From Candidatus Melainabacteria bacterium 17Bon1m (GTDB taxonomy: Bacteria > Cyanobacteriota > Vampirovibrionia > Obscuribacterales > Obscuribacteraceae): a DNA stretch of 64,000 nt. Below, in pieces: positions 1 to 64,000 of this stretch. Within the stretch, counting starts at the first letter, position 1; each line of letters opens with the position of its first letter. Position numbers and translations under genes: made by a program. The stretch is from assembly GCA_032128875.1 (NCBI GenBank), contig JAVLKG010000006.1, forward strand, positions 1 through 64,000, given 5' to 3'. The notes beneath the pieces are model-generated. The model made no database searches, was not told the origin of the DNA, and saw nothing but the letters and a program-made list of their open reading frames with translations.

Positions 1-114
1 CGGGGGCGGCGTGGTTGGAGGCGGTGGCGGGGGTTGTGGTGGTTGTGGTGGTGGTGGTGGTGGTGGTGGTGGTGGTGGTGGTGGTGGTGGTGGCGGTGGT
101 GGCGGCGGTGGTGG
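1..114. repeat. (GGT/GGC)n trinucleotide tract encoding poly-Pro on the minus strand
   Basis: Directly visible; 23 consecutive Pro codons at 114-46. Confidence 0.95.
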
Positions 115-630
115 CTCTACAGGAACTTCAGGAACCGGGTCTGTGAACTCTACAGGCGGCGGAGTATATGGGACTTTCAGAAGAGGAAATGTATATGTTC
201 TGCTGTAGAAGATATCGTTGTTGTTTTGTTGTGCGCCGAAGATATTTAACGCGACAGGCACTCTGACTCGATTTCGAATAGTTACAACGACGTACGGAGA
301 ACCTGAAGGAGGATTAGTATTGTTTGGATTGTCTACCCAGCGAAAATCGGTGCTCGGAGTATTTGAGCCCATCACAGTTGGCTGTGTTACAAAGTTGCCG
401 TCGGTGGTGTGAGTCAGAGCGGCTTGTCTCGCAGCTCTCAAGCCTTGCGTCGCATCTGTACAATTGGCTGCTGCTCTAGCGGCGTCTCGGCCGGCGGCAT
501 CGAGGATAATGAATCCCCAAGTTACGGTAACAAGATTAAACGCAACTATCGCAAAAACGACGAGCAACACGCTGACGATTGCAATCTCAACGAGGACAAT
601 CCCTGATTTCCGTTTCGCTTTACGGTACAT
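1..630 (-). CDS. TadE-like pseudopilin with C-terminal poly-proline tract (3' end runs off the window; absent from the ORF track)
   Basis: Manual translation from ATG 630, preceded by AGGAG overlapping the upstream TAG: MYRKAKRKSG|IVLVEIAIVSVLLVVFAIVAF...DAAGRDAARAAA. Class III prepilin motif (G-1, E+5), TadE-type 'ARAAA' helix, frame open to position 1 and ending in P23-QPPQ-P6-TT-PPP. Confidence 0.8.
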   Translation of the reverse strand, partial: MYRKAKRKSGIVLVEIAIVSVLLVVFAIVAFNLVTVTWGFIILDAAGRDAARAAANCTDATQGLRAARQAALTHTTDGNFVTQPTVMGSNTPSTDFRWVDNPNNTNPPSGSPYVVVTIRNRVRVPVALNIFGAQQNNNDIFYSRTYTFPLLKVPYTPPPVEFTDPVPEVPVEPPPPPPPPPPPPPPPPPPPPPPPQPPQPPPPPPTTPPP

Positions 631-638
631 CCAATCTC

Positions 639-2525
639 CTATTGTTGAAGTACAACAAGGCTGCGTGCAATTGTTTGGAATGCCTGGTTGAGTTGCGCAG
701 AACTAGTGACGCGTACATATAGAGCACCATTACCAGAAAGTTTCGCGATTCCCTGATAAGAGCCACGAGAATCGCACAATAGCTGATCCTGAAATTGCAT
801 GATATCTGGATTCTGAGACAATCCAATTGTATAAATTGGGATATTCAAATTGCGGGCTCTGCTTGCCTGGTTCTTAGCGGCTGAAATTGCAGCCCCTTCA
901 TTCGTTGGTCTGTTAGGGATGCCGTCCGTAAACAGAACTACAGCTTTCTTTGCGCGTGGACGAGTTTTGGATGTGTTTTCTAAATCGTCCAGTGCCATCT
1001 TCAGTGCGTCTGCAATATTAGTTTTTCCAGTCGGACCCAATGGCTGCGTAGCACTACCAGTTCCTTGAGTTCTATCAATTACTTCCTGAAAATTGCTATC
1101 CGCTTGATTTAGAGTGACGAACGGAATTGGGAAAGTCTGGATACCTGCATGTGGCCAGTTGCCATCTGCATTGTGAGAAACCCCGGTATATGTACTGGTT
1201 GGCGAAGTCCCTGCTTCATCTGCGAATGTTTCCAAGCCAAAGTGCGCATTAGAACTCGTATTCATTGTGCGGAAGAAATTCTCTGCTGCGTTTCGGGCAT
1301 CTGCAATAGGCTGTGCTGTTTTTTGTACCTGACTCCAGTACGCCTTGTAATAACCAGCCTGAGGAGCAGGAAGGATCGGATTTACTGATACACCACCCTG
1401 GCTTTGCAGCAGAATTGATGCACTCTCCATGTTTCCCCTAGATGCTTCCACGCATGTTTCTATTCTAGAAAAATCGTAAGAGCCTACGCTTGGTACGCGC
1501 ACCACCATGTCGGTAAAGCCATTGCTGTAAACATTGGGATTTACGCCGTTACCGCTTGTGTTATTTCTGTCCCGTGGGTCGAAATTGCCGGGCGGCAATC
1601 CTTGCTCCGGAACAAGCGAGCCGAGGGGATATTGAGTTGCTGAAGCAGGTATTGGTGCTGGCAAACTTCCGGCCGGATAGGTCAACCGATTGCCACGCAA
1701 TCCTGCTATCAGGTTGGAAGCCGGGTACGGAGACTCTGAAAAAATCCAGGTGATCGAATTAGATGGTGAGCCGTATGCTGCATAAGAAAGGTTTTGAGGC
1801 TGCATCGCATTAAAGCCCGTACCTTCCTTAGGAGGCTTACACAGAGGAAAAATGGCGTTGCTTCCTCCAGGAGGAAAGGCGTAGGTCACGCCACTTGCTC
1901 CGCCCCATTGGCGGCGGACTAGGGTTACCGGCGTTTGATCGTCCATCGAGCCTGACACATCAAAGCACAAGAATAGGTCAAGCTGCGGCAACCCACCATC
2001 TGCGTATGCAGATGCTGTTTCTGTGAATCCCGTCGGAAAGAGACTGCTAGCAAAGGCTGCTCTGTCAGTGTATGTCGCTTCAACGCGCATCGTCACAGCA
2101 GTGGGACTGCCAGTAGGTTGCGGTACTCCATTTTGATCAAACAGTCGAATGTTTAAGATCGCGCTGTAGAGCGCAGGGGTGCTGTTGTCGAATCCTGAAT
2201 TCAAGTGCTTAGCTAAATTACCAGGATCAGAAAATCGCGTTCTCAGAATTGAATTTTGTTCAAAGGTTTGAGCTGCAACTGTCATCGCTAGCTCATGTTG
2301 TTGAGCTATTGTTCTGCCTGTTGGTGAGCTTGCGAGTGCAGCTGTTCCTGCCAATGCCGCGGAATCGGTGACTGATTGCAATTGGGCTTGCAGAAGTGTG
2401 AATCTCGCCAGCTCAAACCCGAAAATGCCGAGTGGGATGACGGCAAAAAAGGCGAGAAAAGCAACGAGGGCAACTGTGGTGACCCCTCTATCTCTTTTTC
2501 TCAGCTTACTCATAGTCACCATCAT
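639..2525 (-). CDS. TadG-like pilus-associated protein with vWA (MIDAS) domain
   Basis: Basic N-terminus RKRDRG then hydrophobic helix; 'LQSVTDSAALAG' Tad motif; vWA motifs DVSGSMD, GKTNI, VVLFTDG, IYTIGL; GGAGG RBS at about 2530-2534. Confidence 0.8.
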   Translation of the reverse strand: MMVTMSKLRKRDRGVTTVALVAFLAFFAVIPLGIFGFELARFTLLQAQLQSVTDSAALAGTAALASSPTGRTIAQQHELAMTVAAQTFEQNSILRTRFSDPGNLAKHLNSGFDNSTPALYSAILNIRLFDQNGVPQPTGSPTAVTMRVEATYTDRAAFASSLFPTGFTETASAYADGGLPQLDLFLCFDVSGSMDDQTPVTLVRRQWGGASGVTYAFPPGGSNAIFPLCKPPKEGTGFNAMQPQNLSYAAYGSPSNSITWIFSESPYPASNLIAGLRGNRLTYPAGSLPAPIPASATQYPLGSLVPEQGLPPGNFDPRDRNNTSGNGVNPNVYSNGFTDMVVRVPSVGSYDFSRIETCVEASRGNMESASILLQSQGGVSVNPILPAPQAGYYKAYWSQVQKTAQPIADARNAAENFFRTMNTSSNAHFGLETFADEAGTSPTSTYTGVSHNADGNWPHAGIQTFPIPFVTLNQADSNFQEVIDRTQGTGSATQPLGPTGKTNIADALKMALDDLENTSKTRPRAKKAVVLFTDGIPNRPTNEGAAISAAKNQASRARNLNIPIYTIGLSQNPDIMQFQDQLLCDSRGSYQGIAKLSGNGALYVRVTSSAQLNQAFQTIARSLVVLQQ

Positions 2526-2553
2526 CTAACCTCCAAAAAGGCGTAGAGCTTTC

Positions 2554-3075
2554 CTATTCAGTCAATCCATCAGCGTTTTCAACTAGAGCGTCATATCTCA
2601 AACGCAATCTGAATTGAGACGTTAGTCCTGGAATCTGTAAACCGAGATAACTTCCCATTCCGAAGAGTGGTGCTACTGTTCCGTTGCAGGTTTCTCTAAT
2701 GAAGTAAAGATTGTTCGAGGTAATTGAGTTTCGTGCCAATGGCCCGCTCACTGTGCTGGGGTTCGAACCACTAATTGGTTTGATAAGAATCCGAATCTGT
2801 TGAGTGCCGGAGATTTCTGTAAAGGCCGCGACGCTCTGATTGAAAGTTGTGTTTGCACGTGTGACTGCTTCGGTCCACGTTGGTGCTTTTGCCGCTTTAA
2901 TGCAGCTGTTGCGGCAAGCAAAGTAAAGAAGAGACGCACGGTATGTCACGGAAGCCAAGCAAATTAGAGGAATCGCGACGCCGACAAAAAGAAAGATCAT
3001 TCCAGCTGGCAATTCAGCCAGTGAATAGCCTTTACGTCCCTTTCTACGGGTCGAAATCTTACGCATGGATTGCAT
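2554..3075 (-). CDS. TadE/TadF-like pseudopilin
   Basis: RRKGRKG|YSLAE prepilin cleavage motif with E+5, then a hydrophobic helix; first gene of the Tad cluster. The start could be 3066. Confidence 0.65.
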   Translation of the reverse strand: MQSMRKISTRRKGRKGYSLAELPAGMIFLFVGVAIPLICLASVTYRASLLYFACRNSCIKAAKAPTWTEAVTRANTTFNQSVAAFTEISGTQQIRILIKPISGSNPSTVSGPLARNSITSNNLYFIRETCNGTVAPLFGMGSYLGLQIPGLTSQFRLRLRYDALVENADGLTE

Positions 3076-3279
3076 GGGTTGACCGGCGCTATGTTTAGTA
3101 AATTCGGTGCAAGATCACTAAATGTAATTGTTCTATGCCCCGACGTCAAATAAGTTATAACGCTCTGTAGATATTCAAGGTTTAGCTCGTGGCTTCCTTC
3201 GGTAAGAAAGGACTAGGATTTAGCATAGGTGCCTTGCTTCGGCGCAGAGTCGGATAACTTTGGAGTGGGTCGAAAATTC

Positions 3280-6200
3280 ATGGCAAGAACGCCTAACGAA
3301 GGCACATCCAAAAGTAAGAAGCCAATCTCTCGAAGGAGATTACCGGACGAGCTAGCACAAGATCCGACCAGTATTTTTTTCGCCGCGGTTCGTCACACTC
3401 AGCCCGAAGCTCTTGCAGAATTGGCACGAATTTGCCAAATGCAAACAAAGCTTGCGCCCGAAGCGGCACCGCCAGTTGTATTGGAGCATGACAAAGGCAC
3501 TGTCATGCAAGCTATGGAACTTCTTAGGGCCGGACAGAGTGCGGCGCCAATTATTGGAGAGGTCGATTCTTCAGAGTTCGAGACAGCTGAATACCCTGCA
3601 TTGTTACCGAGTGGTCACCATTCACCCGGTCTAAAATCAGGTCGAATTATTGCAGAAGAAGACGTTCCGAAAGAAGAGTCTTCTGTGCCGATCGACCTTG
3701 ATGCACCTGCCGAAGAAGAGGCGGAGACCATCGAGTTGGAAGCTCCACCGATTGGCGATGAGCCCGAAACTAGCTTTCACGAATTGAAACTTTTAGAGGC
3801 CATGGAAACAGAATCGGAAGCAGAACCAATCGAATTGGAACTGTCCGAGGCTGATTTAGACGCTGAGTTTGAACCGGTGATGCATGATCTGTCCGAGTCG
3901 AAAGCTGAGGAGGAGCTTGGTGACGAAGCGGAAACTAATGGAGATGCAGAGGCTAGTGGCGAAGCTCTGGGTGTATCCGAAGTGGCTAATGCTGAGGTGA
4001 ATGCCGAAGGAGCCGAGGAGGCTACCGCGGTAGAAGAGACGTACGAATTAGGTCATTTAGAGGATTTCACTCCGGAGTCCGATGGGTCTCCCTCTAAGTC
4101 GAATGAAGAATCAAAAACACGTGAGACTGTGGCTGCTCCGAATGTTGATGAGGCGACCGACAACCACGCAACGACTGATGCCGGTGCGGCAAGTGACGAA
4201 GCTACCGATCAAATATCGGGCGCTGCACCAAAGGATTTGCCTGCTAAGAGTGGTCCCGTTAAGAAAGCGCCTCTTCGAATCGAGGCAGCGCCAGCTTCCC
4301 CGAAGTCGGAGATAAAGCAGATCTCCGAACCCGCCATCGAGTCAATTCCAGGCGCCTTTGACAAAGGTATCAACGATGAGTTCAAAGGTGTCTACGAGAA
4401 GGCCATCCAGCGCGGCAGTGTTTTCGATGCTAAACACAGAGATGCCTTTTCGTCTGAGTCTGAAAAGAAGGTGCGCTCTTCCTACCTGGGTCTCAAGGCA
4501 ATTACTTTCGAAGAAGCTTTGACTCAACAAGAAGAGAAAGACCCTTCAATACTTAGATCTCAATCGCAAAACATGATTACGCTCGAATTACCAGCGTCAC
4601 CAACTGAGAAAGCTCAGGCTGTTTGGGCCGTTGTCGACAAATTACACACCACTCCAGTAATCATTACCGCCTCGATAATTTGTCTTGCTTTTCTTGGATT
4701 CTTTATTGGCGGTCTATGTCAGGGTGAAGGACTTCTTCAAGAAGGCGAAAAGCTTTTTCAAGCAAAGAAATACAATGAGGCGATCAAAGTTCTATCTAGT
4801 TCAATCACTCTCAATCCAATGAGGGCGCATACTCTCTTCGTTAGAGGACGTGCTTATAACAAGATCGGTGAGCAGGGCAAAGCCATTGATGATTTCACTC
4901 GCTCGTTGAGCATCAATCCCAGTAATATAGACGCCCTTGATCACAGAGCTTCATGCTATATGAAGTCTGGAAAATTCGATAAAGCTCTTGCTGATTACCG
5001 CAGAATATTTGAACTTCAGCCTAACGAGCAAGTTGCATACCGCTACAATAACGCTGCTTTCGCTGCATGTCGGGGCGGTAAATTTGACGACGCGATGGCG
5101 TTCTATGACAAGGCCTTGAAAGTTTCTCCAGCAGATCCGAATGCGCTTATTGGCAAGGCTCAATGCGAAGTTGGGCTTGGACATTACGGAAAAGCGATTG
5201 TCTTGTGCGAAGAAATCATCGAGAAAGACCCTAACCCCGACGAAGCAATTGTCACTCGCGGTTGGTGCTACATGTTGTTGAAACGTTATGATGCAGCTCT
5301 GGCTGATTTCAATCGTGTAATTGGCAGCAATCCCAAGAATGCAAAAGCTCTCTTCAATCGCGGTTTACTTGCCTTTAATCGTGGAGATCTTGTGCAAGCT
5401 CTGAAAGACTACAATGCTGCTATTGCTGTGGATTCTGGCTTTACTGAAGCGCGAGTCGCTCGTGGTTGGGCGACCATAAATACCAATCCGCAAGTAGCAC
5501 TTTCCGATTTCCGACAGGCTACCAATTCTTCTCAATTCGGAAGGAAAGTGGAAATCTGGACTGCCCGTGCTGACTTAGAATCTCAGGTCGGCAAAAAACT
5601 CGAAGCTGCCAGTTCCTATCGAAAGACCATCAATCTGGCTAGTTCTGTCGAGCCGAAAGCTTTGCCATCGTTGTATGTGAAAATTGCAGCGGTATTGAAT
5701 GAATTAAGACAATTTGATGAGGCGATAGAAGCATCCAATAAAGCGTTGGCGATTGACGCGAAAAACCCACTCGCTCTCACCAATAGGGGGCGAGCAAATG
5801 AAGGTTTGGGCAACGGAATCTCAGGTTTAGCGGACTTCTCTGCCGCGCTATCCGTTGCACCAGCGACTGCTGACGCATTGTGGTATCGCGCGCAGCACTA
5901 TAGTAAAGCCGGTGAATATCACTCAGCGCAAAAAGATTTGAAAGACTATTTGACTGTCAGACCCGGTGATAAGAGCGCTCAAAAGATGTTGTCCGCTGTC
6001 AGTAGTCGGACGCAGCATACAACTACAGTGGTCGAAACAGGCTTAGAGAAAAGAAGCAAGAAATATCGCGCGGTTCCCTTTGAAGAACTGGTTGCTTCCG
6101 GGCTGAAGGAATTGAACGCTGGGCGTACCGAAACCGCTGCAGAAATGCTTCAAGAGGCTGTACGCAAAAATCCATCCGATGTTACTGCAAGACGATATCT

Positions 6201-6582
6201 CTGTCATGCTCTCGTCCGTGAAGATCCAAAGGCTTCCGTAGTTCAATTCGATGTGTTGAGATCAGCAATCTCTTTGCCGCCGGATGATGAGCGTAGTTAC
6301 CGACATGCGTTATCCCTTGCTGCCACAGGTACTCTTGTCGAAGCTGCAGCAATAGATAAAGCGTTGAAAACTGTTTCCGAAGACCCAGGCAACGGTCAGG
6401 CGTGCTACAAATTATCCACGCTGTATGCTGCAGCTGGTATCCTTTCCAAAGCTGCACACTACTGCCAGTCGGGATTGGCTTCTGCTAAGAACCCTGCCGA
6501 GACGAAACGATTTCAGGATTTGTATCAGAAACTGAACAAGCAGAATATCGAAGGAGAACACAAAGAGGACATCGAGGGCTAG
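3280..6582 (+). CDS. Large membrane-anchored TPR protein with long acidic disordered N-terminal region
   Basis: Glu/Asp/Ala/Pro-rich N-terminal half, one TM helix (VIITASIICLAFLGFFIGGL), then many TPR units (e.g. LFVRGRAYNKIGEQGKAIDDFTRSLSINP). ATG 3280 preferred over GTG 3229. Confidence 0.85.
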   Translation: MARTPNEGTSKSKKPISRRRLPDELAQDPTSIFFAAVRHTQPEALAELARICQMQTKLAPEAAPPVVLEHDKGTVMQAMELLRAGQSAAPIIGEVDSSEFETAEYPALLPSGHHSPGLKSGRIIAEEDVPKEESSVPIDLDAPAEEEAETIELEAPPIGDEPETSFHELKLLEAMETESEAEPIELELSEADLDAEFEPVMHDLSESKAEEELGDEAETNGDAEASGEALGVSEVANAEVNAEGAEEATAVEETYELGHLEDFTPESDGSPSKSNEESKTRETVAAPNVDEATDNHATTDAGAASDEATDQISGAAPKDLPAKSGPVKKAPLRIEAAPASPKSEIKQISEPAIESIPGAFDKGINDEFKGVYEKAIQRGSVFDAKHRDAFSSESEKKVRSSYLGLKAITFEEALTQQEEKDPSILRSQSQNMITLELPASPTEKAQAVWAVVDKLHTTPVIITASIICLAFLGFFIGGLCQGEGLLQEGEKLFQAKKYNEAIKVLSSSITLNPMRAHTLFVRGRAYNKIGEQGKAIDDFTRSLSINPSNIDALDHRASCYMKSGKFDKALADYRRIFELQPNEQVAYRYNNAAFAACRGGKFDDAMAFYDKALKVSPADPNALIGKAQCEVGLGHYGKAIVLCEEIIEKDPNPDEAIVTRGWCYMLLKRYDAALADFNRVIGSNPKNAKALFNRGLLAFNRGDLVQALKDYNAAIAVDSGFTEARVARGWATINTNPQVALSDFRQATNSSQFGRKVEIWTARADLESQVGKKLEAASSYRKTINLASSVEPKALPSLYVKIAAVLNELRQFDEAIEASNKALAIDAKNPLALTNRGRANEGLGNGISGLADFSAALSVAPATADALWYRAQHYSKAGEYHSAQKDLKDYLTVRPGDKSAQKMLSAVSSRTQHTTTVVETGLEKRSKKYRAVPFEELVASGLKELNAGRTETAAEMLQEAVRKNPSDVTARRYLCHALVREDPKASVVQFDVLRSAISLPPDDERSYRHALSLAATGTLVEAAAIDKALKTVSEDPGNGQACYKLSTLYAAAGILSKAAHYCQSGLASAKNPAETKRFQDLYQKLNKQNIEGEHKEDIEG

Positions 6583-6606
6583 ATTTCTCTTCGACGTTCG
6601 CATTGT

Positions 6607-7173
6607 ATGGATGAGCAAACGACGAGCACGAAGACCAAAGCTTTCGAAGTTTGCATTTCGCTCTTTGTAAGCGTCTACTTTTTTCTCGTTCTTTTGTGGT
6701 TTACACCAGAATCAGTATTCAAATCTCGAGTTTTTACGCCAATTTACACCGCTTGGCTTTTCTTTGATTTGAATCAAAGTTGGTCGCTTTTTTCGCCGAC
6801 TATTAGACAGCTGAATTATTACCCCAGTGCAATCGTCACGTTTGAGGACGGTTCGAAAACTTTGTGGGAACCGCCATTAATGGACAAGATCGGATTGGTA
6901 GAACGGATGCAGAGAGAAAAATTCCGAAAGTGGTCTATTGATTCTTTGCCTTGGGACAAATTCAAGTACTACTGGGTCGACTTCGCTAAGTATGTAGGCC
7001 GTCAGTATTACAACGAAACCAATAAGCCTGTCTCAATTTCGTTGAATTTACGTTGGATTGAATTACCAAATCCAACTGAGAAATTCTACAGGCAAAGTGA
7101 ATTGCCTCCTTGCACCAAATTTAGTACCAGTTTTTGTTACAGATATTCGAAAGAGGATTTTCAGTGTCACTAA
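6607..7173 (+). CDS. Membrane protein, SdpA/DUF5819-like partner of an HTTM protein
   Basis: N-terminal TM helix; 'QSWSLFSP' resembles the QxWxLFAP motif of DUF5819/SdpA-like proteins; overlaps the start of the HTTM gene. Confidence 0.6.
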   Translation: MDEQTTSTKTKAFEVCISLFVSVYFFLVLLWFTPESVFKSRVFTPIYTAWLFFDLNQSWSLFSPTIRQLNYYPSAIVTFEDGSKTLWEPPLMDKIGLVERMQREKFRKWSIDSLPWDKFKYYWVDFAKYVGRQYYNETNKPVSISLNLRWIELPNPTEKFYRQSELPPCTKFSTSFCYRYSKEDFQCH

Positions 7174-8117
7174 CGGTGCTGTGGAGAGCTTGGAGAGAAT
7201 TCTGGTTTCACCCTGTGATGCCAGAATCCATCGCACTTTTCCGAATCCTATTCGGATTGCTGGTGTTGCAAGTTCTTGTGATTAGCATCGGTGGTGATTT
7301 TCTCAACTGGTATGGTCACGACGCCATCATCTTGAATGAAACCGTTAGGCGACATTTCTGGAACTATCAACCAAGGTTTGACCTGCTTCTCGCATTCGGA
7401 AGCGACACTGCTCTTCAAAGCTACTTCTACTCCGTAGTGATTGCCACTGTTTTCATGACTATGGGATTTTGCACGCGAATGTCGTGCATTTACGTCGCTC
7501 TTTCGCTGATTTCCATGCATCACCATAATCCATTCAACATCAATGGTGGCGATGCATTTGTTCGTTTAATGGTTATGTACCTGTGTTTTTCCAACTGTGG
7601 CGACTGCTATTCGATCGACAGGTGGCTCTCTCAAAAGCGTGCCCGTAAGCCTGTTCCGATTGTTGCTAAACCCGGGTGGGCATTGCGAATGATTCAAATT
7701 CAAATTGCGATCGTATATTTTCACACCTTTGTTTGTAAGGTGAATGGTCAACAGTGGTGGGACGGGACCGCTGTTTATTTCGCAACTAGACTGGAAGATT
7801 TGATGCGTTTGAGAATGCCTCTCTTCGACAGTCTGTTTTTTTGCAAACTGCTTTCCTGGTACACACTTGTTGTTGAAGGTGCGATGTTTACTCTTGTATG
7901 GATAAAAGAGTTGCGATATTTCGTACTCGCATCTGCTGTGATACTGCATCTCGGAATAGACTTTGCCATCAATTTGCCCGTGTTCGAATGGGCTTTCATT
8001 TTTTCTCTAGTGTCATTCGTTGATCCCGAAGATATTCGAAAGCTGCACATTCGTATTTTGAATTCACTGAATCCAAGTAAGGCTGCCGCAGAAAGTCAGT
8101 CGGCGGATCCAGCTTGA
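7164..8117 (+). CDS. HTTM-domain membrane protein (SdpB / vitamin K-dependent carboxylase-like fold)
   Basis: 'ESIALFRILFG', 'NGGD', 'YSIDRW', 'QIAIVYFHTFVCKVNGQQWWDGTA', 'LHLGIDF' HTTM motifs; multiple TM helices. GTG 7164 after GAGGA. Confidence 0.85.
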   Translation: MSLTVLWRAWREFWFHPVMPESIALFRILFGLLVLQVLVISIGGDFLNWYGHDAIILNETVRRHFWNYQPRFDLLLAFGSDTALQSYFYSVVIATVFMTMGFCTRMSCIYVALSLISMHHHNPFNINGGDAFVRLMVMYLCFSNCGDCYSIDRWLSQKRARKPVPIVAKPGWALRMIQIQIAIVYFHTFVCKVNGQQWWDGTAVYFATRLEDLMRLRMPLFDSLFFCKLLSWYTLVVEGAMFTLVWIKELRYFVLASAVILHLGIDFAINLPVFEWAFIFSLVSFVDPEDIRKLHIRILNSLNPSKAAAESQSADPA

Positions 8118-8122
8118 TTGCT

Positions 8123-9562
8123 CTAATTGCTTATATCCGGCCAGCTCATGATTTGGCGGTCGTCGATGTTTTTGAAGGCGTCGCCTTTGCCTCGTTTGAA
8201 TTTGTCTTTCATCAGCACGTCAGAGAGTTTCAATGCCGTCGCGCGAAGCTCAACCGGCTTTGCCGGCTGAACAATCGTTGCTGAGACTTCGGTCTTGCGC
8301 ACCAGGCTCTCTTCCAGCTTTGCAAGGCGCAGCTTTTGCTGTTCTGCTCTTGCTTCTACCAACATCTTTTGAGCCAAGACAGAGGCGTCCGTACTCAACT
8401 TTGTGAATGCATCTTCTTTAGCGTTTTGCATTGCCAGTAATTTTTCTCTAGCCTCGCGCCGGGCTTTTACAATCGCTAGCATCCGGCGAAAGTCCCAGGA
8501 CATAGTAAAGTTCCAACCTTCGATAGGAGGATTAGCAGGGAATTTCAGGATACGCGAGCCATTCAGATCTCGTATGGTTTCTAGCAAGCAGCGATTGAGA
8601 TTGTCATTACTGGTGGTGGCAAAAATACAGCCGCGCAAACGTCCATTCTTGTCTACGCTGAATACAATCGACGTTGCACCGCGCGTTTCATCTTTTGCAT
8701 ATTCTTCCAGATGGTGCAACAGAATAAACTGGAAAGCCCGTCTGTACCGGCTTATCCAGAAATCCCACTCGCGCGAATCGGGCGGTGTGGATGGATACAT
8801 ACGAATACGATCATCGTGGCTAGCCCACTTACTCGTATCCATTTTTTGACACTTCTCGACGATGTCTTCGAGATCCGCCATTGAAATGCTTTTATACGGA
8901 TGCCACCCGGAGGGAGTGTTTTTCTCTCCTTGTTTGTGGACTAAATTGATAATGCGCTTGCGCCCGTCTTTATAGAGTTTTTTGATGTTTTCAGCAAGAT
9001 TGGGCATGGCAATAGGAAGCCAGAAAGGCATCGCGGTCGAAGGATCGCTATTTAAATCAAATCCTGAGCTATTGCCAGTTGAGGTTGCAGGCCTAGGTGC
9101 AGGCGTGCCACCAAAAAAACGCGTAGTGCTATCGACGGCATTATTCCACATCGACTCAAACCAGTTTGCTGCGGGCTTTTTAATTGCCGCTGCAGAGCTG
9201 CTTTTACCTGATGCGCCTTGAGCTGCTGTTTTAATTCCGGCATCGACTACGCCTTGTGGAATTAGGCGAAATGCCATCTCAAATTCTTGCAGAGCCTGTT
9301 TGTCATAGCCTTGTTTTTCGAGGATCTTGCCCATGTATTGGTGCGCAACTCCACTGTCAGGATGTTCGCGAAGGTCACGCTGTAAGAGTTGCGCAGCTTC
9401 CTCGAGTCGACCTTGTGAATACAACTCGACTGCCTGTCTCATCACGTCGCTGGATTGAGCGAAAGCCGCCGGAATGAAAATCGCAGGCGTGGAAACAATT
9501 CCGGTCATAAGCGATACGACCAGTGCACCTGCAGTTATTTCTCTCTTGAGCAGCGTGCTCAT
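8123..9562 (-). CDS. Exported protein with N-terminal TPR and a TonB C-terminal-like domain
   Basis: Signal peptide ending about AFA|Q; TPR pair (HPDSGVAHQYMGKILEKQG); 'SIVFSVDKNGRL...SNDNLNRCLLETIRDL...KFP' resembles TonB_C/TonB_2. Confidence 0.55.
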   Translation of the reverse strand: MSTLLKREITAGALVVSLMTGIVSTPAIFIPAAFAQSSDVMRQAVELYSQGRLEEAAQLLQRDLREHPDSGVAHQYMGKILEKQGYDKQALQEFEMAFRLIPQGVVDAGIKTAAQGASGKSSSAAAIKKPAANWFESMWNNAVDSTTRFFGGTPAPRPATSTGNSSGFDLNSDPSTAMPFWLPIAMPNLAENIKKLYKDGRKRIINLVHKQGEKNTPSGWHPYKSISMADLEDIVEKCQKMDTSKWASHDDRIRMYPSTPPDSREWDFWISRYRRAFQFILLHHLEEYAKDETRGATSIVFSVDKNGRLRGCIFATTSNDNLNRCLLETIRDLNGSRILKFPANPPIEGWNFTMSWDFRRMLAIVKARREAREKLLAMQNAKEDAFTKLSTDASVLAQKMLVEARAEQQKLRLAKLEESLVRKTEVSATIVQPAKPVELRATALKLSDVLMKDKFKRGKGDAFKNIDDRQIMSWPDISN

Positions 9563-9752
9563 TGGCTAATTCACTTTCCGTCGTGCTGAAAGAACGCCGG
9601 GCACCCCAGAGGCTCGCTCAGACGTGCCTAAGGCATTATTCCACACCCCGATTCAATATGCGCCGCCTGGTAGCAGTCGACGCGCGAGCGTCATCGCTGG
9701 CAAGGGGTGGGCGAACGTCGCTCTAATCGAGCCGGAATACGAAGACTGTGAG

Positions 9753-11126
9753 TTATGTAGAAGCCAATGCCAGGTCTGAGATTGTCGTCTTGGGGGCGAG
9801 ATCTTCGAGAGCTTCGCCGTAAAGGTCATACGGTTTTGCTTCTGTAACTTGTACGCGAGTAAAGTCACCCAATACGCAGCGGTTGCCTTCTTCGTCGCGC
9901 ACATAGACCAAATTGTCTATATTGGGCGCATCCCATTGAGAGCGTCCGACATAAAGATTTTTCTTGTCGTCGTACGATTCGATAAGCACATCGATTACGC
10001 GTCCGACCATCTTTTGGTTTTGTTTGAAGGCGATCTCGTGTTGAATACTCATGATTTTTTTGCGACGCGCTTTCTTTACGCGTTCTGCAATCTGATTCGG
10101 CATATTGCCGCTTTCTACTTCGGTTTGCTTGGAGTAGGTAAAGACGCCCAGTCTGTCGAATTCGTACTTGGCGATGAAGTCGGCGAGGTGTTGCACTTGC
10201 TCTTCCGTCTCGCCCGGAAAGCCGACGATAAAAGTAGAGCGGATCTTCACATCCGGTACCAGTGCACGAATTCTTTCGACCACCTTTTCCGGATGCAGCG
10301 GGCGCGCCATTGATTTGAGAACTTCAGGATGGCTGTGCTGGAGCGGAATATCGACATACTTAACGACTTTCGGCAAGCGCGCCATTGTCTTCAAGAACTC
10401 GTCTGATGTCTCGGTCGGATAGCAGTACATGACGCGGAGCCAGTCCAGCTCTTCGATTTCATGCAACGCTTCGAGCAGTTCCGGCAGTGCCTGACGTTTG
10501 TAAATGTCCAGTCCGTAATAAGTCGAATCCTGCGAAACGAGAATGATTTCTCGCACTCCGGTGTTTACCAAAACGCGTGCTTCTTTTACGAGAGATTCGA
10601 TTGAGCGTGAGCGGAAATCTCCACGCAGCATCGGAATAATGCAGAAAGTGCAGCGGTGATCGCAGCCTTCGGCGATCTTTAGATAGGCCGAAGCACCGAC
10701 GCCCGTCATCATGCGCGGCAAAACTTCGTCGTTGTAGTCATTGGGAACGTCGCTCACTTCGACAACGCGCAAAGACGAGTCGCTTGAAACAGCTTGATAG
10801 ACTTCCACAATTTTCGCGATGTCGCCTGTTCCGACGACTGCACGCGCTTCAGGAATTTCGGCAAGAAGCTCTTCTTTGAAGTGTTGAGCCATGCAGCCAG
10901 CGACAATCAGTTGTTTTCCTTGATCCGCCAGTTCTACCAGCGTCCGAACTGATTCTTGCCTTGCATCGCCGATGAAAGAGCAGGTGTTGACCAGGCACAT
11001 CTCGGCTTCTTCATTGTCGAAGGTGACCTCCACTCCTGCTTGATTCAAAAGACCAAGCATGACTTCAGTGTCGGTTTGATTCTTCGGGCACCCGAGGGAC
11101 ACCACGCCTAGGCGGGGTTTGCGCAT
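9753..11126 (-). CDS. rimO: Ribosomal protein S12 methylthiotransferase
   Basis: SLGCPKN, NTCSFI, AYLKIAEGCDHRCTFC radical-SAM motif, C-terminal TRAM domain; AAGGAG RBS. Confidence 0.95.
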   Translation of the reverse strand: MRKPRLGVVSLGCPKNQTDTEVMLGLLNQAGVEVTFDNEEAEMCLVNTCSFIGDARQESVRTLVELADQGKQLIVAGCMAQHFKEELLAEIPEARAVVGTGDIAKIVEVYQAVSSDSSLRVVEVSDVPNDYNDEVLPRMMTGVGASAYLKIAEGCDHRCTFCIIPMLRGDFRSRSIESLVKEARVLVNTGVREIILVSQDSTYYGLDIYKRQALPELLEALHEIEELDWLRVMYCYPTETSDEFLKTMARLPKVVKYVDIPLQHSHPEVLKSMARPLHPEKVVERIRALVPDVKIRSTFIVGFPGETEEQVQHLADFIAKYEFDRLGVFTYSKQTEVESGNMPNQIAERVKKARRKKIMSIQHEIAFKQNQKMVGRVIDVLIESYDDKKNLYVGRSQWDAPNIDNLVYVRDEEGNRCVLGDFTRVQVTEAKPYDLYGEALEDLAPKTTISDLALAST

Positions 11127-11173
11127 GTTGAACTCTCCTTCGGCGGTTTCACTGCACTAAGATAAGCGAGTTG

Positions 11174-11313
11174 GCCGCTATATTTCCTGCCGCGTTGGTC
11201 TTTGAATTGCCGCAGAGCAGATTGCATTGATGCATCGGGGCACGCCGCATGATGCATCGACGCATCGCTCCATTGCTGCCGCAATTAGAAACTGCCGCAT
11301 TCAGAATTACCGC
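11174..11313. repeat. Intergenic cluster of short GCCGC/GCGGC repeats plus two TGATGCATCG copies
   Basis: GCCGC at 11174, 11189, 11209, 11244, 11278, 11294 and ACCGC at 11309; TGATGCATCG at 11228 and 11250. Confidence 0.7.
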
Positions 11314-11357
11314 TTCGCCTGAGACGTTAACGCGCTCTAAGAGTGCATCCGCTCAAC

Positions 11358-12419
11358 CTAGTCGGTATCCAAGCGACCATCAGTATAACTGGAACCGCTG
11401 CGTCTAAGCGACTCGCCGGGGATATAAGAATCTCCGCCGACCGGCGCAAGACGCCGCCTGGGCGCCACTGCGGCACCATCGCCTGATGGGCGACGTGTTA
11501 CCTTCTTTACAATTGGTTTGACCACAGCCGTGCCGGCTGCAGGAGTTGTGGCGGTAGCATCGGTCGGAGTTGTCCCGGCGGCTGCTTTAGCCATGAATGT
11601 TTTCTCAGTAATCTTGCCTGGCAGACCGAAAGTCGACGACTTGCCATTTTGCTCTACCGAAAGGCTGCCGCCGTTGCCGGCTCTGATGCGCAAGCCCTGC
11701 GCATCCTGGAAGTCTCTTCTGTCACCGGCTTCAAGATAGCCGGTGAAGAGTGAATCGCCTGTGGCAATTGATTTTACTTCGACCCAGACGTGCTGGCTGG
11801 CAGAGAGTGAAACGCGGCTATCAGTCGGCTCTGTGTCACCGGGATTTGCTGCGGCCGTCTTGTCCGACGCAAGCGGAGGCGCACCTGAGGGCGAAACGCT
11901 GGAGAAACGATTGGGCAAGTCTCGGGTTTGAAGAATGTTTTGCGAATCTTGCACTGACTGGTTATTGGAATTCCACCAGAAAAGGAAGGTGATAAGTCCG
12001 AGAATGACGATGATCCAGAATACGGAAACGCCCATGGTTCTAAGGATTCCGGGGCCACCGCCCTGTTCCATTTTTACTGTTCGAACATGCGGAGGAGCCA
12101 TCATTACAGGTTGCATTGGTCTGTCGAGAACGGCGCCTCTTTTGCGTCCGTTGCCGTTTGAACCTTCAGTCTGGCTGCGATATTCCTCAACTAAAGACTG
12201 TGGATTGAGACCAACGCATTCGGCATATCGACGAATAAATCCAGATACATATACCGGCTCCGGCAGGTCTTCTGCAGCGCCGTTGTCGATTGACTGCAAG
12301 TGATTGACCGGTATCTTGGTGCGCTGATATATATCCGAAAGTGACAGTCCCTGTCCTTCTCTTGCTGATTTCAGCTTTTGACCAATCGACTCGAGCACCA
12401 TATCCGTCGCTATACTCAC
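11358..12419 (-). CDS. rodZ: RodZ-like cell shape protein (HTH_25 + TM + DUF4115)
   Basis: IGQKLKSAREGQGLSL HTH, 'LPEPVYVSGFIRRYAECVGL', TM helix, 'WVEV...LRIRAGNGG' DUF4115. Confidence 0.8.
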   Translation of the reverse strand: MSIATDMVLESIGQKLKSAREGQGLSLSDIYQRTKIPVNHLQSIDNGAAEDLPEPVYVSGFIRRYAECVGLNPQSLVEEYRSQTEGSNGNGRKRGAVLDRPMQPVMMAPPHVRTVKMEQGGGPGILRTMGVSVFWIIVILGLITFLFWWNSNNQSVQDSQNILQTRDLPNRFSSVSPSGAPPLASDKTAAANPGDTEPTDSRVSLSASQHVWVEVKSIATGDSLFTGYLEAGDRRDFQDAQGLRIRAGNGGSLSVEQNGKSSTFGLPGKITEKTFMAKAAAGTTPTDATATTPAAGTAVVKPIVKKVTRRPSGDGAAVAPRRRLAPVGGDSYIPGESLRRSGSSYTDGRLDTD

Positions 12420-12457
12420 TTATTGCTTTCCTAGTAACGTCGCGTATGCGAGCGTAT

Positions 12458-13201
12458 TTACTTAACGATCTGCTTGCTGGTTTTTAGCAGGGACACCTCG
12501 GAATCCATTAAGTGCCGCCACTGACCTGGTTCCTTCAGGTTCAATTGTAACGCACCAATCCGCTCTCTGACCAATCGAAGCACGTTATAACCTACCTTGG
12601 CACACATCCGTCTAATCTGACGGTTGCGACCTTCTGAGATGACGATGACGAAGGTGGACAGGTTTCCTGAGCGCTTTAATGTATGAATCCGCGCCGGCTG
12701 TGTCTTTCCTTCTGACAACCACACTCCTTCGCTCAGTGTTCTGATAGCGGCCGGCTCAATCAGTCCGTCGACGGTTACTCTGTATGTTTTTTCGACGTGG
12801 TGAGAGGGGTGGGTAAGAGTTTGCGCCAAAACTCCATCATTGGTCAGAACGATCATGCCTTCCGAATCTCTATCCAGCCTTCCGACCGGCTTTAAATGCT
12901 GAAGTTCTGGCGGCATCAAATCAATAACGGTCCGCCGCCCTTTCTCGTCATCGCAAGTCGTGACCACGCCTTTGGGTTTGTACAGGACAACGTAATCGTA
13001 GTCTTTCTTATATAAAGGTTTGCCGTCTACTTGAATGCGGTCCTTCGCCGGATTTACCTGCATAGATAAGTCCTGGGCGAGGACGCCATTTACTTTGACG
13101 CGCCTTGATTTAATAAGCTCGTCCGCATCACGGCGCGAGCAAATGCCGGTTGCTGCAATTGCCCGATTCAGACGCAGTTTTTCAGGCTCTTTTGCGACCA
13201 T
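12458..13201 (-). CDS. rRNA pseudouridine synthase, RsuA/RluB family
   Basis: S4 domain (RLNRAIA...SRRDAD), GRLDRDSEG catalytic motif, EGRNRQIRRM. Confidence 0.95.
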   Translation of the reverse strand: MVAKEPEKLRLNRAIAATGICSRRDADELIKSRRVKVNGVLAQDLSMQVNPAKDRIQVDGKPLYKKDYDYVVLYKPKGVVTTCDDEKGRRTVIDLMPPELQHLKPVGRLDRDSEGMIVLTNDGVLAQTLTHPSHHVEKTYRVTVDGLIEPAAIRTLSEGVWLSEGKTQPARIHTLKRSGNLSTFVIVISEGRNRQIRRMCAKVGYNVLRLVRERIGALQLNLKEPGQWRHLMDSEVSLLKTSKQIVK

Positions 13202-13285
13202 GCTATCGGTATCGTATATGGTGGCGCGAGCCGGGCTGCTTTATTCTAATTTGCCTATGCAGACCTGCCGCGGCGGTGAGGCGTT

Positions 13286-13630
13286 TTAGCCTGATGTAGC
13301 CGACTCGACGTCGTCAACTAGAGTTTGTGTGCTGTGACCAGCCATCTCTTGAATCTTGTTGGAGATTGCCGACTTCTTGTCATTGAAATTATCTTTAGCG
13401 GTGCGCAAAACTTCCTCACCACGGTGTTGGAAGTCATTCAATGCATGTTCAGCCTTACCGCGAAAATCTGTCAATTGATCGCTGGCATTCTTATAGAGGT
13501 CTTCGCCACCGTCTGCAATCTGTCTTCTCAGATCGGCGCCGGACTTGGGCGCTGCCAGCATTCCAAATAGGAAGCCCATGATTCCGCCGACTAAAAGTCC
13601 TTCAAAAAATCTACCGCTTGAGTCCGACAT
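13286..13630 (-). CDS. YtxH-domain protein
   Basis: FFEGLLVGGIMGFLFGMLAAPKSGADLR signature followed by amphipathic helices. Confidence 0.9.
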   Translation of the reverse strand: MSDSSGRFFEGLLVGGIMGFLFGMLAAPKSGADLRRQIADGGEDLYKNASDQLTDFRGKAEHALNDFQHRGEEVLRTAKDNFNDKKSAISNKIQEMAGHSTQTLVDDVESATSG

Positions 13631-13651
13631 TTTCTTCACCTCGGTCCATCG

Positions 13652-14143
13652 TTAACTGCTTAACTGTCTGTTGTCTTTACTGGACTTGTCCCTAATGTTT
13701 TCTGTGCCCCGTCCATGGGCGCTCGTCTCACCATGTGAACCTTCTTTGTTCCCCTGACCGCTCAAGTATGCCTTGAAGCCCGCCAGCAGACCGGTTCCCC
13801 ACACATTGGATTCTTTTTTAGCCGAGTCGGTCACCTTGGTAAGGTTGCCAGTCACGTCCTCGACTTTTGTACCCACGTCAGTAATGCTTTGCTGCGCTAC
13901 CGACTGAATTTTTATTACTCCGCCTGCCAACTTGCTGACTTCACGCAATGTGGGCGCCAGCTCGGTTTCCAGGGTAGTTGCCAGCTTCTCGTAAGCAGTC
14001 AGGGTCCGGTTCACCTGTGGCACCAGCTGCCCGCAGGCGACCACAACACCGACCAGTCCCACGCTCAAAAGAGCCAGGGCGCCAACAACCAGGAAATCCA
14101 GTGTATGTGTCAATTCCAAAGTGTAAGCCTCAATCCGGGTCAA
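13652..14143 (-). CDS. DUF948/YtxG-like membrane-anchored coiled-coil protein
   Basis: N-terminal TM, 'ELAPTLREV' coiled coil, lies between two YtxH genes. Confidence 0.7.
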   Translation of the reverse strand: MTRIEAYTLELTHTLDFLVVGALALLSVGLVGVVVACGQLVPQVNRTLTAYEKLATTLETELAPTLREVSKLAGGVIKIQSVAQQSITDVGTKVEDVTGNLTKVTDSAKKESNVWGTGLLAGFKAYLSGQGNKEGSHGETSAHGRGTENIRDKSSKDNRQLSS

Positions 14144-14175
14144 TACCAGGTCTAAAATCAGCAGGCTGAATCGGT

Positions 14176-14535
14176 CTACCGGTGTTGAAACGGCAAAACG
14201 GTCGATCCGCCCATTTCAAGCTCTTCACGCTTTTTGGCGGCTGCCAGCTTTCCAGCTGCTACAGCGCGTTTTAAGCGCAAAGTTTGATCTTCGATCAGAA
14301 CCTGGCAGTAATTGAGCGCGGAGGCATAGAGATCGATGGAATCGTCAACCAATTCACTTGCCTTTTCTGGCAAATGATTAGCCGTCTCCTTGATAACGCC
14401 TCTAACTTCACTTCCGGATTTCGGTGCTACCAGAAGCGCTACGGTCACACCGCCAGCGGCTCCCAGAAGAAGACCCAAAAACCAGGCTGCAAAGCCCGAG
14501 TCAGACGATCTTTCATCGTTGGCATATTTGCTCAT
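14176..14535 (-). CDS. YtxH-domain protein
   Basis: FLGLLLGAAGGVTVALLVAPKSGSEVR; ATG 14535 after AAGGAG. Confidence 0.85.
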   Translation of the reverse strand: MSKYANDERSSDSGFAAWFLGLLLGAAGGVTVALLVAPKSGSEVRGVIKETANHLPEKASELVDDSIDLYASALNYCQVLIEDQTLRLKRAVAAGKLAAAKKREELEMGGSTVLPFQHR

Positions 14536-14853
14536 CGACTGCAAAACTCCTTCCAAGAATGCTTGCTTTCCGGCAAATTTGCTTGCCTAATGCCGTCTCA
14601 CGCGTGTTGGCATGATTTGGCATGGGAGCCGGTGAGCAAGCTCATTTTGATTGCCTTAATCCGTTTGACAATCACTGTGGAGTATACCATCCAAAAGCCT
14701 GAAAATAGTCAAGGTACGGGGCAAACTGCCGATCGCGCCGAAGCGCTACTGCTTGGGTGTGAGGCGTTCGACCAATAGCAAATGACCTGCCTGTGTGGTT
14801 TGAAGGTCACAACAAAGCTTTACAGGCGCGTGTCACATAAATCAGGCGAACGG

Positions 14854-16122
14854 TTAGTCGGCGCTCGCCGGTGCTGTTTCTGCTGTCGAAAAACGGCTAG
14901 CGATGATGTCGCAAAGGTGCTCGGCAATCGCTCGCTTGGGCATGCGCGGCAGATTTTCTCTGCTGCCGTCGGCTGAAAGAATAACGACAGCATTGTCGTC
15001 GCTGCCAAAGCCGATATCCGGAACAGTGATGTCATTGCCGACAATTACATCGAGATTTTTGCGCTTAAGCTTCTGTGCTGCGTTGCTCAGCAATTCTTCG
15101 GATTCGGCTGCAAAGCCGATGATGAATTGATCGTCGGTCTTGACTCGTCCGAGCAAATCCAGAATATCGGGATTTTTCGTCAATTCGAGGGAGAAGTCTT
15201 CTTTGACCGATTTTTTGATCTTCTGATTAGAGAAGCCCAGCGGTCGGAAATCGGCTACAGCAGCGGTCATTACCAGAGCATCACAGCCGTCGAATTCTGC
15301 TTCGACTGTTTCTTGCATCTCTAAGGCTGTTTCTACTAGTAGAACGTTGTAGGCTCTGTCGACTTCGACTGTGGACACGAGCGTTACTTCAGCGCCACGA
15401 GCATAAGCCGCATCAGCCATGGCGATGCCCATTTTGCCCGAAGATCTGTTGCCGATGAAACGTACAGGATCAATTGGTTCTCTAGTGCCACCGGCGGTGA
15501 CAATGACGCGGCGGCCCGCCAGCGTGCGGTGCTCGAGAAGGCAAGCGGCGGCGGCAGCCACGATGGTTTCGACAGCAGCCATCTTGCCTGTTCCGAAATC
15601 ACCGCAAGCCAATTCGCCGTAGTCTGCGGCGATCAGGTCGTAGCGGTAGTGGTTTTGAAGAGTGGCAAGATTGTTTTGAGTGGCTGGGTGAGCAAGCATT
15701 TTCGGGTTCATCGCCGGTGCCAGCATGATTTTTGCATTGGAGGCGAGTATCATGGTAGTCAACAGGTCGTCGCACATTCCTGTTGCCATCTTGGCGATGA
15801 TGTCGGCTGTTGCCGGTGCGACCAGGATCAGATCTGCTTTCTTAGCTAACTCGATGTGCTCCGGACGCCAATCGGCTTGTGCTTGAAACTGCTCACAATG
15901 CGACGGATTGCGGGTAATTGTCGTCAGTGAAAGTTGGGTTACGAATTCGCGTGCGTTGGGAGTGAGCACTGCATGTACGTCCGCTCCTGCGCGCCTGAGC
16001 ATTGAGGCAATGTCGCATGCCTTGTATGCAGCAATGCCGCCCGCTACTCCCAAAATTATTGTTTTGCCGTGGAGAGGGTTAACCTCAGCAAAGTTGTTAT
16101 CGCGCTTCTTATTTCTTGGCAT
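14854..16122 (-). CDS. coaBC: Bifunctional phosphopantothenoylcysteine decarboxylase/ligase
   Basis: GGIAAYKA, APATAD, PAMN, TAGGTREPIDPVRFIGNRSSGKMG, GFAAE. Confidence 0.97.
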   Translation of the reverse strand: MPRNKKRDNNFAEVNPLHGKTIILGVAGGIAAYKACDIASMLRRAGADVHAVLTPNAREFVTQLSLTTITRNPSHCEQFQAQADWRPEHIELAKKADLILVAPATADIIAKMATGMCDDLLTTMILASNAKIMLAPAMNPKMLAHPATQNNLATLQNHYRYDLIAADYGELACGDFGTGKMAAVETIVAAAAACLLEHRTLAGRRVIVTAGGTREPIDPVRFIGNRSSGKMGIAMADAAYARGAEVTLVSTVEVDRAYNVLLVETALEMQETVEAEFDGCDALVMTAAVADFRPLGFSNQKIKKSVKEDFSLELTKNPDILDLLGRVKTDDQFIIGFAAESEELLSNAAQKLKRKNLDVIVGNDITVPDIGFGSDDNAVVILSADGSRENLPRMPKRAIAEHLCDIIASRFSTAETAPASAD

Positions 16123-16302
16123 ATTGCTGACTCTCCCGGGGTCATAAACCTCACCTGTATTATTATGTGACTATCGTGGATTCTTCGCTAGCCGCTTTAC
16201 TTCTCGGCTTGTTTAGATTTCGCGCTTTCGGCGCCTTTATGGTTCACAAAAAGAGCCGCTTTGCCGGACTGGCTCTGGTTCTAGCTTTCACAGGGAGAGC
16301 AA

Positions 16303-17889
16303 ATGGAAAAGTTTTACGTAACGACAGCCATCGACTACGTGAATGCGTCACCGCATATCGGTCATGCGTATGAAAAGATAGCCGCCGATGTTTTGGCTCG
16401 CTTTCACCGTATTCGAGGCAAGGATGTTTTCTTCCTGACTGGCGTCGATGAGCACGGTATCAAGGTAGAGCGCACGGCCGCTGCCGCAGGTAAGAGCCCG
16501 CAGGAATTTGTCGACGAGATGTCGGCGAAGTTCAAAGCAGCCTGGGAAAAATTGAATGTCGTTCCTGACCGTTTTATTCGCACGACTGAAGATGAGCATA
16601 AAAAGGTCGTGCAAGAGATGTTTCGCCGCATGCAAGAGAAAGGCGACATCTATAAATCTTCTTACACCGGTCACTATTGTGAAGGCTGCGAAGACTTTGT
16701 GCGTGAGCGCGATTTAGATGAGCAAGGCAATTGCCCCAATCACAAGAAGCCGCCGCGTCAAGTAAGCGAAGAAAACTATTTCTTCAAACTGAGCAAATAC
16801 AAAGATGCGATCCGCAAGTGGATGACAGAAGATCCTAGTCGCGTACAGCCGGACGGTCGCCGCAAGGAAGTTTTGAATCAGCTTGAAGATCCTGAAGTCA
16901 CAGACTTCAGCGTCTCACGCAGCAAGAATTCCCTGAAGTGGGGTATTCCTGTGCCGGGCGATGAAGATCAAGTCATTTATGTGTGGATTGATGCTCTGAC
17001 TAACTATTTCACAGGTGGTGGTGGGTTCGAGGGCAATGGCTATTGGCCTGCCACTCTGCATTTAGTTGGTAAGGACATCATCAAATTTCACTGCATTTAC
17101 TGGCCTGCAATGCTTATGGCTGCGGGTGTCGAATTGCCTGCAGGCGTTTTTGCGCACGGATTTATTACTGTCGAAGGACAGAAGATCAGTAAATCACTGG
17201 GCAACGTAATCGATCCGATTGCTCTGGTTGAGCAGTACGGCGCTGACGCGGTTCGTTACTCACTTTTCTCAGGTAGTGCTTTCGATCAAGACGGAGACTT
17301 CTCCGGCAAAGAATTGATCAGACGAGTGAATTCCGAATTGGCTAACAATGTGGGCAACCTGCTTAATCGCAGTTTGACTCTCGTCGATAAAAATTGCGGT
17401 GGAAAAGTTCCTGATTGCAAACCCGAAAATCTGGTTCGCAAGCAAGCAAATCTCATTCATGAAACTGTCGATGAGCACATGAAGAAGTACGATTTTTCCG
17501 GTGCCATCAACGCAATTTTGGCGCTTGTCGATCAGGCCAACAAATATATGAATGATGAGAAGCCCTGGACTTTGTTCAAAGAAGGGAAACAGAAAGAAGG
17601 GGAAGAAGTGCTATTCACCTGCTTGGAAGTGCTTCGCCGCACGGCCATGAACCTCTATCCTTTCACGCCTGAACTGGCGCAGAAGATGTGGTATCAACTC
17701 GGATACGATGACGAAGTCGGCAAGATCGGCGATTCGGTTAGAGACGATGGTTTCTTTGACTTGATTCCCGCTGGTCAGACAGTGCGCAATCAGGGTCCGA
17801 TATTCAAGCGTATTGAAGATGGCGATGGCGGTTCGGACGGCGACAAGGCTGGTTCGGAAGTAGCAAAGTCTGGAAAAGGCAAGAAATAG
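16303..17889 (+). CDS. metG: Methionine--tRNA ligase (short form, no C-terminal tRNA-binding appendix)
   Basis: FYVTTAIDYVN, HIGH, YVWIDAL, GKDIIKFH, KISKS. Confidence 0.97.
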   Translation: MEKFYVTTAIDYVNASPHIGHAYEKIAADVLARFHRIRGKDVFFLTGVDEHGIKVERTAAAAGKSPQEFVDEMSAKFKAAWEKLNVVPDRFIRTTEDEHKKVVQEMFRRMQEKGDIYKSSYTGHYCEGCEDFVRERDLDEQGNCPNHKKPPRQVSEENYFFKLSKYKDAIRKWMTEDPSRVQPDGRRKEVLNQLEDPEVTDFSVSRSKNSLKWGIPVPGDEDQVIYVWIDALTNYFTGGGGFEGNGYWPATLHLVGKDIIKFHCIYWPAMLMAAGVELPAGVFAHGFITVEGQKISKSLGNVIDPIALVEQYGADAVRYSLFSGSAFDQDGDFSGKELIRRVNSELANNVGNLLNRSLTLVDKNCGGKVPDCKPENLVRKQANLIHETVDEHMKKYDFSGAINAILALVDQANKYMNDEKPWTLFKEGKQKEGEEVLFTCLEVLRRTAMNLYPFTPELAQKMWYQLGYDDEVGKIGDSVRDDGFFDLIPAGQTVRNQGPIFKRIEDGDGGSDGDKAGSEVAKSGKGKK

Positions 17890-17926
17890 GCCCGATCCAA
17901 TCCACTTAGCCTCCATATCCTCTAAT

Positions 17927-18922
17927 ATGGTTGGGGGAGACTTAAGCGTGACCGAAGCAAATCCGCAGGCAGAAAATCAAACGGACGTTCAACGGGCTTC
18001 TATTGCACCCGCAGAAAAAGTTGGCTTGATTCTCAAATTGATTCGACCAAAACAATGGGCGAAAAATTTGATTGTTTTTGCACCTGCGCTTTTTTCTGGC
18101 AAAATTTTTGAACCTGCTACTTTGTCGGCTGCTTCTCTCTGCTTCGTTGCCTTTTGCATGTGCGCAAGCGCAGTTTATGTCGTCAACGATGTATTAGATT
18201 GCAAGTCCGATCGTTTGCATCCGAAAAAGAAAAACCGTCCGGTTGCTTCCGGAAAAATCAGTGTTCCTCTAGCGCTGTCGCTAGGTGTCATTTGCGCTGC
18301 AATTGCTCTATCGATTGGATTTCTTGTTCGACCAACAGTCGATGTTTTCTTGCTTGTGTATTTCGTCTTAATGATGTTCTATGCACTTGTTTTGAAACAT
18401 TATGTACTGCTCGACGTATTTGCAATCGCTGCGGGATTCGTATTGCGTGCAGCGGCAGGCGCTGCAGCCGCTGGAGTTGAATCATCCGGCTGGTTCTTAG
18501 CATGCACCTCATTTGGTGCCCTCTTCTTGGGGCTTGAAAAGCGACGCCAAGAAACAATGCTTTTGAAAAACAATGCTGCTTCGCACAGAAAAACTTTGAA
18601 TGCCTATTCACCGGAATTGGTAGACCGCATGGAAGCTGTGATTGTGCCAAGTCTGGTCACATGCTACGCCTTTTATACATTCCAGTCGTATCACGGTCAG
18701 TGGATGATGCTTACTCTTCCGTTTGTTCTTTATGGCGTGATGCGCTATCAAGTTTTGTCCGTCCGTTCGGATGAAACCGGCGCGCCCGATGAAGTTTTAT
18801 GGAAAGATCGCGGTATTCAAATCACGCTTTTGCTCTGGATCTTGACCAGTGCCGGTGTAGTTTACGACGTGATACCAAAATTCTTTCAGATGACTTCGAC
18901 CTTCTTGGACGGACTTAGATAG
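17927..18922 (+). CDS. UbiA-family prenyltransferase (decaprenyl-phosphate phosphoribosyltransferase-like)
   Basis: RPKQWAKNL, YVVNDVLD..DRLHPKK..RPVASG, multiple TM helices. Confidence 0.88.
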   Translation: MVGGDLSVTEANPQAENQTDVQRASIAPAEKVGLILKLIRPKQWAKNLIVFAPALFSGKIFEPATLSAASLCFVAFCMCASAVYVVNDVLDCKSDRLHPKKKNRPVASGKISVPLALSLGVICAAIALSIGFLVRPTVDVFLLVYFVLMMFYALVLKHYVLLDVFAIAAGFVLRAAAGAAAAGVESSGWFLACTSFGALFLGLEKRRQETMLLKNNAASHRKTLNAYSPELVDRMEAVIVPSLVTCYAFYTFQSYHGQWMMLTLPFVLYGVMRYQVLSVRSDETGAPDEVLWKDRGIQITLLLWILTSAGVVYDVIPKFFQMTSTFLDGLR

Positions 18923-18923
18923 T

Positions 18924-19424
18924 TTGAAAAACACAGCCGAGATCACTGTTCGCGCTGCTGAACTTATGGATGGCGACGCCGTCTGGTCAGTGATAGAACC
19001 TGTCATCAGAGCGGGCGAAACATATGCTCTCCCTCGTGATATGACACGGCTGGATGGACTTAAATACTGGTTTTCTGAAGAGCACGAAGTATTTGTCGCA
19101 TGCGAGGGCGACAAAATTTTAGGAACGTATTTCTTGAAGTCTAATCACTTGGGCGGTGGCTCACATGTTGCCAATGCCGGCTATATTACTGCCGCTAATG
19201 CAACGGGCAGAGGCGTAGCGAAGAAGATGCTGGACGACTCTCTGCAACGCGCCCTCGCGCGTGGCTTCAGTGCCATGCAATTCAATTTCGTCATCAGCTC
19301 TAATGAATCTGCAGTGAGGCTCTGGCAGAAAAACGGATTTGCAATCGTCGGAACGTTGCCGGGAGCTTTTCGCCATCCTCATCTTGGTTTCGTCGACGCC
19401 TATGTAATGTTCCGCAAGTTGTAG
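18924..19424 (+). CDS. GNAT-family N-acetyltransferase
   Basis: AGETYA, GGSHVANAGY, ATGRGVA motif A, MQFNFV..N..AV.LW..GF. Confidence 0.92.
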   Translation: MKNTAEITVRAAELMDGDAVWSVIEPVIRAGETYALPRDMTRLDGLKYWFSEEHEVFVACEGDKILGTYFLKSNHLGGGSHVANAGYITAANATGRGVAKKMLDDSLQRALARGFSAMQFNFVISSNESAVRLWQKNGFAIVGTLPGAFRHPHLGFVDAYVMFRKL

Positions 19425-19450
19425 GGGCGACGCCTTCGCCCGGCTTTTTT
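19421..19450 (+). repeat. GTAG-type REP-like palindrome, possibly also a terminator
   Basis: GTAG-GGGCGA-CGCCT-TCGCCC then a T run; overlaps the GNAT stop codon. Confidence 0.5.
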
Positions 19451-19499
19451 AAAACTATTTTCTGGCGCCCGTTTAATGTTCGGGGGATGTAAAAGGCAT

Positions 19500-19537
19500 A
19501 AAATGAACGTTGAACGATTTTGTTCAATGTTCATTTT
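19500..19537. promoter_or_regulatory. Palindromic operator, probably bound by the downstream TetR
   Basis: AAAATGAACGTTGAAC-GATTTT-GTTCAATGTTCATTTT: 16-bp arms with one mismatch, immediately before the GGAGG RBS of the P450. Confidence 0.7.
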
Positions 19538-19549
19538 GGAGGTCTGAAT

Positions 19550-20935
19550 ATGTCTGCTATGACTACCGCTCCAGCGGATCCCAAAACTGCAAAACCCATG
19601 CCTGTTGCTACAAGCCGTTCGGGTTTGACAGCGATTAAGCAGTTAAAAGCTGATCCCCTCAGCTTTTACATGGGAAACAGGGCTGATTATGGTGACTATG
19701 TACGAATCAAAAGCCTACCTGGATTCGATTTCTACACTTTGACCTACCCAACTGCAATTGAGCACGTTCTTCAAACCCACCAGAAAAACTTCCGCAAGCC
19801 AGACGTCTTTCTGAAGCCGACAATTCTACTTTTCGGCAATGGCATTTTTACATCCGAAGGAGATTTTTGGATGAAGCAAAGGCGGTTATCACAGCCCGCT
19901 TTTCATCGAAATCACATTGGAGCAATGGCGAAAGTTATCGTTGAATGCGTCGAGAAAACGTTGGCTTCATGGGACGCGAAGCCTGACGGCAGCCAGATCG
20001 ATTTACAGCATGAAATGGTGCATCTGACTCTCAGTGTGGCGGGGCGTACCTTATTTAGTACTGATTTGACTAATCATGCTACGGACGTCGGGCTTGCAGT
20101 CAGAGATGCATTTGAAGTTCTCAATCACAAGATGAATAACTATCCCTTTGTTTTTCCACTCTGGGTGCCGACCCAGGACAATAAGCAGTTCAATCGTGCC
20201 AAAGGAATTTTGGATTCCGTAATTACAAAAATTATTTCCGAGCGCAGAAAAGATTCACAAGTGCACCACGATTTTCTCGGCATGCTTATGAGTGCTAAAG
20301 ACGAAGAGTCTGGGCAAGGAATGTCTGATGAACAGCTGAAAGACGAGGTTTTGACTCTTCTGGTAGCTGGTCATGATACGGTAGCAGCAAGTCTGGCGTG
20401 GACGTGGATTATGCTGTCGAAACATCCTCACGTGCGAGCACAATTGCATGATGAATTGAAAAATGTGCTTAATGGAAGAACACCGGATCTGGCTGATAGT
20501 GAGCGCTTGACGTATACCAAAATGATCTTCGATGAAACTCTTCGACTCTATCCCCCTGCGTGGGGGCAACCGAGGCAATCAATCGATGAGGACGTTATCG
20601 ATGGATATTACTTGCCGAAGAATGCTTTTGTTTCTCTCAACCAATACACGACTCATCGACATCCGGAATTCTGGGAGAAGCCTGAAGAGTTTGATCCTGA
20701 GCGCTTCACACCCGATAAGGTAAAAGGGCGACCTCGCTTTTCCTACTTCCCATTTGGCGGTGGTGCACGCGTTTGCATAGGGCAAAATCTTGCACTGCTG
20801 GAAGCCCAACTTGCCATTGCGACTATCGCTCAGCGCTATCAGATTGATATTCTACCCGGACAAACAATCGTTCCGGATCCTACATTTACTCTGATTCCCA
20901 GAGGAATTATCTCTGCAACTTTAAAGCGGAGATAA
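19550..20935 (+). CDS. Cytochrome P450
   Basis: AGHDT I-helix, ETLR, FDPERF, FPFGGGARVCIG heme ligand; ATG 19550 after GGAGG. Confidence 0.97.
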   Translation: MSAMTTAPADPKTAKPMPVATSRSGLTAIKQLKADPLSFYMGNRADYGDYVRIKSLPGFDFYTLTYPTAIEHVLQTHQKNFRKPDVFLKPTILLFGNGIFTSEGDFWMKQRRLSQPAFHRNHIGAMAKVIVECVEKTLASWDAKPDGSQIDLQHEMVHLTLSVAGRTLFSTDLTNHATDVGLAVRDAFEVLNHKMNNYPFVFPLWVPTQDNKQFNRAKGILDSVITKIISERRKDSQVHHDFLGMLMSAKDEESGQGMSDEQLKDEVLTLLVAGHDTVAASLAWTWIMLSKHPHVRAQLHDELKNVLNGRTPDLADSERLTYTKMIFDETLRLYPPAWGQPRQSIDEDVIDGYYLPKNAFVSLNQYTTHRHPEFWEKPEEFDPERFTPDKVKGRPRFSYFPFGGGARVCIGQNLALLEAQLAIATIAQRYQIDILPGQTIVPDPTFTLIPRGIISATLKRR

Positions 20936-20940
20936 AACGC

Positions 20941-21543
20941 GTGGCACGAACAACCCTCTCTGATAGCTCCAAGGATCAAAAACGCGCAGAGATAATTTTG
21001 GCTGCAAGAAAGTTGTTCAAACGCTTTGGCGTCAAAAAGACGACGATGCGGGACATCGCTTCCGAAGCCGGTCTTGCTGTTGGTACACTCTATCTTTATT
21101 TTGAAAGTAGAGATGAAGTTGTTCTTGCCTGTGCCGAAGCTTTTGAACAAGTTCATTTGGAAGCCGCCAAATTGTCTCTGGAAGCATCAGGACCTCCAGC
21201 AGAGCGCCTCAAGAACTACATTATTGGGCGTTTTCTCGCTTCGGCGGAAACACGCACAAGCGACAGTCACGTCGCCGAAATCGCTCGCGCCGTAATTCGG
21301 GTTCGTCCGACACGATTGGAAGACGAGTCGAAAATCATGCAAGAAACTATTCTCGAACTATTCTCTCAAGGTGCTAAAGACGGCAGCTTCCGCATTGCTG
21401 ACCCGAACCGAGACATGATGATTTTTCTCTACTCCATCGCTTGGTTCTTTCCAGTTGAAAAATCTGAGTTCTTGCCGGAGCCAGACGAATCAGTGCTCGC
21501 CAAACTAATCGATTGGTTCATCGAAAAGTGGTCGGCAGCTTGA
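20941..21543 (+). CDS. TetR/AcrR-family transcriptional regulator
   Basis: IILAARKLF...TTMRDIASEAGLAVGTLYLYFESRDEV HTH. Confidence 0.95.
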   Translation: MARTTLSDSSKDQKRAEIILAARKLFKRFGVKKTTMRDIASEAGLAVGTLYLYFESRDEVVLACAEAFEQVHLEAAKLSLEASGPPAERLKNYIIGRFLASAETRTSDSHVAEIARAVIRVRPTRLEDESKIMQETILELFSQGAKDGSFRIADPNRDMMIFLYSIAWFFPVEKSEFLPEPDESVLAKLIDWFIEKWSAA

Positions 21544-21564
21544 GCTGGGGCAGCAATTGCCCAA

Positions 21565-23091
21565 TTAAGCGTTTGGTCTGTATGCAACTACTCTCTGGAA
21601 GCTTCTTCCGTTGAACACATTGGCGCTTTCAACAGTGATGCGACGCTTGCTTGAGCTGTTCTGAGCAACCATTCCATCTCCTGCATAAATCGCTGCATGT
21701 CCGGGCTGACTGCCGGAGCGATTACCGATGATGATGTCGCCTGGGCGCAGGTCTCTCATATCGACTTGCTGAAATCCACTGCGGCGCAAGCTGTTTTCCA
21801 ATCCCTGGCAACTGGTGTCTCGAATGTTCAGGTTGAACGTGTTTCTCAACGCTGCGCTCACGAACGTTGCACAGCCACGAGTCTCCGGCACGCGCGGATC
21901 GTATTCGCGAACCGAGCGACCTAGCATTCCTTGAATAGTGCCTGCCAAATTGTTCCAGTATTGATCGCCTCTTCCGCGACCATAGCGATCATATTGATCG
22001 TATCTGCCATAGCGATCGTATTGGTCCTGGCGTCCGTAACGGTCGTACTGGTCATAACGTCCGTAACGGTCATATTGACCGTATTGGTCGCGACCATAGC
22101 GGTCTCTGCCGTTTTGATTACCCCAGCCGTATTGGTCTAGGTCATACGGCCGCCCATACTGGTCACGACCTTGCTGCCAGCTTCTATCTTCGTAGCGGTA
22201 GCGCGGATCGCTATATTGATCACGTCCATACTGATTATGTCCGTAAGGGTCACGTCCGTACTGGTCCCGCCCATATCGATCCCAACCATACTGGTCTCTG
22301 CCATATGGGTCACGCCCCCAGTTGCCGCGATCGTAGCGGTCGTACTGACCCCACTGACCTTGTCTCTGGCGCTGCATCATTTGCATAATCAAGGCCAGGG
22401 CCATGCGCTGCATTTGTTGGCCGCGATAATTATCGTTCCATTGACCGTTGTAGCCGTCATAGCGTCCATATTGGTCGCCATAGCGATCGTTGTAGCGGTC
22501 ACGGCCCCATTGGCTGCCATTACCCCAGCCGTAACTGTCCGGCTGATAGGGTCTGCCATAGCTATCTCTATAGGTAGGAGTGCCGTAATTGTCATAGCGG
22601 TCATAGCCGCCATATCGGTCGTAGCCACGATTGTAGCTGTTGAAATTGTCGTAGTTCGTCCAGCCGTGACGTCCGCCATTGCCTAGATTGAGCTGCACAG
22701 GTCCAAGTTGCAAGCGAATGTTCGGACCATAGTTATAGTTGGCTCTGACTATGTCGTCATATCCGCCCCAATTCGATGCGTAGTTTGGATTGTCGCGCGG
22801 ATCGTAGCCCCGATTCGAGTCGTATGCGTCGTATTGCATACGTCTGTAGGTGGCTTCATCGACTCCGAGGCGCTCTCTGGACGGATAAATGACCATCCCA
22901 TTGTCGCCATTGAAATTGGACCTGGCGTAAATGCCGGGATCGCCCGAGAAATTGCCCATATCGGCATAAATGCCTGGGTCGATGTCTCGTCCGTTCATTG
23001 GTCGTCCGTTTGGACCCAGCAATACATCGCCCCATTGGGCTTGGTTCGTTTGGTACCCTGGGCTCGGGCCGTCATAGAATTCCCTGGACAT
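21565..23091 (-). CDS. Low-complexity Y/G/R/D/Q/N repeat protein with C-terminal NlpC/P60-superfamily (Cys-His) putative peptidoglycan hydrolase domain
   Basis: C-terminus has GCATFVSAAL...LRPGDIII...GHAAIYAGDG; the N-terminal roughly 375 aa consists of YGRDQ/YDRYGR-type repeats; no signal peptide. Confidence 0.8.
   Translation of the reverse strand: MSREFYDGPSPGYQTNQAQWGDVLLGPNGRPMNGRDIDPGIYADMGNFSGDPGIYARSNFNGDNGMVIYPSRERLGVDEATYRRMQYDAYDSNRGYDPRDNPNYASNWGGYDDIVRANYNYGPNIRLQLGPVQLNLGNGGRHGWTNYDNFNSYNRGYDRYGGYDRYDNYGTPTYRDSYGRPYQPDSYGWGNGSQWGRDRYNDRYGDQYGRYDGYNGQWNDNYRGQQMQRMALALIMQMMQRQRQGQWGQYDRYDRGNWGRDPYGRDQYGWDRYGRDQYGRDPYGHNQYGRDQYSDPRYRYEDRSWQQGRDQYGRPYDLDQYGWGNQNGRDRYGRDQYGQYDRYGRYDQYDRYGRQDQYDRYGRYDQYDRYGRGRGDQYWNNLAGTIQGMLGRSVREYDPRVPETRGCATFVSAALRNTFNLNIRDTSCQGLENSLRRSGFQQVDMRDLRPGDIIIGNRSGSQPGHAAIYAGDGMVAQNSSSKRRITVESANVFNGRSFQRVVAYRPNA
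21975..22330 (-). repeat. Intragenic tandem repeats (27-bp YDQYDRYGR units and 15-bp GRDQY units)
   Basis: Translation shows YDRYGRYDQYDRYGRQDQYDRYGRYDQYDRYGR and GRDPYGRDQYGWDRYGRDQYGRDPYGHNQYGRDQY. Confidence 0.9.
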
Positions 23092-23235
23092 ATTTCACTC
23101 GCGAAGTGGTTGGGCAGAATCTTTCGATTCCGGAAAACTCAAAAATTTTTCGTGCATTGGGTAACTTGAATATAGGTTAAATTGGCGCCCCTGAACCCCC
23201 GGTTTTCACCATCCTGTACGTGAAATCCACAAGAA

Positions 23236-24855
23236 ATGTCCTTAATTAAGGCGTTTTTGATGAAAGATCAGTTCCAAGTCCGCCGCAGCGACTATGAAAT
23301 CAGCTATCGAACCGTGCCTAAGTGGTTCGTGCCGGCAATTTCTGTGACCACCTTCAGCATCGGCATGCTGGCGGTATTCGGCAGTGCGTCTTATTTGCTG
23401 CCACTGGCACCGGCAGCCAGGCATATTCTGGGCTCGCCGGAATTGGTTTTAGAAACTTTCTTTCGCTGCATCGCTTTGCTCCTGCTTGGGTTTCTCACCT
23501 TTCTCCTTGCTGAAATTTGCCGCCACGACCGGCTGGTGATTTCCAAAGACGGGCTTTCGTTTCCAGTTTTTCTCGCGCCGGACTTACTCTTTCGCCGTAA
23601 GAGAAGTTGGGACGACATCGGCAATATCATGATCGGTGCCATGCTGATGCATGACAGGAAGGGCAGCTACGAGTACGAACTCGAAGAATCCAAAGACAAG
23701 CGCAAACTATTTATGTACTTCAAATCAGGCGGCCACGTTTGCCTGGATTTGACAAAAATACCCAAAAGAAATCAGGAGCGACTCTTCCAGGCTATCGAGT
23801 CCTGGTGCATAACCTGCCACCGTGCTCCGCAACCAACCCATATCAAAGGTGCGAAAAACTGGATTGAAGACTATTGTGCCGGGGAAACCAGCGGCAGCGC
23901 AAAGCGCAAAAATGCACAAGCAAGCAAAAAGCGAAATGCGGAATTTACTTACACTCGCTTGTGGGAAGAACAGTTGGAGTCCTATTTCTCCCACACCAAT
24001 TTCGTCCCACTCGAGCGAGGTGAAAAGATAGGCAACGAGCGCTTTTCGATTCTCATGCAGTTAGGCGCAGGCGGACTATCGGCAGTTTATCTTGCTGAAA
24101 AATCCAATAAAGATCTCGTTGTCATCAAAGAGTCTTCTTTACCTGCCACGGTCAGCGACACGCAGCGTCAAAAGGCCGAAGAGTTGTTCAAGCGCGAAGC
24201 CAAACTTTTGCTCAAACTTGACCACCCGCAGATTGCCAAAATATACGACCATTTTGTCGAGAGAGGTCGAGACTATTTGGCTCTGGAATTCATTCCCGGT
24301 CACACGCTACGACAGCTCGTCGCCAAACGCGGACCTCAAAGCGAGCAAATGTCCATCGAGCTGATTCGACAGTTGGCGCATGTTCTCGATTATATTCACG
24401 GTCAGTCCCCTTCCGTTTTGCATCGTGATATAAGTCCCGACAATCTGGTTCTTAAAGATGATGGACAGCTGGTAGTCATCGATTTTGGTGCAGCCAACGA
24501 AATCGTGGGCACCGCAACTGGTACCTTAATCGGAAAACAGGCTTACATGGCACCAGAGCAATTCAAAGGCAAACCGACAGTGCAGAGCGACATCTACGCG
24601 GTTGGTGCGACCCTGTATTTCCTTCTCACTGGAAAAGACCCCAAGCCTCTTTCGACATCGCGCGCGCAATTGGAAAGACCTTCCGTTTCGAATCCTGTAG
24701 ATGAACTGGTCGCCGCTTTGACAAACGTTGACGAGAAGAAACGCCTGAAATCTACTGGTGAATTGCTGGACGCCATTGAAAAAATCAAGCAAGTTGATCA
24801 GGCTGTTGCAAAAAGTGGCTCAAAGGCTCTGGATGCAGAAAGGCAGGATCACTGA
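23236..24855 (+). CDS. Ser/Thr protein kinase with N-terminal membrane domain
   Basis: Two TM helices, then GAGGLSAV, VVIKE, HRDISPDN, IDFG, YMAPE, SDIY. Confidence 0.93.
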   Translation: MSLIKAFLMKDQFQVRRSDYEISYRTVPKWFVPAISVTTFSIGMLAVFGSASYLLPLAPAARHILGSPELVLETFFRCIALLLLGFLTFLLAEICRHDRLVISKDGLSFPVFLAPDLLFRRKRSWDDIGNIMIGAMLMHDRKGSYEYELEESKDKRKLFMYFKSGGHVCLDLTKIPKRNQERLFQAIESWCITCHRAPQPTHIKGAKNWIEDYCAGETSGSAKRKNAQASKKRNAEFTYTRLWEEQLESYFSHTNFVPLERGEKIGNERFSILMQLGAGGLSAVYLAEKSNKDLVVIKESSLPATVSDTQRQKAEELFKREAKLLLKLDHPQIAKIYDHFVERGRDYLALEFIPGHTLRQLVAKRGPQSEQMSIELIRQLAHVLDYIHGQSPSVLHRDISPDNLVLKDDGQLVVIDFGAANEIVGTATGTLIGKQAYMAPEQFKGKPTVQSDIYAVGATLYFLLTGKDPKPLSTSRAQLERPSVSNPVDELVAALTNVDEKKRLKSTGELLDAIEKIKQVDQAVAKSGSKALDAERQDH

Positions 24856-26393
24856 TGGAAGAAGCCCCCAAGAACTTCCTTGCCAATCGTTTTTTCTTCT
24901 CCAAAGGCGAGCGCGCCTCGGATGAATATGATCAGTATTGGATTCGCTATAAACCCATGCGCGTTTTGAGAAAGCGATGGAAAACCGATACGGCCCTTGA
25001 ATCCGGCGTGAAGTTTTTCATTATTGCTGCGGTCATTCTTTCATTCTTATTGGGCGGACCTTTGCTTGGACTGGGTTTTCTGTGTAGTTTGCTGGGCGCC
25101 TTTCTCTTCTTTCGTCTGCGCCTTTTACTGTTTCCGACCCATATTGCTCTTACTGAAGACGGAATAACTTTTCACTGGTTGCGCTCATGGATGAACTATC
25201 AAAGCTGCTTGATTCCCTGGAGTAGCCTCTCTCATGTCAATTTGACGATGGCTAAGTTTGGCAAACACATTGAGCCGCGAGTAGAGTTCAACATTGTTGC
25301 TGCAAGTATGTCTTTGGCACAGCGATTTCCGTTTATCCTTCTTACGCCGGCTCTTGCCAGAGGCTGGCTTACGGACAGGGCAAAAGTGATTTTGCCACTG
25401 GATGGACTTGCTTCAAGTGACGACAGAAAGCGCTTACAATTCGGCTTTCAAAGATTTTTGCCAACCTACAGAGTCGATCCTAAGGTAAGCGATGAATTGC
25501 AATTGTCGCTCAGAGTGGAGAGTTATACGGATTTATGGCTGGGCGCGCTGTCGATGAATCGCAGTCGATTACGCACGGATACGCTGGCTAGTGGCACCCT
25601 GGTCAATCATGGTCGATACGAGATTGTCTCTGCAATTGGCTCGGGCGGGCAGTCCGTCGTCTATGCGGCTATTCAGAAAGAAATGTCACTGGATAAGCCT
25701 GTCGTCCTCAAGGAGTTTGTGTTGCCTTCCTACGCGGGAGTGAAGGTGCGCAAGCGAGTACTGGAGAACATCCAGCGAGAGTCGCAGATGCTCAAAAATT
25801 TGCACCATCCAAATATCGTCAAACTGCAAGATTTCTTTGTCGAGGATGAGAGGGCTTATCTGGTTTTAGAACAAATCAAAGGGCGCACATTGAAGGAACT
25901 TGTTGAAAGCGAAGGTCCGCTCAAAGAGCTAGATGCGCTCAACCTGGCTTTGCAAATGACATCAATTCTCGTATTTCTTCACGGGCGAAATCCGCAAGTC
26001 GTGCATTGCGACTTCACTCCAGATAATTTGATGCTCGGTCATGGAGATATTTTGAAACTGATTGACTTCAACGTTGCTCAACAACTGGAATCTATGTCCA
26101 CACATACTGTTGCAGGCAAGCACTCATACATTCCGCCCGAACAGTTTCAAGGTGAAACGACACCGCAATGCGATATTTATGCAATGGGGGCGACTCTCTA
26201 TTTCCTACTTACTGGCGAAGAGCCCGAGCCAATCTCCGTTTCTGTCGTAAAGGCTAAACGCAGTGACATTAGTGAAGAATTTTCCGCCATTGTTGAAAAG
26301 TCCACTGCCGTTGACGTGTCATACCGATATTTTGATTGCGAGGAGATTAAAAACGAGCTGGAAGCGCTCAGGCAAAAGCGCTATGGGCATTAA
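24855..26393 (+). CDS. Ser/Thr protein kinase (non-RD, DFN variant) with N-terminal membrane domain
   Basis: GSGGQSVV, VVLKE, HCDFTPDN, IDFN, YIPPE; TGATG overlap with the upstream kinase. Confidence 0.9.
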   Translation: MEEAPKNFLANRFFFSKGERASDEYDQYWIRYKPMRVLRKRWKTDTALESGVKFFIIAAVILSFLLGGPLLGLGFLCSLLGAFLFFRLRLLLFPTHIALTEDGITFHWLRSWMNYQSCLIPWSSLSHVNLTMAKFGKHIEPRVEFNIVAASMSLAQRFPFILLTPALARGWLTDRAKVILPLDGLASSDDRKRLQFGFQRFLPTYRVDPKVSDELQLSLRVESYTDLWLGALSMNRSRLRTDTLASGTLVNHGRYEIVSAIGSGGQSVVYAAIQKEMSLDKPVVLKEFVLPSYAGVKVRKRVLENIQRESQMLKNLHHPNIVKLQDFFVEDERAYLVLEQIKGRTLKELVESEGPLKELDALNLALQMTSILVFLHGRNPQVVHCDFTPDNLMLGHGDILKLIDFNVAQQLESMSTHTVAGKHSYIPPEQFQGETTPQCDIYAMGATLYFLLTGEEPEPISVSVVKAKRSDISEEFSAIVEKSTAVDVSYRYFDCEEIKNELEALRQKRYGH

Positions 26394-26553
26394 TCTGCAA
26401 GCCTAAACTTGGAGAAAACCTAGCTCGGCGCCAAACCTGCAAATCATTTGGTGGTGGGCGTTTGCGGCGTGGGCAATAGGTCGTATAAACAAGTCATCTT
26501 AACAAGATAGAACGTGAGCCTTCATCGGATGCAAACGGTGTTACACTTTTTTC

Positions 26554-27435
26554 GTGACTAAAGCTTTGATGATTAAGTTTCCGCCCCGGGCGTCACTCGG
26601 AAGTCTTTATACTTCCGAAGTCGCGTTTCCCCATATGCGTTTATGGGTCGGCGAAGCCCAGGGCGAGCGCGAATTGACTGTCCCGGAAGGGCGCATGCTT
26701 GGTATTGCTATGCGCAATCTGGATGCAACAACAATCAGCGATGCCGTGAAAGACGGTCTAAAACACTTGCAGTCGGTTGATTTGTCGACCAGCTATTTTT
26801 CCGAAAGCACTCTCAACTGGCTTCACTTTATTGAGGATTTGAAAGAGCTTCGCTTGGATTTTCTAAAGGTGCGAGCCGCCGAGTTGGTTGGGCTGGCTCC
26901 GCTTTCCTCGTTGAGCACTTTGTGGCTTACCGGTGCCGAACTTGGTGATAGCGAACTGGGAGCAGTTGCTACTGTCCAGGGTATCGAGAACTTGATCTTA
27001 AAATCAACACGAATCACAGATGCTGGACTGGTTCATATGCCGTCCATGAAAAAACTGACTCGGCTTCATTTGCCGTCGCAAATTACTGATCAAGGCATCG
27101 AACACCTGGCTGGCTGTAAGACTCTTGCGAAGCTCGATATCTCGCAAACTAAGATAACTGATAAAGCGCTAGGGCACCTCGAAAAAATCGAAAGCCTTGA
27201 AGAGCTGTATTTGAATGACACCACCCTTGGTGACCAAGCCTTGTCTGCGATTTCTCAACTGAAGAAATTGAAAGTGCTTTTCTTGTGCGGGACGAAACTG
27301 ACAGATTCCGGTCTGACTTTCCTCGAACAGCTTGAGCAGCTCGAACACCTCGAGTTGAGAGACACCAAAGTCTCTGAAATGGGTGTGCAGAGAGTCAGAT
27401 CGCGATTGGCGAACTGCGCAATTTTTGGACCATAG
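26554..27435 (+). CDS. Leucine-rich repeat protein (RI-like/bacterial LxxLxLxxTxITDxGL type)
   Basis: Repeated LxxLxL..T.ITD.GL..L units. Confidence 0.9.
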   Translation: MTKALMIKFPPRASLGSLYTSEVAFPHMRLWVGEAQGERELTVPEGRMLGIAMRNLDATTISDAVKDGLKHLQSVDLSTSYFSESTLNWLHFIEDLKELRLDFLKVRAAELVGLAPLSSLSTLWLTGAELGDSELGAVATVQGIENLILKSTRITDAGLVHMPSMKKLTRLHLPSQITDQGIEHLAGCKTLAKLDISQTKITDKALGHLEKIESLEELYLNDTTLGDQALSAISQLKKLKVLFLCGTKLTDSGLTFLEQLEQLEHLELRDTKVSEMGVQRVRSRLANCAIFGP

Positions 27436-27485
27436 TAAAAGCGATATTTTTGCCGAAAGTGCAGTCTGTTGAGTGGGCGCGAGCG

Positions 27486-27938
27486 CTACTTGATTTTCTT
27501 CATGTACTTTTCGACAATTTTGGCATTTTGGTTCAAACGATTATCAAATTCTTTGAACCCGGCATCGCCCAAGAATGCCTTAAGACCAAACGCGTATGCA
27601 GTCATGGCTCCGGCAACGGCTAAAAGAATCAAGCCTAATCGGCGACCCTGAACAATCCAGCCAAAGTTTCTGCGACCGGCTTTGAGGCGCAATTCGTTTT
27701 TTCTGGAAACTTCTTCAGTCTCGATGCCATACAACTCAGCGGCAGATTTCTTGGTCGGCGCCCAGTCCTGTCTTGCTTCATCATGGGGGATGAAGTGAGA
27801 GCAGTGTTCGCAGACAGTCCGGGGTTGCCTCGGATTCGAGTGCCCGCAACGAGGACAGTCAAGCATCTGAATTTGCACGTCGGCAAAGTCGATCTTGTAC
27901 TGCGAATCCGTCATTACCATGTTTTTGTCGAAAGCCAT
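27486..27938 (-). CDS. Small protein with zinc ribbon and C-terminal TM helix
   Basis: CPRCG...CEHC and hydrophobic LGLILLAVAGAMTAYAFGL. Confidence 0.7.
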   Translation of the reverse strand: MAFDKNMVMTDSQYKIDFADVQIQMLDCPRCGHSNPRQPRTVCEHCSHFIPHDEARQDWAPTKKSAAELYGIETEEVSRKNELRLKAGRRNFGWIVQGRRLGLILLAVAGAMTAYAFGLKAFLGDAGFKEFDNRLNQNAKIVEKYMKKIK

Positions 27939-28118
27939 GTCGAACCCTCGAAGAACCTAGTCTCGCCTGTTAGGGGCGTTATACCCCTTTCAGGCTATGT
28001 ATTCACCATATTAGCTCTTAACTCTTCCAGATCTAATATTTCAATTATTAGGATCTGAAGAAAGAGCCGTCAAGGGCTCTATAAAATGCCCCGAAAAGTA
28101 TGGGACCTCTCCGGAAGA

Positions 28119-29486
28119 CTAAAGTCCTGTTTGCTTTTCGGGTGCCGGCTCCAGAACGATTCGATTCGGTACTTTAGCTAACATATCCTCGGTCTCTCGG
28201 ATACTCGGGCTGCCTTCCGGCAGCAAACGCCTGCGCATGTCGAGCGAACGCTCAAGATACTCTCGAGCTTTGGTTTCATCGACCTTCAAGTAAGCTTCGC
28301 CGACTTGGAAAAGTGACAGGGCGATGTGCGGATGTGGCTCAAACACCAAATTTCGCATAGTCTCCAGGCATTCTTCCAGCTCTCTTTTCGTGTCGGTGCC
28401 TTTCTTGAGCTGTGCGTATGCTAGAGCTCTGCGAGCTTTTACATAGTCGGTGCCTCGATTCTGCGTTTTGCTTTCATAGTATTCGATCGCTTGCTGAGCT
28501 AGTTTTTCAGCTTTGTCATACTCCTTTTTCTTGACCATCAGTTGCGAGTGAAAAGTCAGCATCTCCGGATATAAGAGCGTCAACACGCGCTGTACGGCTG
28601 GATCTTTCACGATTTCGAAAGCTTGCTTCAACTCCAGCTCTGCCTCCGGGTCATTTTTCAGCAGTTTTATACGCGCTGAAAAATAACTGGCGAATGCGTC
28701 GTCTATGCTCTTTGTCTCAAGCGTCTGTTTTATCCAGATGTCTGTCTTGTTTGTTGAAACATCGTTGCGACTGGTTTCGATTGCCTTGTGTAGGCGCTCC
28801 AAATACTTTTCTGCATCTTCAATCCGTTCTAAATCGATAGAACCTTGGATGGCGCCGAGCAAAGTCGAGATATAGGCAGGGGTGCCTGTTCTGCCTGCGG
28901 CATCTAAATTGTCCAGATTGGCGCCCAGAAGCTCGAAGCCACGCGTGTAATTGCCGAGTTCTATGTAATTGCAAGCCAGGCTATTCGATTGGTATGCGCG
29001 ATTATGGCGATCGTCGGCGGAATTTCGGTACAAATACTCTGAGAATTTGACGGCTGTCTTCAAGTCGCCCTTTCTGATCGCCATGACCTGTAACTGACTG
29101 ACTTTCATGGGCAGCTCGTGACCCTCTGTTTGCGGCTGCCTGCCGGCTAGAATCTGTTCAATTTCATCTCCTATGCCGACGGTGGCCAATTCTTCGGCTT
29201 TATTCCATAGACCTTCTTCCTGGCAGCAGAAGGCAAAGTTCGACTGCCATATTGTTTTGACCGAAGTCCGGGTGAGAGTTATGGCAAAAATTCCCACCAG
29301 AGAACCCAGGAAGGCAAGCGGAGCATTGAGGTGAAATAAAAAGACGAGAATGGCGGTCATAATGGTCGCCATTACCAAAGCAAAGCCGCCCTGTACAAAG
29401 AGAATGAGTTTGATTGTCCGGCTGGTGGCCTTACTTTTGGCCCTCGCCAGTTTGAACGCATTTGCTTCAGCCGACTTTTCCGCCAT
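28119..29486 (-). CDS. Membrane-anchored TPR-like protein
   Basis: Two N-terminal TM helices, helical repeats, kinesin-light-chain-type 'HPHIALSLFQVGEAY...LERSLDMRRRLL'. Confidence 0.75.
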   Translation of the reverse strand: MAEKSAEANAFKLARAKSKATSRTIKLILFVQGGFALVMATIMTAILVFLFHLNAPLAFLGSLVGIFAITLTRTSVKTIWQSNFAFCCQEEGLWNKAEELATVGIGDEIEQILAGRQPQTEGHELPMKVSQLQVMAIRKGDLKTAVKFSEYLYRNSADDRHNRAYQSNSLACNYIELGNYTRGFELLGANLDNLDAAGRTGTPAYISTLLGAIQGSIDLERIEDAEKYLERLHKAIETSRNDVSTNKTDIWIKQTLETKSIDDAFASYFSARIKLLKNDPEAELELKQAFEIVKDPAVQRVLTLLYPEMLTFHSQLMVKKKEYDKAEKLAQQAIEYYESKTQNRGTDYVKARRALAYAQLKKGTDTKRELEECLETMRNLVFEPHPHIALSLFQVGEAYLKVDETKAREYLERSLDMRRRLLPEGSPSIRETEDMLAKVPNRIVLEPAPEKQTGL

Positions 29487-29587
29487 TGGAAAAACATCCT
29501 GTCTGAGACCGGAACTCCCTTTATATTCCCAGACTTAGCTTTCGCGAATTATTCGCTCGTTTGTGTTTTTCGATTGTTCTTGGACAG

Positions 29588-31492
29588 TTATTCGACCGTC
29601 ACTGATTTTGCCAGGTTGCGCGGTTGGTCGACATCTTTGCCGAGATAGTCGGCAATGAAATAGGACATCAACTGCATCGGAACAACAGTGAGCAATGGGC
29701 TGAAGAATTCATCCACTTGTGGAATGCTGAGCACCGTGTCGAATGTTCTTGCCGCTTGCTCATCGCCTTCGCAGGCAACTGCAATCATCTGAGCGTTGCG
29801 AGCTCTGGCTTCTTGTGCGTTGGATAGGGTCTTTTCATAAACACTTCCAGGCACGATTACAGTAACAACCGGAACTTTCGAGTCAAGAACAGCGATCGGA
29901 CCATGCTTCAATTCGCCGGCTGCGTACCCGGAGGCGTGAATGTAACTGAGTTCTTTCAGCTTCAGAGCGCCTTCCAGGGCGGTCGGGTAATTTAGTCCGC
30001 GTCCGATGAAAACGACATCGTGGGCATCTGCATACTTCAGTGATGCCAGACGAATTTCGTTTTCTCTTGCCAGAATTTGTTCGAGCAAAGTCGGAATCGC
30101 GTTCAGGTCGGTCTTCAGCTTTTTGGCTTGTTCAGCTGTTATCGCTCCACGCTTCTCAGCAAGAAAAATGCCGAGCAGATAAAAGGAAGTCAATTGCGCC
30201 AGGTAAGTTTTTGTGGCAGCAACTGAGACTTCGATACCGCATTCGGTGACAATCAAATTGGAAGTAATTTGTGCCAGGTGAGAATCCGGGCGGTTCGTGA
30301 TGCCCAAAGTGAAGGAGCCAAGCTTCTTCGCTTCTTCTAGCGCTGAGAGCGTATCGGCTGTTTCGCCTGACTGGCTGACCGCGATCGTCAAAGTGCTTTC
30401 GTTCACCATCAAACGTCTGCCGCGTGTCTCTGATGCAATGTCAACTGCAACTGGAATATTGCACAATTGCTCGATGATCTGTTTGCCGACGAGACTGGCA
30501 TGATATGCGGTTCCGCAAGCAACAACTTGAATGCGGTCGATGCCTTTCACTTCCATGTCGCTGAGGTGAACGCCATAACTCTTGGAGAGGGCATTCTCTT
30601 CTTCGTTGTTTGTGGGAGCGTTGCCGTTGGGCGTGATGTGCGGAATAAAACTGACTGGCTTGGTCGGATGAACCAAGTATTTAGCCAGCGTTTGACGCAA
30701 GACCAGCGGTTGTTCGTGAATTTCCTTGAGCAAGAAGTGCTTGTAGCCGCCTTTGTCGATGACATAAGGATTGGAGTCGAGCGACATCGGGCGACGTTTT
30801 ACTTCTTTGCCGTCAAAAGCAAAAAGGCGCACGCCTTCAACTGTGATTTCGGCGATTTCGCTTTGTTCCAATCTAACGACTTTATTCGTGTACTGGCGAA
30901 CAGCCATGCTGTCTGAAGCGAGGAAACTTTCGTTATTGCCCAGGCCAACCGACAAAGAATAGTGCTGATTGATCGCGTAGATTTTGTCGGGATGCTTTTG
31001 GCTGACTACACCCAATGCATAGGCGCCGCGCAGTCTTTCTACTGTTCTAAAGATCGCTTTGAGCATGTCTTTTTCTTTTTCATACTCTTTAGAAATCAGG
31101 TGCGCGATAACTTCGGTATCAGTATCAGACTCGAATGCGCAACCTGCCTTGATCAGTTCTTCCTTCAGCTCTTCGTAATTCTCGATGATGCCGTTGTGAA
31201 CGACTGCAATTGTTTTTGACGCATCCAGGTGAGGGTGAGCGTTTTGATCATTCGGCACGCCGTGCGTTGCCCAGCGCGTATGACCAATTCCGACTGTTGC
31301 CGTCGGTTTGTTGTCCGTGATCAATTTTTCCAAATTGTTCAGTTTACCGGCAGCTTTGAGAACGCTCAATTCGCCATCTTGAATGATCGCGACACCGGCA
31401 GAATCATAGCCGCGATATTCTAAGCAGCGAAGCTCAGAAAGCAATACAGGAGCAGCTTTTGAAGGGCCGAGATAGCCGACTATTCCACACAT
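29588..31492 (-). CDS. glmS: Glutamine--fructose-6-phosphate transaminase
   Basis: MCGIVG, GHTRWATHG, SQSGETAD, ELKHGP, PRNLAKSVTVE. Confidence 0.98.
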   Translation of the reverse strand: MCGIVGYLGPSKAAPVLLSELRCLEYRGYDSAGVAIIQDGELSVLKAAGKLNNLEKLITDNKPTATVGIGHTRWATHGVPNDQNAHPHLDASKTIAVVHNGIIENYEELKEELIKAGCAFESDTDTEVIAHLISKEYEKEKDMLKAIFRTVERLRGAYALGVVSQKHPDKIYAINQHYSLSVGLGNNESFLASDSMAVRQYTNKVVRLEQSEIAEITVEGVRLFAFDGKEVKRRPMSLDSNPYVIDKGGYKHFLLKEIHEQPLVLRQTLAKYLVHPTKPVSFIPHITPNGNAPTNNEEENALSKSYGVHLSDMEVKGIDRIQVVACGTAYHASLVGKQIIEQLCNIPVAVDIASETRGRRLMVNESTLTIAVSQSGETADTLSALEEAKKLGSFTLGITNRPDSHLAQITSNLIVTECGIEVSVAATKTYLAQLTSFYLLGIFLAEKRGAITAEQAKKLKTDLNAIPTLLEQILARENEIRLASLKYADAHDVVFIGRGLNYPTALEGALKLKELSYIHASGYAAGELKHGPIAVLDSKVPVVTVIVPGSVYEKTLSNAQEARARNAQMIAVACEGDEQAARTFDTVLSIPQVDEFFSPLLTVVPMQLMSYFIADYLGKDVDQPRNLAKSVTVE

Positions 31493-31511
31493 TAAGAGTT
31501 ATCCTCCAGAC

Positions 31512-32072
31512 CTAAACTTCCATGACTTCTTGTTCTTTGTCATGTACTTGCTTGTCTATTTCTTTGACGTACTTGTCAGTCAACTTTTGCAGACTTTCTT
31601 CCTGGCGTTTCATATCGTCTTCAGAAAGTCCTGTGCCTTTGAGCTTCTTCAAGTCATCGGCGCCGTCACGACGAATGTTGCGCACAGAAACTCTGGCTTC
31701 TTCGCCGAACTTTTTGACTTGCTTGGTCAAATCTTTGCGGCGTTCTTCAGTAAGCACAGGAATGGTGATGCGAACAACCGTTCCATCCGAGTTTGGCGTA
31801 AGACCAAGACCAGACTTGTGAATGGCTTGCTCGATGTCTTTGACCACATTCTTATCGAACGGTTGAATCAAAAGAGATCTTCCGTCCGGCACAGATATGT
31901 TTGCCAAACTCTTTAAGGGAGTCGGGCTGCCGTAATATTCCACTTCCACGCGGTCGAGGATTGCCGGATTTGCCCGACCTGTCCGGATCGTCGTGAATTC
32001 CTTTTGCAGGTTCGCGATCGCCTTTTTCATCCGATCTTCAGCCGTAGCCAGTACTTCAGTAGCAGTACTCAT
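31512..32072 (-). CDS. frr: Ribosome recycling factor
   Basis: IRTGRANP, YYGSPTPL, LTEERRK, VRNIRRD. Confidence 0.98.
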   Translation of the reverse strand: MSTATEVLATAEDRMKKAIANLQKEFTTIRTGRANPAILDRVEVEYYGSPTPLKSLANISVPDGRSLLIQPFDKNVVKDIEQAIHKSGLGLTPNSDGTVVRITIPVLTEERRKDLTKQVKKFGEEARVSVRNIRRDGADDLKKLKGTGLSEDDMKRQEESLQKLTDKYVKEIDKQVHDKEQEVMEV

Positions 32073-32866
32073 TTTGCTCCTCCAACTCGAGTGCCGATTA
32101 GTGTTCCCACCTTTTCGCCTAAGACGATGCGCTCGATGCTGCCTGATTTAGCAAAATCGAACACTACAAAGGGGATATTGTTTTCCTTGCAAATAGATAC
32201 AGCGGCAGGATCCATAACTTTCAGTCCTTGCCTGATCAAGTCTTCAAAGCTGATGCGCTCGATTTTCTTGGCGTGAGGGTTCTTTCTGGGATCGTCGTCG
32301 TAGACGCCGTCCACACCGTTCTTCGCCATTAAGACAGAATCTGCTTTGATTTCTGCAGCGCGCAAGGCAGCTGCTGTGTCTGTTGTAACGTGCGGGTTGC
32401 CTGTTCCGCCGCCGAATATAACGATGCGTCCCTTTTCCAGATGGCGAATTGCGCGCAATCTAATGAAAGGCTCAGCGATCGAGGGCATGGCAATTGCGGT
32501 CATAACACGCACTTGAGCGCCCTTTGATTTCAAAACTTCTTGCAGAATAAGGCAATTCATTACGGTGGCGAGCATGCCTACATAATCGGCTGCCGCTTTG
32601 TCCATTCCCCAGGCGCTGCCTGTGACGCCGCGGAAGATATTGCCGCCGCCTACGACGATTGCAATCTGAATTCCGAGTTGCTGTGCAGCGATGATTTCGT
32701 CAGCGATAGGTCCAATGACGTCGGGGGCAATGCCGAATTTTTCGTTGCCCATCAGTGCCTCACCGCTCAACTTGAGCAGTATGCGCTTATAAACTGGGTC
32801 TCTGCCTGGTTTTGCTGCTTGTGTATTCACGAGCGGGGATTCCTTAGTGCTTGGTGTGCCTGACAT
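32069..32866 (-). CDS. pyrH: UMP kinase
   Basis: YKRILLKLSGEAL, GGGNIFRG, GTGNP..TTDTAAALRA; start ATG 32866 or GTG 32830. Confidence 0.97.
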   Translation of the reverse strand: MSGTPSTKESPLVNTQAAKPGRDPVYKRILLKLSGEALMGNEKFGIAPDVIGPIADEIIAAQQLGIQIAIVVGGGNIFRGVTGSAWGMDKAAADYVGMLATVMNCLILQEVLKSKGAQVRVMTAIAMPSIAEPFIRLRAIRHLEKGRIVIFGGGTGNPHVTTDTAAALRAAEIKADSVLMAKNGVDGVYDDDPRKNPHAKKIERISFEDLIRQGLKVMDPAAVSICKENNIPFVVFDFAKSGSIERIVLGEKVGTLIGTRVGGAK

Positions 32867-33092
32867 GCTGGCTTGGCAACCTCGATTTGCAATGTATATT
32901 CGGTCGAATTTAACAGGTAATATTACCGCAACCCGCATCGGGCCTTCCACTCATGCAGTCTCATTAGGTTTGCAATCGGATGTCATCCAGCTAAAACCCT
33001 GCTGCAAGCGGTGTAATGACCGTTTTCAAGTGAATTTTGCGCCATCCGGAGAACATACAGACGTGCTCCGAACGAAGGCCCATCAGTAATAC

Positions 33093-33120
33093 AAAAGCCG
33101 CCTTGTAAGGGGCGGCTTTC
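33093..33120 (-). terminator. Intrinsic terminator after tsf
   Basis: AAAGCCGCC stem with a U-tract on the minus strand. Confidence 0.8.
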
Positions 33121-33146
33121 ATTAACTCTCAGATTTATTTACGCGA

Positions 33147-34058
33147 TTACTCTTCGCCGGCTCCGTTTTGGTCGGCTTGTGTTTCGCCCAAGATAAAGAG
33201 CGAGAAGCTCTTCACTTCCAGCTTGGCGCCCAAATCGGTGCCGCTGGCAGCCAGGTACTTGCTGACTGTTTGGGTTGGATCTTTGACGAATTGTTGTTCG
33301 TTCAAGCAGCGCTCGGCAAAAATCTTGTCGATGCGACCTTGTACGATTTTTTCGCGCATTTCCGGCTTTTTGTCTGCCAAATCTTGCTTTCCAGCTTCGA
33401 TACGGCGCTCATTTTCAATTGTTTCTGCCGGGATGTCGTTCTTGCTGACGAATTGCGGCTTAGCCGAAACGATATGCATCGCAATATCTCTGCCAAGAGC
33501 TGCTGCTTTTTCGGCATCAATCTTCTTGTCTGCTTCGATGGTGACGATTGCACCCATTTTTCCGCCCAGGGCGTGGACATAGATTCCGATAACGCCTTCT
33601 TTGCCATTCAAATCTTCAAGGGCAGCGCGGCGCAGGATGATGTTTTCGCCGATTTTCGCGATAGCGGCGGTCACATGCTCGGCTACGGTCGTGCCTTTGA
33701 TTGATTGCTTGTTGAGGGCTTCAACGGAGGCGGACTTCGTAGTCAATGCGGTTTCGGCGAGGTCCTTGGTCAACTGGATGAACTCTTCGTTGCGGGCAAC
33801 GAAGTCGGTTTCGCAGTTTACTTCGATAAGGGCGCCGGACTTGCCATCATTGGCGATGTGACCGACTACCAGACCTTCGGAGGCAGAACGCGATGCTTTC
33901 TTGCTTGCGGAAGCAACGCCCTTTTGACGCAGAATTTCGAATGCCTTTTCGGAATCGCCACTGGCTTCTACAAGAGCTTTCTTGCAGTCCATCATTGCTG
34001 CGCCTGATTTGTCTCTTAGCTCTTTAACCAGTTGAGCCGAAATCTCTACCATGACCAT
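33147..34058 (-). CDS. tsf: Translation elongation factor Ts
   Basis: VKELRDKSGAAMMDCKKAL, EVNCETDFVA, IGENI; GAGGAG RBS before ATG 34058/34052. Confidence 0.98.
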   Translation of the reverse strand: MVMVEISAQLVKELRDKSGAAMMDCKKALVEASGDSEKAFEILRQKGVASASKKASRSASEGLVVGHIANDGKSGALIEVNCETDFVARNEEFIQLTKDLAETALTTKSASVEALNKQSIKGTTVAEHVTAAIAKIGENIILRRAALEDLNGKEGVIGIYVHALGGKMGAIVTIEADKKIDAEKAAALGRDIAMHIVSAKPQFVSKNDIPAETIENERRIEAGKQDLADKKPEMREKIVQGRIDKIFAERCLNEQQFVKDPTQTVSKYLAASGTDLGAKLEVKSFSLFILGETQADQNGAGEE

Positions 34059-34142
34059 ATTTCTCCTCGCAATATTCACTTGTGGCATGCCGCTGGTTTT
34101 TGCAGCTTGCCTGAGAGTAGTTAGAACGAATGCAAAAGCTGA

Positions 34143-34958
34143 TTAAGCTTCTTCATCTTCAGTGAGGGCTTCTTCAAGGTCTTCAGCTACAGCAGCAGTG
34201 CTTGCGCCAACAACTGCATGAACTTTCTCTTCTTCCTGTTGAACAAGAGCTTTCTCTTCTTCAAAGGTGTGTGCTTGACCTTGTTTGCCTTCCAAGATGG
34301 AATCCGCAACTTTGCTCATAATCAGCTTGATAGAGCGGATCGAATCATCGTTGCCGGGAATTACATAATCGATGCCATCTGGATCGCAGTTGGTGTCGAT
34401 GATACCGACTACGGTGATGCCGATTTTCTTGGCTTCGGCAACGGCGATGTCTTCACGCTTTTGGTCGATGACGAAAAGTACATCCGGGCGACCACGCATA
34501 TTTTTGATACCGCCCAAAGACTTTTCGAGCTTGAACAATTCGCGGTTCAAAACTGCCAATTCTTTCTTGGGACGGCGGTAGAAGTCGCCGGTGTCGCGCA
34601 TTTCTTCAAGCTCTTTCAAGCGGTTGATGCGCAGACGAATAGTTTCAAAATTGGTGAGCATACCGCCCAACCAACGGCGGTTTACAAAGTGTGCTCCGCA
34701 ACGCTTCGCTTCTTCTTCGATGATGTCGGCGGCTTGTTTTTTGGTGCCGACGAAGACGATGTTTTTCTTTTCGGAAGCGATCTTGCGCAAGAAGTCGCAA
34801 GCTTTGTCGAGCGCACGAGTGGTCTGCTCTAGGTCGATAATATAAATCCCGTTACGTTCGCCGTAGATGTACTGGCGCATTTTGGGATTCCAGCGGCGGG
34901 TTTGGTGTCCGAAGTGGACCCCGGCTTCCAACAGTTGTCTCATTGATGCTACTGACAA
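34143..34958 (-). CDS. rpsB: 30S ribosomal protein S2
   Basis: [43 protein letters not shown] start. Confidence 0.99.
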
Positions 34959-35240
34959 GGCTGACTCATGCTCCTATTTCAATGTGAGTACTAGCGGGGG
35001 GTATGACTGCTTGTATATCTGTTTTATTTCTTCGATCACTAATTAACCCATGGCACCGCAGTAGGTACCGAAAGTGTTTATGTTTCAAGCGCACCCCCCA
35101 TTGAGTGAATGGCGCGCCAAACACAACACTTCCCCGGACCAAATCTTGCTGCTGCAGAACGTTATCGTCCTTGCAAAACACTCGCAAGCCGTGACCAGTT
35201 GCCCTGTTCCCACGGAACAGACAAGTCACCAATTCTATCA
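34959..35240 (-). promoter_or_regulatory. rpsB promoter (extended -10 TGATAGAAT) and long structured 5' leader
   Basis: Extended -10 at 35232-35239; hairpins at 35191-35229, 35170-35188, 35070-35132 and 35052-35069. Confidence 0.6.
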
Positions 35241-35264
35241 CGAAATCCTCGAAATACCTATTTA

Positions 35265-35294
35265 TGGACAATTTCAGGATTTGATCGTTATAAT
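35265..35294 (+). promoter_or_regulatory. Sigma70-type promoter for the HNH gene
   Basis: TGGACA-N18-TATAAT. Confidence 0.6.
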
Positions 35295-35335
35295 GTTTCT
35301 ACGTAAACAAATGCTAAGTAGCATGAGGAGCGGTC

Positions 35336-35830
35336 TTGTCTAAGGTTTTAGTACTTAATGCTTCGTATGAGCCTTTAAACATCTGTACGTGGAGACGTGC
35401 TGTTGTCCTTCTGCTTAAGGGGAAAGCTGAGCAGATAGAGGATAACGGCAAAATTGTTTACGCAGAGTTCCCGTTACCGACTGTGATTCGACTACGAAGT
35501 TACGTCAAGATTCCGTATAAAGAGATCAGTCTGTCCCGGCGCAACGTTTTGCACCGGGATTCTTATACGTGCCAGTATTGCAGCGAAAAGCGGCATGATT
35601 TGACGATTGATCACATCATCCCTCGATCGAAGGGCGGAACCGACAATTGGGAAAACGTAGTGGCTGCTTGTTTAAAGTGCAACGTCAAGAAGGGAGATCG
35701 CACTCCGAAGGAAGCTGGAATGCCCTTGCTTTGTGCGCCTCGACGTCCTCAAAGCCACGTGCACTTCGAAATATCTAAACATTCCGTGTCCGGCGATTAC
35801 GCCTGGAAAAAGTACGTCATCGGTGCCTAA
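35336..35830 (+). CDS. HNH endonuclease family protein
   Basis: VLVLNASYEPL, CQYC, TIDHIIPRSKGG..W.NVVAAC..CN..KG; GAGGAG RBS. Confidence 0.93.
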   Translation: MSKVLVLNASYEPLNICTWRRAVVLLLKGKAEQIEDNGKIVYAEFPLPTVIRLRSYVKIPYKEISLSRRNVLHRDSYTCQYCSEKRHDLTIDHIIPRSKGGTDNWENVVAACLKCNVKKGDRTPKEAGMPLLCAPRRPQSHVHFEISKHSVSGDYAWKKYVIGA

Positions 35831-35857
35831 AGCAGTCGCCTGAGATAAAAGCATCTG

Positions 35858-35884
35858 AAAACCCTTGCCACGCAAGGGTTTTTT
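35858..35884 (+). terminator. Intrinsic terminator after the HNH gene
   Basis: AAAACCCTTGC-CAC-GCAAGGGTTTTTT. Confidence 0.85.
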
Positions 35885-36013
35885 GGTTCTGCTGGCTGTT
35901 TTTTTGCAGATGCGCCGAAACTTTTATCGCTTTTCAACCTTCTGTTTTGAACTTTTTCTCCTCTGGCGACGTTTTAAAGAAAAGCAAGACTCATACGGAC
36001 GGAGGGCGCGGAA

Positions 36014-38689
36014 GTGACATCACCTCTATACTCATTTGAGAAAAGGTTGTTTCATGGGCGGCGATTTAGATTGAGCGGCAACAGGCCTGCAAGTTTGGAT
36101 TCTTTGACAGGCTTAGACACAGCGCCGCTTTATGCGAGCGTTGCTCTAGACGTTCAAATCCGCGACCTAAAAGACCGGCTCTTTACCTATAAAGTGCCGG
36201 AGCATTTTAAAGATGACGCATTTGTCGGAGCTCAAGTCCTGGTGCCGTTCGGCGCACAGGGGCTTGTGGCGGGCTATGTTGTATCTCTCACATATACTCC
36301 GGAGAGTTATGGCGACGGGAAGGTCAATTTCAAGGAAATTTCCGACATCCTTGTCCCAGAGCCTGCTTTTGACTCTAATTATGTCGGACTGCTCCATTGG
36401 ATAGCTGATTTCTATCTGTGCAATATATCTGATGTGATTCAAGCCGCAATACCGTCCATTGCCGCACCAAAAACCAAGCGTGTTATTTCACTTAACGAAG
36501 TCGCGTTCACCATCGTTCCGTTTGAGATGCAGCCTTATTACAAGGATAAAGCGGCGCGGGCAATTGTTGAAGTTTTAAAAGAATCGAAGAGCGGAGTTCT
36601 TGCTGTGAGCGCTGCCAAACAGCGTTTTCAAAAAAAGATAAAGCAGACGCAAGGGCAGTTTTTTAGAGCTCTGACTTTGCTGCGACAAGAAAACGTCGTC
36701 ACGATTTCCACCGAAACTGAAGCCGGCACACAACCGAAAACTCAGCGTTGTGTTGCAGTTGGGATGAGCGAGCCGAAGACTACTCGCCAGAAGGAAGTTG
36801 TGGCAGTACTTAATCGTGCTGGTGGTCAGATGCCACTCAAGCAATTGCTGGAAGAAGCAAAGACAACCCATGGCACTGTGAGAAAATTAGAAGAGGATGG
36901 CATTGTATTCTTCGTTGAGGAAGAATTGGTGCGCGATCCCATGGCGTCAGTAGAGACAGTTGAAACTAAAGCTCGTGGCGCAATTACTCTCACGGACCAG
37001 CAAGAAAAAGTTTTCGCGACACTGAAGCAATCGTTGGAAGACTGCTTCGATGGCAATATTCGTCTCGTTGAGCGCGACCCGGCAAAACCGGGTGCAAGCC
37101 TGAAAAGCGTCAATTCTCAGCCGTGGCTCCTGCATGGAGTTACAGGTTCAGGCAAAACTGAAATTTATATCCGGCTGATGGAAGAATGTTTGGAGCACGG
37201 TCGGACGGCACTGCTTTTGGTGCCTGAAATAAGTTTGACTCCTCAACTTTCTCGACTTTTGAAAACTCGCTTTGGCGGTAGTGTTGCAGTTTGGCACAGC
37301 GCTCTGAGCCCTGGTGAGCGCTATGACACGTGGCGACGGATAAAGTCCGGCGATGTGAAAGTTTTACTCGGTGCCCGGTCGGCGATTTTGGTCCATATGC
37401 CCGATCTCGGTTTGATTATCCTAGACGAAGAACACGACGGCAGTTACAAGCAATCGAGTCCGGCTCCTCGTTATCACGCCAGAGAAATTGCCGAAGAGAG
37501 AGCCGAAAGAGAAGGTGCTTTGCTGCTTTTGGGCAGTGCAACACCAGATGTCGGTACTTATAAACGTGCCATTGCCGAAGGAAAAATTCTAGAACTTCCC
37601 GAGCGTGTTTTTAAGCAAGCACTGCCCGCGGTGAACATTGTCGACATGCGTCAGGAATTTTCCGAAGGAAATCGCACAATTTTTTCCAACGTTCTGGCGG
37701 GAGCAGTGCAAGAGCGCCTCAACGCAAACGAGCAGATCATCCTTCTAATTAACCGGCGCGGTTATGCCAACCATGTATTTTGCCGCGGATGCGGATTCGT
37801 TGTTCGCTGCAAGAATTGCAGTGTTTCCATGGTCTACCACCAAAAGCTCAATCAGTCCGAAGGATACATGGCTTGCCACCACTGCGCCTATACACTAAAT
37901 GGACTAAAACTCTGCCCTTCATGCAAGGGGCCATTCATCAAGCAATATGGATTAGGAACGCAGCGCGTTGAAGAAGAAGTGCTAGAACGATTCCCGGACG
38001 CGAAAGTCATACGCCTGGACAGCGACGTAGCGCAAACCAAAGGTGCACATGAGAGGCTGCTTTCTAAGTTTGCTTCCGGAGAAGCAGATGTACTTATCGG
38101 AACGCAAATGGTGGCAAAAGGTCTGGACATCGAAAGGGTAACTCTTGTTGGTGTTCTGGCTGCGGACGCGGCATTCAATATGCCCGACTACAGATCTATG
38201 GAGCGCGGTTTCCAACTTCTCACGCAGGTTTCTGGGCGAGCCGGGCGCGGCAAGCACCCTGGCTCTGTCATTTTCCAGAGCTACAACTGTGACATGCCGG
38301 TAATTGCATGGGCACAGACACACAATTACAAGTCATTTGCCGGAAGTGAATTGGAGTCTCGCGAACTATTTCAGTATCCGCCGTTTAGTCAAATAATTCG
38401 CGTCGTAATTGCCGGTGTTGATCCAGTCGCGACCGAAAGTGCTTGCGAGCGCTTGGCTGAAGAAATCGGGCATCAGCTTGAGGAAACCATCGGTCTTAGC
38501 GATGTAAAAATTCTTGGGCCTGCGCCTTGCATTATCGAGCGATTGAGAAATAAATTCCGCTTCCACTTGATCATAAAAAATCTTGCTGGAGAAGAAGGGC
38601 GAAAGTTGATCGGCGGTTTCCTGCGCGCAAAGCGTATGCCACCGGATCTTCAAATGGCAGTCGATGTGGGCGCTTTGGACTTGCTATAG
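36014..38689 (+). CDS. priA: Primosomal protein N' (replication restart helicase)
   Basis: LLHGVTGSGKTE, DEEHD, SATP, four CxxC pairs, GTQMVAKGLD, QVSGRAGR; start uncertain. Confidence 0.97.
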   Translation: MTSPLYSFEKRLFHGRRFRLSGNRPASLDSLTGLDTAPLYASVALDVQIRDLKDRLFTYKVPEHFKDDAFVGAQVLVPFGAQGLVAGYVVSLTYTPESYGDGKVNFKEISDILVPEPAFDSNYVGLLHWIADFYLCNISDVIQAAIPSIAAPKTKRVISLNEVAFTIVPFEMQPYYKDKAARAIVEVLKESKSGVLAVSAAKQRFQKKIKQTQGQFFRALTLLRQENVVTISTETEAGTQPKTQRCVAVGMSEPKTTRQKEVVAVLNRAGGQMPLKQLLEEAKTTHGTVRKLEEDGIVFFVEEELVRDPMASVETVETKARGAITLTDQQEKVFATLKQSLEDCFDGNIRLVERDPAKPGASLKSVNSQPWLLHGVTGSGKTEIYIRLMEECLEHGRTALLLVPEISLTPQLSRLLKTRFGGSVAVWHSALSPGERYDTWRRIKSGDVKVLLGARSAILVHMPDLGLIILDEEHDGSYKQSSPAPRYHAREIAEERAEREGALLLLGSATPDVGTYKRAIAEGKILELPERVFKQALPAVNIVDMRQEFSEGNRTIFSNVLAGAVQERLNANEQIILLINRRGYANHVFCRGCGFVVRCKNCSVSMVYHQKLNQSEGYMACHHCAYTLNGLKLCPSCKGPFIKQYGLGTQRVEEEVLERFPDAKVIRLDSDVAQTKGAHERLLSKFASGEADVLIGTQMVAKGLDIERVTLVGVLAADAAFNMPDYRSMERGFQLLTQVSGRAGRGKHPGSVIFQSYNCDMPVIAWAQTHNYKSFAGSELESRELFQYPPFSQIIRVVIAGVDPVATESACERLAEEIGHQLEETIGLSDVKILGPAPCIIERLRNKFRFHLIIKNLAGEEGRKLIGGFLRAKRMPPDLQMAVDVGALDLL

Positions 38690-38757
38690 CTCTCTTTGGT
38701 ATTGGAACCGATACCAGCCTCAAAACGTCATCCAGTAGATGATTAGAGGTGATTTTT

Positions 38758-38988
38758 ATGAAAGACCTTTTCAAAGATAAGAAGACCGAGCGAGTAGGTT
38801 TGCTCGTGGCGACGGTCATATTCGGCATTATTGGCGTGGCGCAATTATGGCGCGCGTTTTCAGGTGTGCCAGTTGCCTTCAACGGCACTGCCGTGCCCGT
38901 TTGGATTAGTCTGGTAGTCGGCTGTCTGGCTCTGTTTATGTCATTTTGGATGGGACAGATTCTCAGACACAACCGTCCGATTATTTAG
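38758..38988 (+). CDS. Small two-TM membrane protein
   Basis: GAGGTG RBS, two hydrophobic helices. Confidence 0.65.
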   Translation: MKDLFKDKKTERVGLLVATVIFGIIGVAQLWRAFSGVPVAFNGTAVPVWISLVVGCLALFMSFWMGQILRHNRPII

Positions 38989-39099
38989 AGATAGCTGCAT
39001 GAATAAATCCATTCGTTTAATGCGCTGGCGCATTCTCTGGAGAAATTTCCGTGTACGCGGTAAGAGAAGCTTTCGACTAAAGTCGCGACAAGCCGCTTT

Positions 39100-39873
39100 C
39101 TAGAATAATCCAGTAGACAAACCGGCCGCAATTGCAAGAAGCAAGACAGAAGCGGCGATTTCAATTTTTTTGAGCGACATCTTCTTCAAGAGTTTGTTGC
39201 CGATTAAGGTGCCTGCAATCGCTGAAAGAGTGGCTGCAGAAAGAAGAGCGAGATGTCCGGAAAGTTCGGGTCCACTAATCTGCTTCCAATAAACCGTCAG
39301 TCGACCTATATCGACCAAACAACCAATAGCAGCACCAGTGCCAATTAGCTCCTCTTTCGTCAGCCCCGCTTTTAAGAGGAACATCGTTCTGAACGCACCC
39401 TGATTACCAGACAAACCACCGAAGAAGCCGCTCAGCAGCCCGCCGACCGGCATCCATTCGGGTTCGATTACCCACTTTTCTGAAATCCCAAATAAGTCCA
39501 TGAGCGCAAAGAGAGCCATTAAGATGCCGATAACAATCCGCACTGGCGTGGTTTTGAGAGTTCTTCCTCCAATTTCGTAGTTAAATATCAACTGCTGGCT
39601 GTCAATCATGTTGAGTAAGAAGGCTCCGGCCAGAGCGGCGCACAGCGCGGCAATCCCGAAGCGCAGCAGTATATCCTTGCGAGCATGACGACCAACCAGA
39701 AATAGCTTGAAAACGTTGTTGGACAGGTGGACTACGGCTGTCGCAGCTATGGCGACACTTATTGGAAAAATCAGCACAAAAACAGCCAGGAGCACCGTTC
39801 CGAGCCCAAAGCCCGTGAAAAATGTCAATATAGCCGCAAAAAACGCTGAAACAATCGCCAGAACAAATGTCAC
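39100..39873 (-). CDS. TSUP (TauE/SafE) family permease
   Basis: FFTGFGLGT, GGLLSGFFGGLSGNQGA repeated halves, multiple TM helices. Confidence 0.88.
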   Translation of the reverse strand: MTFVLAIVSAFFAAILTFFTGFGLGTVLLAVFVLIFPISVAIAATAVVHLSNNVFKLFLVGRHARKDILLRFGIAALCAALAGAFLLNMIDSQQLIFNYEIGGRTLKTTPVRIVIGILMALFALMDLFGISEKWVIEPEWMPVGGLLSGFFGGLSGNQGAFRTMFLLKAGLTKEELIGTGAAIGCLVDIGRLTVYWKQISGPELSGHLALLSAATLSAIAGTLIGNKLLKKMSLKKIEIAASVLLLAIAAGLSTGLF

Positions 39874-40013
39874 GTTATTACCTTTTCCGCCTCATGAGCA
39901 AAAGTCTAACCCTGTTGCGGTTATAGAGGATGGTGTAAAGCGTTTTCTGCCAAAAATTTCACCATTAACCTGATTCTCTGGCAGGCACGCAGGCTCGCGG
40001 TTACACTGAGTTC

Positions 40014-41339
40014 GTGACAGTCATTTATTACATCGGAATCACTCTATTGCTCCTGTTCGTCTGGCCGGTGCTGATTTTTAGCAGCAAAGCCCGGTTCGGC
40101 GTCGCTCAGAAGCTTGGATTCATTCCTTCTGCAGTGCGTGAGCGCCTCAAATCTGTGAGTGTCAAGCCTGTATGGTTTCATTCCGTTTCGGTAGGCGAAT
40201 TCAACGCTGCATATCCCCTGATAAAGGCTTTTCACGAAAAACATCCAACCCGCCCAATTGTCGTCTCCACAACAACGGGTACAGGGCAAAAACTTGCAAT
40301 GGAGCGTGTCGGCGACTTCGCTCAGGTGATCTACTTTCCTTACGATGCTTATTTTTGCGTGAAGTCTTGGCTGGATGCGATTAACCCGGCCCTGTTCGTA
40401 GTCGTGGAAACCGAGATGTGGCCAGGCTTGATTAGTCAATGCAAGAAGCGCGGTGTCCCTGTCGTTATAGTCAACGGAAGAATTTCACCTCGCTCATTCA
40501 AGTCTTACTGCCGGATAAAACCGTTCTTTCAGCGCTACGTGAAAATGATCGAGCGCATTGGTGCGCAGACGGAAAATGAAGCTGAGCGCTACAAGATGCT
40601 CAGCGATGGCGCTGTGCCTATAGACGTCATGGGAAATCTCAAGTGCGATGGCTTGCAGCCAAAGCCCAAGGAAGAGATAGATAGGTTGCGCAGCAGCCTT
40701 GATTTGGGCGCGGACGATCTTGTCTTTATTGCAGGCTCTACGCACGAAGGTGAAGAAGCCGCAGTATTGAGTGCCTACACGCAAGCACTGAAGCTGATGC
40801 CGGATAAGACGATTCGGTTGATCATCGCGCCCCGTCATCCTCAGCGTTTTGATCGCGCTGCCGAACTTATCAAAGCATCGGGCTTTACAGTGCTTCGCCA
40901 CTCTAAATCTGAGCGCTTTAAAAACGACTTCGATGTTTATCTCATCGACAGCATTGGTCATCTCGCTTCTTTTTACGGTGTTGCCACTGTGGCATTCGTA
41001 GGTGGCACTATCGCGCCAATCGGCGGGCATAACGTTTTAGAACCTTATACATACAATGTGCCGGTTATCGCCGGACCTCGTTTGGAGAAAACACGTGATT
41101 TCGCTCGATTGCTGCAAGATCGCGATGCGCTCTTCATTGTGAAGAATGCCAACGAGATGGCGCAGGAATTGCAGCGATTGCTTAGTGATGAAAGCCTCAG
41201 ACTTGAGATCGGAGTGCGCGGCAACAAGCTGCTTTTGGACAGTCAAGGCGCAGTCAGTAAGGCGCTTGTGATTTTGGAGGAAACTCTCGGAACAACGTCA
41301 GTTACACCAGAACCACAAAGAAGGAATGTAACTGCATGA
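40014..41339 (+). CDS. waaA: 3-deoxy-D-manno-octulosonic acid (Kdo) transferase
   Basis: WFHSVSVGE, STTTGTG, ETEMWP, GSTHEGEE, APRHPQR, GGHNVLEP. Confidence 0.96.
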   Translation: MTVIYYIGITLLLLFVWPVLIFSSKARFGVAQKLGFIPSAVRERLKSVSVKPVWFHSVSVGEFNAAYPLIKAFHEKHPTRPIVVSTTTGTGQKLAMERVGDFAQVIYFPYDAYFCVKSWLDAINPALFVVVETEMWPGLISQCKKRGVPVVIVNGRISPRSFKSYCRIKPFFQRYVKMIERIGAQTENEAERYKMLSDGAVPIDVMGNLKCDGLQPKPKEEIDRLRSSLDLGADDLVFIAGSTHEGEEAAVLSAYTQALKLMPDKTIRLIIAPRHPQRFDRAAELIKASGFTVLRHSKSERFKNDFDVYLIDSIGHLASFYGVATVAFVGGTIAPIGGHNVLEPYTYNVPVIAGPRLEKTRDFARLLQDRDALFIVKNANEMAQELQRLLSDESLRLEIGVRGNKLLLDSQGAVSKALVILEETLGTTSVTPEPQRRNVTA

Positions 41340-42436
41340 GCTGGGGCAATCCGCAATCTTCGCAAGAGAAAATTCTCTACGGTCTAATCAGCCCGCTTTC
41401 GGTTGGCTACGGCATTGGTTCTTACTTTCGCCTGGCTGCATATTCGAAAGGTTACATGAAGCGAATTAAGTTGCCGATTCCGGTAGTGAGCGTCGGCAAT
41501 ATCACATGCGGTGGCACTGGAAAGACCCCGATGGCAATCGACATCACGCGCAGATTGATAGCTGCAGGCTACAAAGTTGCCGTGTTGAGTCGTGGTTACG
41601 CAAGAAAGTCGAAGCAAAAGGTGACTGTCGTTTCAAATGGAAAAGGCGATTTCGCCCTTTGCGAGGAAGCCGGTGACGAACCACTGCTGATTGCTATGTC
41701 GGTGCCGGAGGCTGTTGTTATCGTCGGCAGCAGTCGGGCGCAGACGGCTGCACTTGCGATCGAACAATACAATGCAGATGTGATTGTTTTGGATGACGGG
41801 TTCCAGCACATTCGTCTGGAGCGAGATCTCGATATCGTTCTTGTCGATTACAACGATGACCCGGAAAATGACATGCTCTTGCCTGCGGGCAGATTGCGTG
41901 AGCCTCTGTCCGCGCTCAATCGAGCACGCGTTGTAATCATAACCAAGGTCCCGGCACAGCCTGATCAAGAACGTCTGGAAAAGCTGCGCGCTACGATTCG
42001 CAAACATGCAGACCGTGCAGAAATCGCTGAAGCTCGATTTGTGCCGAAAGGGCTGCGCACTAATAGTGGTGCCGCGCCTCTGGAACAATTGAAAGGACAG
42101 CGTGTTGTAGCTTTCTGTGGAGTCGCGCGGCCAGAAGGTTTTGCCGCTACGCTCAATCAACTCGGCTGTACGGTTGTGCAGTTGAAGAGTTTTTCCGACC
42201 ACCACTGGTACACGCCTGATGAGTTAAAAATGCTCGAGAAGCTGATGCGTGAATCGAATGCATCAGCGGTTGTAACAACCGAAAAAGACATGGTCAAAAT
42301 CGCCCCTCATGACCGTTTGAATCAGCATCTTATTGCCGTCGAAATTGGTGTTGAGTGGCTGGGTCCACTGCCTTTGCATATTTCGGACATGATGAAGGGA
42401 AAGTTTGAGAGTGAATTGAAGCAAAAGCAAAAGTGA
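41336..42436 (+). CDS. lpxK: Tetraacyldisaccharide 4'-kinase
   Basis: SVGNITCGGTGKTP, LSRGY, GDEP, LDDGFQH, PAGRLRE, TTEKD. Confidence 0.96.
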   Translation: MSWGNPQSSQEKILYGLISPLSVGYGIGSYFRLAAYSKGYMKRIKLPIPVVSVGNITCGGTGKTPMAIDITRRLIAAGYKVAVLSRGYARKSKQKVTVVSNGKGDFALCEEAGDEPLLIAMSVPEAVVIVGSSRAQTAALAIEQYNADVIVLDDGFQHIRLERDLDIVLVDYNDDPENDMLLPAGRLREPLSALNRARVVIITKVPAQPDQERLEKLRATIRKHADRAEIAEARFVPKGLRTNSGAAPLEQLKGQRVVAFCGVARPEGFAATLNQLGCTVVQLKSFSDHHWYTPDELKMLEKLMRESNASAVVTTEKDMVKIAPHDRLNQHLIAVEIGVEWLGPLPLHISDMMKGKFESELKQKQK

Positions 42437-43515
42437 CGAGTTTCAACTATATGTCTGCTCCAAGTTCAAATCTTCTGAAAAACGCCAAGCGAATTCTCGT
42501 CATCCGTTATCGCTTCATTGGCGACACGATTTTGACGGTTCCCTTTCTTCGAAATCTGAGGCAAGCTGGTCCGAATGCAGTCATCGATGTGCTTGTCGGA
42601 CCTCAGAGCGGAAGTGTTTTGGAGAATTGCCCCTACGTAAACGAGCTCATCGAATTTGATACCACGCGGTTTCACAAATATGACAGTGGCAAAGGCAAAG
42701 CAAAAAACTTTTGGCATTACGCTTTCATGCTTAGAAAGAAAAAGTACGATTGCGTTTTTGTTCTAAAACGATCTTTGTCTTCCGCTTTCCTGTCTTGGTT
42801 TACCGGCGCACCCTTGCGTATCGGTTATGCGACCGAAGGTAGAAGGTTTCTTCTCACCCATCCGGTGAAGTGGCGCAAAGATGTACACGAAGTCGAATCT
42901 CTTTTTGATATTCTTGAAGCTGCCGGTGCTCAAGTTTCGAATCGCGAACTCGAAGCTTGGATTTCTCAGGACGAATCGCAAAGGGTCGAACAACTCGTTC
43001 CTGAGCTGAAAGACAGCGGCATGAAAATCTTGATCCATGCTGCTGCTGCGCACCCGGACAAAATGTATCCTGTCGAGAATTGGTTGAAGATTTTAAAAGC
43101 TCTCAATGAAAAGTTTTCGGCGACGTTTTTCTTCTCAGGAGCAGAACGTGATGTGCAGTTAAATGGGAAGCTTATTGCAACGTCTGGCGTTAGCGGTGTC
43201 AATTGCGCCGGGCGTCTTTCTTTGAGGGAAAGCATGGCTCTCTATTCGAGAATGCAGTTGGCAGTCTGTGTTGATTCTGGGCCGGCACACCTGAGCGCAT
43301 CTGTAGGTACGCCAACGATAGCTATCTTTGGTCCGACTGACCCCAATCGTTGGAGACCATACGGAGCCAAGCATCAAGCGGTTTTCGATAAATCAATTGC
43401 CTGCGCAGCCTGCGCTGGAAAGAAAGAACTGACAAAGCATGATTGTCTCGTCTTGCTAAACCCAGACAAAGTCATCGATGCCGCTGTCTCCGTTTTCAGC
43501 GCAACTTCGTCGTGA
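42433..43515 (+). CDS. Glycosyltransferase family 9 (LPS heptosyltransferase-like)
   Basis: ILVIRYRFIGDTIL..P, VDSGPAHL, AIFGPT..RW.P. Confidence 0.9.
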   Translation: MTSFNYMSAPSSNLLKNAKRILVIRYRFIGDTILTVPFLRNLRQAGPNAVIDVLVGPQSGSVLENCPYVNELIEFDTTRFHKYDSGKGKAKNFWHYAFMLRKKKYDCVFVLKRSLSSAFLSWFTGAPLRIGYATEGRRFLLTHPVKWRKDVHEVESLFDILEAAGAQVSNRELEAWISQDESQRVEQLVPELKDSGMKILIHAAAAHPDKMYPVENWLKILKALNEKFSATFFFSGAERDVQLNGKLIATSGVSGVNCAGRLSLRESMALYSRMQLAVCVDSGPAHLSASVGTPTIAIFGPTDPNRWRPYGAKHQAVFDKSIACAACAGKKELTKHDCLVLLNPDKVIDAAVSVFSATSS

Positions 43516-43537
43516 TGCCTTCGCCTGGGCATTGCAG

Positions 43538-44173
43538 CTATTTAGAAACAGTGTCCTTGTCCATCGCTGCCGGCGGTGCGTCTGTTTTGAAAAGAAACGA
43601 CGATTCTAGAAGGACCGGCAACCCGCGCAAAACACAAAATGCACAAGTGACATAGACTAAAACATCTGCCACCATGGGAAGTGGCGTTTTGGAAAACATT
43701 TCCGTGCGCGCCGCGATCAAAAAACAGAAGGCTAGAGCCTTGCAAACTGCATAGGTAAAACGGCTGAAATTGGAGGCGACGAGAAACTTGCCGAGACCGC
43801 TCTGCATCATTGTTTTGGCGCCAAAAGCTGTAAAGCCTTGTTCGCTCGCGTGTGAACGAATGGCGTCGACGAAGGTTCCTCTTACAGTGAAAAGCAGCGG
43901 CACCCATAGAGGAACCCATTGAAAGGCTGCGTATGCGATCCAGTAAGACATTTCTACGACGCGGTCGCCGGCGATATCGAGGATGCCGCCAAATTTGGAT
44001 GATTGGTTGAGTTTGCGCGCCAAATATCCGTCGAGCGCATCCGCATAGATGACGAATGCCGTCAGCCAAAACGCTGCCCAGCGAATTGCTTCACCGGGCA
44101 GAGTAAGCATGTAGATGGCAATCAACGCCAAGCCGACCCGGGAAACGGTGACTATGTTGGCGACATTGACCAT
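43538..44173 (-). CDS. CDP-alcohol phosphatidyltransferase (PgsA-like)
   Basis: DALDGYLARKLNQSSKFGGILDIAGD signature. Confidence 0.92.
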   Translation of the reverse strand: MVNVANIVTVSRVGLALIAIYMLTLPGEAIRWAAFWLTAFVIYADALDGYLARKLNQSSKFGGILDIAGDRVVEMSYWIAYAAFQWVPLWVPLLFTVRGTFVDAIRSHASEQGFTAFGAKTMMQSGLGKFLVASNFSRFTYAVCKALAFCFLIAARTEMFSKTPLPMVADVLVYVTCAFCVLRGLPVLLESSFLFKTDAPPAAMDKDTVSK

Positions 44174-44181
44174 TAGTCTTC

Positions 44182-46287
44182 TTATACGTCGAGGCTGGCG
44201 AGATACGAGTTGCTTTCGATGAACTCGCGTCTTGGTCCCACTGATTCGCCCATGAGAAGGTCGAATATGTGTTCGGCCTCCGTCGCGTCTTCAACTGTGA
44301 CTTGTTTTAATGTGCGAGTTTCGGGATTCATTGTTGTATCCCAGAGTTGCTCAGGCATCATTTCGCCAAGACCTTTGAATCGCTGCACGACTGCTTTGTC
44401 GCCCATCTCAGCAAGAATCGCTTCCAGCTTGTGTTCGTTGTAGCAGTACTCCGTGCGCTTACCTTTTTCCACCTTATACAGTGGAGGCATTGCGATATAG
44501 ACATAACCTCTTTCCACCAGCGGTCTTGCGTAGCGGAAGAAGAAGGTGAGAAGAAGTGTGCGGATGTGGCTGCCGTCGACGTCTGCGTCAGTCATGATAA
44601 CGACTTTGTGATAGCGAATTTTCGCCAGGTCGAGATTGACTGCATTCGGTCTCAGCAAGCCGGTGCTCTTGCCGCCCGTTTCTTCATCATCTTCTTTGAC
44701 CACGAGCCCAAGCGCCTGAATCATCGCTTGCACTTCAGCGTTTTCGTATATGCGAGTTGGTTGAACTCTCTCAACGTTCAAGATCTTTCCGCGCAATGGC
44801 AAGATTGCTTGATAGTCGCGGTTGCGGCCCATCTTAGCGGAGCCGCCTGCGGAGTCACCTTCTACAAGGTAGATTTCGCAACGACCCGGATCTCTGTCTG
44901 AGCAGTCGGCGAGTTTGCCGGGCAAAGAAGAATTTTCCAGCGCTGATTGACGGCGCACAAGCTGTCTGGCTTTCTGTGCTTGCTCACGAGCTTGTCTTGC
45001 AAGCACCGCTTTTTGAATGATGTTTTTTGACTCTTTCGGATTCAATTCAAGCCAGTCTTTCAACTTTTCGGTCGTGACTGCTTGCACAATCCCTTGAACT
45101 TCGCGGTTGCCGAGGCGTTCTTTCGTCTGCCCTTCGAATTGCGGTTCTGAAACCTTGACGCTGACGATCGCAGTCAGCCCTTCACGTGCGTCTTCACCAG
45201 TGAAGTTGGCTTCTGATTCTTTGATCAGGTTTTGCTGACGTGCATAATCGTTGATTACGCGGGTCAGGGCGTTACGGAAGCCGGTAAGGTGAGTACCGCC
45301 ATCGCTTGTGCTGATGTTGTTGACGAAGGTGAAAATCGACTCGGAATACATGTCCGTCCATTGCAAAGCGCACTCTACAACGACATCGTCTTTTTCGAGT
45401 TCGAAATACAGCGGAGGCTTGTGCAAGGGGGTACGAGTATCGTTGATGTATTCAACGAAGCTGGCGATACCGCCTTCGTAGTGGAAGGTCAAAGACTTTG
45501 GTTTGCCGTCTTCCATCTCACGCATATCGGTAAGAACCATGCACAGTCCCTTATTAAGGAACGCCATTTCTCGCAAGCGATTGATGAGGACGTCGAATTG
45601 AATGACGATGTGTTCTCTTTCGTTGTCTTCGTTGATGTCGTGGAAGATCAAGTTGTCCGGCCAGAAAGTGACTTTCGTGCCGCGATAGTCTGTGTCGCCG
45701 ACAATGGTCAGACCGCCTTCAGCATCGCCGCGTTTGTAGACTTGCTTGTGAATCTTTCCGTTGCGGTGAACTTCGACTTCCAGCTTTTCTGAAAGCGCGT
45801 TTACAACTGAGGCGCCGACGCCGTGCAAGCCGCCCGATACTTTATATCCGCCGCCGCCGAATTTGCCGCCGGCGTGCAACACTGTGAAGACTGTTTCTAC
45901 GGCGCTTTTGCCGGTTTTTTCGACGATGTCGGTAGGAATACCCCGACCGTTGTCGAGTACTGTTACGGAATTGTCTTCATTGACCGTAACTTCGATGCGA
46001 TTGCAAAAGCCAGCCAGGGCTTCGTCGACTGCGTTGTCTACGATTTCCCAGACGAGGTGGTGGAGGCCTTTTGGACCTGTCGAGCCGATATACATACCGG
46101 GTCTTCTGCGGACGGCTTCCAAGCCCTCTAGGACGTCAATGGTAGCCGCGGAATAGTCTGAATCCTTAGCCTCAACCTTTTCCTTCGGTTGCTTCTCAGG
46201 CGTTGGTTTTTCGACCTGCTCTGCCTTTTCCGGCTCCTGATCTTTTTGTTCTTCAGTCACCGCGCTAGAACCCTCTTTTTTCGCCAT
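44182..46287 (-). CDS. gyrB: Type IIA DNA topoisomerase subunit B (DNA gyrase B)
   Basis: EAVRRRPGMYIG, EIVDNAVDE, DNGRGIP, EGDSAGG, PLRGKILN, MTDADVDG, QRFKGLGEM. Confidence 0.95.
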   Translation of the reverse strand: MAKKEGSSAVTEEQKDQEPEKAEQVEKPTPEKQPKEKVEAKDSDYSAATIDVLEGLEAVRRRPGMYIGSTGPKGLHHLVWEIVDNAVDEALAGFCNRIEVTVNEDNSVTVLDNGRGIPTDIVEKTGKSAVETVFTVLHAGGKFGGGGYKVSGGLHGVGASVVNALSEKLEVEVHRNGKIHKQVYKRGDAEGGLTIVGDTDYRGTKVTFWPDNLIFHDINEDNEREHIVIQFDVLINRLREMAFLNKGLCMVLTDMREMEDGKPKSLTFHYEGGIASFVEYINDTRTPLHKPPLYFELEKDDVVVECALQWTDMYSESIFTFVNNISTSDGGTHLTGFRNALTRVINDYARQQNLIKESEANFTGEDAREGLTAIVSVKVSEPQFEGQTKERLGNREVQGIVQAVTTEKLKDWLELNPKESKNIIQKAVLARQAREQAQKARQLVRRQSALENSSLPGKLADCSDRDPGRCEIYLVEGDSAGGSAKMGRNRDYQAILPLRGKILNVERVQPTRIYENAEVQAMIQALGLVVKEDDEETGGKSTGLLRPNAVNLDLAKIRYHKVVIMTDADVDGSHIRTLLLTFFFRYARPLVERGYVYIAMPPLYKVEKGKRTEYCYNEHKLEAILAEMGDKAVVQRFKGLGEMMPEQLWDTTMNPETRTLKQVTVEDATEAEHIFDLLMGESVGPRREFIESNSYLASLDV

Positions 46288-46589
46288 TTAATTCCACCAA
46301 ATCGGATTGCCAATTCAGCGACCGTTGACCGAGGACGTAACCAGCATTCAATTTCGAATGCCGCACAGAGAGAGGCTTTGATCTCTTTTCCCTCAATGAT
46401 CGCCAGCTCAAATTTTAGCATGTTTGCGTGCATAAATGAAACGGTGAAAACCGCATAACCATTAGACATTCCGCCTATTTGGTTTCCGCCAACCATTGGG
46501 ATAGAATACTTTGCGTCCGGCAATATACAGAATTGCCGTCTTAGTACTACGCTAAGAAATCCGCCGACCCTTAGGACAGGATATCTCTC

Positions 46590-47579
46590 TTGAAAGTTTT
46601 CACAGAAGCCAAACCTGGTCTGGTCCAAAGCTCAGCCATTGCGCTTGGTTTCTTTGATGGCGTTCATCCTGGTCACCAGGTTGTCATCGGCAAGGCTGTC
46701 GAAGAGGCGCGCGCTCTGGGTGTCATGTCTGGAGTCGTTACTTTCCGTGACCATCCGCGTGCCTTGACCAGAGGAGTGCACCCTCTATTGCTGACAGATA
46801 TCGATCAGCGCCTGAAGCTTTTTGAAGAACTCGGTGTCGAGGCGACTCTCGTCCTTACATTTTCGGAAGCTCTATGCCGCCTGTCGCCGCGCGAGTACGT
46901 CGAAAACGTCCTTGTTGGCGCAATGGGAGCCCGTTCTATATCTGTCGGACATAACCACCATTTTGGCAGAGACCGAGAAGGCAATCCGGACCTGTTGCGC
47001 ACATTCGGCGAGACGCTGGGCTTTTCCGTTCATGTGGCGCCTATGGTTTTTGTTAACAACGTCGAAGTTTCCAGTTCTGCAATTCGCGAAAGCATCATCG
47101 ATGGCGACATGACGAAAGCGAAGAATTTGCTCTCGCGTACCTACCGGATTGGCGGAGAAGTGATCAAAGGTGATGGGCGCGGCAGGCAGATTGGTTTTCC
47201 GACTGCCAATGTGCAGTTGCGCGAATTTCAACTTATCCCTAGAACCGGCGTATATGCGGGCATAGTCCAACTGAGCTCCGGCGAGCGGTTCGATTCTGTC
47301 ATAAATGTCGGGTATCGCCCCACCTTCAAGGCAACCGGCGGCGATGATGATCCGCTTGTTGAAGCGCACTTGTTTGATTTCGACCGGGATATCTATGGCG
47401 ATAAGTGCACTGTTGAGTTCGTTGAGTATTTGCGCACCGAGAAGAAATTCGACGGCATTGATGCTTTGAAAGAACAGATCAACGCCGATGCGGCAAAAAG
47501 CAGACAGGTGCTCGAAAATGCTAAAAATGCTGCAGGCGGGGAGACCAATCCCGGCGACAAAAGCAAGCTGCCTGCATAG
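46590..47579 (+). CDS. ribF: Bifunctional riboflavin kinase/FAD synthetase
   Basis: GFFDGVHPGHQ, VSSSAIR, GRQIGFPTAN, VEAHLFDF. Confidence 0.96.
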   Translation: MKVFTEAKPGLVQSSAIALGFFDGVHPGHQVVIGKAVEEARALGVMSGVVTFRDHPRALTRGVHPLLLTDIDQRLKLFEELGVEATLVLTFSEALCRLSPREYVENVLVGAMGARSISVGHNHHFGRDREGNPDLLRTFGETLGFSVHVAPMVFVNNVEVSSSAIRESIIDGDMTKAKNLLSRTYRIGGEVIKGDGRGRQIGFPTANVQLREFQLIPRTGVYAGIVQLSSGERFDSVINVGYRPTFKATGGDDDPLVEAHLFDFDRDIYGDKCTVEFVEYLRTEKKFDGIDALKEQINADAAKSRQVLENAKNAAGGETNPGDKSKLPA

Positions 47580-47605
47580 TCTCATTTATCGATAGTCTAT
47601 CGAAA

Positions 47606-48874
47606 GTGCGTATAACAAAAATCTGTCTGGAAAATTTCCGCAATTACGAACATGCTCTTCTGGAGCCGCATTCGTTTGGCAACATCATTCTGGGTGAAAA
47701 CGCTCAAGGCAAAAGTAATTTGCTGGAAGCGATCGAGTACGCAGCCACAGGAAAAGCCTATCGAGCTGCCAAAGACTTCGAGCTGGTGAGGCATGGCGCC
47801 GATATGATGAAGCTCGATATCAGCTTTGAAGCTGACGGTATGATCGAGTCGATCTCAATATTTCTCAAATCGAAGACGGGCGTATTGTTGTCAAACTCTG
47901 TTACAGCCTCGCTTCAGCGCGAGATAAAAGTAAACGGAGTAAAACAATCATCAACCGCCGCACTAAAACGAAGGTTGATCGTCGTCAGTTTCAAAAGCCA
48001 GGATTTGAACATTGTGCGCGGCGGACCAGCGTTTAGACGTGATTGGATCGATATTCTTTTGTGCAATCTTCGCGCGTCGACTGCCGGACGTTTGCAACAG
48101 TATCAAAAAATAGTCGCCCAGCGAAACCGACTTTTGAAGATAATTTCCGAGAGCGGACGCTTTAGTACTAGCGACAAAGAGCAGCTCAAAACTTGGGACA
48201 TTCAGGTCGCAAAAGCAGGCTCTGAAATCGTAAAAGAACGGCTAAACCTCATGGCACAGCTTATTCCCATTGCCGAGAAGCATCATGAAAGAATTTCCGG
48301 AAAAAGAGAAAAGCTCACTTCCGAGTATGTTTTCAAAAGTAAGAGCGCTCGCGATGGCTCTCAAAACCATGAGCACGACGAGGATGACGACGATGCTTTG
48401 CGCGAGAAAATGAAGTCTTTCAACATCGACGATTTGCGCAATGCAGAGACAAAGGAGATCGCCAAGATCATTTATTTGATGCTCAAGGATATTCGAGCAG
48501 AAGAAATCGCACGCAGGCAAACTCTTATCGGACCGCATCGCGACGACATTTCCTTTCATCTGGACGGAAAATCCGCGATGAATTTTGGCAGTCAGGGGCA
48601 GCAGCGTTCTCTGGTTTTATCTCTGAAACTTGCAGAGCTCGAATCGGTAAGAGCTGCATTAAACGAGCAACCTGTCCTGCTTCTTGATGATGTTCTTGCA
48701 GAGCTTGATCTGTTACGCCAGGAAGTATTGATGGAAATGGTCGGCAGCGGCATGCAGACTTTCGTCACCACCACGCACCTTTCGAGTTTCAAGCCTGAAT
48801 GGCTGGCGGATTCGCAGTTTTTCAATGTGGAGAATGGCTGTTTATCAGCCGTCAGGGAGCCCATCCCCCGCTAG
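47606..48874 (+). CDS. recF: DNA replication/repair protein RecF
   Basis: NFRNY, GENAQGKSNLLEAI, GPHRDD, SQGQQR, LLLDDVLAELD. Confidence 0.96.
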   Translation: MRITKICLENFRNYEHALLEPHSFGNIILGENAQGKSNLLEAIEYAATGKAYRAAKDFELVRHGADMMKLDISFEADGMIESISIFLKSKTGVLLSNSVTASLQREIKVNGVKQSSTAALKRRLIVVSFKSQDLNIVRGGPAFRRDWIDILLCNLRASTAGRLQQYQKIVAQRNRLLKIISESGRFSTSDKEQLKTWDIQVAKAGSEIVKERLNLMAQLIPIAEKHHERISGKREKLTSEYVFKSKSARDGSQNHEHDEDDDDALREKMKSFNIDDLRNAETKEIAKIIYLMLKDIRAEEIARRQTLIGPHRDDISFHLDGKSAMNFGSQGQQRSLVLSLKLAELESVRAALNEQPVLLLDDVLAELDLLRQEVLMEMVGSGMQTFVTTTHLSSFKPEWLADSQFFNVENGCLSAVREPIPR

Positions 48875-49101
48875 GGCGATTTTTTCCCAAAGCGGGCAAA
48901 TTATGATGAAAACTCGTAAAGAAGCCGTTATGGTATAAGAACAGTGGGTACATTAATATTGCTTAACCATGACGCCTCCCCGCCCATGGACCTGGCAAAA
49001 GCCAGGAAAAGCAACATGGGCTGCATCCGGCGATCTTTGCTTTCAGTCCGGAATCATTCGAAAACCGACCTGGAAAGATCTAAAAAGGAAACTATATAAG
49101 C

Positions 49102-50679
49102 GTGTTTGCGGGAAATACAGAACGTGGGCTGGACCAGCGCATTTGCGTTGAGTGCAACCGGCAATTTACCGGGTTGTACACCGCATGCCCGCACGATGGC
49201 GCTCTACTGAGACCGATAATTCAAGACCCGCTCATAGGAACGGTGCTTGCAGGAAACTATGAAATCCTGGAAGTGCTCGGTCAGGGCGGCATGGGTGTGG
49301 TTTATCGCGGCAAGCACTCCTTGATGGAAAGAATTGTCGCCATCAAAATGCTGCTCTCTCAATTGATTTCGGATACCAACAGCGTAAAGCGCTTCCAACA
49401 AGAGTCGAAAGCAGCGGCGCGTCTAAAGCACCCGCATATTATCGACGTCTACGATTTCGGCATATCGCCCGCCGGTCAGCCCTACATCGTTATGGAATTT
49501 CTGGAGGGTACGCCTTTATCGGACCTGATTAAGAAAGAAGGTCAGATAGGGGTTGAGCGCTCTATAAAACTGATTGCTCAAGCTTGTGACGCTCTCGATC
49601 ACGCTCACAAACAGGGCGTCGTCCACCGCGATTTGAAGCCGAGCAATATCGTCCTTACTCAATATGACGAAGAGAAAGATTACGTCAAGGTTGTGGACTT
49701 CGGCGTAGCCAAACTTATTGAAGTCGGCAACAACAACGAAGGTCAGAGACTGACTCAAGCTGGTGAAGTCTGCGGCAGTCCCGTCTATATGAGCCCCGAG
49801 CAGTGCATGGGACAAGACCTCGATGCGCGCTCCGACATTTATTCGATGGGCATTGTCTTGTATGAAACATTGACTGGAAAGTTGCCGATTCTCGGCAAAA
49901 CGATGGTCGATACAATGTCTAAGCATATTTCCGAACCCCCGGTTCCGTTCAATGAGGCAAGACCGGACCTTTATATTCCGGAGCGTCTGGAGTGGGTGGT
50001 TCTGAAAGCCATGGCTAAAGATCCGGCGCAGCGCCATCAGACCATGGAGGAGTTCAAGCTCGACCTCGATCTTGCAATTCCGCGCCCGGGCAGAAGCACA
50101 GTATTGCGAACGCAAGAGCAAAAGTCTCCCATAGAGAGCATGCTCGGCTTCGTCAAAGAAGTCCCGGTTTGGACGTGGGCTGCGGCAGTAGCATTGATGG
50201 TAGCCGCTGGCGGAATTATTGTTCATGCAGTATCCGACAAGCCTGCTGCGGCACCGAGTCATGCGCATACTCCGCCTGCTCAAACCGCACCGGCCACTGC
50301 TCCGACTGCAACTACTCCTGCCACTACTAATAATCAGACAACTCCCGCGCCTGTTGCAAAAACAGCGCCCGCGACAGATAGTGCTGCGGCCGTGAAAACA
50401 CCGAAACAACCGCCTTCTGTAAAGCCGATCAAGACGGCGACTTCTCGTGAGACTGCAGGTGAAGTCGAGCAACCAACTCATCGTCGCGCCTACAGCACAA
50501 CGACTTCTGCAAATGACGAACCGGAAAGACCCGTGCGTCGGGCTGCACCTCCTCCACGCAAGGCGCCTACGCGTCGTGCTTATAGCTCGAGCGGCGCCAG
50601 CTCACATCCTGCTGCCAGCAGCGGCGGTGGCGATCCTTTTGCGCAACTTATGCGTTCGCGCGGCAGACCCGTCGAATAA
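49102..50679 (+). CDS. Ser/Thr protein kinase with N-terminal Cys motif, TM helix and Pro/Ala/Thr-rich tail
   Basis: CVEC..CPHDG, GQGGMGVV, VAIK, HRDLKPSN, DFG, YMSPEQ; TM helix WTWAAAVALMVAAGGIIV. Confidence 0.95.
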   Translation: MFAGNTERGLDQRICVECNRQFTGLYTACPHDGALLRPIIQDPLIGTVLAGNYEILEVLGQGGMGVVYRGKHSLMERIVAIKMLLSQLISDTNSVKRFQQESKAAARLKHPHIIDVYDFGISPAGQPYIVMEFLEGTPLSDLIKKEGQIGVERSIKLIAQACDALDHAHKQGVVHRDLKPSNIVLTQYDEEKDYVKVVDFGVAKLIEVGNNNEGQRLTQAGEVCGSPVYMSPEQCMGQDLDARSDIYSMGIVLYETLTGKLPILGKTMVDTMSKHISEPPVPFNEARPDLYIPERLEWVVLKAMAKDPAQRHQTMEEFKLDLDLAIPRPGRSTVLRTQEQKSPIESMLGFVKEVPVWTWAAAVALMVAAGGIIVHAVSDKPAAAPSHAHTPPAQTAPATAPTATTPATTNNQTTPAPVAKTAPATDSAAAVKTPKQPPSVKPIKTATSRETAGEVEQPTHRRAYSTTTSANDEPERPVRRAAPPPRKAPTRRAYSSSGASSHPAASSGGGDPFAQLMRSRGRPVE

Positions 50680-50688
50680 AGGGTAATC

Positions 50689-50718
50689 GTGGGGGCGCAT
50701 TGCATGCGCCCTTTTTTA
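50689..50718 (+). repeat. GTGG-type REP-like palindrome / terminator
   Basis: GTGG-GGGCGCAT-TGC-ATGCGCCC followed by a T run, between convergent genes. Confidence 0.65.
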
Positions 50719-50729
50719 TGGCAAATCAA

Positions 50730-51518
50730 CTAGTTGAACTTCGCTATCGCTTGAGTCAGCTTTTTGACTCGCGCCGGGTCAACATCGTTTTGCCAATTGC
50801 CATCAAACTTGGCATAAGATCCAACGATCAAGCCATCTACCAGAGGCGCATAGGTTGGAATGTTTTCCGGCGTAATTCCCGAGCCGATTAAAACCGGCAA
50901 TTTTGCACCCTTCTTTAACGACTCGACATCCGAAAGCGTAGGTTCTTTGCCCGTGGCAGAGCCGGTTACAATGACGCCATCCGCCTTGAAAAATTCCGCT
51001 GCCTCCGCTGTTTCTAAAAGCGTGACATCACCTGTGATGGCATGTGCGGAATGTTTCTTCTTAATATCCGCGAAGATTTTTACCTTGCCAGCCTTCAGGT
51101 GAGCCCGCCTACGGATAAGTTTTGCAGCGCATGAATCGTGTAAGCCTTCATCGCCGACATGCGCGAAAACAAACCCTTCCACACGGATGAAATCCAGATT
51201 GCAAGCTGCTGCCACTCCCAGTGCTTCTAGATTGGCTCCGGCAAGGAGTTGTACACCGATCGGCAGTTTGGTTTGTATTTTGATCGCGTTAGCTACCACA
51301 GTCATGGCGGCAATTGTTTCTGGATCTACATAACCGGTCAAATACGGCGCATCGTGCATGTTCTCGACGATGATGCCGTCAACTCCGCCTTCTTGATACA
51401 CCTTCGCGTCAGCAAGTGCCGCAGACAAAATCTGCTCCATGTTGCCCGTGTACCCTGCTGAACCCGGCAGCGGATGCACATGCACGCAACCTATAAGTGA
51501 GCATTTTTTGCCGAACAT
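50730..51518 (-). CDS. BtpA/SgcQ family protein
   Basis: IGCVHVHPLPGS, VENMHDAPY, IFADIKKKH, VIVTG.ATG, LIGSG. Confidence 0.92.
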   Translation of the reverse strand: MFGKKCSLIGCVHVHPLPGSAGYTGNMEQILSAALADAKVYQEGGVDGIIVENMHDAPYLTGYVDPETIAAMTVVANAIKIQTKLPIGVQLLAGANLEALGVAAACNLDFIRVEGFVFAHVGDEGLHDSCAAKLIRRRAHLKAGKVKIFADIKKKHSAHAITGDVTLLETAEAAEFFKADGVIVTGSATGKEPTLSDVESLKKGAKLPVLIGSGITPENIPTYAPLVDGLIVGSYAKFDGNWQNDVDPARVKKLTQAIAKFN

Positions 51519-51543
51519 TTTGGTTCCTTTTTATTTATTCTAT

Positions 51544-52209
51544 TTAGATCAAATCTTTAATTAGCACTGCGCGAACAGGCGACGCTTCCAATTCTGTCAG
51601 TTTTAGCGGCGCTGCCGAAAGAAAGTAGATTCCTTCTTCGGCGTTGGTCAAATCAAGATTTTCCAGCCAGCTAAAACCAGCTTTTATCATTGCATGGTGG
51701 ACCTGCAGATCTTTTGAATCAATATGGTCTACAGAAGGAGTGTCGAGCCCTGCCATAATGATTCCGCGAGACTTCATCGCTTCCACCAGCTCGACTGTAA
51801 AGTGCGAGTAGATAGAGCCTTCCCAAACATCGAAGCGCAAATTTTTTTGTGTTTTGAACACCACTCGTGGTGGCAGTTCTTTAAACCGGCTTGCGGCCTT
51901 CTCCAGGTGTTCGCGAGTAATGCCTCCCGCCAAGGGAGAAACATCGAGCACCGCGCAAGGGCCTATATAAGGAAGCAGCGGCATTCCCGAGGCCATGCCG
52001 TCGGCATCATCCATTCGTCCCTGGATGTGGCTGGGGGCGTCGGCGTGTGTGCCGACGTGAGGGCTCATCGTAAAGGACGTCAAGTTGACTGTGGCGCCTT
52101 CTTCCATGCGCAGCGTCACCTGGCGACTGAAAGGAGTGTCTCCAGGAAAGCACGCTGTCCGGGGGGACACGGGCTGGGAGATGTCAATTATCGTGTAAGT
52201 TGAAGTCAT
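51544..52209 (-). CDS. kynB: Kynurenine formamidase (cyclase family)
   Basis: FPGDTPF, HVGTHADAP.H metal motif, GLDTPSVD, LENL, ASPVRAVL; adjacent to 2-aminomuconate genes. Confidence 0.8.
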   Translation of the reverse strand: MTSTYTIIDISQPVSPRTACFPGDTPFSRQVTLRMEEGATVNLTSFTMSPHVGTHADAPSHIQGRMDDADGMASGMPLLPYIGPCAVLDVSPLAGGITREHLEKAASRFKELPPRVVFKTQKNLRFDVWEGSIYSHFTVELVEAMKSRGIIMAGLDTPSVDHIDSKDLQVHHAMIKAGFSWLENLDLTNAEEGIYFLSAAPLKLTELEASPVRAVLIKDLI

Positions 52210-52275
52210 AGGCGGTGGATATTATACAAAGCTCTCGCTCTGGTACTATTTAGAGCCTTATATCTATACGGAGTG

Positions 52276-52782
52276 ATGTCCATGACGGCGACGCAGTCTT
52301 TGGGACGCAAGCAAATCAATCCGGAGAGCCGTGCACCCAAGGCACTTGGTTCTTACTCGCACGCTCTGCAAGTAGGACAGCTTGTGTTTGTGGCCGGACA
52401 GGGTTGTCGCGATGCGAAAACCGGCGTAGAAGCTGGTATTACACTTGATGGCGATGGCAAGGTGAAAGCCTACGACATAGAAGTGCAAACGGAAGGTGTG
52501 CTCAAAAACCTGGCAACAGTGCTGGAATCGGCAGGACTTTCCTTATCCGACGTTATCGATGCTACTGTCTTTCTCAAGTCAATGAGCGACTTCGACGCTT
52601 ACAACAAAGTTTGGGCAAAATACTTCACATCTGAATGCCCGCCGGCTCGCACTACTGTGGGCGTAGCCGATCTTCCCGGACGCAATTACATCGAAATCAA
52701 AGCCATTGCTATGGCACGCGAACCCGTAGAAGTGGAAGCTTCGGTAAGTTCGCGCATCGACTCCGGCGCCGCCAGTTTTTAA
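52276..52782 (+). CDS. RidA-family protein, probable 2-aminomuconate deaminase
   Basis: APKALGSYSHA, FVAGQG, PARTTV, IEIKAIA; gene context. Confidence 0.8.
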   Translation: MSMTATQSLGRKQINPESRAPKALGSYSHALQVGQLVFVAGQGCRDAKTGVEAGITLDGDGKVKAYDIEVQTEGVLKNLATVLESAGLSLSDVIDATVFLKSMSDFDAYNKVWAKYFTSECPPARTTVGVADLPGRNYIEIKAIAMAREPVEVEASVSSRIDSGAASF

Positions 52783-52794
52783 GTACAAAAGCTC

Positions 52795-52824
52795 AGAAGT
52801 TAAAGCGATAACGCTTTAACTTCT
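52795..52824. repeat. Perfect 13-bp inverted repeat between ridA-like and aldehyde dehydrogenase genes
   Basis: AGAAGTTAAAGCG-ATAA-CGCTTTAACTTCT. Confidence 0.85.
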
Positions 52825-52881
52825 AGTGACCCCGAATGACAAAAAATCTGTAAACCCAACCAGTGAGAGGAATTAGAGAGC

Positions 52882-54351
52882 GTGACTACTCAAGTGAAGC
52901 GCAAAGTCAGACACCTGCACCATTTCATTGGAGGAGACTATGTAGGCTCCAAGTCGGGGAAGAGCTTCGATTCGTTTAACCCTGCAACTGGTGAGGTTCA
53001 CGCCACAGTTGCTCTTGGGGGCAAAGAAGAAATCGACCAGGCTGTAGCTGCTGCCAAAGATGCATTTGAAAACGGTCCGTGGCCTCGAATGTCAATGAAG
53101 GAACGCTGCGAGATACTGCGTCGCATTGGTGACTTGATCCTTTCGCGCAAAGAGGAGTTGGCGCAAGCCGAAACGCTCGACACGGGCAAACCAATTACTG
53201 AGAGCCTGACTGGAGACATCCCCCGCTCTGCACAGAATTTCCATTTCTTCTCTGACTACGCCCAGTCTTTAGGCGATGAGGTATTTACCTCTGCGCCTGG
53301 CGAAAAGCACATTGTTTCACGTGAGCCGCTGGGAGTCGTTGGACTTATTACCCCCTGGAATTTGCCACTTTATTTGGCAACATGGAAAATCGCTCCATGT
53401 CTGGCAATGGGTAACACTTGTGTTTTGAAACCTGCAGAATGGACACCGTACACAGCCTTTCTTTTGGCCGACATAGTCTCGCTTGCTGGTCTACCCAAGG
53501 GCGTTTTGAACATCGTGCACGGTCTTGGCGCGGACAGCGCAGGCGAAGCATTGACACGGCATCCTGATGTTCGTGCGATTTCATTCACCGGTGAAACAGG
53601 CACTGGGCGCGCAATCATGACAGCTGCTGCTGCCACACTCAAGAAAGTTTCTTTTGAGCTTGGCGGAAAAGGTGCAACCATCATCTTTGCAGATTCTGAC
53701 ATTGACGAAGCGGTAGAAACCGCCGCCAGAGCCGCCTACCGCAATCAAGGACAGATTTGTTTGGCTGGTTCTCGCTTGTTCGTCGAAGAGAGCGTGAAAA
53801 AACAGGTAGTGGACAAACTCTTGCAACGCGTCAAATCAATACGAGTTGGCGATCCCACGAAAGACAATACTCAGATGGGTGCTCTTATTAGCAAGGAACA
53901 TCTGGACAAAGTCGAAGGATATTTGGAAATCGGCGGAAAAGAAGGCAAGTTGATGACCGGCGGTCAACGTGTAAAAGAGCTTGGCGAGGGCTATTTCCTC
54001 TCACCTTCCGTCTTCTGTGATTTGCCTGTTGACTCAAAACTGATTCACGAAGAAATTTTTGGACCGGTATTGCCTGTGGTGCCATTCGCAAAAGAAGAAG
54101 AAGTCTTGAAGATGGTCAACGACTCTCCATACGGACTTTCTGCTTCAGTCTTCAGCAAGGATGTTGATCGCTGCTACCGGATGTCTAGTGGCATTAGAAC
54201 AGGGCTGGTCTGGGTCAATTGCTGGTTTGCCCGTGACTTGCGTACACCGTTCGGCGGCATGAAGTCCTCGGGTGTAGGGCGCGAGGGCGGTCGTTACAGT
54301 TTGGAATTCTTCTCGGAAGCGAAGACGATTTCCTACAAATATAAGATTTAG
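52882..54351 (+). CDS. Aldehyde dehydrogenase, 2-aminomuconate/2-hydroxymuconate semialdehyde dehydrogenase type
   Basis: DIPRSAQNFHFF, PWNLPLYLATWKIAP, SFELGGK, NQGQICLAGSR, EEIFGP, WVNCW..RDLRTPFGG. Confidence 0.88.
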   Translation: MTTQVKRKVRHLHHFIGGDYVGSKSGKSFDSFNPATGEVHATVALGGKEEIDQAVAAAKDAFENGPWPRMSMKERCEILRRIGDLILSRKEELAQAETLDTGKPITESLTGDIPRSAQNFHFFSDYAQSLGDEVFTSAPGEKHIVSREPLGVVGLITPWNLPLYLATWKIAPCLAMGNTCVLKPAEWTPYTAFLLADIVSLAGLPKGVLNIVHGLGADSAGEALTRHPDVRAISFTGETGTGRAIMTAAAATLKKVSFELGGKGATIIFADSDIDEAVETAARAAYRNQGQICLAGSRLFVEESVKKQVVDKLLQRVKSIRVGDPTKDNTQMGALISKEHLDKVEGYLEIGGKEGKLMTGGQRVKELGEGYFLSPSVFCDLPVDSKLIHEEIFGPVLPVVPFAKEEEVLKMVNDSPYGLSASVFSKDVDRCYRMSSGIRTGLVWVNCWFARDLRTPFGGMKSSGVGREGGRYSLEFFSEAKTISYKYKI

Positions 54352-54376
54352 ATAGAAAGCAGAGGCGTTCAATTTT

Positions 54377-55168
54377 ATGGACTTTGGAATTAAGGGCAAG
54401 CACGCGCTCGTGTGCGCTGCATCGCGTGGTTTGGGGTTTGCCATCGCTAAAGCGCTGGCGCAAGAAGGTGTGGACCTGATCATTAGCGCTCGTGATGAGG
54501 AAAAGCTCAAGCAGGCAGCAGAGGCTCTGAGAAAAATCGCAAATGTGAAAGTCGATTACATCGCCGGCGATCTGAGCGTCGAAGCAGACCGAAAGAAGTT
54601 GATTGAGTTTGCCAGAGAGAAGTCCGGTGGACTGGACATTCTCGTCCACAACGTTGGGGGGCCCAAAGCACAAGCCGCACAATCGACCAATTCTGCCGAC
54701 TGGCAGGAGGCTTTCGACAAGCTTTTCCTGCCCATTGTGGACCTCAATCAGACATTCTTGCCGGGAATGAAAGAGAAGAAGTGGGGCAGAATTATCACTG
54801 TTACTTCTCTTTCGGTAATCGAGCCGATAGCCAACCTGGCATTGTCAAACGGTATCCGCTCGGCAGTCACTGCTATGTTGAAAACTCTTTCCGACGAAGT
54901 GGCGCAGGACGGTATTACGGTCAATTGCCTGGCTCCCGGCTTGATTCAGACAGCTCGCACCGACGAGCTCATGGAGTCGCGGCGCAAGCTCACCGGGCAG
55001 TCCAAGGAAGAGTACATGACCGACTATGTGGCTTCTATTCCAGCCAGGCGGCTCGGCGATGCTGATGAATTTGGCGCAGTAGCGGCATTCCTTGCCTCCA
55101 AGCAGGCTCAATATGTGACTGGTCAGACCATTTGCATAGACGGCGGCAAACGGCGCTCAGTTCATTAA
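54377..55168 (+). CDS. SDR-family oxidoreductase
   Basis: ALVCAASRGLG, NVGGP, SN..R active-site variant, IDGG. Confidence 0.9.
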   Translation: MDFGIKGKHALVCAASRGLGFAIAKALAQEGVDLIISARDEEKLKQAAEALRKIANVKVDYIAGDLSVEADRKKLIEFAREKSGGLDILVHNVGGPKAQAAQSTNSADWQEAFDKLFLPIVDLNQTFLPGMKEKKWGRIITVTSLSVIEPIANLALSNGIRSAVTAMLKTLSDEVAQDGITVNCLAPGLIQTARTDELMESRRKLTGQSKEEYMTDYVASIPARRLGDADEFGAVAAFLASKQAQYVTGQTICIDGGKRRSVH

Positions 55169-55172
55169 AGCC

Positions 55173-55231
55173 AGACTTCAGTCGACAAATTTAGACTTCT
55201 GTCGACCGCTTTGAGTCGCTGTAGTATGATT
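55173..55231 (+). promoter_or_regulatory. 14-bp direct repeat overlapping a putative promoter
   Basis: AGACTTCAGTCGAC (55173) and AGACTTCTGTCGAC (55193); TCGACC-N17-TATGAT. Confidence 0.5.
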
Positions 55232-55272
55232 TGCGAGTCTTTATATATTGATGGGTTTTGAGGGTAACGAAC

Positions 55273-56439
55273 GTGAAATTTCTGGTGCTTGGCGCAGGAC
55301 GTATGGGCTACGCGGCAGTGTACGACCTGATCAGAAGTCCGAAGGTCGAAAAGGTAGTCGTTGCCGACAAGGACGCCAAGAGCGTGAAGGCTGCTGTTGA
55401 GCGGCTCAATGACCCGAAGATTGTGCCGGTCGAATTAGACATCACAAAAGAAAACGATGTCATCGCGCTGATGAAGAGTGTAGATGTCGCTATCAGCTGC
55501 GTCCCTTACGAGAATAATTACGAGTTGGCGAAAGCCGCGCTGGAAGCCAAAACCCACTTTGTAGATTTGGGCGGCAATGAAGAAGTTGTCGAAAAAACTT
55601 TCTTGCTCAACGAGCTAGCCAAAGAACGCAAGATCACCATCATCCCAGATCTCGGTTTGGCACCGGGTTTGGTATCAATATTGGCAGTTGCTGCCGCTGA
55701 CAGTTTTGACGAGCTATACGAAATTCGTATGCGTGTTGGTGGTTTGCCTGTGGACGCCGACAACTTCATGGGCTACAGCCATGTGTTTGCGCTCGAAGGT
55801 CTGATTAATGAATACGCTGAAGATGTGACTTTGATTCGTGATGGAAAGACAATGCAAGTGCCTTCATTGTCTGAATGCGAAAAGATTGAGTTTCCAAAAC
55901 CGTTTGGCATGATGGAAGCATTCACGACATCGGGCGGCATCTCTACTTTGCCAAAAACGTATGAAGGTAAAGTTCAGCACCTCGACTATAAGACCATCCG
56001 TTATAGAGGTCACTGCGAGCAGATGAACCTCTTGAAAGAGCTTGGCTTGATGAGCAAGGAGCAAGTAAAACTCAAAGGTGGCAAAGTCGTCCCACGCGAA
56101 CTGCTGATGCATCTTCTGGATGGAAAGCTCGCAAAAGATGAACCCGACGCAGTCATTCTGCGTGTGACAGTCACAGGCGTAAAAGACAAAGAACCCCGAC
56201 AGCTTGTTTGGGAAAGCATCGAATTCTCCGATCAGGCCGAGCGCCTTTCGGCCATGATGCGCATGACTGCTTTCCCGGCATCAATCATTGCCCAAATGAT
56301 CGCTCGCGGCGACATTAGAGAGCGTGGTGTCCTTCGCCAGGAAGAATGGGTGCCTGTAAAACTGTTTCTTGCCGAACTTCAATCACGTGGATTGAACCTG
56401 ACGCTGAATGACCGAGCTCCAGTCCCGACAGACAAGTAG
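55273..56439 (+). CDS. Saccharopine dehydrogenase family (lysine 6-dehydrogenase-like)
   Basis: VLGAGRMG, DLGG, GLAPG, VGGLP, GLINEY, YKTIRY.GH, AMMRMTAFP; GTG 55273 preferred. Confidence 0.88.
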   Translation: MKFLVLGAGRMGYAAVYDLIRSPKVEKVVVADKDAKSVKAAVERLNDPKIVPVELDITKENDVIALMKSVDVAISCVPYENNYELAKAALEAKTHFVDLGGNEEVVEKTFLLNELAKERKITIIPDLGLAPGLVSILAVAAADSFDELYEIRMRVGGLPVDADNFMGYSHVFALEGLINEYAEDVTLIRDGKTMQVPSLSECEKIEFPKPFGMMEAFTTSGGISTLPKTYEGKVQHLDYKTIRYRGHCEQMNLLKELGLMSKEQVKLKGGKVVPRELLMHLLDGKLAKDEPDAVILRVTVTGVKDKEPRQLVWESIEFSDQAERLSAMMRMTAFPASIIAQMIARGDIRERGVLRQEEWVPVKLFLAELQSRGLNLTLNDRAPVPTDK

Positions 56440-56452
56440 AAGAAGAATTTTG

Positions 56453-56538
56453 GGAGGCGCATGTGCCTCCATTAACAGGGAGCCGCATGCGGCCCCATAC
56501 GAACCGTGGTTTACAAAACGCCAGCCTGTGGGCGTTTT
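56453..56538. repeat. Three consecutive palindromes (REP-like pair plus terminator-like hairpin)
   Basis: GGAGGCGCATGTGCCTCC; GGGAGCCGCATGCGGCCCCATAC; AAAACGCC-N8-GGCGTTTT. Confidence 0.6.
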
Positions 56539-56667
56539 ACATTTTGTCATGGATTTAGATTAAATGTCCCCGTTTAATGTCCAGAGACATACCGCGTTTG
56601 GCTAGATACCTGTGTTGCGGTTCGAATAATCTTCTCATCCTGTGCCGGACACCCCGGAGGAAACTTA

Positions 56668-57660
56668 ATGAGCTTACTAGAGTCCGCTCGCGGCGAGACC
56701 ACTCTGTCGCCCGAGCAGTCTTCTCCCGTTCGCGTCCACGCTGAAGAGTCTCTCGCGAACGTTTCGGAAGCCTGGTCACCACGTACCGAAAAGTCGAGCG
56801 GCGCAAATCAACAGATAACGCCGGAAACAGCATTCTTGCCATTCACACGTTTTGCAATGGCAGACAACATCGACTTCAACCCACGTCAGACGCTCGGCTT
56901 GAGCCGCGCCTGGGGCTATTCCAAACACGATTCAGTAATGAATCCGGACGGCGGAAGCTGCAATGCATCCTCCACCTCCATGAAGTGCGAAGGTGGTCCG
57001 CGTCAATACAAAGGCGCCAACCAAGATGCACCGAACCTTTATGAAAATCAGCGCCAAGTCAACGGCAATACTATTACTACTAAGTACTTCGCTCCTGCCG
57101 GACCGCAAGTAAAGTCGCCGGAAAACTTCAGATACCTGAATAATCCCGCTTCTGAAGATTCGCTCGTTGTTGAGCCGCTCGTCTACAAGACCGATGTCGC
57201 TTCCGCTGCTCCGAAAGTACAAGACGCAGTAAATGTCCGTCTGGAGCGCGGTCTCGAGAAGCAAGGGCCAATCGAATGGCGTGAAAATTCTCTCGATGCA
57301 TTCGTAGAAGCAGTAGAAAATGAAAAGCCATTGGTAGTGGTGTTCGGAGATAACAACTCTCCTTTGTTCAACAAGCAAATCCAAGAAATGAGAGCTGACA
57401 AAGACAATTTGATGTCCAGACTTTCTCAACGCGCCGTGTTCGTAGTCGGCAAACCAACCGAAGATGAATACGCACGCCGCATGGCTAGCCACCTCAAGCT
57501 GACCGATTACCCAACCATCTCGGTAATCGCTCCGCGCACCGATCAATTGACTGAAACCTACAGAATGGAAGGCTACTTCAAGACTACCGACATCTTCTCG
57601 GATCTCGACAAAGCATTGCCCAAGAAGCAAGTTCCGCTCGGCGACTCCAGACTTGCTTAG
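56668..57660 (+). CDS. Hypothetical protein with C-terminal thioredoxin-like fold lacking CxxC
   Basis: GGAGG RBS; 'AFVEAVENEKPLVVVF' and 'LTDYPTISVI...RMEGY' resemble thioredoxin-fold elements. Confidence 0.55.
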   Translation: MSLLESARGETTLSPEQSSPVRVHAEESLANVSEAWSPRTEKSSGANQQITPETAFLPFTRFAMADNIDFNPRQTLGLSRAWGYSKHDSVMNPDGGSCNASSTSMKCEGGPRQYKGANQDAPNLYENQRQVNGNTITTKYFAPAGPQVKSPENFRYLNNPASEDSLVVEPLVYKTDVASAAPKVQDAVNVRLERGLEKQGPIEWRENSLDAFVEAVENEKPLVVVFGDNNSPLFNKQIQEMRADKDNLMSRLSQRAVFVVGKPTEDEYARRMASHLKLTDYPTISVIAPRTDQLTETYRMEGYFKTTDIFSDLDKALPKKQVPLGDSRLA

Positions 57661-57817
57661 GTTAAAACCGCAGATTCGCTGCTCTAACCGGTTTCCAGTT
57701 TATTAGCGCAATTGTCAATCATTGAATTCTTGGACGCTATGGTCCACCATATCGGACTTGGACTCAGTTGAGCACGCACACCCGTTGTGCGCGAACATGA
57801 CGATTGGGAGAATAGCT

Positions 57818-59185
57818 ATGCCAGTGGACAGCAAAACCGACCTTGCGCAGTACATCTCGGATTCACGCAAAGCATTTGAAGCTGATCTGAAGTCACTAGT
57901 CGACCTTGCCGGCGTTTCAATGGATCCCGAACGCAAGCAAGAAATTTTGCGCACCGCAGACAGTGCTGCCGCACTTGTAAAACGCATGGGTGGCGAAGCG
58001 GAGATTGTTCAAACCAAAGGCAATCCAGTCGTGATTGCCTCTTTCACAACCGATAAAGCTAATCCAACAGTTCTTGTCTATAACCATCTTGATGTTCAAC
58101 CGGCTGACGCGGCGGAATGGAAGTCTGAGCCGTTCAACATGTCCATCGATGGCGACACTTACCGTGGTCGCGGCTCCACAGACGACAAGGGTCCAGCACT
58201 CTCAGTTCTTTACGCTGCTAACTACGCGCACAAAAACAATATTCCAATCAACGTAAAATTCGTTTGGGAGTTGGAAGAAGAGATCGGCAGTCCATCGTTC
58301 GAAGAGTTTTTAAAACAGAACAAGGAAAAGCTTGCCACAGACTCTATCGTCATCTCTGACACCATTTGGGTTTCGCGCGAACGTCCAGCAATTCCTTATG
58401 GATTGCGCGGACTGCAAGGCGTGTTGTTAAAACTGAAAACAGGAACGAAAGATGTCCATTCCGGTTTGACCGGCGGATTGGCGAGAAACCCAATTGGTGA
58501 GCTTTGTCAATTGATTGACCAATGCTACGACGCCAAGACCGGCAAGGTGCATATTCCAGGATTTTACGACGGAGCCAATGAGCCGACCGACGAAGAAGCC
58601 AGTCAATTCGTCAAATCCGGCTTCACTGTTGAAGGTTTCAAAAAGGCGCACGAACTTATCTCATTGCGGACGGACGACGCGAAAGACGGTTCTTTGAGAA
58701 TCTGGGCGAGGCCGACCTTTGAAGTGCACGGCATCACGGGTGGGTATCAAGGACCTGGCGTAAAAACAATAGTGCCGCACCAAGCCGAAGCAAAAATCAG
58801 TATGCGCCTGGTTCCGAATCAAGACCCCGAGAAGGTCTACCAGGCGTTCGAGAAGTTCGTCAAAGAGAAAGCTCCTGATGTAATCATCGAGAAAGAAGGA
58901 AGTTTGAAACCGTTCCTTGGCGAGTTTAAAGGCCCATTCGCTGATGCCGCTGTAGGTGCAATGAAGGAAGCATTCGGTGCCGATCCTGCTTTCACGCGTG
59001 AAGGCGGATCAATCGGTGCTGTCGTGAGTATGAAAGAAGTGCTCGGCAAACCGATTGTATTTCTTGGACTTTCTCTGCCCGAACACGGATATCACGCCAT
59101 CAATGAAAACTTCGACTGGCAGCAGGCTTCCGGCGGTATGAAAATGTTCGTCTCCTACTTCGAGCGGCTCTCCAAGATTAAATAG
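57818..59185 (+). CDS. M20-family metallopeptidase (dipeptidase-like)
   Basis: YNHLDVQPA, GRGSTDDKG, EEEIGSP, DVHSG, GGSI, HAINE. Confidence 0.93.
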   Translation: MPVDSKTDLAQYISDSRKAFEADLKSLVDLAGVSMDPERKQEILRTADSAAALVKRMGGEAEIVQTKGNPVVIASFTTDKANPTVLVYNHLDVQPADAAEWKSEPFNMSIDGDTYRGRGSTDDKGPALSVLYAANYAHKNNIPINVKFVWELEEEIGSPSFEEFLKQNKEKLATDSIVISDTIWVSRERPAIPYGLRGLQGVLLKLKTGTKDVHSGLTGGLARNPIGELCQLIDQCYDAKTGKVHIPGFYDGANEPTDEEASQFVKSGFTVEGFKKAHELISLRTDDAKDGSLRIWARPTFEVHGITGGYQGPGVKTIVPHQAEAKISMRLVPNQDPEKVYQAFEKFVKEKAPDVIIEKEGSLKPFLGEFKGPFADAAVGAMKEAFGADPAFTREGGSIGAVVSMKEVLGKPIVFLGLSLPEHGYHAINENFDWQQASGGMKMFVSYFERLSKIK

Positions 59186-59194
59186 AAAACTGGT

Positions 59195-59236
59195 CGTTCA
59201 CCTGCCGTTCACTAATACCTAATAGACTTGAAGTTA
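59195..59236 (+). promoter_or_regulatory. Putative regulatory element GTTCA-N6-GTTCAC-N13-ACTTGAAG, shared with 62231-62295
   Basis: CGTTCA at 59195 and 59206 (11-bp period); ACTTGAAG at 59226. Confidence 0.55.
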
Positions 59237-59251
59237 GGGGGGTGAGGAAGG

Positions 59252-60805
59252 ATGAATTCTGATCGAAGAACAGAAACACGCGCTCGCACCGTTCTAGTCA
59301 TCGGTGCTACCGGCTATGTGGGAACGCGTCTTGTGCCGCTCCTTATTGCAGCGGGCTATCGTGTAAGGGCCGCCGGGCGTTCTCTCGAAAAATTGAAGTC
59401 GCGAGTTTGGTCAGGTCATGAGCAGGTAGAGCTGCAAGAACTCGATCTCAAAGATGTCGAGTCTGCGAAGAAGGCTGTGCGCGGATGCTCTGCAGTTTAC
59501 TACTTAATGCATTCGATGAATCCGCAGAATACAGACTTTGCTGAGGCTGACAGAATTGCCGCAGAAAACATGGTGGCTGTGGGGGAAGCTGAAGGTATCG
59601 AGCAACTCATTTACCTGGGCGGGCTTGGAGAAAGCGACACTAACTTATCTAAGCATTTGCGTTCACGAGCAGAAGTTGCCTCAATTCTTCAGACTGCTAA
59701 ATTTCCTGTGACGATCCTTCGTGCAGCGATGATAATCGGATCCGGCAGCGCATCTTTCGAGATTTTGCGCTACTTGGTCGATCGCTTGCCTGTTATGGTC
59801 ACGCCTCGCTGGGTGAGCACTTTATCTCAGCCGATTGCTATTCGTAATGTGTTGACTTATCTCGCAAACTCGCTGTTTTTGCCGGATGTCTATAATCAGT
59901 CGTTCGACATCGGTGGTCCAGAGGTTATTACATACCGGCAGTTGATGGAAACTTATGCGCGGGAAGCCGGGTTGCCTGTGCCTGCTATCGTTCCTGTTCC
60001 TGTTTTCACCCCGCGTTTGAGCTCTTACTGGATCAATTTTGTAACCCCAGTTCCTGCCTACATAGCGCGTCCTCTGGCTGAAGGTTTGAGAAATCCTGCT
60101 GTATGCACCGAGTCCAGAATAAGAGATATTATTCCGCAAGAACTTTTGACCTCTACTCAAGCCATAAGAATTGCAATAGACCGAATTCAGCATCATAAAG
60201 TCGAAAGTCATTGGACAGACGCAGGGAAGCTGCCGCCCGTAGAGTGGTTCAATTCCAATGATCCGGATTGGGCTGGTGGCACAGTCTACCAAGATGTTCG
60301 TGTTGCCGAAATAAAAGGCACTCCTGCCGACGCATGGAAGGCCGTCGCTCGCATTGGAGGAACCACCGGGTGGTACTACGCCAACTGGCTCTGGAAGCTG
60401 CGTGGCTACTTAGATTCGTTGTGGGGCGGTGTTGGTCTTAGAAGAGGTCGACGTCATCCTGATGAGTTAAGAACGGGTGACGCACTGGATTTCTGGCGCG
60501 TAAAATCTGTGGAAACTGAACGACGCTTGTTGCTAATTGCAGAAATGAGATTGCCTGGTCAAGCCGCGTTGGAATTTCAGATCAAGTCAAAAGGTAATGG
60601 GAAAACTGAAATACTACAGATAGCGCGCTTCTTGCCGAGTGGACTTTTAGGTTTGTTGTACTGGTTTGGAGTATCGCCCCTGCACGAATTTATCTTCACA
60701 GGGATGTTGAATGGTGTCGCTAACGCCTCTGGTTGCGCAGTATCGAAAAAGGCGCGCAGGGCGAGGAGCGAAACTTCCAATTCTGGTGTCTTGAAGACCA
60801 TTTGA
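59252..60805 (+). CDS. Atypical SDR/NAD(P)-binding protein with C-terminal DUF2867 (YbjT-like)
   Basis: GATGYVG, YYLMHSM, HLRSR.EV, IIGSGSASFE, IGG..GWYY...LW..RG..D, GDALDFWRV, AEMRLPG. Confidence 0.9.
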   Translation: MNSDRRTETRARTVLVIGATGYVGTRLVPLLIAAGYRVRAAGRSLEKLKSRVWSGHEQVELQELDLKDVESAKKAVRGCSAVYYLMHSMNPQNTDFAEADRIAAENMVAVGEAEGIEQLIYLGGLGESDTNLSKHLRSRAEVASILQTAKFPVTILRAAMIIGSGSASFEILRYLVDRLPVMVTPRWVSTLSQPIAIRNVLTYLANSLFLPDVYNQSFDIGGPEVITYRQLMETYAREAGLPVPAIVPVPVFTPRLSSYWINFVTPVPAYIARPLAEGLRNPAVCTESRIRDIIPQELLTSTQAIRIAIDRIQHHKVESHWTDAGKLPPVEWFNSNDPDWAGGTVYQDVRVAEIKGTPADAWKAVARIGGTTGWYYANWLWKLRGYLDSLWGGVGLRRGRRHPDELRTGDALDFWRVKSVETERRLLLIAEMRLPGQAALEFQIKSKGNGKTEILQIARFLPSGLLGLLYWFGVSPLHEFIFTGMLNGVANASGCAVSKKARRARSETSNSGVLKTI

Positions 60806-60823
60806 TTCAGGGGAGGCGATTTT

Positions 60824-61453
60824 GTGAAAGGAAGAAACATTCTATTGCTCGGCGCCCTGGGCGTCGCGGGTGTGGCAGTAGCTGCAGCCAACGACCTATT
60901 TGCACATTACGAAGAGCCCGCTTACAAAGTCGATAAAAAAGACGGCGAATTCGAGATTCGTTCTTACCCGAGCGTTATCGCCGCTTCTGTACAAGTTGCA
61001 GGCAATGGAGAAAGTTCTGCCAATAATGCCTTTAAAATTCTTGCTGGCTATATATTCGGCAAAAATAAGCGTGCAACCAAAATCTCTATGACTGTGCCGG
61101 TTATTCAAGAATCAGCCGCAGAGAAGATAGCGATGACAGTTCCAGTCACCATGGAAATGCAAAACATGAGCATGTCGATGAGCTTTTACATGCCTTCCAG
61201 TTACACTCTGGACACTCTGCCAGAGCCGTTAGACAAACGCATTAAACTCGAACGCATTCCAGCAAGAAGATTTGCCGTAATAAAATTCTCGGGTTTTGGA
61301 ACCGAAACAAATTGCCGTAAAAAAGAAGAGCAACTAAGGAATTGGATCAAACAAAATACAGCAGAACAAGGCGGAGGGATACTTCGTGCCTTTTACAATC
61401 CACCCTGGACTCTTCCTTTTCTTCGTCGAAATGAAATCTGGATCTCTTTATAG
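60824..61453 (+). CDS. SOUL heme-binding protein
   Basis: EEPAYKV, FEIRSY, AF..LAGYIFG.N, KIAMTVPV, YNPPWTLPFLRRNEI; N-terminal export signal. Confidence 0.93.
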   Translation: MKGRNILLLGALGVAGVAVAAANDLFAHYEEPAYKVDKKDGEFEIRSYPSVIAASVQVAGNGESSANNAFKILAGYIFGKNKRATKISMTVPVIQESAAEKIAMTVPVTMEMQNMSMSMSFYMPSSYTLDTLPEPLDKRIKLERIPARRFAVIKFSGFGTETNCRKKEEQLRNWIKQNTAEQGGGILRAFYNPPWTLPFLRRNEIWISL

Positions 61454-62209
61454 AGATGCTCTCGCCAACACCCGTCCTTTGAGTGATGCTAAGCCTCCAT
61501 CGATATTGATGACTTCGCCGGTCACCCAACTGCTTTGATCACTGATGAGCCATTCAATTGCAGGCGCTACATCTTCAGGGGTGCCGATTCTGCCCAAGGG
61601 ATGAAGCTGTGCAGAAGCCTCAAGCTGTGCTTGGCTATTCGTTATGCCTCGAGTCAGTTGTGTCGCTAGAAGACCTGGGCTGACGCAGTTGACCCTCAGA
61701 TTGTACCTGGCGTATGTGGCGGCAGCAGAACGCGTGAGAGAGGCGACGCCTCCTTTTGCAGCAGCAATGGCGTCATGGTTTGGCATGCCTGTGGATGCAA
61801 CGGCAGAGGCGACAAGCACAATGGAGCCACCCTTAGACATCATTGCTTTGGCTCCATACTTCACGCATGCAAAAGAAGAAGTGAGGTTTGTTTGTACAAC
61901 GGACATCCAGTCTTCTTCAGTAGTTGAATGGGCCGGTTTTAAGTGCAGTGAGCCGACTGCGTTAACGACCCCGTCTAGGCGCCCGGAAGTTAATTGAGCG
62001 TCTTCAAAGCAGGAAGCCATGCTCGCAAAATCTGTAGCATCACAGACAATATAGGGAGACTCGAGTTCGTCTGCCAATGATTCCAGACCAGCTCTGCTCC
62101 TTCCTGCCAGTATCAGCTTGTAATTGTGCGATGAAAGTAAGCGGCAGACTGAGCTTCCTAAGCCGCCGTTAGCACCGAGTACTAAAATGCATTTCTTTTC
62201 GTCGCTCAT
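61448..62209 (-). CDS. SDR-family oxidoreductase
   Basis: GANGGLG, NAVGS..LKPAH, IAAAKGG (catalytic Tyr replaced), RVNCVSPG, IDGG. Confidence 0.9.
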   Translation of the reverse strand: MSDEKKCILVLGANGGLGSSVCRLLSSHNYKLILAGRSRAGLESLADELESPYIVCDATDFASMASCFEDAQLTSGRLDGVVNAVGSLHLKPAHSTTEEDWMSVVQTNLTSSFACVKYGAKAMMSKGGSIVLVASAVASTGMPNHDAIAAAKGGVASLTRSAAATYARYNLRVNCVSPGLLATQLTRGITNSQAQLEASAQLHPLGRIGTPEDVAPAIEWLISDQSSWVTGEVINIDGGLASLKGRVLARASL

Positions 62210-62230
62210 GGTTTGTTCCTTGCACTGTTA

Positions 62231-62295
62231 TAACCTTCAAGTTACATCTGTCGCGTGAACAGCGTTTGAACAACGTTTTGAGTAATATTTGAACA
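62231..62295 (-). promoter_or_regulatory. Putative regulatory element with 11-bp-period TGAACA repeats and ACTTGAAG box
   Basis: TGAACA at 62256, 62267 and 62290, TGAGTA at 62279; ACTTGAAG on the minus strand at 62242-62235. Confidence 0.6.
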
Positions 62296-62364
62296 CTTCC
62301 ATTACGTCTGCGAGTCTCAAATCGAGGTTCGCTACGATCATGTCGGGTGTCGTTTCTCGGAATG

Positions 62365-62826
62365 TTATTTACTCATTGAGTAATAGACTTTTGATGGTTT
62401 GAAACGTCTGGCAATCGGTATCAACTCCTCAATATCATTCTCAACCCGCCGAATCCTTTTGTCGTGGTTGTCTAATTTGTCTTCCATGAAATTCATCCAT
62501 GGATATATGCCTTTGGTCACTTCACTCATTATTTCGCTTAAGCTCGGCAAAGTTGCCACCACACTTTCAAGACTTTTGAAACGCTCATCCATCCTGTCAA
62601 AGCGCTCATCCATCCTGTCAAAGCGTTCGTCCACCTTCTCAAAACGTTCATCAATCTTGCGGAAGTTATATGCAGTTTCTTTCTTGTGAGAATCAAGGTT
62701 GAGGCTGAGCCTGTCAATTCGGTCATGAACTTCCGAAAATTGATATTTCATTGCGGATTCCAGGCTGTCAAAGCGAGTTTCGATTCTCGAAAATGTTGAA
62801 CGCATCTCTGTTTGGATTTGCCACAA
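62365..62826 (-). CDS. Coiled-coil protein with FDRMDER heptad repeats
   Basis: FRKIDER-FEKVDER-FDRMDER-FDRMDER-FKSLES; start uncertain (TTG 62826 or ATG 62805). Confidence 0.7.
   Translation of the reverse strand: MWQIQTEMRSTFSRIETRFDSLESAMKYQFSEVHDRIDRLSLNLDSHKKETAYNFRKIDERFEKVDERFDRMDERFDRMDERFKSLESVVATLPSLSEIMSEVTKGIYPWMNFMEDKLDNHDKRIRRVENDIEELIPIARRFKPSKVYYSMSK
62579..62662. repeat. 21-bp tandem repeat, four units
   Basis: CGCTCATCCATCCTGTCAAAG occurs twice, plus two degenerate units. Confidence 0.85.
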
Positions 62827-62929
62827 ACATGTACTGGATATAGCGATTTGCTAAAAACTGGATTGGAATGATTCTCCCTTTTTGAAAGGAGAATTGCTTT
62901 AAATTGCGGATATGATCCCGAAAGCTAGA

Positions 62930-63418
62930 TTACATCTGCGATTCGATGAGAGCAACTGCCTGGCAGGCGATTGCGAGCCCCTCGCCGATGGGTCCAATGC
63001 GTTCCATCGTCTTGCTCTTAATGCTGACTTGGTCCATCGAGATGCGCATTGCTTTGGAAAGATTTTGGCGCATTGCTTCGTAGTGCGGTGACATCTTTGG
63101 TGTTTCGCAAATGATGGTGGCGTCTACGTTTTGGATGCTGAACATTTTGCCGTCCAAAAGATCCGTAACGTGATTCAAGAAATCGATGCTGTTTGCATTC
63201 TTGTGTTTCTCGTCTCCGGGCGGAAAATGAACGCCGATGTCTCCCAAGCAAGCAGCGCCGAGCAGGGCATCGACAATTGCGTGGGTAAGTGCGTCACCGT
63301 CTGAGTGACCTTCCAGTCCTTTTTCGAATGGGATGGTGACGCCGCCCAAAACCAAGGGAGTTCCTTCCACAAGTCTGTGAATGTCGAATCCCGTTCCCAC
63401 TCGCATGTCTTCTGCCAT
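62930..63418 (-). CDS. ispF: 2-C-methyl-D-erythritol 2,4-cyclodiphosphate synthase
   Basis: RVGTGFDIHRL, GHSDGD, DIGVHFP, NVDATII, SIKSKT.E. Confidence 0.97.
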   Translation of the reverse strand: MAEDMRVGTGFDIHRLVEGTPLVLGGVTIPFEKGLEGHSDGDALTHAIVDALLGAACLGDIGVHFPPGDEKHKNANSIDFLNHVTDLLDGKMFSIQNVDATIICETPKMSPHYEAMRQNLSKAMRISMDQVSIKSKTMERIGPIGEGLAIACQAVALIESQM

Positions 63419-63445
63419 TGGCGTTTTCCTGCGTGAATGTGCGAA

Positions 63446-64000
63446 CTAGTCGCTAATTTCCATGATTACGTGGTCGGTTTCCACCGTGTCACCTTGCTTT
63501 GCGGTGACCGCAGAAATTTTACCTGCTTTAGGTGCCACCACTTCCGATTCCATTTTCATTGCTTCGAAAATGAGAAGCTTTTGGCCTTGAGTGACTGTTG
63601 CACCAAGTTCTACAAGCAGTTCTTTGACCACACCGTGCATAGGTGCTTTTACTTTGCCTGATCCGCTTCCGGCTTGGCTAGATGATTTGCTTGGACGTTC
63701 TAACGAGCGACCGGAAGTTTTTACCGGAGCTGCAGCCGTTCCGGCTCCAGCTCTTGTCACCGGTGCTCCTGGTGCTACTAGTTCGTGCACCGCCACTTTA
63801 TAGGATTTTTTGTCTACTTCTACTTCAAAGTTGTACGGTCCAACTTTCTCAGTGACGGCTGCTCCTGAGCCATTTTGGCTGGCTCCGTTTGCTGACGGAG
63901 CGGATGCTGTAGCGCCGGAAGTCACTGCCGCCGGTGCAGGCTTTGGTGCATTGGCGATGAAACCCTTCATGAATTCGGATTCTACATATGTGGTGTATGT
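63446..64000 (-). CDS. C-terminal part of a biotin carboxylase-biotin carboxyl carrier fusion (5' end outside the window)
   Basis: Frame open to 64000 (TYTTYVESEF..., resembling a biotin carboxylase C-terminus), Ala/Pro linkers, APMHG and EAMKME biotinylation motif. Confidence 0.8.
   Translation of the reverse strand, partial: TYTTYVESEFMKGFIANAPKPAPAAVTSGATASAPSANGASQNGSGAAVTEKVGPYNFEVEVDKKSYKVAVHELVAPGAPVTRAGAGTAAAPVKTSGRSLERPSKSSSQAGSGSGKVKAPMHGVVKELLVELGATVTQGQKLLIFEAMKMESEVVAPKAGKISAVTAKQGDTVETDHVIMEISD

What the first reader, a model, noticed from the sequence alone, without database searches (positions are those of the whole stretch)
21565..23091. Prion-like/condensate-type Tyr-Arg-Gly repeat domain fused to an NlpC/P60 cell-wall hydrolase
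Seen: about 375 residues dominated by Y, G, R, D, Q and N with no Lys. They include 5-aa (GRDQY) and 9-aa (YDQYDRYGR) tandem repeats and one embedded Met/Ala/Leu/Gln helix (QQMQRMALALIMQMMQRQRQ). A compact C-terminal domain follows with GCATFVS...PGD...GHAAIY. There is no Sec/Tat signal and no LysM/SH3 domain. Known: Cys...PGD...GH is the NlpC/P60 catalytic layout; Tyr/Arg stickers in Gly/Gln/Asn spacers drive phase separation in FUS-family proteins, and TDP-43 carries a similar helix within its low-complexity domain. Inference: a hydrolase or toxin that is stored, concentrated or delivered as a condensate or amyloid, or exported by a non-Sec route. I know of no described bacterial system with this architecture.
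Basis: partly seen in the sequence, partly recalled or inferred. Interest (0 to 1): 0.78.

Follow-up and report, generated by a model that had tools for sequence, protein, structure and literature searches.

The report
Leaderless wall hydrolase with sticky tail
A gene family found only in non-photosynthetic relatives of cyanobacteria (Obscuribacterales) joins a cell-wall-cutting enzyme to a long, floppy, tyrosine/arginine-rich tail that evolution carefully preserves, and since no member carries the usual export signal, where and how it works is an open but testable puzzle.

Summary
The region 21565..23091 (-) is a real 508-aa gene. Residues 1-375 are a Lys-free Tyr/Arg/Gly/Asp/Gln/Asn region predicted to be disordered. 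Residues 376-508 are a confident NlpC/P60 cysteine-peptidase domain (Pfam 34.2 bits when scanned alone; Z 14.3 to Acd24020 and 14.2 to MepS). Cys407 and His465 are invariant.

The low-complexity region (LCR) is not filler. Its net charge is 0, its charges are over-mixed and its aromatic residues are never adjacent. Its dN/dS (0.047) is about as low as the catalytic domain's (0.025).

The subfamily was found only in Obscuribacterales-type genomes. None of the 77 representatives examined has a signal-peptide-like N-terminus. Close members all keep Tyr-rich, Lys-poor tails. Two distant leaderless members carry LysM instead.

The gene sits in conserved synteny (CoaBC, MetRS, then this gene, divergent from an LRR protein). 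It has no immunity gene. No T3SS, T6SS, CIS or VirB4-type T4SS marker was found in the genome.

Best reading: a vertically inherited, leaderless peptidoglycan-type hydrolase. Its tail is probably a multivalent association module that binds itself and/or wall polymer. It would reach the wall by a non-Sec route, as LytA and holin-dependent endolysins do. Condensate behaviour is plausible but untested. The "prion/amyloid" and "toxin" readings are poorly supported.

The parts
21565..23091 (-). Complete CDS, 508 aa plus a TAA stop
   Evidence: Orthologues at 52-95% identity sit in syntenic loci.
22672..23091 (-). Residues 1-140: N-terminal non-repeat part of the disordered region. It has conserved islands, including the N-terminal MS.EFY.. 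motif and DPGIYA x2.
   Evidence: Alignments. AF2 pLDDT is below 50. No Pfam or PDB sequence match.
22675..22719 (-). Residues 125-139 (IRLQLGPVQLNLGNG): conserved Gly-rich hairpin-like island
   Evidence: G130, G137 and G139 are nearly invariant. AF2 draws two short strands at 125-129 and 132-136 with low confidence. The strict motif is rare in the genome: 6 of 13435 ORFs.
22435..22671 (-). Residues 141-219: first Tyr/Arg/Asp/Gly repeat block, including the 3-aa-period array GYDRYGGYDRYD
22354..22434 (-). Residues 220-246: Met/Gln/Ala/Leu-rich helix embedded in the LCR
   Evidence: AF2 DSSP helix 220-246 at low pLDDT. Q225, Q226, R229, M230, M236-M238 and Q240-Q246 are invariant among 5 genus-level orthologues. 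A similar helix is present in P0013 and P0014.
21967..22353 (-). Residues 247-375: second repeat block, with 5-aa GRDQY-type and 9-aa YDQYDRYGR-type tandem units
   Evidence: TRF arrays at 22213-22293 and 22016-22077. Indels of 5 and 7 aa separate close orthologues.
21568..21966 (-). Residues 376-508: NlpC/P60 (C40) papain-like cysteine peptidase domain
   Evidence: Pfam PF00877, 34.2 bits against a cut-off of 23. AF2 pLDDT about 81-91. Foldseek to MepS, E 1.5e-6, target TM 0.72. VIA Z 14.3 to 7cfl and 14.2 to 7v6s.
21871..21873 (-). Cys407 codon: predicted catalytic nucleophile
   Evidence: Invariant in 21 and in 11 sequences. It aligns to the Cys of the DCSG motif of Acd24020.
21697..21699 (-). 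His465 codon: predicted catalytic base
   Evidence: Invariant. It aligns to the catalytic His of 7cfl, CwlO and RipC.
21658..21663 (-). Gln477-Asn478 codons: the position of the third catalytic residue, which is His in canonical enzymes
   Evidence: Position 477 is Q or N in most members and N478 is nearly invariant. Position 477 aligns to the third His of 7cfl and to an Asn of CwlO.
23092..23235 (.). 144-nt divergent intergenic region shared with the kinase/LRR gene set
   Evidence: The consensus scan called no sigma-70-like site on the minus strand.
26554..27435 (+). Conserved divergent neighbour: a 293-aa leaderless LRR protein. It is a possible partner; this is untested.
   Evidence: Pfam LRR_4/LRR_8. 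It is adjacent to the hydrolase gene in 11 genomes of 7 genera. It is present without a hydrolase match in G021 and G036.

Best explanation
This is a vertically inherited, lineage-specific (Obscuribacterales) enzyme. Its C-terminal 133 residues are an active-type NlpC/P60 cysteine peptidase, most likely cutting peptidoglycan stem peptides. Its N-terminal 375 residues are an intrinsically disordered, exactly charge-neutral, Lys-free Tyr/Arg 'sticker' polymer with one Met-rich helix.

The tail is a functional module and not a spacer. It occupies the architectural slot that LysM, SH3b or choline-binding repeats fill in ordinary wall hydrolases. I infer that it works by multivalent weak contacts (Tyr-Arg, Tyr-Tyr, Tyr/Arg/Asp-glycan). 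These would concentrate or retain the enzyme through self-association, binding to wall polymer, or both.

The protein has no Sec/Tat signal, and neither does any relative examined. I therefore infer that it accumulates in the cytoplasm and meets the wall only by a non-Sec route: holin-type passage, or release on membrane damage or lysis. That is the logic of pneumococcal LytA and of holin-dependent endolysins.

Shown: the gene, the fold, the catalytic residues, selection on the tail, the leaderless state and the synteny.
Inferred: the peptidoglycan substrate, the role of the tail and the route to the wall.
For: Domain:
- Pfam NLPC_P60, 34.2 bits against a cut-off of 23.
- AF2 pLDDT about 81-91 for residues 381-508.
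- Foldseek and VIA matches to the PG endopeptidases MepS, Acd24020, CwlO, LytE and RipA/B, up to Z 14.3.
- Cys407 and His465 are invariant and align to the catalytic residues.

The tail is functional:
- dN/dS is 0.047 in the LCR against 0.025 in the catalytic domain for the closest pair.
- Net charge is 0: 51 R against 47 D plus 4 E. Charge segregation is 0.0227 against 0.0545 +/- 0.0094 in shuffles, with 0 of 2000 shuffles as low.
- There are 0 adjacent aromatic pairs against 11.7 expected, and 0 of 5000 shuffles reach that.
- The composition is kept while the sequence drifts across genera.
- Of the 54 closest representatives, 47 have 1% Lys or less in the N-region, against 5.7% in the proteome.

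Slot argument: two distant leaderless members carry LysM where close members carry the Tyr-rich tail.

Leaderless state:
- All 77 representatives examined score 1.53 or less on a hydropathy measure on which six signal-peptide proteins of this genome score 2.10-2.69.
- The genome's canonical DCSG-type NlpC/P60 does have a signal peptide.

Core gene and not a cassette: the synteny CoaBC-MetRS-gene, divergent from LRR, holds across 7 genera.

Precedents:
[quoted passage not shown] - Tyr-Arg cation-pi contacts drive FUS phase separation (PMC5927716, abstract in the listing).
- Reflectins are Arg/aromatic/Met-rich, Lys-free and undergo LLPS (PMC11927725, passages).
Against: - No biochemical or expression evidence exists. 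The only 'RNA' runs that hold the locus behave like DNA.
- No holin or other export partner was identified next to the gene.
- The neighbours (LRR protein, kinases) are themselves leaderless, which fits a purely cytoplasmic role just as well.
- The third catalytic residue is Gln/Asn and not His, and the Cys motif is GCA and not DCSG. Substrate specificity may therefore differ from that of canonical DL-endopeptidases.
- The genome has nine M23 peptidase matches, so no housekeeping need for this enzyme is evident.
- Regular aromatic spacing is partly an automatic result of tandem repetition.
Confidence: 0.5

Rival explanations
1. A strictly cytoplasmic enzyme. The NlpC/P60 domain would act on soluble substrates, such as recycled murein peptides, UDP-MurNAc-peptides or another gamma-glutamyl/amide compound, or on a protein. 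The tail would scaffold a cytoplasmic assembly, possibly together with the LRR neighbour.
For: - All 77 representatives examined are leaderless.
- The LRR and kinase neighbours are leaderless too.
- No T3SS, T6SS, CIS or VirB4 marker was found.
- The Cys motif (GCA) and the third residue (Gln/Asn) are non-canonical.
- YkfC-type recycling peptidases are among the structural matches: 3h41, Z 13.5.
Against: - Two leaderless subfamily members carry LysM, a peptidoglycan-binding module that has no polymeric ligand in the cytoplasm.
- Several members match the phage PG-hydrolase family Amidase_5.
- The best structural matches are wall hydrolases.
- Nothing explains why a recycling enzyme would need a 375-aa selected tail.
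Confidence: 0.25
2. An interbacterial or predatory toxin/effector, with a C-terminal toxin domain and a variable N-terminal delivery region, in the manner of polymorphic toxins or T6SS amidase effectors.
For: - The catalytic domain is always C-terminal behind variable N-regions.
- The family is leaderless and Lys-poor.
- One distant member has an RHS repeat (P0081).
- The fold resembles Tae3 (Z 12.1) and Tse1 (Z 11.7).
Against: - No TssC, sheath, VirB4 or FlhA was found in a 93%-complete genome.
- The downstream neighbour is a convergent TetR or MetRS gene, not an immunity gene.
- The orthologue sits at a fixed chromosomal position beside CoaBC/MetRS across 7 genera.
- There are no close relatives in 50,697 phage or 72,556 plasmid records.
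- The Tae similarity is no better than that to housekeeping hydrolases.
Confidence: 0.08
3. A prion or functional-amyloid domain, the first reader's 'prion-like' reading: the tail converts to a cross-beta state that stores or inactivates the enzyme.
For: - The tail is Tyr/Gln/Asn/Gly-rich and made of short oligopeptide repeats.
- Some relatives have tails of truly prion-like flavour: P0036 is 25% Asn and P0014 is 38% Gln.
Against: - This protein's core is 31% charged with only 18% Q+N. Prion-like domains are charge-poor (recalled criterion).
- Charges are maximally mixed and aromatics are never adjacent. The cited condensate literature links such features to liquid-like rather than solid assemblies. 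I saw only the abstracts in the listing, and the link itself is recalled.
- AF2 draws no beta-rich structure.
- PLAAC could not be run.
Confidence: 0.05
4. The effector of a phage-defence (abortive-lysis) module that also includes the two Ser/Thr kinases and the LRR protein.
For: - The kinases match PADLOC PD-T4-6 kinase models at up to 197 bits.
- LRR proteins are common sensors.
- The arrangement is divergent.
Against: - The PADLOC matches are to the generic kinase domain.
- The hydrolase and the LRR protein have no PADLOC match.
- The kinases are missing from 4 of the 9 syntenic orthologue loci (L015, L021-L023), including the closest genome.
- The locus is a fixed core position, not a variable island.
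Confidence: 0.05
5. Not a real protein: a repeat-generated open frame, or a spurious extension of a short NlpC/P60 gene.
For: Low-complexity DNA repeats open several long frames on both strands here.
Against: - dN/dS is 0.047 over 370 aligned LCR codons at dS 0.44.
- The start and the architecture are conserved in orthologues of several genera.
- A search restricted to shorter proteins found only one 120-aa fragment.
Confidence: 0.01

Closest known systems
NlpC/P60 (MEROPS C40) peptidoglycan DL-endopeptidases: MepS/Spr, LytE, CwlO, Acd24020, RipA/B
   Same: The fold matches (Z 12-14) and the Pfam family matches. The Cys and His align with the catalytic residues.
   Different: - The Cys motif is GCA..VS and not DCSG.
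- The third residue is Gln/Asn and not His.
- There is no signal peptide or lipobox.
- There is no LysM, SH3b or coiled-coil module. A 375-aa disordered Tyr/Arg/Asp tail takes that place.
Pneumococcal autolysin LytA
   Same: It is a leaderless wall hydrolase whose non-catalytic part is an aromatic-rich repeat region that attaches it to the wall after release from the cytoplasm (PMC3950521, abstract seen).
   Different: - LytA is an Amidase_2 enzyme of a Gram-positive bacterium.
- Its repeats fold into a beta-beta-solenoid that binds choline (PMC4471590, abstract seen).
- Here the repeats are 3-9 aa units predicted to be disordered, and the organism is presumably diderm (recalled for this phylum, not tested).
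Holin-dependent leaderless endolysins used without lysis (ChiX, TtsA; 'type 10 secretion')
   Same: These are signal-less murein hydrolases of Gram-negative bacteria that must cross the inner membrane by a non-Sec route (PMC9527704, passages).
   Different: Those enzymes are genetically linked to holins and cargo genes. No holin or cargo was recognised at this locus, and they have no long disordered tail.
Sticker-and-spacer low-complexity domains of FET-family and related RNA-binding proteins (FUS; the TDP-43 helix)
   Same: - It is rich in Tyr and Arg, with Gly/Gln/Asn spacers.
- Aromatics are evenly spaced and net charge is near zero.
- A short hydrophobic Met-rich helix sits inside the disordered region.
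- Tyr-Arg cation-pi contacts are documented for FUS (PMC5927716, abstract).
- The TDP-43 helix comparison is recalled.
   Different: - Asp is as abundant as Arg, in a strictly alternating polyampholyte.
- It is bacterial and fused to a hydrolase.
- There is no RNA-binding domain, and no homology.
Cephalopod reflectins
   Same: [quoted passage not shown] This tail has 16 RY, 3 GRY, 12 YGR and 0 Lys.
   Different: Reflectins are cationic and condense when their charge is neutralised. This tail is already neutral because of Asp. There is no sequence homology, the context is different, and Met is confined to one helix.
T6SS amidase effectors Tae1/Tse1 and Tae3
   Same: They are small leaderless NlpC/P60-fold PG amidases (Z 11.7-12.1).
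   Different: No T6SS sheath gene was found, there is no adjacent immunity gene, and the gene sits in core-genome synteny.

Membership tests
NlpC/P60 (Pfam PF00877, MEROPS C40) | Profile match above the curated cut-off | tested here: met
   34.2 bits against a cut-off of 23 when the C-terminal 117 aa are scanned alone. The whole protein gives no hit, presumably because composition-bias correction masks it.
NlpC/P60 (Pfam PF00877, MEROPS C40) | Papain-like alpha+beta fold | tested here: met
   AF2 pLDDT about 81-91 for residues 381-508. VIA: Z 14.3, rmsd 2.9, 119 aligned to 7cfl; Z 14.2 to MepS 7v6s. Foldseek E 1.5e-6.
NlpC/P60 (Pfam PF00877, MEROPS C40) | Catalytic Cys and His conserved and aligned | tested here: met
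   C407 and H465 are invariant in 21 and in 11 sequences. They align to the Cys of DCSG and the catalytic His of 7cfl.
NlpC/P60 (Pfam PF00877, MEROPS C40) | Third polar catalytic residue (His in canonical members) | tested here: inconclusive
   Gln477 (Asn in other subgroups) aligns to the third His of 7cfl and to an Asn of CwlO. N478 is nearly invariant. This is plausible as Cys-His-Gln/Asn, but the geometry was not inspected.
NlpC/P60 (Pfam PF00877, MEROPS C40) | Hydrolysis of peptidoglycan stem-peptide bonds | not testable with these tools
   Needs an enzyme assay. Indirect support comes from LysM in two leaderless subfamily members.
Sec/Tat-exported or lipoprotein wall hydrolase | N-terminal signal peptide, lipobox or twin-arginine signal | tested here: not met
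   The maximal 15-aa hydropathy in the first 60 aa is 1.53 or less in all 77 subfamily representatives examined. Six signal-peptide proteins of the same genome score 2.10-2.69. No upstream extension is possible. This is a heuristic; SignalP was not run.
Known wall-binding repeat or domain (LysM, SH3b, choline-binding CW_binding_1, SPOR, PG_binding) | Profile match in the N-terminal region | tested here: not met
   0 Pfam families for residues 1-391 at E<=10. No meaningful PDB sequence match; the best is E 1.4.
Known wall-binding repeat or domain (LysM, SH3b, choline-binding CW_binding_1, SPOR, PG_binding) | Repeats fold into a solenoid or other ordered structure | tested here: inconclusive
   The full-length AF2 run with a 21-sequence alignment gives pLDDT below 50 for residues 1-375.
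Sticker-and-spacer phase-separating IDR | Predicted disorder, high aromatic valence with even spacing, Arg rather than Lys, and near-zero net charge | tested here: met
   pLDDT below 50. 56 Y + 11 W + 4 F in 375 aa, net charge 0, R/(R+K) = 1.0. 0 adjacent aromatics against 11.7 expected. The gap SD outside the helix is 1.38 against 3.33, with 0 of 5000 shuffles as low.
Sticker-and-spacer phase-separating IDR | Demonstrated concentration-dependent demixing | not testable with these tools
   Needs purified protein or in-cell imaging.
Prion-like domain (PLAAC sense) | Q/N-rich and charge-poor composition (criterion recalled) | tested here: not met
   The core 141-375 has 18% Q+N and 31% charged residues. 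PLAAC itself was not run.
T6SS amidase effector (Tae) | A T6SS in the genome and an adjacent periplasmic immunity gene | tested here: not met
   TssC (PF05943) was not found in the 93%-complete genome. The flanking genes are TetR, kinases and LRR, with no signal-bearing small ORF downstream.
LytA-like / holin-dependent leaderless lysin | A leaderless wall hydrolase that reaches the wall after holin passage or lysis | not testable with these tools
   The leaderless state is shown. The route is unknown, and no holin was recognised at the locus.

The most novel reading that the evidence does not exclude
The tail makes this the first bacterial wall hydrolase whose storage, targeting or activation is governed by a sticker-and-spacer disordered domain. 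One possibility is a cytoplasmic condensate that keeps a leaderless lysin inert until it is released. The other is a 'disordered lectin' that binds wall glycan multivalently and replaces folded wall-binding modules such as LysM. Either would be a lineage-wide solution in Obscuribacterales. The solution would be tuned in flavour (R/D/Y, N/Y/P or Q-rich tails) while always keeping Tyr and excluding Lys.
Probability: 0.25. Interest if true: 0.85.

Novelty: new variant of a known kind. Interest (0 to 1): 0.6.

Why it matters
Wall hydrolases are dangerous enzymes, and how cells hold them in check and aim them is a central question in envelope biology. The known answers are folded binding modules, protein inhibitors and regulated export.

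Here an entire, uncultured bacterial order keeps a hydrolase subfamily that lacks all of these. Instead it carries a long disordered tail under strong purifying selection, with the textbook grammar of phase-separating proteins.

If the tail controls storage or targeting, that would extend condensate or 'fuzzy binding' control to the bacterial cell wall. It would also give a compact, purely sequence-encoded module (Tyr/Arg/Asp, no Lys) for experiments and engineering. And it poses a clean puzzle: how does a leaderless hydrolase of a presumably diderm bacterium reach its substrate without any recognised non-Sec machine?

Tried and rejected
- Expression. Three runs filed as RNA-Seq hold the locus. 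They assemble into 16-50 kb contigs at flat depth across all genes, like the DNA run of the same sample, so they say nothing about transcription.
- ESM Atlas look-alikes of the tail.
- Folding the N-terminal 260 aa alone (alignment A4).
- Earlier findings of the scan.
- Stand-alone short forms. A search restricted to proteins of 30-278 aa found only one 120-aa fragment.
- Phage or plasmid origin. Only weak partial NlpC/P60 matches were found: 3 phage records and 5 plasmid records, all below 60% identity. The best of them, a Ralstonia 'peptidase P60', is an ordinary gene beside a peptide ABC transporter.
- PADLOC. Nothing for the hydrolase or the LRR protein.
- PHROGs. Only NlpC/P60-bearing 'minor tail protein' families.
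- Shared hairpin motif. A Gly-rich motif seemed to be shared with Sec-exported Tyr-rich proteins of this genome, but a strict regex found it in only 6 of 13435 ORFs, and only one of those is such a protein. I dropped it as evidence.
- Long Lys-free stretches elsewhere in the genome (29 of 3349 ORFs). These are mostly spurious antisense frames or giant Thr/Gly-rich proteins, not relatives.
- Promoter and terminator scan. No site was called on the gene's strand.
- Literature. Nothing on this architecture (details in the full report).
Full report
OBSERVATION

The ORF at 21565..23091 on the minus strand is real: 508 aa with an ATG start. The stop-to-stop frame is 509 codons, so there is no room for a hidden N-terminal extension.

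The whole protein is G 14, R 13, Y 12, D 11, Q 8, N 8 %, and its single Lys is at residue 482, inside the catalytic domain. The repeat core (residues 141-375) is 31% charged, 22.6% aromatic, 16% Gly and 18% Gln+Asn.

This bias is extreme for the genome:
- The Y+R+G+D+Q+N share of 0.83 in a 235-aa window ranks first of 4497 ORFs; the next is 0.63.
- The Tyr density ranks first of 13435 ORFs in my crude six-frame ORF set.
- The chance of no Lys in 395 residues at the proteome's 5.7% Lys is about 1e-10.

Tandem Repeats Finder recovers the 5-aa unit (15-nt period, 22213-22293), the 9-aa unit (27-nt period, 22016-22077) and a 3-aa unit (22591-22625). DNA-level matches of 68-82% show these are old, diverged repeats. 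The Met/Ala/Leu/Gln segment is at residues 220-246.

THE CATALYTIC DOMAIN

Pfam finds nothing in the whole protein. The last 117 residues scanned alone match NLPC_P60 at 34.2 bits against a cut-off of 23.

AlphaFold2, run on a 21-sequence alignment, gives pLDDT of about 81-91 for residues 381-508 and below 50 for residues 1-375.

The confident domain matches peptidoglycan hydrolases:
- Foldseek: MepS at E 1.5e-6, target TM 0.72.
- VIA-align: Acd24020 at Z 14.3 and MepS at Z 14.2, then LytE, CwlO, RipA/B, SagA, phage endolysins, and the T6SS effectors Tae3 (12.1) and Tse1 (11.7).

Cys407 and His465 are invariant in the family. In a profile-to-PDB alignment they fall on the catalytic Cys (of DCSG) and His of Acd24020. 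Gln477 (Asn in other subgroups) sits where canonical enzymes have the third His, and CwlO also has Asn at that aligned position. The enzyme therefore looks catalytically competent, with a variant motif (GCA..VS, then NNSS or QNSS).

THE FAMILY AND ITS RANGE

A word-indexed search gave 23 relatives at 99-36% identity. The few that carry names are labelled Melainabacteria or soil-metagenome 'CYA'.

An exhaustive profile search with the catalytic domain gave 1394 proteins at E<=1e-3, 156 at E<=1e-10 and 61 at E<=1e-30.

In the species-representative genome set:
- 25 of 36 genomes of the window's own family matched at E<=1e-5. Of these, 19 are orthologue-grade matches at E<=1e-16.
- 0 of 24 genomes from eight other families of the class matched.

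In the named genome collection there are 23 loci with near-full-length domain matches, all of them MAGs. Their labels are Melainabacteria/Obscuribacterales/Obscuribacteraceae (14), 'Cyanobacteria bacterium' (4), Drouetiella (2), 'Proteobacteria bacterium' (1) and 'bacterium' (2). The other 20 loci are partial matches to ordinary NlpC/P60 genes of Actinobacteria and Firmicutes. One cluster member is named Candidatus Obscuribacterales. The subfamily therefore appears confined to this order of non-photosynthetic cyanobacterial relatives.

THE TAIL IS SELECTED, NOT FILLER

Close and distant orthologues keep a Tyr/Arg/Asp/Gly/Gln/Asn tail while its sequence drifts. A few islands persist:
- the N-terminus;
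- a Gly-rich hairpin-like block at residues 125-139;
- the Met/Gln helix;
- an RDQYGRPYD.DQYG block.

Between the window and its closest orthologue, dN/dS is 0.047 over 370 tail codons and 0.025 over 133 catalytic codons, at dS 0.44 and 0.65. For the next orthologue the values are 0.033 and 0.041, with dS saturated. Length changes occur as indels of 5 and 7 aa and other sizes.

The tail has net charge 0 (51 Arg against 47 Asp plus 4 Glu). Its charges are more evenly mixed than in any of 2000 shuffles: 0.0227 against 0.0545 +/- 0.0094.

Aromatic residues are never adjacent (0 against 11.7 expected; 0 of 5000 shuffles). Outside the helix they are spaced far more evenly than chance: gap SD 1.38 against 3.33, with 0 of 5000 shuffles as low. 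Tandem repetition contributes to that regularity.

I examined 79 of the 88 best rows. The nine rows I dropped are multi-domain or fragment rows: P0066, P0080, P0087, P0088, P0095, P0098, P0100, P0101 and P0104. Of the 79, 77 have an N-region of 30 aa or more. Among the 54 closest (E<=5.6e-34), 47 have 1% Lys or less in the N-region.

The tails come in flavours. This protein's is R/D/Y, P0036's is N/Y/P-rich (25% Asn) and P0014's is Q-rich (38% Gln). All are Tyr-bearing and Lys-poor.

LEADERLESS THROUGHOUT

In all 77 examined representatives the most hydrophobic 15-aa window within the first 60 residues scores 1.53 or less. Six proteins of this genome with obvious signal peptides score 2.10-2.69 on the same measure.

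The genome's other member of this subfamily (727 aa, contig C7) is also leaderless. Its one canonical DCSG-type NlpC/P60 (284 aa, contig C2) has a classic signal peptide. The absence of a signal is therefore a property of the subfamily, not of the organism or of gene calling.

Two distant, equally leaderless members carry LysM in the N-terminal slot (P0089, P0093). Several others match the phage PG-hydrolase family Amidase_5, and one has an RHS repeat. LysM has no polymeric ligand in the cytoplasm. This is the best indirect evidence that the subfamily acts on peptidoglycan and reaches it without Sec.

CONTEXT

Across ten fetched loci the gene sits in a fixed neighbourhood of CoaBC, MetRS and then this gene:
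- CoaBC and MetRS are present in 9 of the 10 loci. The exception, L024, is a 5.8-kb contig that carries a paralogue type.
- In the window's genus a UbiA/GNAT/P450/TetR block is inserted between MetRS and the gene.
- The gene is divergent from an optional pair of membrane-anchored Ser/Thr kinases, present in 5 of the 10 loci.
- A 293-aa leaderless LRR protein lies on the same divergent side in 8 of the 10 loci.

Combining coordinates, the LRR gene lies next to the hydrolase gene in 11 genomes of 7 genera. Two genomes have the LRR gene without a hydrolase match (G021, 92% complete; G036, 95% complete), so the link is suggestive and not strict.

No immunity-like gene lies downstream. The 93%-complete genome shows none of the following:
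- FlhA, the flagellar/T3SS gate;
- TssC, the T6SS sheath;
- a phage/CIS sheath protein;
- VirB4, the T4SS ATPase.

It does have nine M23 peptidase matches. There are no close relatives in the phage or plasmid collections. All of this points to a vertically inherited core gene rather than a mobile toxin cassette.

HOW IT MOST LIKELY WORKS

Shown: an intact, conserved gene; an NlpC/P60 fold with conserved Cys and His; a disordered tail under strong purifying selection with non-random sticker and charge patterning; a leaderless state across the subfamily; and fixed synteny.

Inferred:
(i) The substrate is peptidoglycan stem peptide. This rests on the nearest structures and on the LysM-bearing relatives.
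(ii) The tail is the targeting or retention module, because it fills the slot that folded wall-binding modules fill elsewhere. It would act through many weak Tyr/Arg contacts with itself, with wall polymer, or with both.
(iii) The enzyme is made and kept in the cytoplasm and meets the wall by a non-Sec route. Precedents:
- The endolysins ChiX and TtsA lack signal peptides and pass through holins (PMC9527704; abstract and passages).

The physical chemistry has two analogies:
- Tyr-Arg cation-pi contacts in FUS (PMC5927716; abstract in the listing). Tyrosine is also reported as the stronger driver of phase separation in prion-like domains (10.1101/2021.01.01.425046; abstract start in the listing).

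This tail has 16 RY, 12 YGR and 3 GRY. Unlike reflectins it is already charge-neutral through Asp. I put this overall reading at about 0.5.

RIVALS

- Purely cytoplasmic role (0.25). It fits the leaderless neighbours and the absence of export machines, but not the LysM-bearing relatives.
- Toxin/effector (0.08). It fits the C-terminal-domain architecture and the Tae-like fold, but not the synteny, the missing immunity gene or the missing delivery systems.
- Prion/amyloid (0.05). It conflicts with 31% charged residues, maximal charge mixing and the absence of any predicted beta structure, although some relatives have tails of truly prion-like flavour.
- Kinase/LRR/lysin defence module (0.05). 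It rests on generic kinase matches to PADLOC PD-T4-6, and the kinases are dispensable in the synteny.
- Artefact (0.01). It is excluded by dN/dS.

NOVELTY

The catalytic domain belongs to a known family. The new elements are the selected Tyr/Arg/Asp disordered tail, the leaderless state of a whole order-specific subfamily, and the variant active-site motif.

I found no description in print:
- four terms, at least two required. None of the 15 listed papers holds 'NlpC P60'.
- 'NlpC P60' with 'Melainabacteria', 0 papers.
- 143 papers on Obscuribacter names, 15 listed, none on this by title or abstract.
- peptidoglycan hydrolase with phase separation, IDR and condensates. There were 45 papers and 12 were listed, none describing such a hydrolase by title or abstract.

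Supplements and subscription journals were not searched.

LIMITS

There are no expression data. No complex prediction was possible, nor an Atlas search, nor a separate fold of the tail. Signal-peptide absence rests on a calibrated hydropathy heuristic and not on a dedicated predictor. All genomes are MAGs, some with doubtful bin labels.

Noticed in passing
G000 contigs C5:193851-194291(-), C15:21214-21957(+), C3:163474-164181(-), C4:449026-449703(+), C4:167956-168351(+): The genome encodes several small Sec-signal-bearing proteins with Tyr/Asn/Gly/Arg-rich low-complexity regions. The 147-aa one on C5 has no Lys in its mature part. One (C4:167956) has a Met/Gln-rich helix followed by a Y/N/G stretch. 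This suggests a lineage-wide vocabulary of Tyr-rich LCRs in envelope proteins.
   Followed up: partly
G000 C11:148608-149792(+) (L070): A 395-aa leaderless R/D/Y/N-rich protein whose N-terminus (MSTGDYDSRP...) resembles that of the hydrolase family. It has no Pfam match.
   Followed up: partly
G000 C7:296177-298357(+) (L068): A second leaderless member of the same GCA..VS / NNSS NlpC/P60 subfamily, 727 aa, with a non-LCR N-terminal region. It matches Amidase_5 at 21.4 bits.
   Followed up: partly
family proteins P0035, P0036, P0044, P0046, P0047, P0048, P0060: A sharp N-terminal motif, [IV]P.WA.[ED]YA at about residue 25, occurs in 7 of 99 family proteins, against 7 of 5367 genome ORFs for the looser regex. 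It could be a docking or export motif of one subgroup. The window's protein has only QWGDV at the same place.
   Followed up: partly
window 23236..24855 and 24855..26393 (+): Two tandem Ser/Thr kinases with an N-terminal two-TM region, divergent from the hydrolase gene. They match PADLOC PD-T4-6 kinase models at up to 197 bits. They are present in 5 of 10 syntenic loci and absent from the closest genome, G011.
   Followed up: partly
window 26554..27435 (+): A leaderless 293-aa LRR protein with a strongly conserved 60-aa N-terminal region (FP.R.SLGSLY...FPH.R.WVGEAQG). It is restricted to the same taxonomic family as the hydrolase and is usually adjacent to it.
   Followed up: partly
window 27486..27938 (-): A 150-aa ORF with an N-terminal zinc-ribbon-like CxxC...CxxC and one C-terminal TM helix. 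It is conserved only within the genus. It has no Pfam match and a weak PHROG hit of unknown function.
   Followed up: no
window 17927..21543 (+): A genus-specific insertion of UbiA prenyltransferase, GNAT acetyltransferase, cytochrome P450 and TetR genes between MetRS and the hydrolase gene. It is absent from the syntenic loci of other genera.
   Followed up: no
G000 C24:61-22467(+), C26:3-17744(-), C21:887-15820(+), C25 (two ORFs), C10:172182-184142(-): Giant ORFs of 3331-7469 aa, rich in Thr/Gly/Ala/Ser/Asn, with Lys-free runs of up to 2150 aa. They are probably adhesin-like surface proteins. The 3987-aa one on C10 has no Pfam match and contains a VHVGLGPVRIDFGGG block that resembles the hydrolase's hairpin island.
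   Followed up: no
P0066 (1183 aa): A protein with nine tandem canonical NlpC/P60 domains; Pfam total 707 bits.
   Followed up: no
runs X2-X4 laid on window 16000-30000: Runs filed as transcriptomic RNA-Seq assemble this 14-kb stretch into single contigs of 16-50 kb at flat depth. They apparently contain genomic DNA of this organism.
   Followed up: yes
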